Positions 1-64,000 of a stretch of DNA of 64,000 nucleotides are shown one piece after another. Each line of letters begins with the position of its first letter. Position 1 is the stretch's first letter. Below the pieces are notes generated by a model, which did not search any database, was not told where the DNA came from, and saw only the letters and a program-made list of their open reading frames with translations. Position numbers and translations under genes: made by a program. The DNA is from an uncultured Candidatus Rokubacteria bacterium (GTDB lineage: Bacteria > Methylomirabilota > Methylomirabilia > Rokubacteriales > CSP1-6): NCBI GenBank assembly GCA_963789955.1, contig CAWBMV010000006.1:384001-448000 (forward strand). Direction: 5' to 3'.

Positions 1-334
1 CGAAGGGCTCTTCGGGCCGGGCGAATGCCGCGAGGCCGGGCACCGCGCCGGCTCGACGGACATGGGCGACCTGAGCCAGGTGATCCCGGTCCTCCATCCG
101 TATATGGGCGGCGCCCGCGGCACCGGGCATGCGGCGGACTACCAGATCGTCGACCGGCATCTGGCGTACGTGATGCCGGCGCGGGCGATGGCGGCGATGG
201 CGGTCGACCTCCTCTGGGACGGTGCCGCCGGCGCGAAGGAGGTGACGGCGAAGGCGGTTCCGGGAATGACACGCCAGGCCTATGTGGAGTTCCAGCGAAG
301 CGTGCGCCGGCGCGAGGTCTATCGAGGCGTGTAG
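1..334 (+). CDS. C-terminal fragment of a probable M20-family amidohydrolase (5' partial)
   Basis: DMGDLSQVIPVLHPYMGGARGTGH resembles the M20 peptidase C-terminus; truncated by the window edge. Confidence 0.55.
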   Translation, partial: EGLFGPGECREAGHRAGSTDMGDLSQVIPVLHPYMGGARGTGHAADYQIVDRHLAYVMPARAMAAMAVDLLWDGAAGAKEVTAKAVPGMTRQAYVEFQRSVRRREVYRGV

Positions 335-358
335 GCTCAGTGAACCCGAACGCGCGAG

Positions 359-400
359 TTGATTCTCGGTCGGCGCGCCCGTAAAATGAACCGCGGTTCA
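359..400 (+). promoter_or_regulatory. sigma70 promoter with a palindromic TetR-type operator
   Basis: TTGATT(359-364)-17 bp-TAAAAT(382-387), followed by the perfect palindrome TGAACCGCGGTTCA (387-400) just upstream of the TetR gene. Confidence 0.7.
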
Positions 401-410
401 GTCAGAATTC

Positions 411-998
411 ATGCGTGATCCCGACAAGCCCCAACAGATCATCGACGCCGCGATCCGCGTGTTCGCGCGTAACGGCTACTACAACTCGCGCGTCTCGGAC
501 ATCGCCCGCGAGGCCGGCATCGCCAGCGGCACGATCTATCTCTACTTCAAGACCAAGGACGAAATCCTCGTCACCTTGTTCCGCGAGAAGATGGCGGAGT
601 GGGTGGCGTCCGTACGCCGGGAGGTCGCCGCCGAGCGCGACCCGCTGGCGAAGGTCCGGAAGATCGTGGCCCTGCACTTCCGGGTGCTCGAAGACAACCC
701 CGAGCTCGCCGAAGTCCTCCAGGTCGAGCTGCGGCAGGGCCAGAAGTTCTTCCGCGGCGCGTCGGCGCACGAGGTCTCGGCCTACTTCGGCGTGATCAAC
801 GACGTCCTCGAGGAGGGCGCGGCCTCGGGGCAGATCCGCCGCGACCTCCCGGTGAAGATCGCGACCAAGATGCTCTTCGGCGCGATGGACCAGCTCGCCA
901 CCTCGTGGGTCCTCGGCAAGCGCGCCTATCGCCTGACCGAGGCGGCCGAACCGGTCGCGACAATCTTTCTCCAGGGAGTTTGCGCTCATGGCGTTTGA
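411..998 (+). CDS. TetR/AcrR family regulator, Bacillus FadR(YsiA)-like
   Basis: N-terminal HTH IIDAAIRVF..IAREAGIASGTIYLYFKTKDEIL; leads fatty-acid genes. Confidence 0.9.
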   Translation: MRDPDKPQQIIDAAIRVFARNGYYNSRVSDIAREAGIASGTIYLYFKTKDEILVTLFREKMAEWVASVRREVAAERDPLAKVRKIVALHFRVLEDNPELAEVLQVELRQGQKFFRGASAHEVSAYFGVINDVLEEGAASGQIRRDLPVKIATKMLFGAMDQLATSWVLGKRAYRLTEAAEPVATIFLQGVCAHGV

Positions 999-1762
999 GA
1001 CTCTGCTCTTCGCGCGCGAGGAGAGCTTCGCGGTCATCACCTTGAATCGTCCGCCCGCCAACGCGATCAGCGTCGAGCTCGTCCGCGACCTCAACGCGGC
1101 GCTCAACTCGGTGGAGAACGACGACGCGGTCCGCTCGGTCATCATCACCGGCGCGGGCGATCGCATCTTCTGCGCCGGCGCCGACCTCGGCTCGGCCTTC
1201 TCCGGCGACGACGTCGACACGTTCATCCGGTTCGGCAACAGCGTCATGCGCAAGATCGAACGGTTCCCGAAGCCCGTCATCGCGGCGGTCAACGGCCACG
1301 CGCTCGGCGGCGGCTGCGAGATCGCGATGGCCTGCCACTTCCGTCTGGTCAAAGAGTCGGCGCGGATGGGACAGACCGAGTCGAACCTCGGTATCACGCC
1401 CGGCTTCGGTGGCTCGCAGCGCATGCCGCGGCTCATCGGCCGCACCAAGGCCCTCGAGTTCCTGATCCTCGGCACGCAGGTTCCGGCACCAGGAGTGCCT
1501 GGCGCTCGGCCTCGCCAACAAGCTCACGAAAGAGGGCGAGACGCTCGACGACGCCAAAGCCCTCGCGCGCCAGATCGCCAAGCGTCCGCCGATCGCCACC
1601 CGCCTCATCATCGAGGCGGTCGACGAAGGGCTCGAGGCGCCGATCGACAAGGCCATCGACATCGAGGTCCGTGCCTTCCTGAAGACGCTCAAGACCGAGG
1701 ACGCCTCGGAAGGCATCCAGGCGTTCTTCGCCAAGCGCGAGCCGAACTTCAAGGGCAAGTAG
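988..1762 (+). CDS. enoyl-CoA hydratase/crotonase (frameshift near 1485)
   Basis: FCAGADL, NGHALGGGCEIAMAC, PGFGGSQR; C-terminus EGIQAFFAKREPNFKGK* in another frame. Confidence 0.9.
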
Positions 1763-2513
1763 ATGGACCTCGGCATCCGCGGCAAGGTCGCGCTCGTGAC
1801 GGGCGCCGCGCGGAGTCTCGGCAAGGCCGACGCGCAGGCGCTGGCCGCCGAGGGGTGCGCGATCGCGATCCTGGACCTCGATGGCGACGGCGCCGCCGGA
1901 GCGGCCGGCGAGATCGAGGCCTCGGGCGGGCGCGCGCGCGGCTACGCCTGCGACATTCGCGAATCGGCCCAGATCCAGGACGTCGTGAGCCGCGTCGAGC
2001 GCGACCTCGGCCCGGTCGACATCTGCGTGAACAACGCCGGACTGATCTACACCGTGGCTCAGCTCAAGGACATGAAGCGATGAGGACTGGGAGCTGAACC
2101 TCGCGGTGAACGTCACGGGAACGTACAAGGTGACGAAGGCGGTGTTTCCGGGGATGCGCGAGCGACGCTGGGGCCGGATCGTCTGCATGGCGTCGATCGC
2201 CGGTCTGATGGGCGGCTTCGGTCAGACCGCATACGCGACCAGCAAGATCGGGCTGATCGGTTTCGCGAAATCGGTCGCGCTCGAGGGCGCCCGCTACAAT
2301 GTGACGTGCAATGCGATCGCGCCCGGGATCATCGCGCCCAATGCGAAGCTGAGCCCGCTCTACGAGCGGATGGTCAAGCGGGTCGCGATGCAGCGCGAAG
2401 GGGAGCCCGAGGACGTGGCCAACGCCGTCGCCTTCCTGTGCTCCGAACGTGCGCGCTACATCACCGGCGCGGTGCTGACGGTGACCGGCGGAATGGACCT
2501 CTTCACATTTTGA
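1763..2513 (+). CDS. SDR oxidoreductase, FabG-like (frameshift near 2080)
   Basis: VTGAARSLG, NNAG, YATSK catalytic motif. Confidence 0.85.
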
Positions 2514-2592
2514 TGGCCGAACGTCGGGTGCCGGAGCCCCGGCGAAGGCATCCCGACGCGAAATCAGAATGCGACGCAGACAGGAGGACACG

Positions 2593-2913
2593 ATGCCCAC
2601 AGTGAAAGAGACGTTCGACGCGATGGCTTCGCGGTTCCGGACCGACAAGGCGGCCGGGACCAACGCGGTGATCCAGTACGACGTGAGCGGCGACGGGGGT
2701 GGCACCTGGCACGCCGTCATCAAGGACGGCGCCTGCACCGTCAAGCCGGGCGCCGGCACGAACCCCAACCTGACCCTTCAGATCTCGGCGCAGGACTGGC
2801 TCGACATGCTCTCGGGCAAGCAGTCGGGGCAGATGCTGTTCATGTCGGGCAAGCTGAAGGTCAAAGGGGACATGGGGCTCGCGATGAAGCTCGGCTCGAT
2901 GTTCCAGATGTGA
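2593..2913 (+). CDS. SCP2 sterol/lipid-binding domain protein
   Basis: AGGAGG RBS; LFMSGKLKVKGDMGLAMKL SCP2 signature. Confidence 0.9.
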   Translation: MPTVKETFDAMASRFRTDKAAGTNAVIQYDVSGDGGGTWHAVIKDGACTVKPGAGTNPNLTLQISAQDWLDMLSGKQSGQMLFMSGKLKVKGDMGLAMKLGSMFQM

Positions 2914-2946
2914 CGGGACCAACCCCCACGCAAGGAGCCTGTTGAT

Positions 2947-4065
2947 ATGGCGCAGGAGCGGTTCGCGGACGTCGTCGAGCGGTTCACCAGCGGATTCGCC
3001 GCCGATGCGCCCGCCGCGACGATCAAGCAGTGGCAGGAGGAGCTCGAGCGCGGAGTCCGCCGGCTCCAGAATCTCCACGGGCTGATGACCAATCCGGTCG
3101 AGCCCAAGATCGGTCAGACGCCGCGCGTCGAGATCTACAAGCGCAACAAGTCACGGCTCTACCGGTACGAGTCCAAGCGCACGCATCGGACACCCGTGCT
3201 CTTCGTGCCGAACCTCGGCATCAGCCGCCCGTACATCTTCGATCTCCTGCCCGGCGGCAGCTTCATCGAGCACATGACGAACCAGGGCTTCGACTTCTAT
3301 CTGCTCGACTGGGGCGTCTTCGGTCCGGAGGACAACGACCTCTCCGTCGAGGAGTGCGTGACGAAGATCCTGCCGCGGATGGCCCGGCGCGTGCTCGAGA
3401 CGTCCGAGACCGACGAGCTTTCGGTGCTGGGCTATTGCATGGGGGCGCCCATCTCGGCGTCGTTCGTCGCCTCGCACCCGGAAGTACGGGTGAAGAACTT
3501 CGTCAACATGGCCGGGCCCATCGACTTCGCGAAAGTCGGGCTCTTCGGGCTCTGGCTCGGCAAGGACAAGTTCAACGTCGACCGTTTCGTCGACACGCTC
3601 GGCTCGGTGCCGGCCGACATGGTCAAGGCCGGGTTCAAGCTGCTCAAGCCGACGATGGACCTGTCGACGAACCTGAACCTCTGGTGGAACATGTGGAACG
3701 ACAAGTACCTCGAAGGCTTCCAGGCCCTGAACAAGTGGGCGAACGAGTACGTGGCGTTCCCGGGCGAGTTCTTCCGGCAGTGGGTGCGCGATTTCTACCA
3801 GGACAACAAGCTCTACCGCGACGAGCTCGTCATGGGCGGTCGCCCGATTCGGCTCGAGCGCATCACGTGCCCGGTCTTCGTCGTCGGCGCGAAGGAGGAC
3901 TACATCGCGCCCCCCGAGTGTGTACGCGCGCTCATCGACAAGGTCGGCAGCCGCGAGAAGGAGTACATCGAGCTGCCCGGTGGGCACATCTCGCTCATCG
4001 CCGGGCGGGGCGCGGCTGTCCACTGCTGGCCGAAGGTCTCGGCCTGGCTGGCCCCTCGCTCCTAG
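2947..4065 (+). CDS. phaC: class III-type polyhydroxyalkanoate synthase
   Basis: 372 aa; GQTP, PYIFDL, LLDWG, lipase box GYCMG, catalytic Asp (EDYI) and His (GGHI). Confidence 0.85.
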   Translation: MAQERFADVVERFTSGFAADAPAATIKQWQEELERGVRRLQNLHGLMTNPVEPKIGQTPRVEIYKRNKSRLYRYESKRTHRTPVLFVPNLGISRPYIFDLLPGGSFIEHMTNQGFDFYLLDWGVFGPEDNDLSVEECVTKILPRMARRVLETSETDELSVLGYCMGAPISASFVASHPEVRVKNFVNMAGPIDFAKVGLFGLWLGKDKFNVDRFVDTLGSVPADMVKAGFKLLKPTMDLSTNLNLWWNMWNDKYLEGFQALNKWANEYVAFPGEFFRQWVRDFYQDNKLYRDELVMGGRPIRLERITCPVFVVGAKEDYIAPPECVRALIDKVGSREKEYIELPGGHISLIAGRGAAVHCWPKVSAWLAPRS

Positions 4066-4078
4066 CCGGACGCTTTCG

Positions 4079-4108
4079 TTGACGCGAGGCGTCACGGCGG
4101 CGTAACAT
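4079..4108 (+). promoter_or_regulatory. promoter of phaE with palindromic operator TGACGC-N3-GCGTCA
   Basis: TTGACG(4079-4084)-18 bp-TAACAT(4103-4108); palindrome 4080-4094. Confidence 0.55.
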
Positions 4109-4116
4109 CAGAAGTG

Positions 4117-4641
4117 ATGGCTGACGCTCCCGGACCGAACCAGCTGTTCGAGCAGTGGAGGAAGCAGTTCGAGGAAGGCGCGCAGGCCTGGTCGCGCCTC
4201 ATCACTCAAACCGCGGCCGCCGCTCCGAGCCCGACGCCGGATCCGACGGCGTTCTGGCGTCCGGTGCTCGACCAGGGCGTTCAGGCCTGGGCCAGGCTCT
4301 TCGCCCAGACACCCGCCACACCCGAGCTCCTGACGCAGTGGAAGCAGTTCCTCGACCAGTGGATCGAAGCGTGGTCCAAGGTGCTCGGCCAGGCCATGGG
4401 CACCGAGCAGTTCGCGAAGCTGATGGGCCAGTCGCTCGACCAGATGCTCGTCACGGCCGCGCCGGCGAAGAAGGCCGTCGATCAGCAGATCGAGCAGACG
4501 CTCCAGGCGCTGAACCTTCCGTCGCGCAGCCAGCTCACCGCGATCGCGAAGCAGATCGTCGAGCTCGAGGATCGAATCGACCGGCTCGAGGATTCGATCA
4601 GCGCCAAGCTCCGACGGCTCACGGAGCGGGAGCCCCGATGA
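4117..4641 (+). CDS. phaE: PhaE-like PHA synthase subunit
   Basis: Trp-rich helical N-terminus; LNLPSRSQL..IVELEDRIDRLE coiled-coil tail typical of PhaE/PhaR subunits; adjacent to phaC. Confidence 0.7.
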   Translation: MADAPGPNQLFEQWRKQFEEGAQAWSRLITQTAAAAPSPTPDPTAFWRPVLDQGVQAWARLFAQTPATPELLTQWKQFLDQWIEAWSKVLGQAMGTEQFAKLMGQSLDQMLVTAAPAKKAVDQQIEQTLQALNLPSRSQLTAIAKQIVELEDRIDRLEDSISAKLRRLTEREPR

Positions 4642-5182
4642 TCGGCCGTACGATCGCCGAGCTCGCTCCGGGCGACCACGCCGAGCTCGTCCGCCAGGTC
4701 GAAGACGACGACATCGCCGGCTTCATCGACGCCGTCGGCGATCTGAACCCCGTGCACAGCGACGCCGCGTATGCGGCGACGACCCCGTTCAAGGAACCCA
4801 TCGCCCCCGGCATCTTCACCGCGGGACTGATCTCGGCGGTCATCGGCACGCAGCTTCCCGGACCCGGCGCGATCTACCTTTCGCAGAGCCTCAAGTTCAT
4901 CAAGCCGGTCAAGGCCGGGGACACGATCACCGCGAAGGTGCACGTGCTCGAGGTGATTCGCGAGCGCAATCGGCTCCGCCTCCAGACGGTCTGCGTGAAC
5001 CAGCGAGGCGAAGAGGTGCTATCGGGCGAAGCGTGGGTGATGCCGTCGAAGGCGCGCGTCGTCTACGACGAGCGGTCACACCGCGGCGGTCGCTCGCGGC
5101 GCTCGCGCTCCAGCCGTGGGCGCTGGCGGCCCACGCCGTGCGGCTGTGGGCCACCGTCGTTACATCAGCAGTCCGCCGTTGA
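4638..5182 (+). CDS. phaJ: MaoC-family (R)-specific enoyl-CoA hydratase (probable frameshift near 5085)
   Basis: Hydratase motif GDLNPVHSD, GTQLPGPGAIYLSQSLKF; ATGA overlap with phaE; 3' end inferred in a shifted frame. Confidence 0.8.
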
Positions 5183-5912
5183 TCGAGAGCTCGGCGCCGG
5201 TGATGTAGTCGCCGTCGGACGAGACGAGATAGACGACGGCGCGACCGACCTCTTCCACCGTCCCGAAGCGCTTCAGCGGGATCTGACTCAAGAGCCTGTC
5301 GCGCACCTTCTCCGGAATGCCCTGGACCATGTCCGTCTCGATGAAGCCGGGCGCCACCGCGTTCACCGTGACACCTTTGCCGGCGAGCTCCTTGGCGAGC
5401 GACTTGGTGAACGCCGCGACCCCGGCCTTCGAGGCCGCGTAGTTGGCCTGACCGAAGTTCCCGATCTGGCCGATGACCGAGGTGATGTTCACCACGCGGC
5501 CCCACTCCTGCTTGAGCATCTGGTCCACGAAGACCTTGGTGCAGTTGAAGACGCCGTCGAGGTTGATCGCGAGCACCTTGCGCCAGGACGCGTGGTCCAT
5601 CCTCACGAACGTCTTGTCCGAGTTGATCCCGGCGTTGTTGACGAGGATGTCGAGGTGACCGAACTCCTTCAGGACGTCCTGCGCCATCCGGAAGGTGTCG
5701 GGGTAGTCACCGACGTCGGCCTGCGCGAGGAGCGCGTGCCGCCCGATCTTGCGGATCTTGTCGGCGACCTCTCTGGCGGCGGGCTCGCTCGAGACGTAGT
5801 TGATCGCGACGTCGGCGCCTTCCTCGGCGAGCGCGAGTGCGATGGCACGCCCGATGCCGCGAGATCCTCCGGTCACGAGCGCTGTGCGCCCCTTGAGTTT
5901 CATGCGAGTCAC
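5160..5912 (-). CDS. phaB: acetoacetyl-CoA reductase (SDR)
   Basis: [40 protein letters not shown] cluster context. Confidence 0.8.
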
Positions 5913-5963
5913 CTCCCGTCGGCGTGGGCCGTCAGTCTAGCACGGTGAAGTCGGGCCGGGGTC

Positions 5964-5992
5964 TTGACGCGGAGTGTTACGCCCGTCATAGT
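5964..5992 (+). promoter_or_regulatory. promoter of phaR with operator TGACGC-N3-GTGTTA
   Basis: TTGACG(5964-5969)-17 bp-CATAGT(5987-5992); motif at 5965-5979. Confidence 0.55.
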
Positions 5993-6025
5993 GACCCTCG
6001 AAGCCAGCCCGTAGAGGGAGTGCGC

Positions 6026-6521
6026 ATGGCGTACGTCATCAAGCGGTACTCGAATAGAAAGCTCTACGACACGCAGGAGAGTCGCTACGTCACCCTCGAG
6101 GAAATCGAGGAGATGATTCGCGCGCGGCAAGGAGATCGCGGTGGTCGATGCCGCCTCCGGCGAAGACCTCACGTCGGTGACCCTGGCCCAGATCATCCTC
6201 GAGAACGAGCGCAATCATCGCGCCACGCTCCCCACCGCGTTCCTTCACCAGCTCATCAAGCACGGAGAGGCCTGGCAGGATTTCGTGCAGCGATCGATGA
6301 AGTCGAGTCTCGAGGGCATCGTCTCGAGTCAGCGGGAGGTGGAGCGGATCTTCCAGGACTGGGCGTCGAGGGCGGGGTGGGGGATGCCCGGGCCCCGCGG
6401 CGAGCCACGCCGTGACGGCGTCGAGCCCGATGCGGAGCAGCTCCGCGAGGAAGTGTCGACGTTGCGAGAGCGCCTACGCTCCCTCGAGGAGCGACTCGAG
6501 AAACGCAAGAACCAGAAGTAA
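6026..6521 (+). CDS. phaR: PHA synthesis regulator (frameshift near 6125)
   Basis: [20 protein letters not shown] and [21 protein letters not shown] are the PhaR DNA-binding signature. Confidence 0.9.
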
Positions 6522-6525
6522 CCGT

Positions 6526-6969
6526 CTAGTTCTGGTAGACGCCCTTCATCTTCTCGACGACCGCCGCATAGGTCTCCTGGATTCCCTTGCCGGCCTGCTC
6601 CGCCGACACCTGGATCCGCTCGGCCGAGCGCGTGATCGCCTGCGCCTGCCCTTCCATGAGCTTGACGGCCTTCTCGACGCCGTCGACGCCGCTCAGGAGC
6701 GCCTTCTGATACAGCTGCGCCGGATCCTTCGTGCCGTCCGACCAGGCGCTCTGCCAGCGCGTCGCGGCGGCCTGCGAGCTCCGCAAGGTCTCGAGGGCGC
6801 CCTGCTGCAGCTCGCCGCAGAGCCTCACACCTTCCTTCGCGGTGGCCGTCGAGAGCTCCACGAGCTCGCGCAGCACACGCTGGTTGGCATCCGCCCAGGC
6901 GCTCATCGTGTCGACCACTTTGCCGGTGAGCTGACCGAACATCTCTTCCACTTTCTTCTGCTCGTCCAT
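6526..6969 (-). CDS. phasin-like granule protein
   Basis: 147-aa amphipathic all-helical protein with AGGAGG RBS inside the PHA cluster. Confidence 0.6.
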   Translation of the reverse strand: MDEQKKVEEMFGQLTGKVVDTMSAWADANQRVLRELVELSTATAKEGVRLCGELQQGALETLRSSQAAATRWQSAWSDGTKDPAQLYQKALLSGVDGVEKAVKLMEGQAQAITRSAERIQVSAEQAGKGIQETYAAVVEKMKGVYQN

Positions 6970-7026
6970 TGGTTCCTCCTGCATCCTCGTCGTTCGATAC
7001 GTTGGATACGCTCGAACTCGATTCCG

Positions 7027-7076
7027 AGTATAACGCGTCGCGTTAGGCCGTCAATCAGTATTTGCGCAACGCGTTA
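7027..7076 (-). promoter_or_regulatory. phasin promoter with operator palindrome(s)
   Basis: Minus-strand TTGACG(7054-7049)-16 bp-TATACT(7032-7027); TAACGCGTCGCGTTA at 7031-7045 and a weaker copy at 7062-7076. Confidence 0.65.
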
Positions 7077-7136
7077 TCTGCCGTGTGCTACCGTCGGTTA
7101 TCCCTTTCAGATTGATGATTTAGACGGAGGATCCTA

Positions 7137-8934
7137 ATGGCCACCGACACCCTCGCTCGGATGTTCTGGGATCGCGTCGAGCGTAGTGGTGACCGTCCAG
7201 CGCACCAGTTCAAGCACGGTGCCGACTGGAAGACGATCACCTGGCGTGAGGTCGGCGACGTCGTCCGCGAGGTGGCGCTCGGCCTGATCAGCTTGGGTCG
7301 CGAGAAGGGCGACACGGTCGCGCTCCTGTCGACGAGCCGCGCCGAGTGGGTCCAGGCCGACTTCGCGATCTTCAGCGCGGGGTGCGTGACGGTCCCGGTG
7401 TATCCCACGTATCCGCCGGACCTGATCGCCTACGTGGTGAACGACTCCGGCGCGAAGACGATCATCGTCGAGGACGCCGGCCAGCTCGCCAAGGTCTTGC
7501 AGGCGCGCGACAAGATGCCGGCGCTCGAGCACGTCGTCGTCATGGCCGGCTACGATGCGCCGCAGCCGCCGAAGATCGTGATGACCTGGGAGTCACTGCG
7601 GCGGCTCGGTCGCGAGAACGCCGCGGCGCACACGAGCACGCTCGCCGAGCGCGTCGCCGCGACGCGGCCGACCGATCTGGCGACGATCGTGTACACGTCC
7701 GGCACCACCGGTCCTCCGAAGGGCGTGATGCAGACTCACGGCAATCACATCGCCGCGGTCACGGCCTCGAAGCAGTCGACGCCGGTCCAGGAGGGCTGGG
7801 TGCACCTCCTGTTCCTGCCGCTCGCACACTCGTTCGCGCGGCTCGAGTCGTTCCTCGGCGTCACGCACGGGCTCACCACGGCGTTCGCCGAGAACCTCGA
7901 CAAGGTGGGGGACAATCTCAAGGAAACGCGGCCCCACTTCATCTGCAGCGTGCCGCGCGTGTTCGAGAAGGTCTACGGCAAGATCCTCGCCGGCGTGGAG
8001 GCCGGCTCACCCGCGAAGAGGAAGATTTTCAACTGGGCGGTGTCGGTCGGCCGAGACGTCAGCCGCCACCAGCAGCGCGGCCAGCCCGTGCCGGCGACCT
8101 TGGAGCTGAAGCGCAAGCTCGCCCATAAGCTCGTGTTCTCGAAGCTCCACGCCGCACTCGGCGGGCGACTGCAATGGGCCGTGTCGGGCGGAGCCCCGCT
8201 CTCGCGCGACATCGCGGAGTTTTTCCACGCGGCCGGCATCCTCCTCCTCGAGGGGTACGGCCTCACCGAGACGTGCCCGGCGCTCACGTTCAACCGGCCC
8301 GACCGCTTCAAGTTCGGCTCGGTCGGTCAGAGCCTACCGGGCGTGCAGCTGCAGGATCGCCGCGGACGGGGAGATCCTGGCGCGAGGCCCCAACATCGCG
8401 ACGCTCGGCTACTACAAGCAGCCCGAGGCGACCCGCGAGGTCTTCGATCCGGACGGGTGGTTCCACACCGGCGACATCGGCACGATCGACCAGGATGGAT
8501 TCCTCGTCATCACCGATCGCAAGAAAGACCTGATCGTGACGGCGGGCGGCATGAACATCGCGCCGCAGAACATCGAGAATCTGCTCAAGGCCGATCCGTT
8601 CATCAGCCAGGTGATGGTCTACGGCGATCGGCGCCCGTATCCGGTCGCGCTCATCACGATCAATCCCGAAGAGCTGTCGAAGTTCGCGCGTGAGCAGGGG
8701 ATCCTGACCAGCGACGCGGCGGCCATCGTGAAGCATCCGAAAGTGGCCGAGCGCATCGGCCGCACGGTCGAGGAGAAGAACACGCAGCTGCAGTCGTACG
8801 CGAAGATCAAGCGGTTCACGGTGCTCCCGGCCGACTTCACGCTCGACGGCGGCGAGCTGACGCCGACCCTGAAGGTGAAGCGCAAGGTCGTCTCGCAGAA
8901 GTACAAGGACGCGATCGAGGAGCTCTACCGCTGA
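7137..8934 (+). CDS. fadD: long-chain fatty acid-CoA ligase (frameshift near 8355)
   Basis: YTSGTTGPPKG, EGYGLTE, WFHTGD, ELTPTLKVKR. Confidence 0.9.
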
Positions 8935-9696
8935 CCCCGGCGCCTTGTGTCCTCGCCGGCAAGGTCGCGCTGGTCACCGGCGCCAGCCGCGGCCTGGGCC
9001 GGGCGATCGCGGTGGCGCTGGCCGAAGCCGGAGCCGATGTCGCGCTCGCCGCGCGATCGAAAGCGGCGCTGGAGGAAACCGCGCACCTCGCGGCGACCGG
9101 CGGCCGCCGCGCGCTCGTCGCGCCCACCGACGTCGCCAGCTACGCCGAGGTCGATGCGCTCGTGCAGCGGACGATCCACGAGCTCGGGCGGCTCGACATC
9201 GTCGTGAACAACTCGGGCGTGGCCAAGGTCGCGCCGCTGGTCGAGATGACGCCGGACGATTGGCGCTTCATGCTCGACGTGAATCTGACCGGCGTCTTCA
9301 ACGGCTGCCGCGCGGCCGCGCCGCACCTGATCGCGCAGAGATCCGGCAAGGTCATCAACGTCGCCTCCGTGCTCGGCCAGGTCGGGCTTGCCGGGCTACA
9401 CGGTCTACGGCGCGACGAAGGGCGGCGTCATCGCGCTCACGCGCACGCTCGGCGTGGAGTGGGCGCGTCACAACGTCCAGGTCAACGCGATCGCGCCGGG
9501 CTGGTTCGCGACCGACATGACCAACGAGGCGTTCGCGAACCCGGCGATCAACCAGCGCCTGACCCGCGACATCCCGGCCCGACGAATCGGACGGCCCGAG
9601 GAGATCGGGCCGCTGGCCGTCTATCTGGCGTCGGCGAGCTCCGACTTCATGACCGGCCAGACGCTCTTCCTCGACGGCGGCCACTCGGCCGCGTAG
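8931..9696 (+). CDS. SDR oxidoreductase (frameshift near 9388; start uncertain, CTG)
   Basis: GKVALVTGASRGLG, NNSG, YGATK, NAIAPGW, DGG. Confidence 0.8.
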
Positions 9697-9733
9697 GTTG
9701 CCGGACGGTAGACCGTCGAGTAGATTGTCGGCC

Positions 9734-10741
9734 ATGAAAGCCGCGATTCTCCACGGACCGCGCGATCTTCGCGTCGAGCGCCTGCGCGATCCGCGACCCG
9801 AGCCCGGCGAGGTCGTCGTCCGCATGACGCGCGGCGGGCCTCTGCGGCACGGACTACGAGATCTGGTCGGGCGCGAGACCGGTCGCGTATCCGCGCATCA
9901 TGGGGCACGAGCTCGTCGGCCGCGTCGAGGCGACCGCGTCCGACGTGACCCGTGTGAGCCCGGGCGATCCGGTCGTCGTCGAGCCCAACTATTCGTGCGG
10001 CCATTGTCCACTCTGCCGCGAAGGCAATCGCAACCTGTGCCTGTCGCGGACCACGATCGGCATCAACGCCGACGGCGGCTTCGCCGAGCTCGTGCGGGTA
10101 CCCGCGCGGTGCTGCTGGCGCGTGACGGCCGGCGCCGCCTCCGACGCGCTGCTGCTCGCCGAGCCGCTCGCCGTGGTGGTCCGGGCGGTGGGACGCGGCG
10201 AGCCGCAAGCCGGGTGAGACTGCGGCGATCGTCGGGGCGGGGACCCTCGGGCTCCTCGCCCTTCAGGTGCTTCGTGCGCGCGGCGCCAGGGTGATGGTCA
10301 CGAGCCGCTCGCGGCGGCGGTTCGCTCTGGCCACCCAGCTCGGCGCCGACGCGACGCATGCCACGCTCGAGGGCCCGCTCGCCGACGCCGCGCGCCGGTT
10401 TGCCGGGCGCGAGGGGGTGGACCTGGTCGTCGAGACCGCCGGCACCGCGGAGGCGGTCACGCACGCGCTCGAGCTCGTGCGCCCGGGCGGACGCGTGGTG
10501 CTGACCGGACTGCCGCACGAGCCCACGTCGGTCTCGTTCTTCTCGGTCGTCCGGCGCGAAATCACCTTGACCGGCTCGATGATCTACCAGGACGAGTTTC
10601 CCGAAGCGCTGCGGCTCGTCGCACAGCGGCGCGGTGCAGACGACGCCGCTGATCACGCATCGATTCGGCCTCGACCGGATCGGCGAGGCCTTCGCGGCGC
10701 ATGCCGACCCGAGCTCCATCAAGGTCGCGCTCAAGATCTGA
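9734..10741 (+). CDS. zinc-dependent alcohol/polyol dehydrogenase (about 3 frameshifts)
   Basis: LCGTD, GHE, CGHCPLC..C, GAGTLG distributed across frames. Confidence 0.85.
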
Positions 10742-10760
10742 TGCCCATGAGCGAGGAGAC

Positions 10761-11585
10761 ATGACCGACCAGCCGCTTCGCCACGAGACGTACACGCACG
10801 GCCACGCACCGGCGACCTTACGCCAGCACGCTCAGCGGACCGCCGACGAGGCCGCGGCGTTCCTCCTGCCGCATCTCCGCCCGGGTATGCGGCTTCTCGA
10901 CGTGGGCTGCGGGCCTGGAAGCATCACGCGGGGACTCGCGGAACGGCTCGCCCCTGGTCAGGTCGTGGGCGTCGACCTCTCCAAAGACGCCCTCGACGGC
11001 GCGCGGCGTGATGCGGCCGTTCGAGGGCTGACGAATCTCCACTACCAGGAGGGCAGCGTCTATCAGCTGCCGTTCCCCGATGCGTCGTTCGACGCCGTCT
11101 ACGCCCACCAGGTGCTGCAGCACCTGCGCGAGCGTGAATCAGCGGTGCGCGAGATGCTCCGGGTGGTGCGGCCCGGAGGCCTCGTCGCGGTGCGCGACGT
11201 CGACTGGGGCACGGCGGCCTACTGGCCGCGGGATCCGTGGATCGATCGGTTCATCGAAGTCCATCACCAGGCGTGGTATCGCAATGGCGGCGAGCCGCAG
11301 ATGGGACGTCAGCTTCGAGCGCTCTTCAACGCGGCCGAGGTCGTCGATCTCGAGATCTCCGCGGCCGTGTGGTGTTACGCCACGCCCGACGAGACCGCCG
11401 CGTGGGGCGAGGCCTACGCGGACCGCCTGCTCACCTCGCCCATGGGCGAGCGCCCGGTCGAATATGGGTTTGCGACACGCGCCGAGATCGAGTCGATGGC
11501 CGCGGCGTTCAGGGCGTGGGGCTCGCATCCAGACGCGACGTGGATGTTCATCCACATCGCCGCGCTGGGCCGCAAGGCGGCCTGA
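10761..11585 (+). CDS. class I SAM-dependent methyltransferase
   Basis: LLDVGCGPG, LPFPDASFDAV, RVVRPGG. Confidence 0.9.
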   Translation: MTDQPLRHETYTHGHAPATLRQHAQRTADEAAAFLLPHLRPGMRLLDVGCGPGSITRGLAERLAPGQVVGVDLSKDALDGARRDAAVRGLTNLHYQEGSVYQLPFPDASFDAVYAHQVLQHLRERESAVREMLRVVRPGGLVAVRDVDWGTAAYWPRDPWIDRFIEVHHQAWYRNGGEPQMGRQLRALFNAAEVVDLEISAAVWCYATPDETAAWGEAYADRLLTSPMGERPVEYGFATRAEIESMAAAFRAWGSHPDATWMFIHIAALGRKAA

Positions 11586-11587
11586 GA

Positions 11588-11953
11588 CTAGATCTCGGGC
11601 CGCTTGCCGTGTGACACGCGGACTTCGGTCTTGATGCCGCCGCGAACGTTGAAGTCGCCGGTGACCTCGAGCCAGCGCGGGTTCGCGACCGCCACGAAGT
11701 CGTTCACGATGCGGTTCGTCACGTCCTCGTGAAACGCGCCTTCCTGTCGGAATGACCAGAGATAGAGCTTCAGCGACTTCAGCTCCACCAGGTGCTGGTC
11801 CGGCACGTACCGGATGCGGATCGTGGCGAAGTCCGGCTGTCCGGTCTTGGGACAGAGGCAGGTGAACTCCGGCACCGTCATCGTGACTTCGTAGTCACGG
11901 TCGGGATGCGGGTTCGGCACGATCTCGAGCGTCTTCGACGGAACCGACGGCAT
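11588..11953 (-). CDS. queF: NADPH-dependent preQ0 reductase (type I)
   Basis: [32 protein letters not shown]. Confidence 0.95.
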
Positions 11954-11965
11954 GGCGTGATTATA

Positions 11966-12805
11966 TCAGCGGCTCGTCAGGCCGATCCCAACCGCGACCG
12001 CCGCGCACGCGATCAGAAGATCAGGCGTGATCGGATCACCGGCGACCAGCGCCGCCGCGATCACGCCGAAGATCGGCTGGGTGAGAAAGAACGCGGACAG
12101 CGCGCTCGGCCGATACCGGCGCAGCAGCGACAGATTCACCACGAAGTTGAATCCCGAGATCAGCACGCCCTGATAGGCGATCGACCCGGCCAGCCGCAGT
12201 CCCCAGCGGGTCGGCGCCGGCTCCACCAGGAACGAGACCACGACGAAGAGCGCGGTCCCGACGATCGCCTGGGTCAGGAGGAGCTTCACCGGGTCGAGCC
12301 GCTGAACCGCACGCGCCAGGTAGATGGTCCGCTCGGCCAGGAGCACGCCGGCGATCGTCACGACCACGTCGCCCAGCAAGGTGGGCGAGCCGTGCGCGAT
12401 CTGGCGGGCGCCGAGCATGACGATGCCCGAATAGGCGACGAGCACCCCGGCGAGCTTCCGCACCGTGAGCCGATCGCCCGGGATCAGGAAGTGGGCGAGG
12501 ACGACCGTGTGGACGGCGTAGAGGTTGAGGAGGATCGACGCGTGCGCCGCGCTGGTGAGCCAGGTCCCGACGTTCGTCGCCGCCATCTGGACGCTGAACA
12601 GGAGCCCCAGCACGACGAGCGGACGCCACTCGGCGGGCTCGACCCGAAAGCCGGCGAAGCGGCCGGTGGCCCAGGCCCAGAGGCAGATCACGGCGCCGCC
12701 GACGACGAATCGCATACACGCCAGGCGGAGCGGCGGGGCCTCCTCGAGGCCCATCTTGATGATGACGGTATTCGCGCCCCAGAGGATCGAGATGAGCACG
12801 GCCAT
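11966..12805 (-). CDS. EamA/DMT transporter (true start may be slightly upstream)
   Basis: About 10 TM helices, LWG..IK and QPIFG motifs. Confidence 0.85.
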   Translation of the reverse strand: MAVLISILWGANTVIIKMGLEEAPPLRLACMRFVVGGAVICLWAWATGRFAGFRVEPAEWRPLVVLGLLFSVQMAATNVGTWLTSAAHASILLNLYAVHTVVLAHFLIPGDRLTVRKLAGVLVAYSGIVMLGARQIAHGSPTLLGDVVVTIAGVLLAERTIYLARAVQRLDPVKLLLTQAIVGTALFVVVSFLVEPAPTRWGLRLAGSIAYQGVLISGFNFVVNLSLLRRYRPSALSAFFLTQPIFGVIAAALVAGDPITPDLLIACAAVAVGIGLTSR

Positions 12806-12888
12806 GGCCGCGCCCTTGAGGTCGATGTCTTTCGCCGGGTGGCTCAGCAGAACGCTCTCGAGGATACGACACCTGGCATAATCGCCCC

Positions 12889-13968
<1,080 letters not shown>

Positions 13969-13977
13969 GGTCAGTCG

Positions 13978-14481
13978 ATGATGGACTGGCGCTCGGTGAG
14001 CTTCGGCGTGACCACCGCGCTGGCGATGTTCGCGCGCTGGCTCTACCGGGGACAGCGCCCCAACGCCTTGGCCCGCTCGATCAATCGCGTGGCGGCCGCC
14101 GTCTTCGCGCGCGGGGTCGCGCCGGACTATCTCGTCACCCTGGACGTGACCGGGCGTCGTTCGGGGCGGACGATTTCTTTGCCGCTCGTGATGGCGGTCC
14201 TCGACCGGCAGCGCTACCTCGTGTCGCATCTCGGTACCGACGTCGCCTGGGTTCGCAATGTGAAGGCCACCGCGGGCCGCGCGGTCCTGCGTCACGGTCG
14301 TACCGAGCACGTTCAGCTGGAAGAGTTCGCGATCGAGAAGCGGGCGCCGGTGCTGAAGGCCCACTTGCGGCGCGTGCCCGGGGCCAGGCCGCACATCCCG
14401 GTCGACAAGGATGCTCCGCTCGAAGAGTTCGAGGCGATCGCGGCGCAGATTCCCGTCTTTCGGGTTCTTCCCGCCGGCTGA
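13978..14481 (+). CDS. deazaflavin(F420)-dependent nitroreductase family protein
   Basis: VTGRRSGR, AWVRNVKA and IPVFRV split-barrel motifs. Confidence 0.65.
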   Translation: MMDWRSVSFGVTTALAMFARWLYRGQRPNALARSINRVAAAVFARGVAPDYLVTLDVTGRRSGRTISLPLVMAVLDRQRYLVSHLGTDVAWVRNVKATAGRAVLRHGRTEHVQLEEFAIEKRAPVLKAHLRRVPGARPHIPVDKDAPLEEFEAIAAQIPVFRVLPAG

Positions 14482-14504
14482 CGTCGCCGCCGTCTGCGAA
14501 CGAC

Positions 14505-15527
14505 CTAGGCCGTGATCCCCGGAATCTTCTTCAGCGGCCCGCCGAGCGTCTGCACGACCGCGGCGACGGTGGCGTCGGGAGTGTTCATCGGGAGCACGCA
14601 TCCCGGCGCGACGATCAGCCCGATGCCGTCGGTCTGAGCGACCGCGTCGCGCGTTTCGCTGACTGCCTGCTCCGCCGTTCCGTCCCGCAACGTCTTCCAC
14701 TGGTGGAGACCGCCGATGACGGCACCCGGCACCTTGGCGCGCGCGTCCCGCAGGGATGGCGGCGTCGCGCGGTCGTCCCAGTTCCAGGCGTGCCCCGGGA
14801 GACTGGCCAGCCGGTCGAACATCAGCTCGTTGCCGTGACAATGGATGATCGTCAGAGTCGACTTCGACTCGATCGACTCGAGGAACCGACGGTCGTAGGG
14901 CTCGCCGAACCGCGCGTAGTCCTCCTCGGAGTTGGCGGAGCGGCTGGCCGCCTGGATCGAGTAGAAGATGCCGGAGACGCCCTCCGTGAGGGCGAGCTCG
15001 GCGAATTTGATGAGCGTCTCGGTGATCGCCTCGAGCGCGCCCGTGACCGCGTCGGGATGATCCCGCAGGTCGCGCGGGAGCCGGTCGCCCGAGAGCTTCT
15101 TCGCGAGCGACAGTGGAGAGAAGAGGGTCGGCACGACCGGCGCGTCGCCGATCCGGCGATCGAAGCCCAGGCGGATGATCGTCTCGATCTCTTCGGCGTA
15201 CCCGGGCGCGGCGCCGGGATCGAGGACGCGGATCTTCTTCCAGTCCTCCGGCGCGCGGACCGCGCAGCCGGCGCACGGGCGGTGGCCGTCCTCGCGGACC
15301 GTGTCGCCCTCCACGCAGCCCCACGCCTCGACGGCGTAGCCGCCGCGCGGCGTGATCTTGAGGAAGTCCGAGCCGTAGTGCTCGTGGAATCGTAGGGTCG
15401 CCTGGGCCAGGCCCGCGGGCGAGTGATCGACGCTCGGGAAGTGGCGCCACACCGCGTAGGGGACCCGGTCGACGGGCTGGCGGTTGACCGCGGCGAGCAC
15501 GCGCTCGCGTCGACTCATCTGCTTCAT
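14505..15527 (-). CDS. uroporphyrinogen decarboxylase/MT2 methyltransferase superfamily protein
   Basis: RERV..VDRVP N-terminus, IIHCHG, IVAPGC; lacks the HemE RQAGR motif. Confidence 0.75.
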   Translation of the reverse strand: MKQMSRRERVLAAVNRQPVDRVPYAVWRHFPSVDHSPAGLAQATLRFHEHYGSDFLKITPRGGYAVEAWGCVEGDTVREDGHRPCAGCAVRAPEDWKKIRVLDPGAAPGYAEEIETIIRLGFDRRIGDAPVVPTLFSPLSLAKKLSGDRLPRDLRDHPDAVTGALEAITETLIKFAELALTEGVSGIFYSIQAASRSANSEEDYARFGEPYDRRFLESIESKSTLTIIHCHGNELMFDRLASLPGHAWNWDDRATPPSLRDARAKVPGAVIGGLHQWKTLRDGTAEQAVSETRDAVAQTDGIGLIVAPGCVLPMNTPDATVAAVVQTLGGPLKKIPGITA

Positions 15528-16394
15528 GCTCGTAGCACTCCGTCGCTCAGCACCGGCTCCCCGCGCCCGTCGACCGCGTCGAACGCGAGCAGGTCGCCCG
15601 CCCGTCCGCGGCCGCGCACCGTGAAGGTCGATGGCATGAACACCAAGCCGGTGAAGCGCACCGAGATCTCCTTGACGCGCGCCGGGTCGCCGCCGAGGTC
15701 TTGCTCGATCACCCGCGACACCGCCAGCGCGAGCGTCGCCGAGCCGTGAAGGATCGGCGCGGTGAGCCCGGCCGATCGGGCGACGGCGATGTCGGTATGG
15801 ATCGGATTCCAGATGCGCGCGCATTCCGAGTAGATGTGTGCCGCTCGGGCCCCGACCGGGACCTCCGCGGTCCAGCGCGTTTCGGTGGAAGCCGGCGGCG
15901 ACGGACGGGCGAGCGGCTCGACCGGCGCGCGGGCTTCGCGCTCGGTCGTGATCCCGCGATAGACCGAGCCGTAGTCGGTCGTCGTCACCGGCCGCCCGTT
16001 CCGGTCCACGGTGGACAAGCCGCGCGACGACGAGCGTGCCGGCGCGGCTCGGCCGCACCAGGATGATCTGCGCGCGCGTCAGCAGACGATCCGCGGTCGA
16101 GGGCAGCCGGTGGATGAGCACGTGATGGGTCGAGTGGACGCCCAGGAGCGCCCACGATTCCTTCACGGCCTTCGAGCGCAGCGCCAGCACGGCCGGCCAC
16201 TCGTAGCAGACCGAGAAGAGCGGGTGGGCCACCGGACCTTCCTCGGCCAAGGTGTCGTAGTAGCGTGGATCGTCCACCCCGAGCGCCGCGGAGTACGCCA
16301 TCATCCAGCGCGCGTCGAGCGAGGTACTCAGCGCGCCGACCTCGGTCCCGGCGACCGTGCCCGGGATCGCGCGAACGCCTTCCCGCCTCGTCAT
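15524..16394 (-). CDS. double hot-dog MaoC-family dehydratase (frameshift near 16020)
   Basis: N-terminal AHPLF and C-terminal WNPIHTD..PILHG. Confidence 0.75.
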
Positions 16395-18274
16395 CGTGCC
16401 CGCGGGAAGTTCATGCAGTCCACGAAGATCTCCTCGAAGTCCGGGTGAGCCGCGAGCGAGACGTGCTCGATCCGTCCCGCGACCGCCTCGGCGCGCGCGC
16501 GCTCCGTCTCGGACACGAGGCAGAGCTGCGCCCCGAGTGAGGCGGCGTTGCCCACGTAGCGGATTCGCTCGCGAGGCAGCGGAGGGATCAGCCCGATCCT
16601 GAGCGCGCTCTCGATCGACACGTAGTTGCCGAAGCCGCCGGCCAGCATCAGCTCGGCGACCGTTTCGGACGGGACGCCGGCGACGTGCTGCAGCATCGTG
16701 ACGCCCGAGGCGATCGCGCCCTTCGCCAGCTGCACCTGGCGCACGTCGTCCTGGGTGAGCACGATCTCTTGTCGCGCGCCGGCTTCGCCGGGCCGGAGCA
16801 CGATGACCTGACGCTCCTCGCCCCGCATCACGATCCGCTCGCCGAGCTTCGGCGGCAGCGAATCGCGGGCATCGACCTGGATCAAGCCGGTCCAGTCGAT
16901 GACACCGCCGTCGAGCAGGCCCGCCAGCAGATCGATGATCCCGGAGCCGCAGATGCCGAGCGCGTCCGCCTCGCCGATGGTGTGGACGTGGATGTCGTCA
17001 TCGACCGTGACCCGATCGATGGCGCCGAGGGCGCCGCGCATGCCGTGGCGGATCTGGGCGCCCTCGAGCGCCGGTCCCGCGGGCGCCGAGCAGGCCCAGA
17101 GCCGCTCGCGCGAGCCCAGCAACACCTCGCCGTTGGTGCCGATGTCGACGGCGATGCGGATCTCGGCGCTCTCGTAGATGCGCGTCGCGAGGGCGACGCC
17201 GACGGCATCGGCGCCGACGAAACCGGCGACGAGCGGCAGCAGACACACGCGCGCCTCCGGCGCCACCTTCAGGAAGAGCTCGCGCGCGGACAGGGTCACC
17301 GCGTGGCGCATCACCGGCGCATAGGGCGCGAGGCCCACGTGCGAGGGATCGATGCCGAGCAGGATGTGGTGCATGCACGTGTTGCCGACGACGACGACCT
17401 TGTAGATCCACTTGGCGAGCACGCCGGAGTCGCGGCAGATCTGCGCGATGTGCTGGTTCAGGAGGCCGACGATCCGCGTGTGGAGCTTCCGCAGATTGCC
17501 GGGATTGAACTGCGCGAAGGCGATGCGCGACATGAGGTCGCCGCCGAAGACCGCCTGCGGATTCAGGCTGGAGACCGACCCGAGCTGCTCGCCCGACTCG
17601 AGCTCGACCAGGGTGGTCACGACGCTCGTCGTGCCGATGTCGATCGCGAGGCCGAACTTCATCGCCGCGGTGTCGCCGCGCTCGACCGAAAGGATCCGCT
17701 GCCGTCCGCCACCCGCCGCGAACGTCGTCACCGTCACGCCCGCCGGATCGTCGCGGAGCGCGGACGGCAACCCCTGGAGCACGGCCGGGCCGACGTCGGC
17801 CGTGGTGAGGCCGACCGCTTCGAGAAGCTGCTCGAGGTCGGAGGTCTGGTGATGCTCTTCGCGCGGCAGGGTGACCTTGACCACCTGCTTGGCGATCCCC
17901 GAATCGAGCGTGACCCGGCCGAGCTCCCGCACGCCCGGCCCGGCGCCGAGGATCTGGAACGCGCGCTCGTCGAGCGGCGGCGCCGGCTGGACGGTGACGG
18001 CTTCGTGGAGCACGCACTGGCAGGCGAGGCGATAGCCCTCGCGGACCAGATCGTCGCCGAGCTGGACCTCGTCCATGATCGTCGGCGGCGGCGGCAGACC
18101 CACCAGGAACTTCACGCGACAGGACGTGCACCGTCCGCGCCCGCCGCAGGTGGCGGTGATATCGACGCCGCCCGCGTGCGCCGCCTTGAGAATCGTGGTG
18201 CCCGGCGCGACCGTCAGCGTCCGGCGCGACGCGGGATCGCGCGGATCGGCGACGAGCGTGAGCGGGACGGCCAT
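16391..18274 (-). CDS. [2Fe-2S]-ASKHA reductive activator of corrinoid proteins (RACo/DUF4445)
   Basis: CGGRGRCTSC..RLAC, IDIGTT, GFVGAD, DIGTNGE, AGPALEG, GICGSG, LAGGFG. Confidence 0.9.
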   Translation of the reverse strand: MAVPLTLVADPRDPASRRTLTVAPGTTILKAAHAGGVDITATCGGRGRCTSCRVKFLVGLPPPPTIMDEVQLGDDLVREGYRLACQCVLHEAVTVQPAPPLDERAFQILGAGPGVRELGRVTLDSGIAKQVVKVTLPREEHHQTSDLEQLLEAVGLTTADVGPAVLQGLPSALRDDPAGVTVTTFAAGGGRQRILSVERGDTAAMKFGLAIDIGTTSVVTTLVELESGEQLGSVSSLNPQAVFGGDLMSRIAFAQFNPGNLRKLHTRIVGLLNQHIAQICRDSGVLAKWIYKVVVVGNTCMHHILLGIDPSHVGLAPYAPVMRHAVTLSARELFLKVAPEARVCLLPLVAGFVGADAVGVALATRIYESAEIRIAVDIGTNGEVLLGSRERLWACSAPAGPALEGAQIRHGMRGALGAIDRVTVDDDIHVHTIGEADALGICGSGIIDLLAGLLDGGVIDWTGLIQVDARDSLPPKLGERIVMRGEERQVIVLRPGEAGARQEIVLTQDDVRQVQLAKGAIASGVTMLQHVAGVPSETVAELMLAGGFGNYVSIESALRIGLIPPLPRERIRYVGNAASLGAQLCLVSETERARAEAVAGRIEHVSLAAHPDFEEIFVDCMNFPRAR

Positions 18275-18305
18275 GGCTCCACATTCTAGTGGTATGCTCG
18301 CGCGC

Positions 18306-18482
18306 ATGGAAATAAGCGTGGAGTCGCTGAGGCGGACGGCCGCCCTCAGTGGGTTCGCCTGGACCGATGCCGAGCTCGAGGCCATCCGTCCCGCGGTCCA
18401 GCGCCTCCTCGAGTCCCTGGAGCAGATGGAGCAGCTGCCGCTCGGCGCCGTCGAGCCGACGACCCAATACCGGGTGCTCTGA
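18306..18482 (+). CDS. small GatC/AtzG-like amidase partner protein
   Basis: 58-aa helical protein ending ..VEPTTQY directly before an amidase. Confidence 0.6.
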   Translation: MEISVESLRRTAALSGFAWTDAELEAIRPAVQRLLESLEQMEQLPLGAVEPTTQYRVL

Positions 18483-18483
18483 G

Positions 18484-19899
18484 GTGAACGATCTTCACTG
18501 GGCGTCCATGGCCGACCTCGGCCGGCTGATCGCGACCAAGCAGGTCTCGCCCGTCGAGGTCGTACGCGCTCATCTCGATCGCATCGCCGCCGTCGACTCG
18601 AAGCTTCGCGCGTTCATCACGGTCTGCGCGGATTCGGCGCTCGAGTCGGCGCGCGCGGCCGAGGCCGATCTCATGGCCGGGCGGGTCGTCGGACGGCTCC
18701 ACGGCGTGCCGTGGGCGCCGAAGGACCTCTACTCGACGCGCGGTGTCCGGACGACCGGCGGCTCGAAGATCCTCGCCGACTCGGTGCCGAGCGAAGACTC
18801 GACGGTCGTGGCGCGGCTGGCGCGCGCCGGCGCCATCCTGCTCGGCAAGCTGAACATGCACGAGTTCGCGTACGGGCCCGAGGGCCTCAACGCGCACTAC
18901 GGCGACGCGCGCAATCCGTGGAGCGCCGACGCCCACCGAATCACGGGGGGCTCGTCCTCGGGGTCCGGAGCCGCGGTCGCCGCCGGGCTCGCGCCCGGAT
19001 CACTCGGCTCCGACACCGGCGGCTCGATCCGGATCCCGGCTTCGCTCTGCGGCATCACCGGACTCAAGCCGACCTACGGCCGCGTGAGTCGCGCCGGCGT
19101 GCTGCCGCTCGCGTGGTCGATGGACCATGTGGGCCCGATGACGCGCTCCGCCCGGGACTGCGCGCTGATGCTGAGCGTGATCGCGGGCTACGATCCGGCC
19201 GACCCGACCACGAGCGTGCTGCCCGTGCCCGACTACGGCGCGGCGCTCACCGGCGACGTGAAGGGGCTCCGGGTGGGGCTGCTGCGCGCGCACTTCACCG
19301 ACCCCGCGGCCGCCGACGTGCGCGCGGCCGTGGAAGCGAGCGCGAAGCAGCTCGAGCAGGCCGGCGCGGTCGTGGACGAGGTCAATCTGACCCAGGTGAT
19401 CCACGTCGCGACCGGCTCCGCGGCGATCGTGGCGTCGGAGGCGCTCGCGTATCACGCGCCGTGGATGCGCTCGCGGCCGCAGGACTACCAGCCCGACGTG
19501 CGCGAGCGCCTCCGGCTGGGCGCCTTCGTCAACGGGGCGCACTACGTCCGCGCCCAGCAGATTCGCGCCCTGGTCACTCGCGAGGTCGACGAGGCGCTCG
19601 CCCGCCGCGATGTGCTGCTGGCGCCGGCGACACCGCTCGTCGCGCCGGTGCTCGGCGAGCGCGAGGCGGCGCTCGGCGACGGCCCGTCGGACGTGCGCGC
19701 GGCGTTGCTGCGCTGCACGCGCCCGTTCAACTTCTCCGGCCACCCCGCGTGCGCGGCGCCGTGCGGGTTCACCGCGGGGGGCCTGCCCATTGGTTTGCAG
19801 ATCGTGGGCCGTCCGTTCGACGAGGCGACGGTGCTTCGCGTCGTCGACGCCTATCAGCGCATGACCGACTGGCATACTCGCCGCCCGCCGGCCGCGTGA
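18484..19899 (+). CDS. amidase signature family enzyme
   Basis: [31 protein letters not shown]. Confidence 0.9.
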
Positions 19900-19924
19900 G
19901 CGGCTTCGGGCCTCGGAGGATTGG

Positions 19925-20338
19925 ATGAGCGACGCGAACGTGGACGCGCGGCTGGCCGCGCTCGAGTCCAGGCTCGGACGCCTCGAACAGCTTCTGGCGA
20001 CCGTGAACGACAAGCTCGATCGGGCCGCGCCGGGTGTCGACGAGGCGCGTCGCGGGATCCAGGCCTGGGTGACCGAGTACGTGTCGCTGCGCCTGCAGCA
20101 GCTGGTCCCCGAGACGTGCGAGCATCCCGAGCGCGAGGCCGACGAGGCGCTCGTCGCCGAGGGACCCGTGCTGCCCGGCACCCGCATCCGCTGCACGGAC
20201 GAGGTCATCCATCGGCTCGGCCGGATTCCGATTCCGTTCGTGCGGCAGATGGTGGCCGAGAAGGTCGCCGAGACCGCGCGCGCCGAGAAGGTCGGCGTGG
20301 TCGACGTACCCTTCTTCGAGCGCGCCGCCACCTTCTGA
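19925..20338 (+). CDS. hypothetical protein, coiled coil plus C-terminal PCP_red-like domain
   Basis: CTDEVIHRLGRIPIPFVRQMVAEKVAETARAEKV resembles the PCP_red pattern W(T)xEA..L..IP.FVR. Confidence 0.55.
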   Translation: MSDANVDARLAALESRLGRLEQLLATVNDKLDRAAPGVDEARRGIQAWVTEYVSLRLQQLVPETCEHPEREADEALVAEGPVLPGTRIRCTDEVIHRLGRIPIPFVRQMVAEKVAETARAEKVGVVDVPFFERAATF

Positions 20339-20340
20339 CA

Positions 20341-20694
20341 GTGCAAGCTGTCGGGGGAGGATCTCCTGACGTTCGACCACTGGAAGGAGCACGTGCTCGG
20401 AGGACCGCGGCTGTAGAGGACGAGCCTGTCCGCATCCCGATCGAGGATGCGCTGGATCTTCATGCCTTCGCGCCACGCGACGTGGCTTCGGTCGTCGCCG
20501 AGTACCTTGACGCCGCGCACGCCAAGGGGTTTGCCGAGGTTCGGCTGATCCACGGTCGCGGGATCGGCGTCCAGCGGAAGATCGTGCAGGGCGTGCTCGC
20601 GCGGCATCCCCTCGTCGCGGGCTACGCCGACGCGCCGCCCGAGCGCGGGGGCGCGGGCGCGACGATCGTTCGCCTCAAGCCTCGCGCGCGCTGA
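20341..20694 (+). CDS. Smr/MutS2 domain protein (start uncertain)
   Basis: LDLH, LIHGRGIG, GGAGATIV. Confidence 0.85.
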   Translation: MQAVGGGSPDVRPLEGARARRTAAVEDEPVRIPIEDALDLHAFAPRDVASVVAEYLDAAHAKGFAEVRLIHGRGIGVQRKIVQGVLARHPLVAGYADAPPERGGAGATIVRLKPRAR

Positions 20695-20714
20695 TCGCTC
20701 GCTCGGCGGAGCGC

Positions 20715-21491
20715 TCAGTCTCGGTCGGCGCGAATCAGGATCTGGCGGTCGTTGAAGGACACGACGGCGTCCCCCGCGAGCCGAAACTCGAAGGCGGCCC
20801 GGCAGCGCTCGGGTGCCCGGCGCACGAAGTCCTCGAGATCGCGCCGCGCCTCGGCCGACATGCGCATCCGGCCGGTCCACTCGTTCCATTCGCGGAGCTT
20901 CCAGATGAGCGAGTCCTCGATGACGGTCAGGCCCGCCGCGCGCAGGAACGCTTTCCACTGCGCGGCCCGGTAGCTGCGCACGTGAGACGGATCGCGGCGC
21001 TTCTCGACCTCGAGAATGAACGCGTTGGCGTCCGCGTCGTCGTGGCCGAGGATGTCCTGCAGCAACAACGAGCCGCCCGGCCGAAGGACGCGGTGGATCT
21101 GACGGACCGCGGCCGCGACGTCGGCGAAATGATGCGCCGCCGTCCGGCAGGTGACGACGTCGAAGGACTCGTCCCGGAAGGGGAGCGCGTCGGCATCCCC
21201 CGCGACGAACTCGATGTTGGCCGCGTTGCGCGTTCGCGCGTGCGTGCGCGCCGCTGTCAGCATCGGCTCGGTGAGGTCGTAGGCGACGACGCGGCGCACG
21301 ATGCCCGCGAAGGCGAGCGCGGTGTGACCGCCGCCGGTCGCGACGTCGAGCACCCGATCGGCACGGCGCGCGGCGCCCCAGGCCAGCAGCCGGTCGAGAT
21401 CTTCGCCGGCCGCGTGCAGGGGACTCGTCACGTACGCCGCCGCGCTGGCGCCGAACTGCGCCTGGACGCGACGCGCCTGCTCCTCGCTCAT
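20715..21491 (-). CDS. class I SAM-dependent methyltransferase
   Basis: VLDVATGGGHT, LPFRDESFDVVTCR, RDPSHVR. Confidence 0.9.
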   Translation of the reverse strand: MSEEQARRVQAQFGASAAAYVTSPLHAAGEDLDRLLAWGAARRADRVLDVATGGGHTALAFAGIVRRVVAYDLTEPMLTAARTHARTRNAANIEFVAGDADALPFRDESFDVVTCRTAAHHFADVAAAVRQIHRVLRPGGSLLLQDILGHDDADANAFILEVEKRRDPSHVRSYRAAQWKAFLRAAGLTVIEDSLIWKLREWNEWTGRMRMSAEARRDLEDFVRRAPERCRAAFEFRLAGDAVVSFNDRQILIRADRD

Positions 21492-21667
21492 GTCTTCGGC
21501 GTTCGCTCCGCGAGGTGACGGAACAGGAAGTCGCTGTCGAGCGGGGAGAGATCGAAGCGCCGCGACGCTTCGTCGACGAGCTTCACCCGGTTCACCCCGG
21601 GATTGTCGTGGAGCTGCTCCTCGATCCACTTCACGGCCTGCTTGATCGGCGCTTCGCCTGCCGCCAT
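21488..21667 (-). CDS. small hypothetical protein (59 aa)
   Basis: GAGGGG RBS, typical codon usage, ATGA coupling to the methyltransferase. Confidence 0.6.
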   Translation of the reverse strand: MAAGEAPIKQAVKWIEEQLHDNPGVNRVKLVDEASRRFDLSPLDSDFLFRHLAERTPKT

Positions 21668-21761
21668 GCCATCCCCCTCGTTCGAGGCTCGTCCGCCGTG
21701 CGCGCCCGCGTCGTGGGCCATTGTACTCGGGCCCCGGCCGCAGGGTTTCGCCGGCCGGAAA

Positions 21762-21818
21762 TGGCCTGACGGAATCAGGCCAATTGGCCCTTGACCAAAA
21801 CTTGGATCGGGCCAAAAT
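21762..21818 (+). promoter_or_regulatory. pdxR promoter with inverted and direct repeats (candidate PdxR sites)
   Basis: TGGCCTGA-N5-TCAGGCCA (21762-21782), GGCCAATTGGCC (21778-21789), TTGACC (21791), CCAAAA twice. Confidence 0.5.
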
Positions 21819-21837
21819 GGCTTGGCGGACGGGGACC

Positions 21838-23367
21838 ATGAACATCCCACTCGATCGCGACAAACCAACGGCGCTGCCGCGCCAGATCCAGGCGCACCTG
21901 GAGCGCCTCATCCACGAGCGGCTCCTGACGCCCGGCATGAAGCTGCCGGCCACCCGCGAGCTCGCCCGGCAGCTCGGCGTCAACCGCGGCACGGTGGCCC
22001 TCGCCTACGAGGAGCTGGTCGCGACCGGGTGGGCGCGCGCGCACGTGGGGCAGGGCACCTTCGTCGCCGAGCGCCCGACCAACGGCGCCGCGCCGATCGT
22101 CTCGGCCGCCGCGGCGCCGATCGCGCTCGATTGGTCCGGCCTCTTCTCGCGCAGCGCGCAGATCCTGGGGGCCGACGACGAGCGCTCGCGTGCGGTGACG
22201 CCCATCCCGTCGAGCGGCGCGGTCGTGTCCTTCGCGGGCGGGATGCCGGACAGCGGACTGTTCCCGACCGACGCCTTCCGCCGCGTGCTGAACCAGGTGA
22301 TTCGCGACGAAGGGCCCGCGCTCCTGCAGTACTATCCGGCCGGCGGCTATCCGCCGCTTCGTCGGTATCTCTCGACCTATCTGCTGCGGTTCGGCCTCGA
22401 GGCGCGCCCCGAGGAGATCCTGATCGTCAACGGCTCGCAGCAGGGGTTCGACCTGATCGCGCGCACCTTGATCGATCCCGGCGACTTCGTGGCGATCGAG
22501 CAGCCGACGTACCCGCGCGCGATGCAGGTCTTCCGATCGTTCGGCGCCCAGCTGCTGAGCGTGCCGTGGGACGGTTCCGGGCCGCGCGCCGACGTGTTCG
22601 AGCGGTTGCTGGAACGCCATACGCCGAAGCTCTTCTATTGCCAGCCGAGCGCTCACAATCCGACCGGGCTCGCGGTGGCGCCCGAGACCGCACGGCGGCT
22701 GCTCGACGCCGCGGCCCGCCACCAGGTGCCCATCGTCGAGGACGGGTTCGATGGCAGCCTGTTCTACGGCGAGGGGCCGACATTGCCGCTCAAGGCGGTC
22801 GACCGCGGCGGGGTCGTCATCTACATCGGGACGTTCTCGAAGATTCTGTTCCCGGGGCTGCGGCTCGGCTGGCTCGTCGGACCTCCGCCGATCCTCGAGC
22901 GGCTCCAGGCGGCGAAGCAGCTCGCCGATCTGCATACGAGTGCGCTCATCCAGGCGGCGGTCCATCGCTTCTGCGAGCGCAAGCTCCTCGATCGTCACGC
23001 CACGCGCGTCGCGACCGAGTATGCGCGGCGGCGCTCGCTGCTCTTGGCGGCGCTGCGACGGCGCATGCCGCCGGAAGTCACGTGGACGGAGCCCCGGGGA
23101 GGCTTCTCGCTGCTGCTCACGCTGCCGACCGGCATGGACGCAACGACGTTGCTGCCGCAGGCGATCGAGCGGGGCGTCGCCTTCACGCCCGGCGCGCCCT
23201 TCTTTGTGGACGGCGGCGGCCAGCGTACCCTGCGGCTCTCGTTTTCGTCGGTGGCGGCGGGCCGCATCGAGCGAGGGCATCCGGCGCCTCGCCGAAACGA
23301 TCAAGGCCGCGCGCAGCCGGCTTCGGGCCGGGAACGAGTGGAGCGCGGAGCGGTACCAGTCGTATAG
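21838..23367 (+). CDS. pdxR: MocR/GabR-family PLP-responsive regulator (probable indels near the 3' end)
   Basis: GntR wHTH plus aminotransferase domain [14 protein letters not shown]; precedes pdxST. Confidence 0.8.
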
Positions 23368-23387
23368 CGACAACAAGGAGAGATGAC

Positions 23388-24284
23388 ATGGCGGACCTGA
23401 ACGGATTGCGAATCGCTGACCGGAAGCACATCGGCCTCGCCGAGATGCTCAAGGGCGGGGTCATCATGGACGTCACCAACGCCGAGCAGGCGAAGATCGC
23501 CGAGGACGCCGGCGCGGCGTCGGTCATGGCGCTCGAGCGCGTGCCCTCCGACATCCGCCGGGACGGCGGGGTCGCGCGGATGTCGCCGGTGAAAAAGATC
23601 CAGGAGATCCAGAAGGCGGTGACGATCCCGGTGATGGCGAAGGCGCGGATCGGCCATTTCGTCGAGGCGCAGATTCTCGAAGCCCTCGCCGTCGACTACA
23701 TCGACGAGTCCGAGGTGCTGACGCCGGCCGACGAGCACTTCCACATCGACAAGTTCGCCTTCCGCATCCCGTTCGTGTGCGGCTGCCGCGATCTCGGCGA
23801 GGCGCTCCGGCGCATCGGTGAGGGCGCGGCGATGATCCGCACCAAGGGCGAGGCCGGCTCGGGCAACATCGTCGAGGCCGTTCGCCACATGCGCGCGGTC
23901 ATCTCCGGCATGCGGCGCCTCACCACGCTGGGCCCCGAAGAGCTGATGACCGAGGCCAAGAACCTCGGCGCGCCGTACGACCTCGTGCGCTGGGTGGCGA
24001 AGGCCGGCAAGCTCCCGGTGCCGAACTTCTCCGCGGGCGGCATCGCGACCCCCGCCGACGCCGCGCTCATGATGCAGCTCGGGGCGGAGGCCGTCTTCGT
24101 CGGCTCCGGGATCTTCAAGTCGAGCGACCCGGCCAAGCGCGCCAAGGCCATCGTGCAGGCCACGACGCACTTCAAGGACCCGGACGTGCTCGCGCGCGTG
24201 AGCGAGGATCTCGGCGACGCCATGGTCGGCATCGAGATCTCGAAGATGGCCGAGAAGGATCTCATGCAGACACGGGGCTGGTAG
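23388..24284 (+). CDS. pdxS: pyridoxal 5'-phosphate synthase lyase subunit
   Basis: [38 protein letters not shown]. Confidence 0.97.
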
Positions 24285-24306
24285 GCCCGCCTCGAATACA
24301 CGGGCC

Positions 24307-24894
24307 ATGCGGATCGGGGTGCTCGCCCTCCAGGGTGACTTCGGGCTTCACGCCCGGGCGCTCGAGAAGTGCGGGGTGGAGGCGGTCGAGGTGCGCAAGC
24401 CGCTCGAGCTCGACGAGGTCGATGGCCTCGTCATGCCGGGCGGCGAGTCCACGACCCTGCTCAAGCTCATGGACGCGTGGGATTTCGTGCCGGCCCTCGA
24501 GAAATTCCACAGCGAGGGCAAGCCGATCTTCGGAACGTGCGCGGGACTCATCATCCTGGCGCGCGAGGTCGAGAGCCCGAAGCAGTTCTCGCTCGGGCTC
24601 ATCGACGTCACCGTCGAGCGCAATGCCTACGGCCGCCAGCGCGAGTCGTTCGAGGCGCACGGGACGGCAACGCTCGACGGCCAGACGATTCCGCTCGAGA
24701 TGTTTTTCATTCGAGCACCCCGGATCCGGCGGGTGGGACCCGGGGTCGAGGTGCTGGCCGAGCATGGCGGCGAGCCGGTCATGGCCCGTCAGGATCGGGT
24801 GCTGGTCGCGACGTTTCACCCGGAGCTCACCGACAAGACGACGGTGCACCAGTACTTCTGTGACCTGGTGCGCCGGTCCCGGACCGCGACATGA
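24307..24894 (+). CDS. pdxT: PLP synthase glutaminase subunit
   Basis: GVLALQG, PGGESTT, GTCAG, FHPEL. Confidence 0.97.
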   Translation: MRIGVLALQGDFGLHARALEKCGVEAVEVRKPLELDEVDGLVMPGGESTTLLKLMDAWDFVPALEKFHSEGKPIFGTCAGLIILAREVESPKQFSLGLIDVTVERNAYGRQRESFEAHGTATLDGQTIPLEMFFIRAPRIRRVGPGVEVLAEHGGEPVMARQDRVLVATFHPELTDKTTVHQYFCDLVRRSRTAT

Positions 24895-25514
24895 TCTTTC
24901 ACGATTACTACTCGGACATCCCGCGCGACGACGTCGACCGGCTCGTGCAGTCGCAGGAGCTGGCGCGGCTCGTCACCGTCGGTGACGACGCGATGCCGCA
25001 CGTGGGTCTGTATCCGTTCGTCTACGACGGGAAAACCCTCGATTTGCATCTTGTGAGATCCGACGAGCAGATCAAGGACTTGAAGGCTCGGCCACGCTGC
25101 GTGCTCGAAGTCGACGAGGTCCTGGCGGTGATCCCGTCGTACTGGGTGCACCCGGAGTACGCGGGTGCGGCGACGGCGTACCACCGAACCGTGATCTTCG
25201 AGTGCGAGGCCAGGGTCGAGGAAGACCCCGAGGCCGTCGCGGCCCAGCAGCAGCGGCTGCTCGCTCGATACCAGCCCGAAGGCGGCTTCAGGCCGCTCGA
25301 CCCGAACAATCCCCTCTATCGCGGGGCCATGGCGCAGCTCGCCGCCGTGACCTTGCAGATCAACCGCTGGCGCGCGAAGTTCAAACTGGGGCAAAATCGC
25401 CCCGTCGAGGCGCGGCGGCAGGTCATCGCCGAGCTGCGCAAGCGAGGGCGCCCGAATGACGGGCGCGCCGCGGACGCGCTCCAGTGGACGATCGACGCTC
25501 GCGCCGAGCGGTAG
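24891..25514 (+). CDS. FMN-binding split-barrel protein, PaiB-like
   Basis: KFKLGQNR C-terminal motif; adjacent to pdx genes. Confidence 0.7.
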   Translation: MIFHDYYSDIPRDDVDRLVQSQELARLVTVGDDAMPHVGLYPFVYDGKTLDLHLVRSDEQIKDLKARPRCVLEVDEVLAVIPSYWVHPEYAGAATAYHRTVIFECEARVEEDPEAVAAQQQRLLARYQPEGGFRPLDPNNPLYRGAMAQLAAVTLQINRWRAKFKLGQNRPVEARRQVIAELRKRGRPNDGRAADALQWTIDARAER

Positions 25515-25544
25515 TCGGCGCGCTCAGGCCCGGAGGATGACGCG

Positions 25545-26336
25545 ATGAAAATCACGGCGAACGGCATCTCGATGAACTACACCCTGGATGGTCCGGCCAA
25601 CGCGCCGGTCGTCACGTTGAGCCACTCGCTCGCGACGACTCTGGCGATGTGGGAGCCCCAGCTGAAGGCGCTCACCGCGCGCTGGCGAGTGCTCGCCTAC
25701 GACACGCGCGGCCATGGCGGGACCGACGCGCCCAAGGGCGGATACTCGCTCGAGCAGCTCGCCGACGACGCGCAGGCGCTCCTGCGCGCGCTCGGAATCC
25801 AGCGCACGCACTGGGTCGGCCTCTCCATGGGCGGCATGATCGGCCAGACCCTGGCCCTCAAGGCGCCCGAGCTCTTCACGAGCCTCTCGCTCTGCGACAC
25901 GTCGAGCCGGGTTCCCCCGGAGGCGAAGCCCTTGTGGGACGAGCGCATCCACACCGCCGAGACGAAGGGGATGGAGCCGCTCGTCGAGCCGACCCTGTCC
26001 CGGTGGTTCACCGCGCCCTTCAAGGAGCGCGGCGGCGCGGTGGTCGAGACCGTTCGCGGGATGATCCGCTCGACGCCGCCGGCGGGCTATATCGGCTGCT
26101 GCCAGGCGATCTCGGGTCTCAACCTCACCGATCGCATCGGCGCCATCAGGGTGCCGACCTTGATCATCGTCGGCGAGGAGGACCAGGGCACGCCGGTCGC
26201 CGCGTCGAAGGTCATGAACGAGAAGATCCACGGCTCGCAGCTGGTCATCCTGAAATCCGCCGCCCATCTGGCCAACATGGAGCAGCCGGAGGCGTTTACC
26301 AACGCCCTGACCGGCTTTCTGGGCAAGTCCGGCTAG
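25545..26336 (+). CDS. alpha/beta hydrolase, 3-oxoadipate enol-lactonase-like
   Basis: YDTRGHG, GLSMGG, AAHLANMEQP. Confidence 0.8.
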   Translation: MKITANGISMNYTLDGPANAPVVTLSHSLATTLAMWEPQLKALTARWRVLAYDTRGHGGTDAPKGGYSLEQLADDAQALLRALGIQRTHWVGLSMGGMIGQTLALKAPELFTSLSLCDTSSRVPPEAKPLWDERIHTAETKGMEPLVEPTLSRWFTAPFKERGGAVVETVRGMIRSTPPAGYIGCCQAISGLNLTDRIGAIRVPTLIIVGEEDQGTPVAASKVMNEKIHGSQLVILKSAAHLANMEQPEAFTNALTGFLGKSG

Positions 26337-26393
26337 TCCCGGGACGCCCGTTTTCACGGGCGCCGGCCAGATTTGAGAATCCCGGAATTGTCA

Positions 26394-26439
26394 TCTTGAC
26401 AGGGTCAAGACCGGGTCGTAGTCTCTCTGGTCAGACCAG
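26394..26439 (+). promoter_or_regulatory. sigma70 promoter with FadR-type GntR operator
   Basis: TTGACA(26396-26401)-17 bp-TAGTCT(26419-26424); CTGGTC-A-GACCAG (26427-26439); second inverted repeat TCTTGAC-N3-GTCAAGA (26394-26410). Confidence 0.75.
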
Positions 26440-26490
26440 CCGACCACGATGACAGCCACACGACGAAGCAGGCGAGCCTAGGAGGAACGC

Positions 26491-27699
26491 ATGTCAGCCC
26501 TGATCTGTGAAGTCGTCTATCGCGGTATCTACCAGAAAAACCTCGCCGCCCGGATCACCCGTGGCATCGTGCTCTCGGCCCGCAAGTCGGGCCGCTGGGG
26601 CATCGCGTTCGGCCGCTACGGCGACAGCCCGCAGCGGAACGGCATCCCCGCGAAGGACTTCGCGATCGTTGCCGACACCAAGGAAGAGCTCGAGCAGAAC
26701 ATGGCGCGCTACGAGCCCAAGCACGTCGACGTGACGGTCGCCGTCGACGACACGCTCTCGAAGGGCGTGGAATCGTGGGCGTGGTACGGGCTCCAGCCCA
26801 TCAATCGCCTGACGCAGCCGAACGGCACCCTGCTGATGACGTCGCTCCAGAGCTACGAGAGCCTCCTGAAGGACATCCACAAGAAGGACGCCCCCTACAA
26901 GCTGGCGCTCATCCGCGCCAAGGCGTCGTTCTCCGGGCTCTGGGTCTACCGCGAGGACCACACCGAGGTGCGGGTCCTCGGCGCGCTCGCGAAGATCGCC
27001 CCGTCGTTCCTGACCTTGCAGGGCGTCAGCGACGCGATCCGCGAGATCGAGTGGGGCTCCGACCTGAAGGTCAACTCGGCGAAGAAGGCGTACGAGCGCC
27101 TGGAGTTCCGCGAGGTCAAGATGACCGAGGGCAACTCCGAGATCCCGTACTCGTTCCAGATGCCGAAGTGGTGGGAGATGCGCGAGGGCGTGACGATCCC
27201 GGCGATCCCCGTGGGCAAGCCCAAGGAGGACGGCAAGGGGTACGTGCCCGAGCGGAATCCGTACTTCAAGAAGTTCACCACGCGGACGATGCGCCCGGTC
27301 GTCAACTTCGACACGTGCGTGAAGTGCACGCTCTGCTGGATCCAGTGCCCCGACTCCTGCTTCGACGTCATGCCCGACGGCACCTACGACGCCAACATGG
27401 AAGCGTGCTGCGGCTGCGGCGTGTGCGAAGCGGTGTGCCCCGTCGAGAACTGCATCACGATGGTCAACGAGTCGGTGTTCGAGGACAACGCGAGCCAGTG
27501 GGAGATGTGGCGCAAGGACAAGCCCGCGTATCAGACCTGGATGGCCGAGAAGATCGGCGACAAGAACGCGACCGTCCGCTCCCACGGCTTCCGGTTCCGC
27601 GGCCAGTACGAGAAGGAGCTCGAGAAGAACTTCGAGGACGGCGGAACCGAGATCATCGCCGGCATCCCCGGCGAGAACGCGCAGCACAAGGAGGGTTAG
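26491..27699 (+). CDS. 2-oxoacid:ferredoxin oxidoreductase gamma-delta fusion, oxalate oxidoreductase delta-like
   Basis: Gamma-like N-terminus without the GxGGxG loop; two CxxCxxCxxxCP motifs. Confidence 0.8.
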   Translation: MSALICEVVYRGIYQKNLAARITRGIVLSARKSGRWGIAFGRYGDSPQRNGIPAKDFAIVADTKEELEQNMARYEPKHVDVTVAVDDTLSKGVESWAWYGLQPINRLTQPNGTLLMTSLQSYESLLKDIHKKDAPYKLALIRAKASFSGLWVYREDHTEVRVLGALAKIAPSFLTLQGVSDAIREIEWGSDLKVNSAKKAYERLEFREVKMTEGNSEIPYSFQMPKWWEMREGVTIPAIPVGKPKEDGKGYVPERNPYFKKFTTRTMRPVVNFDTCVKCTLCWIQCPDSCFDVMPDGTYDANMEACCGCGVCEAVCPVENCITMVNESVFEDNASQWEMWRKDKPAYQTWMAEKIGDKNATVRSHGFRFRGQYEKELEKNFEDGGTEIIAGIPGENAQHKEG

Positions 27700-27703
27700 C
27701 ACC

Positions 27704-28936
27704 ATGGCGGTTGTCACCCCGGCGGCCCCGGCCGCGACCGAAGAGGACAAGGAGCTCCTGATCTCCGGGAGCGAGGCCGTCGCCGAGGCGCTCACCCTCG
27801 CCGACCTGGACGTCGTCACCGCGTATCCGATCCGGCCGTACGACACCGTCATGCAGGCGATCGCCAAGAAGATCTCGGGCGGCCAGCTGGTGGCCGAGTA
27901 CATCGTCGCCGAGGGCGAGCACAGCCAGTTCGAGATCGTCAAGCACGCCTCGACCGTCGGCGCGCGCGTCTTCTGCGGCTCGTCCGGCGTCGGCTGGATG
28001 TACGCGATGGAGTGCCTCGTGGTCACGCCGCCGCTGCGCGTGCCGATGGTGGCCCTCGTCGGCAACCGCGCCCTCGACGATCCGGGCGCGTTCGGCGTCG
28101 AGCACAACGACGCGCTGGTGGTCCGCGACGTCGGCTGGCTGCTCTGCTGGATCGACACCTCGCAAGAGGCGCTCGACACCACCTTGATCGCCTACCGCGT
28201 CGCCGAGGACCGCCGCGTGTTCCTGCCGCTGGCCATCTCGGCGGACGGCGCGTTCCTCACGCACTCCCAGGCGCTGACGATGGTGCCGCCGAAGTCGAAG
28301 GTCGACCGGTTCCTGCCGCGCTACGACCGCGGCGATCTGCTGCTGCACCCGGACAACCCGATCACGGTCGCGCCCCAGGCGAACGAGGACTGGGTCATCG
28401 AGATCCGCCGCCAGAACAACGAGGCGATGGCCCGCGCCGTCACCGTGATCGAAGAGGCGTACGCCGACTTCCGGCGTGTCTTCGGCCGCGGTCCGGAGAA
28501 TCCGTGGTTCGAGGAATACATGACCGATGACGCCGACATCATCCTGGTCGGCATGGGGACGATCTCGCTGCCGATCAAGGTCGCGATCCGCGAGCTCCGC
28601 GCCAAGGGCAAGAAGGTCGGCCTGGTGCGGCTGCGCTGGTTCCGGCCGTTCCCGACCGAGAAGCTCGTCGCCGCGCTGTCCAAGGCGAAAGCGCTCGGCA
28701 TCATCGACCGCGACTACTCGTTCGGCTCGCCGTTCGGCTCGGGGGTGGTCGCCAACGAGATCCGTGCGGCACTGTACAATGCCGAGAAGAGACCGCCGCT
28801 CCTGTCGTTCATCTGCGGGCTGGGTGGCCGCGAGGTCACGCTCGAGGACGTCTACAAGGCGACGGACCAGTGCTACGCGGCCGCGGCGTCCGGGAAGTCC
28901 GACTCCAAGACCCACTGGCTGGGCGTGCGGGAATAG
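27704..28936 (+). CDS. oxalate oxidoreductase-like alpha subunit
   Basis: YPIRP, EGEHS, GSSGVG, FRPFP, GLGGR. Confidence 0.85.
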   Translation: MAVVTPAAPAATEEDKELLISGSEAVAEALTLADLDVVTAYPIRPYDTVMQAIAKKISGGQLVAEYIVAEGEHSQFEIVKHASTVGARVFCGSSGVGWMYAMECLVVTPPLRVPMVALVGNRALDDPGAFGVEHNDALVVRDVGWLLCWIDTSQEALDTTLIAYRVAEDRRVFLPLAISADGAFLTHSQALTMVPPKSKVDRFLPRYDRGDLLLHPDNPITVAPQANEDWVIEIRRQNNEAMARAVTVIEEAYADFRRVFGRGPENPWFEEYMTDDADIILVGMGTISLPIKVAIRELRAKGKKVGLVRLRWFRPFPTEKLVAALSKAKALGIIDRDYSFGSPFGSGVVANEIRAALYNAEKRPPLLSFICGLGGREVTLEDVYKATDQCYAAAASGKSDSKTHWLGVRE

Positions 28937-28947
28937 GAGAAGCCACC

Positions 28948-29979
28948 ATGGCCGAGACGACGACGTTCCGTAATGCGACGCAGATCCTCGAGCCCTTCCG
29001 CGGGGTCAAGCGGGTGACGATCGAGGAGTACTTCACCTCCGGGCACCGGACGTGCCAGGGGTGCGAGTCGGCGCTGGTCATGAAGCTCATGGTCAAGGCG
29101 TCCGGGCCGCGCACCATCGTGCTCGGCTCGACCGGCTGCATGTACGTCGCCAACACGACCTATTACACGACGCCCTGGGTGGTGCCGTGGATGCACACGC
29201 AGCTGGGATCCTCCGGGTCGGCGGCGCTCGGCACGGCGGCCGGGCTGAAGGCCCTCATGAAGAAGGGCAAGATGAAATCGGAGCCGATCAACGTCATCGC
29301 CTTCTGCGGCGACGGCGGCGGCGCCGACATGGGCCTCGGCGCGATTTCGGCGACCCTGACCCACAAGGAGTACAACTCGCTGATCCTGCTCTACGACAAC
29401 GAGTCGTACGCCAACACCGACATCCAGCTCTCCGGGATGACGCCGTACGGCGCCAACACCACGTTCAGCCCGCCCGGCAAGGTGATTCGCAACATCCACA
29501 CCCGGTGGAAGAAGAACATGGCGGGCCTGATGGCGGCGGGCCATCCGGAGTGCCGCTACGTGGCGACCGTCTGCGCCTCGTACGCCGTGGAGATGATGAA
29601 CAAGGTACGGCGCGCGCTGACGATCGGCGGCCCGACGTTCATCCACTCGCTCGACCCGTGCCCGAAGGGCTGGGACTACGATCCGATGCTGTCGCACGAG
29701 CTGGGCGAGCTGGCCATCGAGACCGGCATCTTCCCGCTGTACGAGGTCGAAGACGGCCAGGTGAAGTACTACGGCAAGACGAAGGCGATCGTCGAGGGCC
29801 GGGCGCGCAAGCCGGTGCGGGAATACCTCCTCAAGCAGGGCCGGTTCGCGCATTTCACCGAAGAGGATCTCGACTACTTCCAGGCCAAGGTCGACGAGCA
29901 GTGGGAGAAATGGGAGATTCCGGCCGTCGTGCCGTTCCGTCGCCTCGACGCGACGCGCGCGGCGCTGTCGGCGAAGTAA
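28948..29979 (+). CDS. oxalate oxidoreductase-like beta subunit (TPP-binding)
   Basis: CQGC, TGC, GDG..YDNESYANT, PCPKGW. Confidence 0.85.
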   Translation: MAETTTFRNATQILEPFRGVKRVTIEEYFTSGHRTCQGCESALVMKLMVKASGPRTIVLGSTGCMYVANTTYYTTPWVVPWMHTQLGSSGSAALGTAAGLKALMKKGKMKSEPINVIAFCGDGGGADMGLGAISATLTHKEYNSLILLYDNESYANTDIQLSGMTPYGANTTFSPPGKVIRNIHTRWKKNMAGLMAAGHPECRYVATVCASYAVEMMNKVRRALTIGGPTFIHSLDPCPKGWDYDPMLSHELGELAIETGIFPLYEVEDGQVKYYGKTKAIVEGRARKPVREYLLKQGRFAHFTEEDLDYFQAKVDEQWEKWEIPAVVPFRRLDATRAALSAK

Positions 29980-30023
29980 TCGCCGAATCGCCCTTGGCTC
30001 CGCCTCGCCAGCCTTAGCAGGGT

Positions 30024-30065
30024 AGGGCCGGGTTCCCGTGAAACGGGACCCGGCCCTTTCGTGTT
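30024..30065 (+). terminator. putative intrinsic terminator
   Basis: AGGGCCGGGTTCCCGT-GAA-ACGGGACCCGGCCCT followed by TTCGTGTT. Confidence 0.65.
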
Positions 30066-30125
30066 CTATAGGCGTCTACCTACGACATCGGCCTCGGGGC
30101 CTGACCTCGAGCAAAGGAGCGAGCG

Positions 30126-31120
30126 ATGAAGCTCGAATCTAGTCGTCGCACTCGTCCTCACGCTGCTGATCGCGGTTCCCGTCTCCGCCGTGGCCTGGGA
30201 GCCGACCAAGCCGATCGAGTTCGTCGTGCCGGCCGGGACCGGTGGCGGCGCCGACCAGATGGCACGCCTGATCGCCGGCATCGCCGAGAAGCACAAGCTC
30301 TCGCCGCGGCCTCTGATCGTCATCAACAAGGCGGGCGGCGCCGGCGCCGAGGGGTTCCTCGACGTCAAGAGCAAGAAGGGCGACGCCCACACGATCATCA
30401 TCACCCTCTCGAACCTCTTCACGACGCCGCTTCACAACAATCTCCCGTTCAACTGGCGCGACTACACGCCGCTCGCCCGCATGGCGCTCGACGAGTTCGT
30501 CCTGTGGGTCAACGCCGACACGCCGTACAAGACCGCCAAGGAGTACCTGGCCGCGGTCAAGGACAAGCAGTGCAAGGAGCGCCAGAGCGGGCAGTGCCTG
30601 ATGGGTGGGACGGGCTCCGCGCAAGAGGATCAGATCCTCACCATCCAGCTGGAGCAGGGCCTTCCGGGAACCAAGTTCAGCTACGTGCCGTTCAAGGGCG
30701 GCGGCGAGGTCTGCGTGAATCTCGTCGGCAAGCACCTCGATTCGACCGTGAACAACCCGATCGAGTGCGTGAGCCACTGGAAGGCCGGCAGAGTGCGCCC
30801 GCTCGCCGTCTTCGACACGGCGCGCATCGCGGTCGGGGAGTGGAAGGACATCCCGACGATCAAGGAGGCGCTCGGCGTCGACGTGCAGCTACCTGATGCT
30901 CCGCGGCATCTTCGGCACGCCGGGCATGCCGAAGGAGGCGGTCGACTGGTACATCGCGTTCTTGAAGAAGGTGACGGAGACGCCGGAGTGGAAGAAGTAC
31001 CTGGATGACGGCGCCCTCAAGCCGGCCTTCGCCACCGGCGCGGAGTACGTGAAGTGGGTCGAGGAAAACGAGCAGCTTCACAAGGAGCTGATGAGCAAGG
31101 GCGGGTTGCTGAAGAAGTAA
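30126..31120 (+). CDS. tctC: tripartite tricarboxylate transporter substrate-binding protein (2 frameshifts)
   Basis: Signal peptide, PAGTGGGAD, NKAGGAGA, VPFKGGG, LRGIFG. Confidence 0.85.
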
Positions 31121-31121
31121 G

Positions 31122-31583
31122 ATGCGGGCCGCCGACCTCGCGACCGCGTCCATCCTGGTCCTGCTCGGTGGGGTCGTGGTCCTCGACTCCATGCGGATCG
31201 GGATCGGCTGGAGCACCGACGGGCCCCGCAGCGGATTCTTCCCGTTCTGGCTCGGGGTCATCCTGATCGTCGCCGCGGTGACGATCGGCATCCAGGCGTG
31301 GCGCCGGTCGACGGCGAAGTCGTTCGTGTCGCGCGAGCAGCTCGGTCCGGTGCTCAAGGTGCTGTGGCCGGCCGTCACGATGGTCATCCTGATCCAGCCG
31401 CTCGGCCTCTACGTCGCCGCCGCGCTCTATCTGAGCTTCTACATGCGCTGGGTCGGGCGACACGGCTGGCTCGCCGTGGCTCTCTGCGCGATCGGTGTCC
31501 CGCTGCTCACGTTCGTCGTCTTCGAGCTGTGGTTCCTGGTGCCGATGCCCAAGGGCCCGCTCGAGGCCTGGCTCGGATACTGA
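31122..31583 (+). CDS. tctB: TTT small membrane subunit
   Basis: GPRSGFFPF, 4 TM helices, VPMPKG. Confidence 0.85.
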   Translation: MRAADLATASILVLLGGVVVLDSMRIGIGWSTDGPRSGFFPFWLGVILIVAAVTIGIQAWRRSTAKSFVSREQLGPVLKVLWPAVTMVILIQPLGLYVAAALYLSFYMRWVGRHGWLAVALCAIGVPLLTFVVFELWFLVPMPKGPLEAWLGY

Positions 31584-31587
31584 CCCG

Positions 31588-33104
31588 ATGGGCGTCGAGA
31601 ACCTCTTCCACGGATTCCAGATCGCGATCACGCCGTTCAACCTGCTCGTGGCGGTGCTCGGCATCACGCTCGGGACCATCATCGGCGTCCTGCCCGGGCT
31701 CGGCGGCGCCAACGGCGTCGCGATCCTGCTGCCCCTGACGTTCACGATGCCGCCGACCTCGGCGATCATCCTGTTGACCTCGCTCTACTGGGGCGCGCTC
31801 TTCGGCGGCGCGATCACCTCGGTGCTCTTCAACATCCCGGGGGAGCCGTGGTCGGTCGCCACGACCTTCGACGGCTATCCGCTGGCGCGGCAGGGGCAGG
31901 GGGGCCAGGCGCTGACCGCCGCCTTCACCTCCTCGTTCATCGGCGCGCTCTTCTCGATCGTCCTGATCACGTTCTTCGCGCCGCTCTTGGCCGAGATCGC
32001 CCTGCGCTTCGGACCGCCCGAGTTCTTCGCGATCCAGCTCCTGACCTTCTCGAGCTTCATCGGCCTCGGGCGGCGGCGATCCGCTGAAGTCCCTGGTGTC
32101 GATCGTGCTCGGATTCATCCTGGCCGCCGTCGGGCTCGACATCGTCACCGGCCAGCTCCGGATGACGTTTGGCTTCGTGGACCTCATGAAGGGCTTTGAC
32201 TTCATCGTGGCGGTCATCGGGCTCTTCGGGATCGGCGAGATCCTCCTCAGCGTCGAGGAGGGGCTGAGCTTCAAGGGCGCCGTCACCGGCATGAACCTGC
32301 GCGTGGTGCTCGACACCTGGAAGATCTTGCCGCGCTATGCGCGCACCTTCGTACGCGAGTGCCTTCATCGGCTTCTGGATGGGGTTCAAGCCCGGCGGCG
32401 CCACCCCCGCCTCGTTCATGAGCTACGCCTTCGCCAAGCGCTTCTCGAAGCACCCCGAGCGGTTCGGCAAGGGCGAGCTCGAGGGCGTGGTGGCCCCGGA
32501 GACGGCCGCCCACGCCGCCGGCGTCGCGGCGATCCTGCCGATGATCACCCTCGGCATCCCCGGCTCCCCGACGGCGGCGGTCATGCTCGGCGGGCTCATC
32601 ATCTGGGGTCTGCAGCCGGGACCGCTTCTCTTCACGGAGAAGCCCGACTTCGTCTGGGGGCTCATCGCCAGCATGTACACCGGCAACATCATCGGCGTCC
32701 TGATGGTGCTGGCGTTCGTGCCGTTCTTCGCGGCCATCTTGAGGATCCCGTTCGCGATCCTGACGCCGCTGATCGTCGTCGTGTGCGCGATCGGCTCGTA
32801 CGCCGTCCACAACAGCATGATCGACATCTGGTACATGCTGATCTTCGGGGTGATCGGCTACGTGTTCAAGAAGCTCGACTACCCGCTCGCGCCGCTCGTG
32901 CTGGCCCTGGTCCTGGGCGACCTGGCCGAGAACGCGCTCCGCCAGAGCCTGATCATGTCCCAGGGCTCGCTCGCGATCTTCGTGTCGCGCCCGATCGCCG
33001 GGGTGATCACGGCCGTGGCGATCTTCTTCTTCGTGCTCCCGGTGCTGACGCCGTGGTGGCGGCGCATGCGTGGGACCACGGTACCGCCGGCGCGGCCGAG
33101 CTGA
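31588..33104 (+). CDS. tctA: TTT large permease (frameshifts near 32070 and 32355)
   Basis: GVLPGLG, NIPG, TFDGYPL, APETA, TLGIPGS. Confidence 0.9.
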
Positions 33105-33802
33105 TGGCGCTGCTCAGCGACCCCGAATTCTGGATCCGGTTACTGGGTATCGGTGTGTTGAACCTCCTCCTTTCGGGCGACAACGCCCTGGTCATCGCGC
33201 TGGCGGTGCGCGCGCTGCCGAAGCGAAAGCGGGTGCAGGGGCAGGTCTGGGGCGCGGTCGGCGCGGTCGTCCTCCGTCTGATCTTCGTGGGGATCGTCAG
33301 CGTGCTGTTGAGAATCCCGCTGCTCCAGCTGGTCGGCGGGCTCCTGCTCGTGTGGATCGCGGTCAGGCTCGTCCGGCCGGAGACCGGCGGCGACAACCAG
33401 GTCCGGCGGGGCGCGTCCTTGTGGGAGGCGATCTGGATCATCATCGTGGCCGACGTGACGATGAGCCTCGACAACGTGCTCGCGATCGCGGCGACCGCCC
33501 ACGGTGATTTCCTCCTCGTGATGTTCGGCATCGGCCTCTCGCTGCCGATCGTCATCTGGGGCGCCGGGCTCCTGGCGATCCTCATGAACCGCTTCACGTG
33601 GATCGTCTGGCTGGGCGGCGGCCTGCTCGGCTACGTCGCGGGCGAGATGGTGATCGGCGACCCGCTCGTGCAGCGCTGGCTCGCAAACGGCGCGACGGTG
33701 CTCCGCTATGTCGTGCCCATCACCGTCGGCGTGGCGATCACGGGGCTCGGCTGGTGGCTCGGGCGCGGGCATCGCCACGCGCACGTGGCGGAGAATCTCT
33801 GA
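33104..33802 (+). CDS. TerC/YjbE family membrane protein
   Basis: LSGDNALVIA, ADVTMSLDNVLAIA. Confidence 0.9.
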   Translation: MALLSDPEFWIRLLGIGVLNLLLSGDNALVIALAVRALPKRKRVQGQVWGAVGAVVLRLIFVGIVSVLLRIPLLQLVGGLLLVWIAVRLVRPETGGDNQVRRGASLWEAIWIIIVADVTMSLDNVLAIAATAHGDFLLVMFGIGLSLPIVIWGAGLLAILMNRFTWIVWLGGGLLGYVAGEMVIGDPLVQRWLANGATVLRYVVPITVGVAITGLGWWLGRGHRHAHVAENL

Positions 33803-33809
33803 GGCGCCG

Positions 33810-34575
33810 ATGAGCGCGCCCGAGCGTCGGCGAACGGGGGATCAGGCCGTCGAGCTTGGACCGATCAAGTCGACGCGGATCTACGAGGAGATCGTCCGAC
33901 AGGTCAAGCAGCTGATCTCCGAAGGACGCTTCAAGAGCGGCGATCGGCTGCCCCCGGAGCGCGAGCTCGCCGAGAAGTTCGTCGTCAGCCGCACCTCGGT
34001 GCGCGAGGCCCTGCGCGCCCTGGAAAGCCTCGGCCTCATCGACATCCGACCGGGCGAGGGGACGTTCGTCCGCGAGGTGTCGATCGACGCGCTGATCGGT
34101 CCACTGGCCCTCGTGATGACCTCGCAGCGCGAAGCGATCGGCGAGCTCTTCGAGGCCCGTCGGGTGCTGGAGCCGGCCATTGCCGCGCTCGCGGCGAGCC
34201 GCGCGACGCCGGACGAGGTCCAGGAGATGGAGCGCATCCTCGAGGACCAGGCCCGGGAGATCGCCGAAGGGCGCACCGGGCTCGCGCAGGACGCGGCCTT
34301 TCACGCCGCGATCGGCACGGCCGCTCACAACCGGGCGATCACGCGGCTCGTGCACGCGATCATGGATCTCCTCACGCAAAGCCGCGAGGAGTCGATCAAC
34401 ACCCCGGGCCGACCTACGTCGCTCGCATCAGGACCACCGGCGCATCGTCCAGGCGATCGCGCGTCGCAATAGCGCCGCCGCGCGGCAGGCGATGCTCGAC
34501 CACCTGGTCGCCGTGGAGGCGCTCGTGCTCGGGCCGGCATCTCAGCGACCCCGAGGCGGGCGCTCGGGCGCTTGA
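33810..34575 (+). CDS. FadR-subfamily GntR regulator (frameshift near 34417)
   Basis: LPPERELAEKFVVSRTSVREAL plus FCD domain (D..FH, H..I, HL). Confidence 0.9.
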
Positions 34576-34600
34576 CCGGGTCGGTGTCGCCCCGTATACT
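34572..34600 (+). promoter_or_regulatory. sigma70 promoter of the leader/ppdK-ilv operon
   Basis: TTGACC(34572-34577)-17 bp-TATACT(34595-34600). Confidence 0.8.
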
Positions 34601-34607
34601 CCGCGTC

Positions 34608-34691
34608 GTGATTCACACGACGTCGCGAGTACCGCTTCTGGGCCTGATTCTGCTGGTACTGCCAGCCCTGCCTGGAGCATCCGCGACGTAG
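34608..34691 (+). CDS. Leu/Ile/Val-rich attenuator leader peptide (27 aa)
   Basis: GTG..TAG = MIHTTSRVPLLGLILLVLPALPGASAT; 7 Leu, 2 Ile, 2 Val; uses CTT/ATT/GTA codons that are uncommon in this GC-rich DNA. Confidence 0.75.
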   Translation: MIHTTSRVPLLGLILLVLPALPGASAT

Positions 34692-34742
34692 ACCGACAAC
34701 GGATGCCACGGGCGGGGGACGGCCCGTGGCGACTGAAACCTC

Positions 34743-34780
34743 AAAGGCCACGGGTCGACGACCCGTGGCCTTTCGTGTTT
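34743..34780 (+). terminator. attenuator terminator hairpin
   Basis: AAAGGCCACGGGTCG-A-CGACCCGTGGCCTTT followed by CGTGTTT. Confidence 0.85.
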
Positions 34781-34926
34781 GTGGGACCGCACTCCAGGAA
34801 GGCGGGCGAAAGGCGAATGAGAGCAGGCGCGGCGTGGTAACGAGCGGTAGAATAATTGACACTGGTGCTCGTTATCCACTAACATCACAAGACTTTTTTG
34901 GTCATCGGGGACGGAGACCCGCGCCT

Positions 34927-37638
34927 ATGACGAAATACGTCTACTTCTTCGGTGGGGGCCGTGCCGAAGGCTCCTCGGTCATGCGGAACCTGCTCGGTGG
35001 TAAAGGCTGCGAACTCGCGGAGATGACCAATCTCGGAATTCCCGTCCCGCCAGGATTCACCGTGACGACGCAAGCTTGGGCCCACTACAACCGATCGGGC
35101 CACGAGTGGCCCGAGGAGCTGTGGGACCAGACGCTCGAGAACCTCCAGCGACTCGAGGGTGCCGCGGACGCCGGCTTCGGCGACCCCAAGCGTCCCCTCC
35201 TGGTGTCGGTCCGCTCGGGCGCCCGCGTGTCGATGCCCGGGATGATGGAGACCATCCTCAATCTCGGTTTGAACGACGCGACCGTCGAGGGACTGGCGGC
35301 GCGCACGCGCAACGAGCGATTCGCGTGGGACTGCTACCGGCGCTTCGTCATGATGTTCGGCGACGTCGTCCTCGGCGTGCGGCGTGAGGTCTTCGACGCC
35401 GAGCTCAACGCGACGAAGTCGCGTCTCGGCGTCAAGAGCGACCCCGAGGTGCCGGCCGCCGAGCTCCGAAAGCTGACCGACGTCTTCAAGAGCATCATCA
35501 GCGAGCGGACGGGCCGTCCGTTCCCGGAGGACGTGAAGGATCAGCTGAGGCTGGCCATCAACGCCGTGTTCGATTCGTGGTTCGCGAAGAAGGCCACCGA
35601 GTATCGGCGCATCCACAACGTCCCGGAGGAGTGGGGCACCGCGGTCACCGTGATGTCCATGGTCTTCGGGAATCTCGGCGAGACCTCCGGCACCGGCGTC
35701 GGCTTCACGCGCGATCCCAGGACGGGCGAGCCGCGCTTCTACGCCGAGTTCTTGCCGAACGCCCAGGGTGAGGACGTCGTGGCGGGTATCCGCACGCCGC
35801 TCCCGATCGAGGCGCTACACCAGCGGATGCCGGCGATCTACGACGAGGTTCTCGAGATCGCGGGACGCCTCGAGCGCCACTACAAGGACATGCAGGACAT
35901 CGAGTTCACCGTGCAGGAGGGTAAGCTCTACCTCTTGCAGACGCGCGCGGGCAAGCGCTCGGCGCGCGCCGCCGTCAAGGTGGCTCGCGACCTGGTGAAC
36001 GAGCACGTGATCGACCAGCACACCGCCTTGCTCCGGGTGCGGCCGCAGGAAGTGAACGAGGCGATCCGACCCATCTTCGACGACCGGGACAAGGCCGCGG
36101 CGATCGACAAGGGGCGGCTCCTGGCCCGCGGGCTCCCCGCAGCCCCGGGCGCAGCAGTCGGCAAGGCGGTCTTCGACGCCGATCGCGCGGTGGAGTGGGC
36201 GCGCGCGAACGAGAAGGTCATCCTCGTTCGTCCGGAGACCTCGCCGGAGGACGTGGCGGGCATGTACGCCGCGGAAGGCATCGTCACCGCGCGGGGCGGC
36301 CGGACGTCGCACGCGGCCGTCGTCGCGGTCGGGATGGGCAAGGCCTGCGTGGTCGGCGCCTCGGAAATCGCCGTGGACGAGCACCGCCGTGTCTTCGAAG
36401 TGGGTGGTCGCATCGTCCGGGAGGGTGACTGGATCTCCGTCGACGGCGGATCCGGCGAGGTCCTTCTCGACGCCATCAAAACTGTCGAAGGCGAGCTCGG
36501 CGACGAGGTCAAGGAGCTCCTGGCCTGGGCGGACCGCTATCGCACGGAAGGGCTCGGCGTGCGGGCCAACGCCGATACCCCGCTCGACGCCCAGCGCGCC
36601 CGTGAGTTCGGCGCCGAAGGCATCGGGCTCGTCCGCACCGAACACATGTTCTTCGCGCCCGATCGGATTCCGATCGTCCGCGAGATGATCATGGCCGCCG
36701 ACCAGTCGACGCGCCGCATCGCGCTCGAGAAGCTCCGGCCGTTCCAGCGCGACGACTTCATCGGGATCTTCCGCGCCATGGACGGGTTGCCGGTGACGAT
36801 TCGTCTCCTCGATCCGCCGCTCCACGAGTTCCTGCCGAACCACAAGGAGTACAAGGAGCTCATCGAGACGCGGAGCCGACTCGAAGCGCTCGGGATCAAT
36901 CCCGAGGAGCAGGCCCGGCTCGAGGCGCTCATCGCCAACGTCGAGAAGCTGCGGGAAGCCAACCCGATGCTCGGCCATCGCGGCTGCCGGCTCGGCATCA
37001 CGCATCCGGAGATCTACGGCATGCAGGTGCGGGCCATCATGGAAGCCGCCTGCATGGTCGCCGAGCAGGGCGTCCACGCCGAGCCCGAGATCATGATCCC
37101 GCTCACCGGGACCGTCGGCGAGATGAAGGAGACCTTCCAGCAGACCAAGCGAGTCGCCGACGGCGTCATCGCCGAGACCGGCGTGGCCGTGAAGTATCTG
37201 ATCGGGACGATGATCGAGGTGCCGCGCGCGGCGCTGATCGCCGCGCAGATCGCCGAGTTCGCCGAGTTCTTCTCGTTCGGCACCAACGACCTGACCCAGC
37301 TCACCTACGGCTACAGCCGGGACGACGTCGCGAAGTTCTTGCCGAAGTACCTGGACATGGGCCTGGTCCCGCACGATCCCTTCTCGGTCCTCGACCAGGA
37401 GGGGGTCGGCGAGATGATCAAGATCGGCATCGAGCGGGGACGGAGCCGCCGGCCGAATCTGAAGATCGGGATCTGCGGCGAGCACGGCGGCGAGGCCTCG
37501 TCGGTCGAGTTCTGCCACCGCGTGAAAATGACGTACGTGTCGTGCTCGCCGTACCTCATTCCAGGCGCGCGGCTCGCGGCGGCGCAGGCACGAATCAAGG
37601 AGCGGCAGGTGGGGGGCAGCGGCGATTACCGTGTGTAG
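34927..37638 (+). CDS. ppdK: pyruvate, phosphate dikinase
   Basis: LLGGKG, LVSVRSGA, GGRTSHAAVVA, SFGTNDLTQ, GICGEHGG. Confidence 0.97.
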   Translation: MTKYVYFFGGGRAEGSSVMRNLLGGKGCELAEMTNLGIPVPPGFTVTTQAWAHYNRSGHEWPEELWDQTLENLQRLEGAADAGFGDPKRPLLVSVRSGARVSMPGMMETILNLGLNDATVEGLAARTRNERFAWDCYRRFVMMFGDVVLGVRREVFDAELNATKSRLGVKSDPEVPAAELRKLTDVFKSIISERTGRPFPEDVKDQLRLAINAVFDSWFAKKATEYRRIHNVPEEWGTAVTVMSMVFGNLGETSGTGVGFTRDPRTGEPRFYAEFLPNAQGEDVVAGIRTPLPIEALHQRMPAIYDEVLEIAGRLERHYKDMQDIEFTVQEGKLYLLQTRAGKRSARAAVKVARDLVNEHVIDQHTALLRVRPQEVNEAIRPIFDDRDKAAAIDKGRLLARGLPAAPGAAVGKAVFDADRAVEWARANEKVILVRPETSPEDVAGMYAAEGIVTARGGRTSHAAVVAVGMGKACVVGASEIAVDEHRRVFEVGGRIVREGDWISVDGGSGEVLLDAIKTVEGELGDEVKELLAWADRYRTEGLGVRANADTPLDAQRAREFGAEGIGLVRTEHMFFAPDRIPIVREMIMAADQSTRRIALEKLRPFQRDDFIGIFRAMDGLPVTIRLLDPPLHEFLPNHKEYKELIETRSRLEALGINPEEQARLEALIANVEKLREANPMLGHRGCRLGITHPEIYGMQVRAIMEAACMVAEQGVHAEPEIMIPLTGTVGEMKETFQQTKRVADGVIAETGVAVKYLIGTMIEVPRAALIAAQIAEFAEFFSFGTNDLTQLTYGYSRDDVAKFLPKYLDMGLVPHDPFSVLDQEGVGEMIKIGIERGRSRRPNLKIGICGEHGGEASSVEFCHRVKMTYVSCSPYLIPGARLAAAQARIKERQVGGSGDYRV

Positions 37639-37663
37639 CGTTCGACTCGAGGAGGAACGCGAA

Positions 37664-39419
37664 GTGAGAATGTCCGGGGCTCGGATTCTTCTGGAGTGTC
37701 TGAAGCGTCAGGGAGTCGACTTGATCTTCGGCCTGCCGGGCGGCGCGGTCCTCCCCATCTACGACGTCCTGTACGACTTCGAAGGCCTGCGCCACATCCT
37801 GGTACGCCAGGAAGCCGCCGCCGGACACGCGGCGGAAGGCTATGCGCGGACCTCGGGCAAGGTGGGCGTCTGTCTCGTCACGTCGGGCCCCGCCGCGACA
37901 AATCTAGTGACCGCGCTGCAGGACGCGCTGATGGACTCGATCCCGATCGTCGCGTTCACCGGTCAGGTGCCCACGCACCTCATCGGCAACGACGCGTTCC
38001 AGGAGGCGGACAACGTCGGGATCACGCGTTCGTGCACGAAGCACAACTTCCTCGTGAAGGACGGCAACGACCTCGGGCCGATCATCCGGGAGGCGTTTCA
38101 CATCGCCTCGACCGGGCGCCCGGGGCCCGTCCACGTGGACCTGCCGAAGGACATCCTCGTCAAGGAATGGGACCTCATCTGGCCCGAGCACGTCCAGATG
38201 CGCTCCTACAACCCGAACTACGACGGCCATCCCGGCCAGATCAAGCGCGCGGCGAAGCTGCTGGCGCGCGCGAAGAAGCCCGTGCTCTACGTCGGCGGCG
38301 GTGTGATCTCGTCCGACGCGAGCGCCGAGCTGCGGGAGCTCGCCGAGCTCGGGCAGTTCCCCCTGACGCAGACGCTCGATGGGACTCGGCGCGTTTCCGA
38401 TGGAGCATCCGCTCTCGCTCGACATGCTGGGCATGCACGGGAGCTACTACGCGAACATGGCGGTCCACCACTCGGACGTGCTGGTCGCCATCGGGGCGCG
38501 GTTCGACGACCGGGTGACCGGCAGGGTCGACGCGTTCGCGCCCAACGCCGAGATCATCCACATCGACATCGATCCGTCCTCGATCTCGAAGAATCTCAAG
38601 GTCGACGTGCCGATCGTCGGTGACTGCCGGCGGGTTCTCGCCAAGCTGGTCGACGCGCTTCGCGAGGAGCTGAAGGACGAGCCGGCGCCGGCGGTCCGCG
38701 AGGGGCGGCGTCAGTGGGCGGCCCAGGTCGCCCAGTGGAAGCACGACGTCCCGTTCTCGTACGAGTGGAGCGACGACGTCGTCAAGCCCCAGTACGTCAT
38801 GCAGGAGATCTCCAACGCGACCAACGGTGAGGCCTTCATCGTCACCGGCGTCGGCCAGCATCAGATGTGGGCGGCGCAGTACTACAAGTTCAAGCACCCG
38901 CGGATGTGGTGCACCTCCGGCGGTCTCGGCACGATGGGCTATGGGCTGCCCACCGCGATGGGCGTCCAGGCGGCCAACCCGGGCAAGCTCGTCATCAACA
39001 TCGACGGCGACGGGTCCTTCCAGATGAACAGCCAGGAGCTCGCCACCTGCTTCGCCGAGGGTCTGCCGGTCAAGACCGTGATCATCAACAACGGCGGCCA
39101 CGGGATGGTCCGGCAGTGGCAGCGGATCATCTACAAGGAGCGTTACTCCGCGATCGACCTGCCGCAGATCCCGGACTGGGTGCGGCTGGCCGAGGCGTAC
39201 GGCTGCGTGGGGCTGCGCGTGACGAAGCCCAGCGAGCTCGTGCCGGCGATCGAGAAGATGATCGCGACACCCGCGCCGGTGATCCTCGACGTGTGCGTCG
39301 ACAAGGACGAGTGCGTGTTCCCGATGGTGCCGGCCGGCGGCGCCAACACCGACATGATCCTGGCGCCGCCCACCCGCGAGGTGCGGGACAAGGCCGCCAA
39401 GTCGCAGACGGGGTTCTGA
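37664..39419 (+). CDS. ilvB: acetolactate synthase large subunit (frameshift near 38378)
   Basis: [30 protein letters not shown]. Confidence 0.95.
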
Positions 39420-39997
39420 TGCAAAACGGGAACGAGCCGCGCAAGCACACGATCTCGGTCATGGTCGAGAACAAGTTCGGCGTCCTGTCCCGGGTCGCCG
39501 GGCTCTTCTCGGCGCGCGGCTACAACATCGAGAGCCTGTCGGTGGGCGAGACCCTCGACCCGTCGGTGTCGCGCATGACGCTCGTCGTGCGCGGCGACGA
39601 GTTCGTCATCGAGCAGGTGACCAAGCAGCTGCACAAGCTCATCGACGTGATCAAGGTGACCGACCTGACCGACGAGGGTCACGTCGAGCGCGAGCTGGTG
39701 CTCATCCGCGTGAACGCCGAGCCGGCGAACCGGGCGGAAATCTTGAGAACCGCCGAGATCTTCCGGGCGCGGGTCGTCGACGTCACGCCGGTCTCGTTCG
39801 TCCTGGAGGCCACCGGGGACGAGGGCAAGCTCGAGGCGCTGATCGAGCTGCTGCGGCCGATCGGCATCCAGGAGCTCGTCCGGACGGGAAAGGTCGCCAT
39901 CGCGCGCGGCCCGAAGACACGCGTGCGCCGCGTCGAGGCACCGAGGAAGCAGCCGCGCGTCGCGGAAGACCCGAAGGTGGTCGGCTTCGCCGACTAG
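39419..39997 (+). CDS. ilvN: acetolactate synthase small subunit
   Basis: [27 protein letters not shown] domain. Confidence 0.95.
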
Positions 39998-40028
39998 ACC
40001 CACCACTCACCGAAGGAGAGAACACGAG

Positions 40029-41036
40029 ATGCCCGCCAAGATCTACTACGACCAGGACGCCGATCTCGGCCTGCTGAAGGGCCGGAAGATCGCGATCATC
40101 GGCTATGGCAGCCAGGGCCACGCGCACGCGCTGAACCTCAAGGACTCGGGCCAGGACGTCGTCGTCGGACTCTACAAGGGCTCGAAGAGCTGGGCGAAGG
40201 CCGAGAAGGAAGGGCTCAAGGTCGCGACCGTCAACGAGGCCGCGCAGATGGCCGACGTGATCATGATCCTGCTGCCCGACCAGAGCCAGCGCCACGTGTT
40301 CGAGACCGAGATCAAGGGCGGCCTCGGCAAGGGCAAGATGGTCATGTTCGCGCACGGCTTCAACATCCACTTCAATCAGGTGGTCCCGCCGCCCGAGGTC
40401 GACGTCACCATGATCGCGCCCAAGGCCCCGGGCCACGTCATGCGCGACCTCTTCACGCAGGGCCCGGGCGTCCCGGCGCTGCTCGCCGTGTACCAGGACG
40501 TCTCCGGCAAGGCTCGCGACCTCGGCCTCGCGTACGGCAAGGGCGTGGGCTGCACCCGCGCGGGCGTGATCGAGACGACCTTCAAGGAAGAGACGGAGAC
40601 CGACCTGTTCGGCGAACAGACGACGCTCTGCGGCGGCATCTCGCATCTGATCAAGGCCGCCTACGAGACGCTCGTCGAGGCCGGGTATCAGCCGGAGGTC
40701 GCCTACTTCGAGTGCATGCACGAGATGAAGCTGATCGTCGACCTCTTCTACCAGGGCGGGCTCGCGTACATGCGCTACTCGGTCTCGGATACGGCCGAGT
40801 ACGGTGACTACACGCGCGGACCGCGCGTCGTCAGCGACGAGACGAAGGCCGAGATGAAGAAGATTCTCAGCGAAATCCAGTCCGGCCAGTTCGCGCGCGA
40901 GTGGGTGCTGGAGAACCAGGCCAACCGCGCCGGCTTCCTCGCGATGCGGCGGCGTGACGCCGAGCATCCGATCGAGGAGGTTGGCAAGCGCCTGCGGTCG
41001 ATGATGGCGTGGATCGCGCCCCCGCGGATGGGCTGA
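40029..41036 (+). CDS. ilvC: ketol-acid reductoisomerase
   Basis: [25 protein letters not shown]. Confidence 0.97.
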
Positions 41037-41666
41037 TGTCGAAGCTTCCCGTCGCGCGCGAGGGCTGGCCGTTCATCGCGATTCCGGCGGCGATCGCCGC
41101 CGGACTCGCGCTCGGCGGCCGGCGAGTCCTCGCAGTGCCCTTCGCGGCGGCGGCCCTGGCCTCTCTGGGATTCTTCCGCGACCCGGAACGAGACAGCCCG
41201 GCCCTCCCCGGCGTCGTGCTGTCGCCGGCCGACGGCCGGGTGATGTCCGTCGAAGAGGTCGACGACCCATTCGTGGGCCCGTCGGTGCGCGTGGCGACGT
41301 TTCTCTCGCCGCTCGATGTCCACGTCAACCGCTCGCCCATCGCCGGCCTCGTGGTCAAGGTCACGTACTCGCGGGGCCGCTTCCTGGCCGCCTACCAGCC
41401 GGAGGCGGGGCAGGTGAACGAGCGATGCGTCGTGAATCTCCAGGGGGATAGCTCGCGGATCACGGTGGTCCAGATCGCGGGCGTGGTGGCGCGACGTATC
41501 GTCTGCCGCGTCGGACGCGGGCGACAAGCTGGCGGCGGGCGAACGCTTCGGGTTGATCCGCTTCGGCTCGCGCACCGACTGCTATATGCCGCGCGGTACC
41601 CACGTCACCGTACAGGCGGGCGACCGGGTCACGGGCGGCGTCACCGTCCTGGGGACCTCGGCGTGA
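41036..41666 (+). CDS. psd: phosphatidylserine decarboxylase (frameshift near 41515)
   Basis: FFRDPER, SPADG, DVHVNRSP, RFGSRTD cleavage motif. Confidence 0.9.
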
Positions 41667-42451
41667 TCCGGCGCGCCAAGGGGTCTCGGCGGCGGCGCTG
41701 GCACGAGCTTCGAGAGAAGCGCGGGCGCGGCATCGTCCTGCTGCCGAGCCTCCTGACGACCGGCAATCTGTTCTGTGGCTTCTTCGCGCTCCTGCTCACG
41801 GTCGACGGGCGGTTCTCCGACGCGGCGCTGGCGATCTTCGTCGCGATGGTCATGGATCTGCTCGACGGCCGCGTCGCGCGGCTGATGAAGGCCACGAGCC
41901 AGTTCGGCGTCGAGTTCGACTCGCTGGCCGACGTCGTCTCCTTCTGCGTGGCGCCCGCGTTCCTCATGTATTCCTTCGCGCTGAAGGATCTGAGCCGCCC
42001 GGCGTGGTTCGGCGCCTTTCTGTTCGTGATCTGCGGCGCCCTGCGACTCGCGCGCTTCAACGTCCAGACCGGCACGGTCGATCGGCGCTTCTTCATCGGG
42101 CTCAGCACGCCGGCCGCCGCCGGAGTCGTGGCCTCCAGTGTGGTGCTGCTCGGTGACGAGCCCCCGGAGCGATGGGCGCAGATCGCCCTCGCGGTCGCGG
42201 CCGGCGTGCTGGCCCTGCTCATGGTCTCCACGTTCCGCTACTGGAGCTTCAAGGAGGTCGACTTCGTGCGGCGCCGACCCGTGCAGTCGCTCCTGGTCGT
42301 CGTCCTGTCCATCATGATCGTGGCCACCAAGCACGACGTGTTCCTCTTCGCGCTCTTCACCGGCTACGCCGTCTCGGGGCCGGTGCGGCGGGTGCTCGTG
42401 GGGCGTACGCTCTCGGCGCCGGCCGAGCTGACCAGTAAGGAATCGTCGTAG
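41663..42451 (+). CDS. pssA: CDP-diacylglycerol-serine O-phosphatidyltransferase
   Basis: DLLDGRVAR..FGVEFDSLAD, LRLARFN. Confidence 0.92.
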   Translation: MIRRAKGSRRRRWHELREKRGRGIVLLPSLLTTGNLFCGFFALLLTVDGRFSDAALAIFVAMVMDLLDGRVARLMKATSQFGVEFDSLADVVSFCVAPAFLMYSFALKDLSRPAWFGAFLFVICGALRLARFNVQTGTVDRRFFIGLSTPAAAGVVASSVVLLGDEPPERWAQIALAVAAGVLALLMVSTFRYWSFKEVDFVRRRPVQSLLVVVLSIMIVATKHDVFLFALFTGYAVSGPVRRVLVGRTLSAPAELTSKESS

Positions 42452-42511
42452 GAGAAGCTCAAGGAAGTCGGCCCCTCGATCGGGGCGGCTCAGAATTCTG
42501 GAGGCCAGGTC

Positions 42512-43597
42512 ATGGCGACGTATCGGATCGCGGTTCTACCGGGAGACGGGATCGGCCAGGAGGTCACGCCCGAGGCCGTTCGCGTGCTCGAGACGGTGGG
42601 CAAGGGCACGGGCACCGGGTTCGAGTTCGAACGCGGGCTCGTCGGCGGCGCGGCGATCGACGCGACGGGCAAGCCGCTGGCTCCGGGCACGCTCGAGCTC
42701 TGCCGCGGGGCGCACGCGATCCTCTTCGGCGCGGTCGGCGGGCCCAAGTGGGACGACGTGCCGCACGAGCAGCGGCCCGAGCGGGGCCTGCTGGCGATCC
42801 GCAAGGAGCTCGACCTCTACGCGAACCTGCGCCCGGCCAAGTGCTTCCCGATGCTCGTCGACGCCTCGCCGCTCAAGCGCGAGGTGGTCGAGGGTACCGA
42901 CCTGATGGTCATCCGCGAGCTGACGGGCGGGCTCTACTTCGGCGAGCCCCGGGGCGTCGAGCGCTTCGCGGACGGCGGCGCGCGCGCGATCAACACGATG
43001 GCCTACACCTCGCGCGAGGTCGAGCGCATCGCCCGGATCGGATTCGACGTCGCCCGCAAACGCCGCCATCGCCTCACCTCGGTCGACAAGGTGAACGTCC
43101 TGGTGGTGTCGCAGCTCTGGCGCGAGGTGGTGACCAAGGTCGGCCGCGAGTACCCGGATGTGACGCTCGACCATGTCCTGGTCGACAACTGCGCGATGGC
43201 CCTGGTCCACCGGCCGACGCAGTTCGACACGATTGTGACCGAGAACACCTTCGGTGATATTTTGTCGGATGAGGCCGCGATTCTGGCGGGATCGATGGGT
43301 ATGTTGCCGTCGGCGTCGCTCGGAGGATCGGTCGGGCTGTACGAGCCGGTGCACGGCACCGCCCCCGACATCGCCGGCAAGGGCATCGCCAACCCGATCG
43401 CGGCGATTCTGTCGGCGGCGATGCTCCTGCGGTATTCGCTCAGCATGGAGAAGGACGCCGACCGGATCGAGCACGCGGTGCTGCGGGTGCTCGAGCAGGG
43501 ACACCGCACGGCGGACATCGTCGCGCGGGGGACGAAGCCGGCCGGTACCCGGGAGATGGGAGACCTGATCGTGCGCGAGCTGGAGCGACAGTACTGA
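42512..43597 (+). CDS. leuB: 3-isopropylmalate dehydrogenase
   Basis: [36 protein letters not shown]. Confidence 0.95.
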
Positions 43598-44598
43598 TGG
43601 CGTCCGGACTCACGATCGCGGTGGTCGGCGCCACCGGCGCCGCCGGGCAGACCACGCTCCGGATCCTCGAGGAGCGAAAGTTCCCGGTGCGTGAGCTCCG
43701 CGCATTCGCCTCGGAGCGGTCGGTCGGCAAGACCGTCACCTTTCGGGGTGAGCCGATCACGATCCGGCGCATCGAGCCGGCGGCGTTCAAGGGCGTGAAC
43801 ATCGCCTTCTGCTCGGCCGGCTCGGCGCAGTCGAAGGAATACGCGCCGATGATCGTCAAGGCCGGCGCGATCGTCATCGACAAGTCGAACGCGTTCCGGA
43901 TGGATCCGGACGTGCCGCTCATCGTGCCCGAGATCAACGCGCACGCGGCGCGCGGCCATCGCGGGATCCTGGCCTGCCCGAACTGCACGACGATCGTGAC
44001 CGTCATGCCGTTGAAGCCCCTGCACGATGCCGGGCGGCTCACGCGCGTGATCGCCACCAGCTTCCAGGCGGTCTCCGGCGCCGGGGTCAACGGCATCGCC
44101 GAGCTGCGCGAGCAGACGCTCGCGTGGGCACGGGGCGAGGCGATGGTCACGAAGCACTTCCCGCATCAGATCGCCTTCAATCTCATCCCCGCGATCGACC
44201 GCTTCGGCCCCGACGGCTACACCGCCGAGGAGATGAAGCTGGTGAACGAGACCCGGAAGATCCTCGAGGCGCCGGGGTTGCCGGTGGCGCCGACGACGGT
44301 ACGGGTGCCGGTCTTCACGTCGCACTCGATCTCGGTCACGGCCGAGACCGCGGTGAAGATCACGGCCGGCCGTGCCCGCGATCTCTTCGCCGCATTCCCC
44401 GGGCTCAAGCTCTGGGACGACCCCGCGCAGCACCGGTATCCGATGCCGATCGCGGTCGAGGGACAGGACGACTGCTTCGTCGGCCGCATTCGCGAAGACC
44501 TCTCGAGCCCAAACGGACTGAGCTTCTGGGTGGTCGGCGACCAACTGCGCAAAGGCGCGGCCACGAATGCGGTCCAGATCGCTGAGCTGCTCCTCTAG
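43597..44598 (+). CDS. asd: aspartate-semialdehyde dehydrogenase
   Basis: VGATGAAG, PNCTT, QAVSGAG, LRKGAATNAVQIAE. Confidence 0.95.
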   Translation: MASGLTIAVVGATGAAGQTTLRILEERKFPVRELRAFASERSVGKTVTFRGEPITIRRIEPAAFKGVNIAFCSAGSAQSKEYAPMIVKAGAIVIDKSNAFRMDPDVPLIVPEINAHAARGHRGILACPNCTTIVTVMPLKPLHDAGRLTRVIATSFQAVSGAGVNGIAELREQTLAWARGEAMVTKHFPHQIAFNLIPAIDRFGPDGYTAEEMKLVNETRKILEAPGLPVAPTTVRVPVFTSHSISVTAETAVKITAGRARDLFAAFPGLKLWDDPAQHRYPMPIAVEGQDDCFVGRIREDLSSPNGLSFWVVGDQLRKGAATNAVQIAELLL

Positions 44599-44643
44599 TC
44601 CCGGGACACCATCGGTCGGGCGCGCTCGGCGCGGCCCGCGCTG

Positions 44644-44970
44644 ATGTCCCTGCGCCGTTCCCTTCGCCGCCGCTTTCGCCACTACGATCGATTCCATCTG
44701 GCCGTGTTCCTCACGATCGTGGTGGTGGCGTACGTGGCCGTGCCGCAGGTCGTGAGGTTCGTCGACGCCGTTCGCGGCTACGATCCCGCTTTCTACGAGC
44801 CCAAGGACTTCGAGCGTCAGGCCTGGATCAAGCGGCAGGTCGCGCCGACGGTGCTGCCGGGGTTCTCGTGGGAGATCGTGATCGACATCATTCTGTTTCT
44901 CCTCGTGGCCGTCGTCTGGCTCACCTTCGTCCCGGCGCGGAGCTCGGGACGTCACCCGCCGCCGCGATAG
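44644..44970 (+). CDS. hypothetical 2-TM membrane protein
   Basis: Two hydrophobic segments; fills the gap between asd and truA. Confidence 0.55.
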   Translation: MSLRRSLRRRFRHYDRFHLAVFLTIVVVAYVAVPQVVRFVDAVRGYDPAFYEPKDFERQAWIKRQVAPTVLPGFSWEIVIDIILFLLVAVVWLTFVPARSSGRHPPPR

Positions 44971-45719
44971 CCTCGGCGCGTTCGACCTTTCGTCTGGTGC
45001 TGTCCTATGACGGCACGGACTATCACGGCTGGCAGATCCAGGCCGGCGCCCGCACGGTGCAGGGGACCCTGACCGAGGCCGTGCGCGCCCGCTTCGGAGC
45101 CGACACGCGGGTCACCGGCGCCAGCCGAACCGACGCGGGCGTGCACGCGCTCCGGCAGGTCGTGTCGCTGACGACGGAGGCGCGCATCACCGCGACCGGT
45201 CTTCGCGGCGCCCTCAACGCCGACCTGCCGCGCGATATCAGAGTTCTCGATGCACGGGAGGCGCCGGCCGGGTTCGATGCGCGGCGCGCGGCCGCCGGCA
45301 AGCGGTACGCCTTCCTGATCGACAACGGACCGATCGCGAACCCGCTCCTGGCCCGCTACGCGTGGCACATCCCGCAACCGCTCGACGTGGGCGCGATGCG
45401 CCGGGCGCTGGTGGCGTTGCGGGGCCGCCACGACTTCGGCGCGTTCTGTGCGGCGCCGGGCCGCGAGGCGAATCCGGTCTGCGTCGTGCGGGCGCTCCAC
45501 GTGATCCGCCGAAAGGAGCGAATCGCCGTCCTGCTGTCGGCCGATCGCTACCTCCACCACATGGTGAGGAACATCGTCGGCAGCGCGGTCGCCGTCGGAC
45601 GTGGGGTCCGGGACGCCGCCTGGCTCGACGCGGTCCGCGCGTCACGCGACCGCACGCAGGCCGGTCAGACGGCACCGGCCCAGGGCCTCGCGCTGGTTCG
45701 AGTGCTGTATCCCCGTTAG
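44967..45719 (+). CDS. truA: tRNA pseudouridine(38-40) synthase (start uncertain)
   Basis: YDGTDYHGWQ, SRTDAGVHA, HMVRNIVG, TAPAQGL. Confidence 0.93.
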   Translation: MASARSTFRLVLSYDGTDYHGWQIQAGARTVQGTLTEAVRARFGADTRVTGASRTDAGVHALRQVVSLTTEARITATGLRGALNADLPRDIRVLDAREAPAGFDARRAAAGKRYAFLIDNGPIANPLLARYAWHIPQPLDVGAMRRALVALRGRHDFGAFCAAPGREANPVCVVRALHVIRRKERIAVLLSADRYLHHMVRNIVGSAVAVGRGVRDAAWLDAVRASRDRTQAGQTAPAQGLALVRVLYPR

Positions 45720-46008
45720 GGTGCGCGGTGCCATCGCCACGTACGGCGCTGCCGTTTGCCGGCACCGAGTGAGGGCCCGAGTGCCCGAGGGCGGGCGGGT
45801 GCCGGTGAAAGCCTGGCCGGCGGTCAGTCACACCTCCAACAGGTCCTCAGGAACCGACATATAAAATATTGATACGGAAAGTGTTTTGAAGCACGCCCGT
45901 CCACGGCTGTGACGCGCTGGGCCGTTGAAGAAATGGGTGGCCGGGCTCGCCGGTCAATTCGCATCGGGAATATGGTAAACTCTCGCTGCACTTGATCTTT
46001 TAGACCCT

Positions 46009-46812
46009 ATGCACCAGAGCCTGCTGACGGTCGCGATCATCGGGTACGTCGCTGCGACGGGCCTCGCCTTGGCCTACCTGGTCCAGCGGGAAGAGCTGCT
46101 GCACCGGTTGGCTTTGCTGGCGACCCTGTCCGCCTGGGTTGTGCACACCGTCGCTCTCCTGGCCCTCGCGATCGACCTCGGGCGCCCTCCGCTGGCCAGC
46201 ATGCCCGAGGCCGTGTCGGTCGCCGTCTGGGTCGTCGTCTTGCTCGAGATGTGGATCGAGCGCCGCTACGGTCTCTCGGTCCTGGGCGCGTTCGTCCTGC
46301 CCGTGGCCCTCCTGTTCAGCCTGCAGTCGACGCCGACCCGCTCGCTGATCGGTCCGACGTTGAGCGGCGCATGGCTCTGGGTGCACATCGGCCTGGCGCT
46401 CGTGGGTATCGCGGCGCTCGTGCTCAACTTCGCCGGCGCGGTGATGTATCTGCTGCAGGAGCGTCAGCTCAGAGCCAAGCGCCGCCCCGGGACCTTCTAT
46501 TACTCGCTTCCGTCGCTGGCCACGCTCGATCGGCTGACGTATCGCACCTTGGCGCTCGGATTTCCGTTCCTGACGACCGGCTTGATCCTGGGTGTTCTCT
46601 GGGCCGGAACGGCTTGGGGCAGCGTCTTCACCTTCGATCCGCTGGCGCTGTCGTCCTACGTGGCCTGGACCGTGTACGCCGCGACGCTCGCCGGACGCGC
46701 CGCGGGCGGCTGGCATGGACGGCGCGCGGCGTATTTCGCCATCGTCGGGTTCGCCGTCCTCATGCTGACCCTTGGCGCCGGTCTGTTCCTACCGGGAAAG
46801 CACGGCGGATAG
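46009..46812 (+). CDS. ccsA: cytochrome c assembly protein CcsA/HemX family
   Basis: 8 TM helices, WLWVH, LPSLATLD, WAGTAWG..DP; precedes hemA. Confidence 0.8.
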   Translation: MHQSLLTVAIIGYVAATGLALAYLVQREELLHRLALLATLSAWVVHTVALLALAIDLGRPPLASMPEAVSVAVWVVVLLEMWIERRYGLSVLGAFVLPVALLFSLQSTPTRSLIGPTLSGAWLWVHIGLALVGIAALVLNFAGAVMYLLQERQLRAKRRPGTFYYSLPSLATLDRLTYRTLALGFPFLTTGLILGVLWAGTAWGSVFTFDPLALSSYVAWTVYAATLAGRAAGGWHGRRAAYFAIVGFAVLMLTLGAGLFLPGKHGG

Positions 46813-48081
46813 ATGGCACTCTTCGTTTCGGGTCTTTCGCACCTCAACGCTCCGGTCGAGCTGCGAGAGCAGCTGGCCGTCGACGAGGACAAGCTGCGCG
46901 AGCTCCTCCGCGACATCGCCGCGACGGGCGTCGTGCGCGAGGCGATCATTCTCTCGACCTGCAACCGCGTCGAGGTGTACGCGGTCGCCGACGTGCCCGG
47001 TGAGGCGCGCGCGACGATGTTTCGCCGGCTCTGCCGGCACCGCGGCGTGGAGTCGACCTCGGTGGAGGCGGCCCTGTACACCTACGCCGAGGGCGACGCC
47101 GTGCGCCACGCCTTCCGCGTCGCATCGAGCCTCGATTCGATGGTGATCGGCGAGCCCCAGATCCTCGGACAGGTGAAGGACGCCTTCGCGATCGCCCAGT
47201 CGTGCGAAGTGGTCGGGCCCGCGCTGCATTCGCTGTTCACGCAGGCGTTCACCGTCGCCAAGAAGGTCCGGACCGAGACGGAGATCGCCCGGCACGCGGT
47301 GTCCGTCTCGTTCGCCGCGGTCGAGCTGGCCAAGAAGATCTTCGGCGGGCTCCAGGGCAAGGCCGTCCTTCTGGTCGGCGCGGGCAAGATGAGCGAGCTC
47401 GCCGCCCGTCATCTGGTCGAGCAGGGCGTGTTCCCGGTCTACGTCACGAACCGGACGTGGGCGCGCGCCCAGGAGATGGCCCGCGCGCTGGCCGGTACCG
47501 CGGTGCCCTTCGACGAGCTGTCGACCGCGCTCGCCGCGGTGGACATCGTCATCTCGTCGACCGGGGCGGCGGAGCCGGTGATCCGGCGCGAGACGGTCCA
47601 GCGCGTCATGCACGGGCGCCGCGGCCGGCCGCTGTTCTTCATCGACATCGCCGTCCCGCGCGACGTCGAGGGCTCCGTCGACACGCTCGACGACGTGTAC
47701 TGCTACGACATCGACGACCTGAAGCAGGTCGTCGACGCGAACATCCGCGAGCGCGGTCGCGAGGCGCATCGGGCCGAGGCGCTCGTCGAGCGCGAGGTCG
47801 CGAAGTTCCTCGCCAGGCAGGGCGACGTCGAGGTGATTCCGACGATCGTGTCGCTGCGGGAGCGGCTCGAGGCGATTCGGACCGGCGAGGTCAAGCGCAC
47901 GCTCGCGCGGCTGCCCGCCGCGACTCCGGAGACGCGCGACGCGATCGAGGCCTTGTCGACGGCGATCGTGAACAAGATCCTGCATGCGCCGATCACCAAG
48001 CTCCGCGAGTCGTCCCGCGCCGGCTCACCCCGGTCATGGCTCGAGCTCGTCCACGAGCTCTTCGGGTTGGGGCGCCGATGA
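46813..48081 (+). CDS. hemA: glutamyl-tRNA reductase
   Basis: STCNRVE, SLDSMVIGEPQILGQVK, DIAVPRD. Confidence 0.97.
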   Translation: MALFVSGLSHLNAPVELREQLAVDEDKLRELLRDIAATGVVREAIILSTCNRVEVYAVADVPGEARATMFRRLCRHRGVESTSVEAALYTYAEGDAVRHAFRVASSLDSMVIGEPQILGQVKDAFAIAQSCEVVGPALHSLFTQAFTVAKKVRTETEIARHAVSVSFAAVELAKKIFGGLQGKAVLLVGAGKMSELAARHLVEQGVFPVYVTNRTWARAQEMARALAGTAVPFDELSTALAAVDIVISSTGAAEPVIRRETVQRVMHGRRGRPLFFIDIAVPRDVEGSVDTLDDVYCYDIDDLKQVVDANIRERGREAHRAEALVEREVAKFLARQGDVEVIPTIVSLRERLEAIRTGEVKRTLARLPAATPETRDAIEALSTAIVNKILHAPITKLRESSRAGSPRSWLELVHELFGLGRR

Positions 48082-49016
48082 CGCGCGCGACGACCATCAA
48101 GATCGGCACGCGCGGAAGCCCGCTCGCGCTGATCCAGGCGGAGAGCGTCGCCGCGTCGCTGCGCGCGCTCGGAGCCGAGGTCGACATCGTGCCGGTGCGG
48201 ACCGAGGGCGATCGCCGTCTCGAGGTGCAGCTGGCGGCCATCGGCGGCAAGGGACTCTTCGTGCGCGAGATCGAAGACATGTTGCTCGCGGGCACGCTCG
48301 ACTGTGCCGTGCACAGCTTGAAGGATCTCCCGGCCGAGACACCCGCCGGCTTGACGCTCGCGGCGTTCCCGGAGCGCGAGGACGCGCGCGACGTCCTGGT
48401 CACCCGAGAATCGCGCCGGCTCGAGGATCTTCGCCCGGGGGCGCGGCTCGGGACCGGAAGCCCGCGGCGGCGCGCGCTGGCACTCGCCGCGCGGGCCGAC
48501 CTCGTCGTCGAGCCGCTGCGCGGCAACGTCGAGACCCGGCTCCGCAAGCTCGAGAGCGAGGGCCTCGATGGCGTGCTCCTCGCGGCGGCCGGGCTGACGC
48601 GCCTCGGGATCGCGCCCGCGCACGTCCAGCCCCTCGACCCTGACGTGTTCGTGCCGGCGATCGGGCAGGGCGTGCTGGCCGTCGAGAGCCGGGCCGACGA
48701 CACTCGCCTCGCCTCACTGCTCGGCCGGATCGACCACGCGCCGACGCGCGCGTGCGCGCTCGCCGAGCGCGCGTGCCTGGCGCGCCTGGGCGCCTCGTGC
48801 AACTCGCCGGTCGCCGCGTATGCCCTCCAGGCGGGCGGCGATATCAAGATGACCGCGCTCGTCGCGAGCGAGGACGGACGCAAGGTCCTGCGCGCCTCCG
48901 GAGCCGAACGCACCGAAGGCGCCGAGCGTCTGGGCCGACGGCTCGCCGCTTCGCTGCTCGATCAGGGCGCCTCCTCGATCGCGCCGCTGCAGCCGGGGAA
49001 GTCATGGCGCGAGTAG
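48078..49016 (+). CDS. hemC: porphobilinogen deaminase
   Basis: [28 protein letters not shown]. Confidence 0.97.
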
Positions 49017-49846
49017 GCCGCACGCCCGCGGAGCGGCCGCTCGAGGGCCGGACGATCGTCGTCACCCGGGCGCGCGCCCAGGCGCAGCGGTTCGCCGAGC
49101 TCCTGGAAGCGGCCGGCGCCCGCGTGCTGCAGGCGCCGACGATCGTGATCGAGCCGCCGGCGTCGTGGGAGCCGCTCGATACGGCCCTCGCCGCGCTGGA
49201 GTCGTTCGCGTGGGTGATCTTCACGAGCGTGAACGGCGTCGCCATGGTGGACCGGCGCCTGGCGGCGCGCGGCACCGCGTGGGCGGCGATCGCGCGCAAG
49301 CGGGTGGCGGCGATCGGCCCCGCGACGGCCGACGCGCTCGCCGAGCACGGCGTCCGCCCCGAGGTGGTGCCGTCCGAGTACCGCGCCGAGGGACTGGTCG
49401 ACCGATTGCGCGGCCTCATCGGACCCGGCGACCGCGTGCTGCTGCCGAGGGCGAAGGAGACCCGCGACGTGCTCGTCGTCGAGCTCCGGCGCCTCGGCGC
49501 CGCCGTGACCGAGGTGCCCGCATACCAGACCCGGCGAGTCGACGACGGCGTCGTCCGGCTGCGCGAGGCGCTCGCGTCGGGTGCCGTCGACGCCGTCACG
49601 TTCACCAGCTCGTCCACCGCCCGGAACTTCGCCGAGCAGTTCAGCGAGGCGGAGCGGAGCGCCTGGCGCGGGCGGGTCGCGGTCGCCTCCATCGGCCCGA
49701 TCACGGCGGCGACGGCCGCCGAATACGGCCTGCCGACCGATGTCATGCCCAGCGAGTACACGATCCCCGCTCTCGCGCGGGCGCTCACCGATTACTTCGC
49801 CCGTGCCGCGTGGAATGCCGGCCGCCGACCCAGAAGGAGCGTGTGA
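49004..49846 (+). CDS. hemD: uroporphyrinogen-III synthase
   Basis: [27 protein letters not shown]. Confidence 0.92.
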
Positions 49847-50832
49847 TGGCGCATGCGATGTTCCGCCCCAGACGTCTTCGCGAGAAGCCCCTGATGCGCA
49901 AGCTGATCCGCGAGACCGCGCTCGCGGTCGACGATCTCATCTACCCGCTGTTCATCGTCCACGGCCGCGGCGTTCGCGAGCCGATCGGCTCGATGCCCGG
50001 CCAGTTCCGCCTCTCGATCGACGAGCTGGTGAAGGACATGAAGGACGTCGCGAGCCTGGGCATTCCCGGCGTGCTGCTGTTCGGGCTGCCCGTCGAGAAG
50101 GACCCGCGCGGCTCGGAGGCGTACGCCGAGGACGGCATCGTGCAGCAGGCGGTGAGGGCGGTGAAGGACGTGGTGCCGGACCTCCTGGTGGCGACCGACG
50201 TGTGCCTCTGCCAGTACACGAGCCACGGCCACTGCGGCGTCGTCGAAGGCGGCACCGTGCGCAACGATCCGACGCTCGAGCTGCTGGCGCGCGTCGCGGT
50301 CTCGCACGCCGAGGCCGGCGCCGACTTGGTCGCGCCCTCCGACATGATGGACGGCCGGGTCGGTGCGATCCGCGAGGCGCTCGACGAGGCGAGCTTCACC
50401 GACACGCCGATCATGGCCTACTCGGCGAAGTACGCGTCGAGCTTCTACGGCCCCTTCCGGGATGCCGCGGACTCGGCGCCGCAATTCGGCGACCGGCGCT
50501 CGTACCAGATGGACCCGGCCAACTCTGCCGAGGCCATGCGCGAGATCGCGCTCGATCTGGACGAGGGCGCGGACATCGTCATGGTCAAGCCGGCGCTGCC
50601 GTATCTCGACATCATCTCGCGCGCGAAGGCGGAGTTCGGAGTTCCGCTCGCCGCCTACTCGGTCTCGGGCGAATACGCGATGATTCGCGCCGCGGGCCGC
50701 CTCGGCTGGCTCGACGAGGAGCGCGCGATGATGGAAGCCCTCACGGCCATCCGTCGCGCCGGCGCCGACGTCGTGATCACCTACTTCGCCCGCGACGCCG
50801 CGCGCCTTCTCGAGCGCGGTGGTGTGAGCTGA
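49846..50832 (+). CDS. hemB: porphobilinogen synthase
   Basis: [26 protein letters not shown]. Confidence 0.97.
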
Positions 50833-50894
50833 GCCATGGCCCTGCATGGCGAAGCGAACCTTGCAAACCGGGATCGTGTGAGCTGAGCCATGGC
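50822..50894 (+). repeat. 19-bp exact direct repeat including the hemB stop codon
   Basis: GTGTGAGCTGAGCCATGGC at 50822-50840 and 50876-50894. Confidence 0.85.
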
Positions 50895-50914
50895 TCCGAA
50901 TCGTTTGGGCTGAG

Positions 50915-51355
50915 ATGCGCATCTCAGCGAAGGGCGAGTACGCGATTCAGGCGGTGCTGGATCTCGCGCTCCATCGCGAGCGCGGCCTCACGGCCATTCA
51001 GGAAATCGCACGGCGCCAGGCGATCCCCCAGCGCTATCTCGAGCAGGTGCTGCTGGCGCTGAAGCGCGCCGGTCTCTTGACGTCGAAGCGAGGATCAGCG
51101 GGCGGCTACCAGCTGACACGGCCGCCGGAGGACATCAGCGTGGGAGACGTCCTGCGAGCGGTGGAAGGGACCGGCGCCCCCTTCGAGGCGCAGCGCCGCG
51201 GCGGCCGGGGGACCGGCGAGCGTCACGACCTCGCCGAGCTGTGGGACGAGATCTCCAACGCGGTCTCGAAGGTGGTCGACCAGCTCACGTTCGGCGACCT
51301 GGCCGTTCGCGCGATCGCGCGCCGGAGCGCCGTGCGGCCGATGTACCACATATGA
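50915..51355 (+). CDS. Rrf2-family regulator, CymR-like
   Basis: IPQRYLEQVL, SKRGSAGGY; no Fe-S cysteines; MYHI C-terminus; precedes cysK. Confidence 0.88.
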   Translation: MRISAKGEYAIQAVLDLALHRERGLTAIQEIARRQAIPQRYLEQVLLALKRAGLLTSKRGSAGGYQLTRPPEDISVGDVLRAVEGTGAPFEAQRRGGRGTGERHDLAELWDEISNAVSKVVDQLTFGDLAVRAIARRSAVRPMYHI

Positions 51356-52272
51356 CGACGCCGAAGATCGCGAAGTCGGTCCTCGAGCTGGTCGGCCGGA
51401 CGCCGATGGTGCGGCTGAACCGGCTGCCGAAGCCCGGCGGCGCGATGGTGGCGGCCAAGGTCGAGTCGCTCAATCCCGGCGGGAGCGTCAAGGATCGCAT
51501 CGCCGTCTCGATGGTCGAGGACGCGGAGCGCCGGGGCGTCCTGAAGCCGGGCGCGACGATCGTCGAGCCCACGAGCGGCAACACCGGCATCGGGCTGGCG
51601 ATGGCGGCCGCGGTCCGCGGCTACCGGCTGATCCTGACGATGCCCGACGACATGAGCGTCGAGCGCCAGCGCCTGCTGGCGCGGTTCGGCGCCGAGCTCC
51701 ACCTGACACCCGCCATCGAGGGCATGACGGGCGCGGTCCACGCCGCGCGCGAGCTCCTGCGCGAGCACCCGGACTACTTCATGCCGCAGCAGTTCGAGAA
51801 CCCCGCAAATCCCGAGGCGCACCGGCGCACCACCGCGCTCGAAGTCCTGGACGCCGTCGGGGGCCGCCTCGACGCCTTCGTCGCCGGCGTCGGGACCGGT
51901 GGGACGCTCACGGGCGTCGGCGAGGTCCTCAAGGAGAAGATTCCGGCGGTCCGCATCGTGGCCGTCGAGCCGGCGGCGTCGCCCGTGCTCTCGGGCGGCA
52001 AGGCGCGGCCTCACGCGATCCAGGGCATCGGCGCCTCGTTCGTGCCCGGCGTCCTCAATCGCGCGATCATCGATCGGATCATCCAGGTGCGCGACGAGGA
52101 CGCCCTCGCGTGGTCCCGACGTCTCGCGCGCGAGGAAGGCCTCCTGGTCGGGGTCTCGGCCGGAGCCGCGGTGTTCGCGGCATGCGCGGTCGCCGCGGAG
52201 ATGACCCCGAGCCAGCTGGTCGTCACGGTCCTCCCGGACACCGGCGAGCGGTATCTGAGTCCCGGAGGCTAG
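51352..52272 (+). CDS. cysK: cysteine synthase A
   Basis: NPGGSVKDR, EPTSGNTG, GVGTGGT, PDTGERYLS. Confidence 0.93.
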   Translation: MTTPKIAKSVLELVGRTPMVRLNRLPKPGGAMVAAKVESLNPGGSVKDRIAVSMVEDAERRGVLKPGATIVEPTSGNTGIGLAMAAAVRGYRLILTMPDDMSVERQRLLARFGAELHLTPAIEGMTGAVHAARELLREHPDYFMPQQFENPANPEAHRRTTALEVLDAVGGRLDAFVAGVGTGGTLTGVGEVLKEKIPAVRIVAVEPAASPVLSGGKARPHAIQGIGASFVPGVLNRAIIDRIIQVRDEDALAWSRRLAREEGLLVGVSAGAAVFAACAVAAEMTPSQLVVTVLPDTGERYLSPGG

Positions 52273-52274
52273 GC

Positions 52275-53093
52275 ATGTCCGTCACGGTCTACATTCCGAC
52301 GTCGTTTCGTCGGGCCACCGACAATCGCGATCGGATCCAGGTCGCCGCGCACGATGTGAGCCGCCTGCTCGATCAGCTCGAGGCCTCGTTCGGCGGCCTG
52401 AAGGGCCTCGTGCGCGACGAGGGCGGCGAGGTGCATCACCACGTGAGCATCTACGTGAACAGCGAGGCGATCGAGTCCCTGCAGGGACTGCGCACGCCCC
52501 TGAAGGATGGTGACGAGGTCGCGATCATCCCGGCGCTCGCGGGCGGGGCGCGCGCGATCGTCACCGCGGAGGAGCTCGAGGCGATCCGCCGGCAGGCCGT
52601 CGAGGAGTACCCGCGCGAGTCGTGCGGAGTCATCCTCGAGCAAGGGCAGCTACGCCGGCTCGTGCGGTGCCGGAACATCCAGGACGAGCTCCACGCCAAG
52701 GATCCGCAGCGCCACCCGCGCGACGCGCGGACCGCCTACTTCATCGATCCCAAGGATCTCCTGCGCATCGGACGTCTGGAGGGCGAGGGGTACGAGGTCG
52801 CGGTGATCTATCACTCCCACGTCGACGCCGGCGCGTACTTCTCGCCGACCGATCGACAGCAGGCGCAGATCAGCGGCGAGCCGACGTACCCGTCGGCGAC
52901 CTATCTGGTCACGTCCGTGATGGCCGGACGCGCCGAGGCGGTCGCCGCGTTTCAGTGGAGCCCGGCGGAGCGCGACTTCGTCCAGGTCCAGCTCGACTCG
53001 GATCGCTGGCGCTGGCACGAGCGACTCTCGTTCGCGGCCGGCCGCGTGTGGGAGCGCCTCGGCATCGGTGCGCGACTCGGACGGAGCTCCTGA
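52275..53093 (+). CDS. in-frame fusion of a MoaD/CysO ubiquitin-like sulfur carrier and a JAMM/M67 (Mec-like) peptidase
   Basis: ..[14 protein letters not shown] (Gly-Gly at 52542-52547) reads through ARAIVT into [22 protein letters not shown]. Confidence 0.8.
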
Positions 53094-54370
53094 TGCGCGA
53101 CTCGAAGAGTCTGTTCGAGGCCGCCTCCCGCGTGATTCCCGGCGGCGTCAACAGCCCGGTCCGCGCCTTCCGCGGCGTCGGCGGCGAGCCGTTCTTCGTC
53201 GCGCGCGGCGAGGGGGCGCGACTCTGGGACGTCGACGGCCGGTCGTATCTCGACTTCCTCGGCTCGTGGGGACCGCTGATCCTCGGCCACGCGGCCCCGA
53301 CGGTCGTCGCGGCGGTCACCGAAGCGGCGACGCGAGGCACGAGCTACGGCGCGCCGACCGGGCTCGAGGTCGAGATGGCCGAGGCGATCACCGCCGCGTA
53401 CCCGTCGATCGAGCTCGTGCGGCTCGTCAGCTCGGGGACCGAGGCGGCGATGAGCGCGATCCGGCTGGCGCGGGGCGCGACCGGTCGTCCGCTGCTGCTC
53501 AAATTCGACGGCTGCTATCACGGTCACGCCGACAGCCTGCTCGTGAAGGCCGGCTCGGGCGGCGCGACGTTCTCCATTCCCGACAGCGCCGGCGTGCCCG
53601 GGCCGCTCGCGCAGCTGACCGTGACGGCACCGTTCAACGATCTCGAGGCCGTCAAGGCCATCTTCCGTGAGCGCGGCCGCGAGATCGCGGCGGTCATCGT
53701 CGAGCCGGTGGCCGGCAACATGGGTGTCGTGCCGCCGCGCCCGGGATTTCTCGAGGGGCTTCGCGAGGTCACGCGGGCGCACGACGCCGTGCTGATCTTC
53801 GACGAGGTCATCACCGGCTTCCGCGTCGCGTACGGCGGCGCCCAGGCACTCTACGGCGTGCGGCCCGACCTCACGTGTCTCGGGAAGGTCATCGGCGGCG
53901 GACTACCCGTCGGCGCCTACGGCGGATCACGGCACCTGATGAACCACGTGGCGCCGCTCGGCGCCGTCTATCAGGCCGGGACATTGTCGGGGAATCCGCT
54001 CGCGGTCGCGGCGGGGCTGGCGACGCTCACGCGGCTTCGCGATCGCGACGTCTATGGTCGTCTGGAGGCGCTCGGCGGCGAGCTCGAGCGGGGGCTCCGC
54101 GCCGGCGCCGAGCGCGCCCGCGTTCCGTTGACGGTCAACCGCGTGGGCTCGATGCTGACGGGCTTCTTCTGCGCCGGGCCCGTCACCGACTACGCGTCGG
54201 CCAAGCACTCCGACACCAAGCGCTACGCGCGCTACTTCCACGGCATGCTCGAACGCGGAGTATTTCTCGCGCCGTCACAATTCGAAGCCGCGTTCGTCTC
54301 GCTCGCGCACACCGACGCCGACATCGCGTTCGCGGCGCGCGCCGCGGGCGAGGCGCTGGCCGCGGGCTGA
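53093..54370 (+). CDS. hemL: glutamate-1-semialdehyde 2,1-aminomutase
   Basis: [34 protein letters not shown]. Confidence 0.97.
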
Positions 54371-54406
54371 GCGCTCGCGCGAGCACGCTCGAACCGCGCG
54401 AATAGA

Positions 54407-54441
54407 TTGACGGCCGCCGGGACCACGTGATAGCGTTCACG
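54407..54441 (+). promoter_or_regulatory. act operon promoter with a GTGA-N6-TCAC palindrome over the -10
   Basis: TTGACG(54407-54412)-18 bp-TAGCGT(54431-54436); CGTGA-N6-TCACG at 54426-54441. Confidence 0.5.
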
Positions 54442-54479
54442 AGCAATCTAGAAAACCGCCGGAGGACAATCGACCGTCG

Positions 54480-55075
54480 ATGATGGCGAAGGCAGGAGTA
54501 GGCGCACTCGGCGCGGCGCTCCTAGCCGTTCTGGTCTTCCTGGCGATCTCGTCGTGGAGCCGCCAGCCGGCCGCCGCCGCGAAGCCTTCGGCGCAGCCCA
54601 TCAACTTTCCGCACAACGTCCACGCCGGCACCTACAAGATCGATTGCCAGTACTGTCACAGCGACGCGCGCCGCTCCGAGTACGCGGGGCTTCCGTCCGT
54701 CGAGCGCTGCATGGGATGCCACAAGATCGCCGGCGCGGCCTTGCCGGAGGTGAAGAAGCTCGCCGAATACCAGGCGAAGAAGGAGCCGATTCCCTGGGTG
54801 CGCGTGAACAAGCTGCCGGAGTTCACGTACTTTCCGCACAAGGCGCACATCCGCGCCGGCCTGCAAGTGTCAGGGCTGTCATGGTCCCGTGGAAACGATG
54901 ACGACCTTCGCGGCGCGAGACCGGCCCGAAGCTGACGGTCGACCTGCTGCATCTCGTGGGCTTCAAGCCCGCGCCGCCGCCCCTGACGATGGGCTGGTGC
55001 GTGGAGTGCCATCGCCAGCAGAACGAGACGGCCGGCAAACATGCGCCGCTCGACTGCGTGACCTGCCACCATTGA
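54480..55075 (+). CDS. actA: alternative complex III pentaheme cytochrome c (frameshifts)
   Basis: QPINFPH; CQYCH, CMGCH, CQGCH, CVECH, CVTCH across frames; LTMGWC. Confidence 0.85.
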
Positions 55076-55125
55076 AAAACGGAGCCGGTGAGCTCGCGCC
55101 GCCCGCGATCCGGAGAACCCGGTAG

Positions 55126-58026
55126 ATGAATCGACGCGACTTCTTCAAGATCGTCACGGTGTCCGGCGCCGCGGCCGCGTCCGGCGGCTGCCAGCAGGCG
55201 AGCGAGACGATTCTTCCGCTGGTCGTGCCGAACGAGCAGCTCGTGCCGGGTGTCGCGTCCTGGTTCGCCACGGTCTGCCGTGAGTGCCCGGCGGGGTGTG
55301 GAGTCATCGCGCGCAATCGCGAAGGACGCATCGTCAAGCTCGAGGGGAACCCGGATCATCCCGTCAACGCGGGCGCGCTCTGCATGCGCGGCCAGGCGGC
55401 CCTGCAGAGGCTCTACCATCCCGACCGGATCGCGGGCCCGCTCGTTCGCGAGGGAAGCGCCGGCTTCAAGTCCGCGACGTGGGACGCCGCGAGCAAGATG
55501 GTCTCCGATCGCATCGCCGCGCTCAAGACGGGCGGCAAGGGACGGGCGATCGCGGTCGTCACGCAGCTCGAGAACGGCAGCCTGGGCGGGATGCTCGACC
55601 GCTGGGTCCAGGCGCTCGGCGCGCGCCCGCGGGTCACCCTGGAGCCGTTCGCGTACGAGTCGATTCGCGCCGCGAACCGGCTCACGTTCAATCGCGACGC
55701 GATCCCGTACTACGCCTTCGAAGACGCCGAGGTGGTGCTGTCGTTCGGCGCGGACTTCATCGAGACCTGGCTCTCGAACGTCAACTACGCGCGTACGTTC
55801 GCGCGCATGCACTCGTTCAGGGACGGACGCGCCGGCACGTTCATCCACGTCGAGCCTCGCCAGTCGCTGACGGCGTCGAACGCCGACGAGTGGGTCAGGA
55901 ACGCGCCCGGGACCGAAGGGCTGCTCGCCCTCGCGATCCTCCGCGTCATGGTGGACGAGGGGACGGCGGACAAGCGATTCAGCGACGCGGTCGCGTCGGT
56001 CGATCTCAAGCGCGCCTCGGACGAGAGCGGAGTCGGCATCGAGACGATCAAGCACATCGCGAAGGTGTTCGCCCACGGCAAGCCCGGGCTCGCGGTCGGC
56101 GGCGGCGTCTCCGTCACCGGCACCAACGCGACCCAGACGCAGGTCGCGATCAATCTCCTGAACGCGGCGGCGGGCAACGTCGGCAAGACCGTGCGGTTCG
56201 GCGCCGACTCGGCCTACGGGAAGGTCACCCCGTATGCGGAGGTGGCCAGCCTCGCGGGCGCGATGGCGAACGGCGAGGTCGAGGTGCTCATCCTGGGCCC
56301 GGGCGTGAACCCGGCCTTCACCTTGCCCTCCGGGCTCAAGCTGGCCGACGCGATCCGCAAGGTCGCGCTGGTCGTCAGCTTCGCGAACGTTCCCGACCAG
56401 ACCAGCGAGCTCGCCCACGTCGTCCTGCCCGACACGCACTGGCTCGAGTCGTGGGGCGACTACTCGCCGCGTGAGGGCGTGGTCGGATTCCTCCAGCCGA
56501 CGATGTCCCCGATCCGCGATTCGCGGCCGATGGGCGACACGCTCCTTCGCATCGGGCGGGCGGCGCTCGGCGCCGAGGAAGGCAAGGGGCCGATCCCGTG
56601 GCCGACCTTCGAGCAATATGTGAAAGCAGCTTGGGCCCCGCTGATTAAGGGAGAGCTCGAGGGCGCCCTTCGACGCGGCGGCCTCTTCGGCGAGGTCGCG
56701 CCGGCGGCGGTGACCTTGAAGATCGCCGGCGGCGATCCGGCGCCCGCGAAGCTCGACGGCGACGGCAGCGGTCTGACGCTTCTCGCGTATCCGTCGCTCA
56801 GGTTCTACGACGGGCGAAGCGCGATCAGCTCGTGGCTCCAGGAAGCGCCGGATTCGATGACGCAGGCGGTCTGGGACGCGTGGGTCGAGATCTCGACCGA
56901 GACCGCCGCCAAGCTCGGCGTCACGCGCGGCGACATGGTCGCGGTGAAATCGTCTCAAGGGACGATCGAGCTGCCCGCGTACATCTCGCCGACCCTCCAT
57001 CCCTCGGCCGTCGCGATTCCTATGGGCCACCGCTACGCGCCCTATCAGCGCCCGCGATACGTCGCCGCCGACACGAAATCGGTGAACCCGATGGACATCC
57101 TGCCGGCCACGCCCGACCCGGCGTCCGGCGGGCTGGCGTTCATGAGCGTGAAGGTGACCCTGACGAAGCTCGGCACGCGCCGTCCGCTCGCCGTGCTGCA
57201 GGCGACGCACGATCAGGACGATCGCGAGCTGGCGCAGCACGTCGATCTCGGCGCGGCGCGCGAGCAGGCGCTGCGCGGCCGCGGCGCGGAGACACCGCAT
57301 CCCACCCTGTACGAGGAGCAGAAATATCCCGGCCCGCGCTGGGGCATGACGATCGACGTCGACGCCTGCGTGGGCTGCCAGGCGTGCGTGACCTCCTGCC
57401 AGGCCGAGAACAACGTGCCGATCGTCGGCAAGGCGTCGGCGGCCTACGGCCGTCAGCTCAACTGGATCCGCATCGAGCGCTGGGCGGACGGCAAGCCCGA
57501 GCATCCGACGAACATGTTCCTGCCGATGCTCTGCCAGCACTGCGAGGTCGCGCCGTGCGAGCCCGTATGTCCCGTGTACGCGGCGTACCGGACCGAGGAA
57601 GGGCTCAACGGGCAGGTCTACAACCGCTGCGTGGGGACACGGTACTGCGGCAACAACTGCCCGTACCACGTGCGTCGATTCAACTGGTTCCAGTACGAGT
57701 TCCCGACGCCGCTCGAGGTCCAGCTGAACCCGGACGTCACCGTCCGCCAGCTCGGCGTGATGGAGAAGTGCACGATGTGCATGCAGCGCATCATCGCCGG
57801 CAAGGATCGGGCGAAGGACGAGAAGCGCGCGGTCCGAGACGGCGACATCCAGACGGCGTGCCAGCAGACGTGCCCGACGCAGGCGATCACGTTCGGCAAC
57901 CTCAAGGACGAGGCAAGCACGGCGGCGAAGCTGACGCATTCGCCGCGCGCGTATCACGTCCTGGAAGAGGTGGGCACGCGGCCCTCGATCACCTATCTCC
58001 GCAAGGTCGTGCGCGGACACGCGTGA
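55126..58026 (+). CDS. actB: alternative complex III molybdopterin-oxidoreductase-like/Fe-S subunit
   Basis: Tat signal RRDFFK with a following Cys; KLEGNPDHP; C-terminal Fe-S motifs including CVGTRYC, GVMEKCTMC. Confidence 0.9.
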   Translation: MNRRDFFKIVTVSGAAAASGGCQQASETILPLVVPNEQLVPGVASWFATVCRECPAGCGVIARNREGRIVKLEGNPDHPVNAGALCMRGQAALQRLYHPDRIAGPLVREGSAGFKSATWDAASKMVSDRIAALKTGGKGRAIAVVTQLENGSLGGMLDRWVQALGARPRVTLEPFAYESIRAANRLTFNRDAIPYYAFEDAEVVLSFGADFIETWLSNVNYARTFARMHSFRDGRAGTFIHVEPRQSLTASNADEWVRNAPGTEGLLALAILRVMVDEGTADKRFSDAVASVDLKRASDESGVGIETIKHIAKVFAHGKPGLAVGGGVSVTGTNATQTQVAINLLNAAAGNVGKTVRFGADSAYGKVTPYAEVASLAGAMANGEVEVLILGPGVNPAFTLPSGLKLADAIRKVALVVSFANVPDQTSELAHVVLPDTHWLESWGDYSPREGVVGFLQPTMSPIRDSRPMGDTLLRIGRAALGAEEGKGPIPWPTFEQYVKAAWAPLIKGELEGALRRGGLFGEVAPAAVTLKIAGGDPAPAKLDGDGSGLTLLAYPSLRFYDGRSAISSWLQEAPDSMTQAVWDAWVEISTETAAKLGVTRGDMVAVKSSQGTIELPAYISPTLHPSAVAIPMGHRYAPYQRPRYVAADTKSVNPMDILPATPDPASGGLAFMSVKVTLTKLGTRRPLAVLQATHDQDDRELAQHVDLGAAREQALRGRGAETPHPTLYEEQKYPGPRWGMTIDVDACVGCQACVTSCQAENNVPIVGKASAAYGRQLNWIRIERWADGKPEHPTNMFLPMLCQHCEVAPCEPVCPVYAAYRTEEGLNGQVYNRCVGTRYCGNNCPYHVRRFNWFQYEFPTPLEVQLNPDVTVRQLGVMEKCTMCMQRIIAGKDRAKDEKRAVRDGDIQTACQQTCPTQAITFGNLKDEASTAAKLTHSPRAYHVLEEVGTRPSITYLRKVVRGHA

Positions 58027-58030
58027 GCCG

Positions 58031-59373
58031 ATGAGCGACAACCGGACGACCGCTCCCACGTTCGCCGACGTCAACCGCGACGTCCTCCGGACCCTCGATC
58101 CGCCGGGCAACCTCTACTTCGCCTGGATGTGCTTCGTGGCGCTCCTGCTCGCCGGATTCTTCGGCGCCTGGACCGGCCAGGTCTGGTGGGGCATGGGCAT
58201 GGCCGGCAAGCGCGTGCCCCAGATGTGGGCGCTGTACATCACCACCTTCGTGTTCTGGATCGGTATCGGCCACGCCGGCACGTTGATCTCGGCCATCCTG
58301 TATCTGTTCCGCGCGCGCTGGCGGACGTCGATCTACCGCGGCGCCGAGGCGATGACGATCTTCGCGGTCATGACCGCCGGGCTGTTCCCGCTGATCCACG
58401 CCGGGCGGATGTGGTTCGCGTACTTCCTGTTGCCGTACCCGAACCAGCGCTTCCTCTGGCCGAACTTCCGCTCGCCGCTCGTGTGGGACGTGTTCGCGAT
58501 CTCGACCTACCTCTCGGTCAGCACGGTCTTCTTCATCGTCGGGCTGGTGCCGGACATCGCCGCGCTGCGCGACGCCTCGACCGGCTGGCGCCGGCGGATC
58601 TTCTCGATGCTGGCGCTCGGGTGGGAGGGCTCGGACACGCAGTGGCGCCACTACCGCCGCGCGTACGGCCTGCTGGCCTCGCTGGCGACGCCGCTCGTGC
58701 TCTCCGTGCACAGCGTCGTGTCCTGGGACTTCGCGATGGCGCTCGTCCCGGGCTGGCACTCGACGCTGTTCGCGCCGTTCTTCGTCGATGGCGCGATCTT
58801 CTCCGGCTTCGCGATGGTGCTGATCCTGATGCTGCCCATGCGGCACTTCTTCCACCTGCACGCGTACGTCACCGACAAGCATCTGGACGCGATGGGCAAG
58901 CTGATCCTGGTCACCGGCCTCGTCCTGACCTACTTCTACATCTGCGAGGTGTTCACGTCGCTCTACAGCGGCGAGCACATCGAGAAGGCGTCGCTCTTCT
59001 GGAAGGTGACGACAGACCTACGCGTGGGCGCTGTGGACGATGTACTTCTGCAACTGCGTGGCGCCGCTGATCCTCTTCTGGAAGCGGGCGCGCACGAGCC
59101 CGGTCATTCTGTACATCGTGTCGATCCTGGTGCTGATCGGGATGTGGTTCGAGCGCTTCAACATCATCGTCCCGTCGCTCGGCCACGACTTCTATCCGTA
59201 CACGTGGGGCATCTACTATCCGAGCCCCGACGGACACGATGATCGTGATCGGCAGCTTCTCGTTCTTCTTCCTGCTGTTCCTCGGCTTCATCAAGCTGAT
59301 GCCGTCGCTGTCGATCGTCGAGGTCAAGGAGACGATCCCGCCGCCGATCCGGGACAGAGCCCATGGCCACTGA
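58031..59373 (+). CDS. actC: alternative complex III NrfD-like quinol-binding subunit (frameshifts)
   Basis: FVFWIGIGHAGTLISAIL, NFRSPLVWD, SVHSVVSWDFA, MWFERF. Confidence 0.92.
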
Positions 59374-60008
59374 GACGGTCCTCGGCGTCTTCGCCCACGT
59401 CGACACGACGGTGCGCGCGCTCGAGGAGCTGCGCGCGCGCGGCTACCACGACCTCACGGTCTACACGCCGCTGCCCGTCCACGAGATCGAGGAGGTGCTC
59501 GAGCGCGACCGGCCGGTCAGCCGCGTGCGGCTCTTCACCCTGATCGGCGGGCTCACGGGAATCGCCTCGGCCTTCATCCTGACGATCTGGAGCTCGATGG
59601 TGTGGGGACTGGTCACCGGCGGCAAGTACATGCAACCGGTGAGCGGAGGCGGTCATCAGCGGCTCCTCGCTGCCGCCGTTCTTCATCATCGCGTTCGAGC
59701 TGATGGTGCTCTTCGCCGGGTTCGCGACGGTCATCGGCATGGTCGTGCTCGGGCGGCTCCCGCGGCTGCGGCCGAGCACGAGCTACGATCCGCGCTTCAC
59801 CAACGACCGCTTCGGCGTGGCCGTCCACTGCGCCCCCGAACGCGCCGCGTCGGTCCACGAGCTCCTCCGAGGAGCGGGCGCCGAAGAAGTCAAAGCCGCG
59901 ATGAAAAAAACGATCAGCCATCGGGTCAGATCGGGCGAGCGGAGCCACGCCGCACCTATCTCAGGCCACCCTCGGTCCAAGCCGGCCTCAAGGCCCCCGC
60001 TCCCATGA
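59363..60008 (+). CDS. actD: alternative complex III subunit D (frameshift near 59645; end uncertain)
   Basis: YTPLPVH, GGK, FELMVLF, YDPRFTNDRF. Confidence 0.85.
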
Positions 60009-60512
60009 AATACGTCTTCATCCTGATGCTGCTGGTGGTCGGCGCCGCCGCCGGAGCGTGGGGCGCGGCGATCGTCGTCCGCTGGAACGACAACATGACG
60101 CACACCGCGCGGATCATGCCGGGCGAGCGCGTGTTCTCGATGCCGCCGGGCGTGGTCCCGCGCGGCGGTGATCTGATCATCCCCAAGGAGCAGCGCGACG
60201 TCGCGGCCAAGCAGCCGAATCCGGTGAAGGCCTCCGAGGCCTCCGTGACGATCGGCAAGGAGCGCTTCGCGACCTTCTGCGTGCCCTGCCACGGTCCCGA
60301 AGGCGAAGGGTGGGACGAGCGGGCTCGTCGCGACGAAATTCATCCCGACGCCGGACCTGACGAACGCCGAGCTCCAGAAGCAGCGGACCGACGGCTACTG
60401 GCACAGCTACATCGTCGTGGGCGGGGCCGTGATGCCCGCGTACGGCGAGGCGCTGTCGACGCAAGAGGCATGGCACATCGTGAACTTCCTGCGGTCGATC
60501 GCCCAGAAATGA
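60005..60512 (+). CDS. actE: alternative complex III monoheme cytochrome c (frameshift near 60310)
   Basis: PPGVVPRG, CVPCHG, MPAYG, WHIVNFLR. Confidence 0.85.
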
Positions 60513-61618
60513 CGGTCTTCTGGAGTCTCGTCGCCGCGCTCGGCGCGGTCGTGTTCCTGGTCGGCGCGAACTCATCCGACGCCCAGCAGGTCTGGTCGAT
60601 CTATCTCGTGAACCTCGTGTTCTGGTCCGGGATCGCCGTGAGCGGACCGGCGATCGCGGGCATGATGCAGGTCACCGAGGCGCGCTGGTCCCCGAGCGTG
60701 CGGCGCATCGCGCTGACGACGGCCGGGTTCCTGCCGATCTCGTTCGTGCTCTTTCTCGTGCTGTACGCCGGTCAGACCGTTCTCTATCCGTGGGTCACGA
60801 AGCCGATCCCGGCGAAGGCCGCCTGGCTGAACGTGCCGTTCTTCTGGCTCAGGACGTACGTGCTCGCCGCGGTGCTCTTCGCCGTCTGCTTCGCGTTCGT
60901 GCGGGCGTTGCTGCGTGACGCGATCCCGCCGGACGACGAGCGCGAGCGCGCGCATCGCAACCGCATCGCGGTGATCTTGTTGATGCTCTGGCTCGTGACG
61001 GTCTCGCTCTGGGGCTTCGATCTGCTGATGTCGCTCGACCCGAGATGGTACAGCGGCCTCTACGGCGGGTACTTCGCGGTGAGCGCGCTCTACACCGCGT
61101 TCTGCCTCCTGTCGATCCTCACGGTCCGGACCAATGCCCGCGGGCGCGCCTCGATCCCGCCCGACGCGGTCCAGGACGTCGCCAAGCTGCAGTTCGCGCT
61201 CTCGATCGTCTGGATGTACTTCTTCTGGTCGCAGTACATCGTGATCTGGTATGGCAACGTGCCGGTCGAGACGCGATTCTTCATCCAGCGTGTCTTCGTG
61301 CAGCCGTGGATGACCCTGGCGTGGGTGGTGCTCGTGGTGGGCTGGCTGATCCCATTCGCGTATCTGCTCAAGCGACTCACCGGCCGGCCGCCGCAGCGAC
61401 ACGCCCCGCTCGTCGTGGTGGCGGTGTTCGGACTGGTGGGGATCTTCCTCGAGCGGGTCTTCCTCGTCTTTCCGTCGGTCTCATCCAGCCTGCACCTGCC
61501 GCTCACGCTCCGCGATCTCGCGATCACCGCCGGCTTCCTGGCGCTCTTCGTCCTGAGCCGCCGCTGGTTCTTCGGCTACTTCAAGCCCGTCCTCAATCTG
61601 CCGCACACCGGTCACTAG
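60509..61618 (+). CDS. actF: alternative complex III subunit F
   Basis: LYPW, WLN, DLLMSLDPRWYS, SQYIVIWYGN. Confidence 0.88.
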   Translation: MTVFWSLVAALGAVVFLVGANSSDAQQVWSIYLVNLVFWSGIAVSGPAIAGMMQVTEARWSPSVRRIALTTAGFLPISFVLFLVLYAGQTVLYPWVTKPIPAKAAWLNVPFFWLRTYVLAAVLFAVCFAFVRALLRDAIPPDDERERAHRNRIAVILLMLWLVTVSLWGFDLLMSLDPRWYSGLYGGYFAVSALYTAFCLLSILTVRTNARGRASIPPDAVQDVAKLQFALSIVWMYFFWSQYIVIWYGNVPVETRFFIQRVFVQPWMTLAWVVLVVGWLIPFAYLLKRLTGRPPQRHAPLVVVAVFGLVGIFLERVFLVFPSVSSSLHLPLTLRDLAITAGFLALFVLSRRWFFGYFKPVLNLPHTGH

Positions 61619-61637
61619 TCCTTCGCGTCACCGGGGA

Positions 61638-61766
61638 CCGAGGGGCGGGCTGGGATGCCCCCCGCGACCTGCGCGCGAAGACTGCAAAGAGACGAAACCA
61701 TTCGCTTGCAGTTCAAGTTGCCGTACCTACACAGGTCGCGGGGGGCATCCCCAGCCCGCCCCTCGG
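61638..61766. repeat. long inverted repeat element (REP/MITE-like)
   Basis: 34-bp arm 61638-61671 matches the reverse complement of 61732-61766 except for one extra C; 60-bp lower-GC spacer. Confidence 0.8.
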
Positions 61767-61794
61767 CCCCCTGCGCGTGTAGTAGAGTAACCGT

Positions 61795-63006
61795 GTGCTT
61801 ACCGTCGAGGACGCGCGCGAAGGGATTCTTTCACGCGTAGTGCCGCTATCAATCGAGCGCGTCGAGATCATGGCGGCGCTCGGGCGTGTGCTGGCCGAGC
61901 CCATCGTCTCGCGGGCGACGATTCCGCCGTGGCCGAATTCGTCGATGGACGGGTACGCCGTCCGGTCCACGGACACGAACGGAACCGTCGAGCTCGCCGT
62001 CGTCGGCCGGATCATCGCCGGCACCATGCCGTCCCGAGCGCTCGGGGCGGGCGAGTCGATGCGGATCTTCACCGGCGCGCCGCTTCCAGAGGGCGCCGAC
62101 GCGGTCGTGCCTCAGGAGGACGTCGCCGCCGACGGCGACCGGGTCACGGTCCGCGGACGCATCGCCCCCGGCGCCTACGTGCGCCCCGCGGGGGAGGACG
62201 TTCGGACCGGTGACGTGGTGGTCGAGCCCGGCGGCGTCATCGGCGCGGCGGAAGTGGGCCTTCTCGCGACGCTCGGGTACTCGCAGGTTCGTGTCTACCG
62301 CCGTCCGCGTGTCGCGATCCTTTCAACCGGCAACGAGCTCGCGGACCTCGGGACACAGCCGGGCCCGGCCCAGATTCCAAACACCAACACGTACTCGCTC
62401 ATGGCGCAGGTGATCGAAGCGGGAGCCGAGCCCGTCAACCTGGGCGTCGCGCCCGACCAGCTCGAGGCGATCATCGAGCGGGTGCGGTGGGGACTCAGGT
62501 CCGCCGACGTGCTCGTGACGTCCGCGGGCGTGTCGGTCGGAGAGCTCGATCTGGTCCGCGAGGCGCTCGAGCGGAGCGGCGCCGAGCTCCATCTGTGGCA
62601 GGTGTCGATGCGCCCGGGTAAGCCGATCACGTTCGGCACCCGCGGCACCCAGCCGGTCTTCGGGCTGCCCGGCAATCCCGTGTCCGCGATGGTGACGTTC
62701 GAGCTCTTCGTTCGCCCCGCCTTGCGACGGATGGCAGGCGCGCACGTGCTCGACCGTCCACGGCTTCGGGCACGCGCGATCGAGCCGATCGCGAACCCGG
62801 GATCGCGGCGCGGCTATCTCCGCGTCACCCTCAGGGAGGATGCGCAGGGCTACGGCGCGCAGCTCACCGGCGACCAGGGCTCGGCGATCCTGCGCTCCAT
62901 GGTGCTCGCCGACGGGCTCGCCGTCGTCGCTCCCGACACCACGATCGGCGCCGGCGAGGCGGTCGACGTCATCGTGCTGCGCTCACTCGAGCCGAGAACG
63001 CGCTGA
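61795..63006 (+). CDS. moeA: molybdopterin molybdotransferase
   Basis: SSMDGYAV, RIFTGAPLPEGADAV, STGNEL, GLPGNPVS. Confidence 0.95.
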   Translation: MLTVEDAREGILSRVVPLSIERVEIMAALGRVLAEPIVSRATIPPWPNSSMDGYAVRSTDTNGTVELAVVGRIIAGTMPSRALGAGESMRIFTGAPLPEGADAVVPQEDVAADGDRVTVRGRIAPGAYVRPAGEDVRTGDVVVEPGGVIGAAEVGLLATLGYSQVRVYRRPRVAILSTGNELADLGTQPGPAQIPNTNTYSLMAQVIEAGAEPVNLGVAPDQLEAIIERVRWGLRSADVLVTSAGVSVGELDLVREALERSGAELHLWQVSMRPGKPITFGTRGTQPVFGLPGNPVSAMVTFELFVRPALRRMAGAHVLDRPRLRARAIEPIANPGSRRGYLRVTLREDAQGYGAQLTGDQGSAILRSMVLADGLAVVAPDTTIGAGEAVDVIVLRSLEPRTR

Positions 63007-63048
63007 GGCGTTGACAGCGTTTTCTTTCGCGTGCTACGGTCGACACGG

Positions 63049-64000
63049 ATGAGCCGAGGCCTCTGCGTGTTGGCCGCGCTGGCGATTCTCGCTGGCGGCT
63101 GCGCGAGTCGGCGTGCGGTGGACCGACTCGAATCCGAAGTTGGGCGGCTCCGCTCGGAGCTCGCCGAGATGCGCGTCGCTCAAGAAGCCACCAGCCGCGG
63201 CGTCGCCACGATCACCTCCCAGCTTCAGTCGCTCGACATCCCGGCACTCGGAGACGAGGTCGGGCGGCTCAGCCGACGCGCCGATGCCAACGAGATGGCG
63301 ATCGCGGCCACGCGGACGCAAGTCGAAGCCCTCACGCCCCCGACAGGCAGTATCGGGCGCGCCGACTCCGACGCCGGCGCCCGCTCCAGCACCAGCCGGA
63401 ACGACGCGGGTCCCTGCGCCGTTGCCGCCAAGCTCCGCCGTGACGTCGCCGGTGCCACGCGCCGTTGCCGCCCGCTCCGACGGTGACGACCCCGGTCCCG
63501 GCGCCCGCGCCGTCCGGTCGAGCGTCGATCTCGCCACCGCCGGCTCCCGCGCCGCCGCCGGCCGCGACGATGTTGCCGTCGCCGACGCTATCCCCGACGT
63601 CGGCGCCGCCGCCGGCGGTCATACCGTCCAGCGCGGCCGTCGAGAAACCTCGCGTGACGCCGCCGCCGGCTCCGGTGGTGCCACCGGCGGCGACGACCGT
63701 CACGCCGGCGAAACCCGCTCAGAAGGCCGGCGGCAATCCGGAGCAGGAGTATGCCGCCGCGCTCGCCACGTATCGAGCGCGCGAGCACGGGCAAGCGGTG
63801 ATCGACTTCCTCGACTTCATCGCGAAGTATCCGAAGCATCCGCTGGCCGGCAACGCGCAGTACTGGATCGGCGAAGCGTACTGGGCGCAGCGAGACTACC
63901 GGCAGGCGCTCGTCGAGTTCGAGAAGGTGTTCGAGCACGGCCCACAGAAGGCGCCCGACGCGCAGCTCAAGATCGGTCTCTGCTATCTCCGCCTGGGCGA
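63049..64000 (+). CDS. cpoB: Tol-Pal associated CpoB/YbgF-like lipoprotein (frameshifted, 3' partial)
   Basis: Lipobox LAGGC, coiled coil, Pro-rich linker, TPR YPKHPLAGNAQYWIGE..KAPDAQLKIG. Confidence 0.8.

What the first reader, a model, noticed from the sequence alone, without database searches (positions are those of the whole stretch)
26394..34575. Oxalate-oxidoreductase-like, apparently CoA-independent enzyme with TTT transporter, TerC and FadR regulator
Seen: a delta(gamma-delta)/alpha/beta trio; alpha has YPIRP instead of the PFOR YPITP; the gamma domain has RGIYQK instead of the Gly-rich CoA-binding loop; beta has YDNESYANT. Established: the YPIRP arginine and CoA independence characterise Moorella thermoacetica oxalate oxidoreductase. 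From my recollection of that sequence, the loop carrying its active-site Asp (DPPGDFG) reads DDPGAFG here, so the substrate or mechanism may differ (oxalate, oxamate or glyoxylate are candidates). Inference: tctCBA imports the substrate and the downstream FadR senses it, forming a complete C2-acid catabolic module in an organism that also encodes respiratory ACIII rather than being an obvious acetogen.
Basis: partly seen in the sequence, partly recalled or inferred. Interest (0 to 1): 0.78.

Follow-up and report, generated by a model that had tools for sequence, protein, structure and literature searches.

The report
Soil-bacterial variant of oxalate oxidoreductase
These genes of an uncultured soil bacterium (Rokubacteria) encode a sister form of the enzyme oxalate oxidoreductase with a rebuilt active-site loop, plus a transporter and a repressor, and they likely let the cell take up oxalate and burn it to CO2, a route that databases label as pyruvate metabolism.

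Summary
Observation confirmed. The intact delta/alpha/beta trio has all the quoted motifs. For each subunit the best solved relative and best NCBIfam family is Moorella oxalate oxidoreductase (OOR), but all three score below the OOR cut-offs. In an alpha tree the enzyme lies in a clade sister to canonical OOR, apart from PFOR/VOR. It keeps Arg31, Arg109, Phe117, Gln211 and Asn143. Asp116 is Ala in 238 of 238 clade hits and Asp in 119 of 119 OOR-type hits, and the domain-III loops are rebuilt. Genomic context points to oxalate. Outside Rokubacteria an OxlT-family antiporter follows the trio in 36 of 47 metagenome loci, often with an oxalate-CoA-ligase-like gene, panE and a glyoxylate aminotransferase upstream. 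The window's TctC is 64-68% identical to TctCs beside canonical OORs. A FadR-type operator precedes delta in 65 of 65 relatives. About 140 of 183 Rokubacteriales genomes carry the enzyme. Substrate, CoA independence and the transporter and repressor ligands are inferred, not shown. The tct/fadR frameshifts are likely assembly errors. This scan found the same clade on four other genomes. Verdict: new variant of a known kind.

The parts
26396..26424 (+). Likely sigma-70 promoter (TTGACA, 17 nt, TAGTCT)
   Evidence: Read from the sequence. A TTGAC-like hexamer lies 22-34 nt before the operator in 60 of 65 relatives. The strict promoter scan did not list it.
26428..26446 (+). Likely FadR-family operator: palindrome TGGTCAGACCA plus a second GACC half-site
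   Evidence: Pattern in 65 of 65 upstream regions, 0 in five control sets of upstream regions. One match in the window, 0 in 100 shuffles.
26491..27699 (+). Delta subunit: domain III (gamma) fused to a 2x[4Fe-4S] ferredoxin domain; RGIYQK in place of RGGQG; clade insert VESWAWYG; SFSGLWVY where OOR has its longer loop
27704..28936 (+). Alpha subunit: YPIRP (Arg44 = OOR Arg31), Arg122 (= Arg109), DDPGAFG (Ala129 = Asp116; Asp126 = Pro113), Gln225 (= Gln211)
   Evidence: 43% identical to a Moorella sp. OOR alpha
28948..29979 (+). Beta subunit: TPP-binding GDG motif, four Cys that would hold the proximal [4Fe-4S] cluster, YDNESYANT (= OOR Asn143)
30024..30057 (+). Terminator-like hairpin between beta and tctC
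   Evidence: 13 pairs, 10 G-C, T-rich tail
30126..31120 (+). tctC, periplasmic binding protein of a tripartite tricarboxylate transporter (two likely assembly frameshifts)
   Evidence: PF03401; only TctC match in the genome; 64-68% identical to TctCs next to canonical OORs
31122..31583 (+). tctB
   Evidence: PF07331
31588..33104 (+). tctA (two likely assembly frameshifts)
   Evidence: PF01970 in two pieces
33104..33802 (+). TerC-family, YjbE-type membrane protein; link to the module weak
   Evidence: TIGR03717 205.5 bits against a cut-off of 134.8; present in 43 of 50 loci
33810..34575 (+). FadR-subfamily (GntR+FCD) regulator, likely the repressor of the delta promoter (one likely assembly frameshift)
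   Evidence: present in 48 of 49 loci

Best explanation
The trio is a thiamine-diphosphate, three-[4Fe-4S] enzyme from a widespread sister clade of Moorella oxalate oxidoreductase, and it likely oxidises oxalate to two CO2 without coenzyme A, passing two low-potential electrons to a ferredoxin-type carrier. Shown: subunit make-up, cofactor motifs, sister position to OOR, and retention of both active-site arginines. Inferred: both arginines bind the two carboxylates of oxalate, as in OOR. Since Asp116 is Ala, the 'bait and switch' step must work differently; the invariant new Asp126 three residues upstream is the likeliest stand-in. In Rokubacteria TctCBA would import oxalate, taking the place of the OxlT antiporter used by relatives in other phyla. 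The FadR protein would repress the delta promoter through the conserved operator until an inducer (oxalate or a derivative) binds.
For: Best PDB hit of all three subunits is OOR 5C4I: alpha 327 bits vs 210 for the best PFOR, beta 302 vs 208, delta 62 vs 43. Best NCBIfam families are the OOR models. Alpha tree of 80 rows: clade plus OOR 99 SH-aLRT, clade 98, OOR 100, apart from 41 PFOR/VOR-type rows (quick tree). The delta model's top 8 fold hits are OOR chains. PMC5020499 (passages) states that YPIRP/Arg31 binds oxalate and that OOR needs no CoA. OxlT-family gene within two genes after beta in 36 of 47 metagenome loci with enough flank; 32 of 32 such proteins scanned pass the TIGR04259 cut-off. 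Upstream in 35 loci with enough flank: ligase 18, panE 18, both 17, aminotransferase 16. The one ligase tested has oxalate-CoA ligases as best solved relatives (394-425 bits vs 255 next), and the one aminotransferase tested has alanine-glyoxylate aminotransferase. PanE is oxalyl-CoA reductase in M. extorquens (PMC9485241 passages). Window TctC is 64-68% identical to TctCs behind above-cut-off OORs. OxlT passes cut-off in only 3 of 61 Rokubacteriales genomes. The same operator precedes fadR in two canonical OOR loci, and its palindromic core precedes oxlT in L087. The genome has five full-length E1-type dehydrogenase matches, so the trio need not be its pyruvate oxidiser.
Against: All three subunits fall below the NCBIfam OOR cut-offs (369.8/500, 355.2/590, 75.8/230). 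Asp116, which PMC5020499 calls important for OOR's mechanism, is Ala in 238 of 238 clade hits. The longer OOR domain-III loop (FSGSEGG-type) is replaced by SFSGLWVY, and the clade keeps YGDSPERNG, closer to the YGPERMG of a PorC-type gamma than OOR's YVDLPDR is, so blocking of the CoA site is not demonstrated. In 6 of 47 loci a canonical OOR follows directly, so the two are not redundant and might differ in substrate. The oxalate-specific neighbours come from relatives about 65-72% identical, mostly close kin of each other, and not from this window. The window's genome lacks an above-cut-off OxlT and a close oxalate-CoA ligase (best 33% identity), and holds oxc- and frc-like genes below cut-off that could be another oxalate route. 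TIGR04259 proteins also score near the L-lactate transporter model.
Confidence: 0.62

Rival explanations
1. A CoA-independent OOR-like enzyme for another small acid (glyoxylate, oxamate or similar), in an oxalate/glyoxylate regulon; loss of Asp116 reflects the changed substrate.
For: Asp116 to Ala and rebuilt loops are fixed in the clade. Tandem with canonical OOR in 6 of 47 loci. Neighbouring panE, aminotransferase and malate synthase make or use glyoxylate. A formamidase-family gene occurs in 7 loci and a GGT-family gene in 3.
Against: Both arginines are kept, which fits a dicarboxylate. OxlT and the TctC type are shared with canonical OOR loci. The GGT-family protein tested has no diagnostic closeness to any one solved enzyme. 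In the tandem loci the canonical copy's delta is fused to a GltD-like NAD(P)H flavoprotein, so a different electron acceptor would explain keeping both.
Confidence: 0.18
2. A CoA-dependent 2-oxoacid:ferredoxin oxidoreductase (PFOR-like, as databases label it, or glyoxylate to formyl-CoA) with an unusual CoA site.
For: Database names say pyruvate ferredoxin oxidoreductase. PorA_Arch scores 332 bits vs 370 for OOR. YGDSPERNG resembles PorC. ppdK follows in 41 of 46 loci. The genome's only other POR_N hits are a KorA-like gene and a fragmented homodimeric PFOR.
Against: Does not group with YPITP enzymes. YPIRP in 235 of 238 clade hits. RGGQG is replaced in all 27 clade deltas aligned. ppdK has its own promoter-like sites, lacks the operator and was not among the recurring neighbour families of non-Rokubacteria loci.
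Confidence: 0.12
3. The enzyme acts on oxalate but releases formate plus CO2 (non-oxidative or mixed decarboxylation), which would feed the oxalate/formate antiport.
For: Tight link to an oxalate/formate antiporter family and loss of the mechanistic Asp116.
Against: All Fe-S ligand motifs are kept. Canonical OOR loci also carry OxlT (L111, L212, L213). Rokubacteria use a TTT importer, not an antiporter.
Confidence: 0.08

Closest known systems
Oxalate oxidoreductase of Moorella thermoacetica (PDB 5C4I/5EXD/5EXE; NCBIfam NF045790-NF045792)
   Same: Three chains with gamma and ferredoxin domains fused; YPIRP Arg31, Arg109, Phe117, Gln211, Asn143; no RGGQG loop; sister group in the alpha tree; 43% alpha identity to a Moorella sp. 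OOR
   Different: Asp116 to Ala, Pro113 to Asp, Thr34-side YPIRPYT to YPIRPYD; domain-III loop replaced and a 9-residue aromatic insert added; C-terminal extension of delta; below all three family cut-offs; host has heme-copper oxidases and no acetyl-CoA synthase found
Four-subunit pyruvate/2-ketoisovalerate:ferredoxin oxidoreductases (PorABCD/VorABCD; PDB 9BT4)
   Same: [quoted passage not shown]
   Different: They have YPITP and RGGQG and need CoA; separate side of the tree
Oxc/Frc/OxlT oxalate catabolism and oxalyl-CoA assimilation (oxalate-CoA ligase, PanE-type oxalyl-CoA reductase)
   Same: OxlT, ligase, PanE and glyoxylate aminotransferase occur beside the clade in other phyla
   Different: No oxc or frc among the recurring neighbour families; oxidation would be direct, on free oxalate
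Tripartite tricarboxylate transporters (TctCBA) and FadR-subfamily repressors (PdhR/LldR/GlcC)
   Same: Family membership by Pfam; the TGGT-N3-ACCA operator shape matches what I recall for PdhR/LldR (recalled)
   Different: No solved TctC is close (best 114 bits, an uncharacterised protein); no named FadR family reaches its cut-off; ligands unknown

Membership tests
Oxalate oxidoreductase (OOR) | YPIRP motif (Arg31) | tested here: met
   alpha 41-45; motif described in PMC5020499
Oxalate oxidoreductase (OOR) | Arg109; Phe117, Gln211 and beta Asn143 (roles of the last three recalled) | tested here: met
   aligned to 5C4I
Oxalate oxidoreductase (OOR) | Asp116 in the DPPGDFG loop | tested here: not met
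   Ala here and in 238 of 238 clade hits; Asp in 119 of 119 OOR-type hits
Oxalate oxidoreductase (OOR) | Domain-III plug loop with its Glu (Glu154 and its role recalled) | tested here: not met
   replaced by a shorter SFSGLWVY segment; a separate VESWAWYG insert exists
Oxalate oxidoreductase (OOR) | NCBIfam cut-offs NF045790/91/92 | tested here: not met
   75.8/230, 369.8/500, 355.2/590
Oxalate oxidoreductase (OOR) | Three chains, TPP motif, ligands for three [4Fe-4S] clusters | tested here: met
Oxalate oxidoreductase (OOR) | Oxalate to 2 CO2 without CoA | not testable with these tools
   needs an assay; context supports oxalate
PFOR/VOR (CoA-dependent) | YPITP motif | tested here: not met
   YPIRP
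PFOR/VOR (CoA-dependent) | Gly-rich RGGQG loop in domain III (its CoA-binding role recalled) | tested here: not met
   RGIYQK vs RGGQG; no PF01558 hit at 1e-5
PFOR/VOR (CoA-dependent) | Groups with PorA/VorA in a tree | tested here: not met
   (quick tree; the careful search did not finish)
Tripartite tricarboxylate transporter | tctC, tctB, tctA genes | tested here: met
   PF03401, PF07331, PF01970 above cut-off
FadR subfamily of GntR | GntR HTH plus FCD domain | tested here: met

The most novel reading that the evidence does not exclude
An unrecognised second class of oxalate:ferredoxin oxidoreductase, working without OOR's Asp116 switch and usable by oxygen-respiring cells, is near-core to Rokubacteriales and scattered over many soil phyla. 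With the first oxalate-binding TTT transporter, it makes these abundant soil bacteria oxalate oxidisers that gain low-potential electrons from oxalate and are invisible to oxc/frc gene surveys.
Probability: 0.45. Interest if true: 0.78.

Novelty: new variant of a known kind. Interest (0 to 1): 0.62.

Why it matters
OOR is described as the one OFOR that needs no CoA (PMC12337175, passage), and the solved structures found here are all from one acetogen. A large sister clade that keeps the oxalate-binding arginines but lacks Asp116 is a natural test of the bait-and-switch mechanism. If it burns oxalate, most sampled Rokubacteriales have an oxalate-oxidising route that is annotated as pyruvate oxidoreductase and that oxc/frc-based surveys would miss. 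The conserved operator, the single TctC and the FadR give cheap ligand-binding tests of the substrate.

Tried and rejected
PFOR reading: rejected on motifs and tree. Real pseudogenisation of tct/fadR: rejected as likely assembly error, since near-identical contigs lack four of the five extra bases and ilvB, gltB and other genes of this assembly are also split. A genome-wide regulon to reveal the substrate: the operator pattern gave 6 hits, only one behind a promoter-like site; the others look like chance, one lying in what looks like rRNA sequence. The full operator pattern was found before fadR in only 11 of 77 non-Rokubacteria loci and before 0 of 54 oxlT genes, so co-regulation of oxlT rests on single loci. 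TctC ligand from solved relatives: none close. GGT-family neighbour as oxamate hydrolase: not diagnostic. ESM Atlas gave only generic PFOR-alpha clusters. Plasmid search gave 4 distant PFORs. Rfam found nothing in the window. The careful tree did not finish in two runs; supports are SH-aLRT only and the tree is unrooted. Local tblastn/phmmer missed the distant KorA-like gene that the family search found, so local 'absent' results are weak. RNA-library contigs from four studies cover the trio in near-identical strains, but they cannot show transcription level or strand and may include DNA. No residue-level structure of the active site was available, so Asp126 as stand-in is untested. No complex prediction was run. 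The primary OOR papers (Gibson 2015, Gibson 2016 PNAS and review, Pierce 2010 and 2017, Chen 2018, Cossu 2024) were not held; their text or supplements may already show this clade in trees or alignments.
Full report
Observation. The window is part of contig C6 of a 6.8 Mb genome, 87% complete. Its closest relatives are records titled Rokubacteria or Methylomirabilota. tctC, tctB, tctA, a YjbE-type TerC and a GntR+FCD regulator follow. tctC, tctA and fadR carry five single-base insertions relative to intact relatives. Near-identical public contigs lack four of them, and other genes of this assembly are split as well, so these are likely assembly errors.

Closest known enzyme. For each subunit the best solved relative is Moorella OOR 5C4I, and the best NCBIfam model is the OOR one, but below cut-off: 369.8/500, 355.2/590 and 75.8/230. 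An AlphaFold model of delta (mean pLDDT 76.5; its alignment included 6 canonical OOR gamma rows) had OOR chains as its top 8 fold hits, ahead of PorC. Part of that lead comes from OOR sharing the gamma-ferredoxin fusion. An alpha tree of 80 chosen rows (23 clade, 16 OOR-type including a Moorella sp. protein, 41 other OFORs, two of those scanned above PorA-type cut-offs) puts the window in a clade (SH-aLRT 98) sister to canonical OOR (100), the pair separated from the rest with 99. This is the quick tree; the careful search did not finish.

Active site. By alignment with 5C4I the enzyme keeps Arg31, Arg109, Phe117, Gln211 and beta Asn143. PMC5020499 (passages seen) says Arg31 of the unique YPIRP motif binds oxalate, that Arg31 and Asp116 drive the bait-and-switch mechanism, and that CoA is not required. 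The roles of Phe117, Gln211, Asn143 and Glu154 are recalled from papers I could not open. Asp116 is Ala in all 238 clade proteins listed by two searches and Asp in all 119 OOR-type proteins listed by a third; these lists are top hits, not random samples. Pro113 is Asp throughout the clade, including its deepest member P0135, which makes Asp126 the best candidate for a replacement acid (inference). In domain III the clade has RG(I/V)(F/Y)Q where a PorC-type gamma has RGGQG and OOR-type gammas have RGVVQD or RGIIMD. OOR's longer loop is replaced by SFSGLWVY and a 9-residue aromatic insert is added. The clade's YGDSPERNG is closer to PorC than OOR's equivalent is, so CoA independence is likely but not proven.

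Distribution. A search of 251 Methylomirabilota genomes gave 192 matches at 1e-30, a count that includes PFORs and canonical OORs. Counting by hand the rows with E of 1e-110 or better, about 140 of 183 genomes of the window's order carry this enzyme. Source names of homologues include NC10, Binatia, Nitrospinota, Deltaproteobacteria, Dehalococcoidia, Tectomicrobia, Firmicutes and Armatimonadota, named as pyruvate ferredoxin oxidoreductase wherever a name is given. Of 351 genomes sampled around a record titled Vicinamibacterales, 7 had the clade (one probably a mis-binned contig) and 2 a canonical OOR.

Module in Rokubacteria. Among the 80 closest loci, counting those with enough flank: tctC 63 of 65, tctA 56 of 57, terC 43 of 50, fadR 48 of 49, ppdK 41 of 46. 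A sequence GGT-N3-ACCA-N3-(G/T)ACC lies in 65 of 65 regions upstream of delta and in none of five control sets; in 60 of 65 a TTGAC-like hexamer precedes it. The pattern was read off these same regions, so the controls, not the 65 of 65 alone, carry the weight. It has the shape I recall for FadR-family operators. In other orders the homologous FadR (about 48-57% identical) heads the operon behind the same site. This ties the downstream FadR to the trio by inference. A hairpin after beta may limit read-through into tct.

Substrate evidence. After earlier notes of this scan pointed to oxalate-type transporters, I tested it. Of 80 metagenome loci found with an Armatimonadota-labelled homologue, 8 had no beta called and 25 ended too soon. 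Of the other 47, 36 have an OxlT-family gene within two genes, 6 a canonical OOR, 2 a TctC and 3 something else. I scanned 32 of the 45 full-length members of that transporter family (56 in all), and all 32 pass TIGR04259; some also pass the L-lactate transporter model at lower scores. Of 35 loci with enough upstream flank, 17 have both an acyl-CoA ligase and a panE gene and 16 a class-V aminotransferase. The one ligase tested is closest to oxalate-CoA ligases, and the one aminotransferase tested is closest to alanine-glyoxylate aminotransferase. PanE is oxalyl-CoA reductase in M. extorquens (PMC9485241, passages); orthology with that protein was not tested. Together these would form an oxalate assimilation branch beside an oxalate-burning enzyme. 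These loci are close kin and not independent. In Rokubacteriales OxlT is rare (3 of 61 above cut-off), and the window's TctC, the only one found in its genome, is 64-68% identical to TctCs behind above-cut-off OORs. That fits TctCBA as the oxalate importer.

Against. The clade fails the OOR cut-offs and lacks Asp116. It sits in tandem with canonical OOR in some loci, which calls for a functional difference; there the canonical delta is fused to a GltD-like flavoprotein, so electron acceptor rather than substrate may differ. The window's genome has oxc-like (510 and 369 bits vs 739) and frc-like (up to 469 vs 504) genes, and no close oxalate-CoA ligase or OxlT.

Host. ACIII/Qrc-like genes are in the window. 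Heme-copper oxidase genes are present, acetyl-CoA synthase was not found, and several E1-type dehydrogenases exist.

Literature. Searches for oxalate oxidoreductase, OFOR with Asp116, Rokubacteria with ferredoxin oxidoreductase or oxalate, OOR with plug loop, Moth_1592, oxalotroph terms and TTT with oxalate listed nothing whose title or abstract start describes this clade. I read passages of PMC5020499, PMC12337175, PMC9485241, PMC12873857 and PMC10227082, and passages, abstract and one section of PMC13768988; the rest were seen as listings only. The primary OOR papers were not held and may show such sequences.

Verdict. It works like OOR, but it is not a member by three tested features (Asp116, domain-III loop, family cut-offs): a new variant of a known kind. 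Oxalate oxidation without CoA is my best reading at 0.62. This scan reported the same clade on four other genomes. What I add from my own calls is the conserved operator, the TctC shared with canonical OOR loci, and the tandem arrangement with an NAD(P)-linked OOR.

Noticed in passing
L110, L111, L112, L113, L212, L213, L208, L209: A CDC48-like double AAA ATPase gene lies beside the gamma/delta gene of canonical OORs and of two clade paralogues; candidate chaperone or activase for OOR-type enzymes.
   Followed up: partly
L212:9481-11310; also L161, L163, L169, L196, L200, L203, L213: Canonical OOR whose delta part is fused to a GltD-like NAD(P)H flavoprotein, often directly behind a DDPGAFG-type trio.
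   Followed up: partly
P0135; L211:8543-9760: Deep-branching clade members: P0135 has a third loop type, DDPGNFA; L211 has YPIRPYTE.
   Followed up: no
L180, L187, L199, L200, G402, G494: Two paralogous clade trios in one locus or genome, the second with SFSGMWV in delta.
   Followed up: no
window 14508-18385 (-): RACo-type corrinoid activator (PF14574) next to a URO-D-family protein, suggesting a corrinoid methyltransferase module in a genome without a found acetyl-CoA synthase.
   Followed up: no
window 54480-61615 (+): Multiheme cytochrome, molybdopterin/Fe-S subunit, NrfD and ActD-domain genes: ACIII or Qrc-like complex, followed by moeA.
   Followed up: partly
window 21721-26336 (+): MocR/PdxR-like regulator, pdxS- and pdxT-like genes, an FMN-binding protein and a pcaD-like hydrolase precede delta in most Rokubacteria loci but lack the operator where tested; probably plain synteny.
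   Followed up: partly
window 2947-4638 (+): Alpha/beta-hydrolase-fold protein and PhaE-domain protein, a likely class III PHA synthase pair.
   Followed up: no
G000:C1:419154-422160 and C21:67922-69487, C22:359498-360673: oxc-like gene adjacent to an frc-like gene, plus further oxc- and frc-like genes, all below the curated cut-offs.
   Followed up: no
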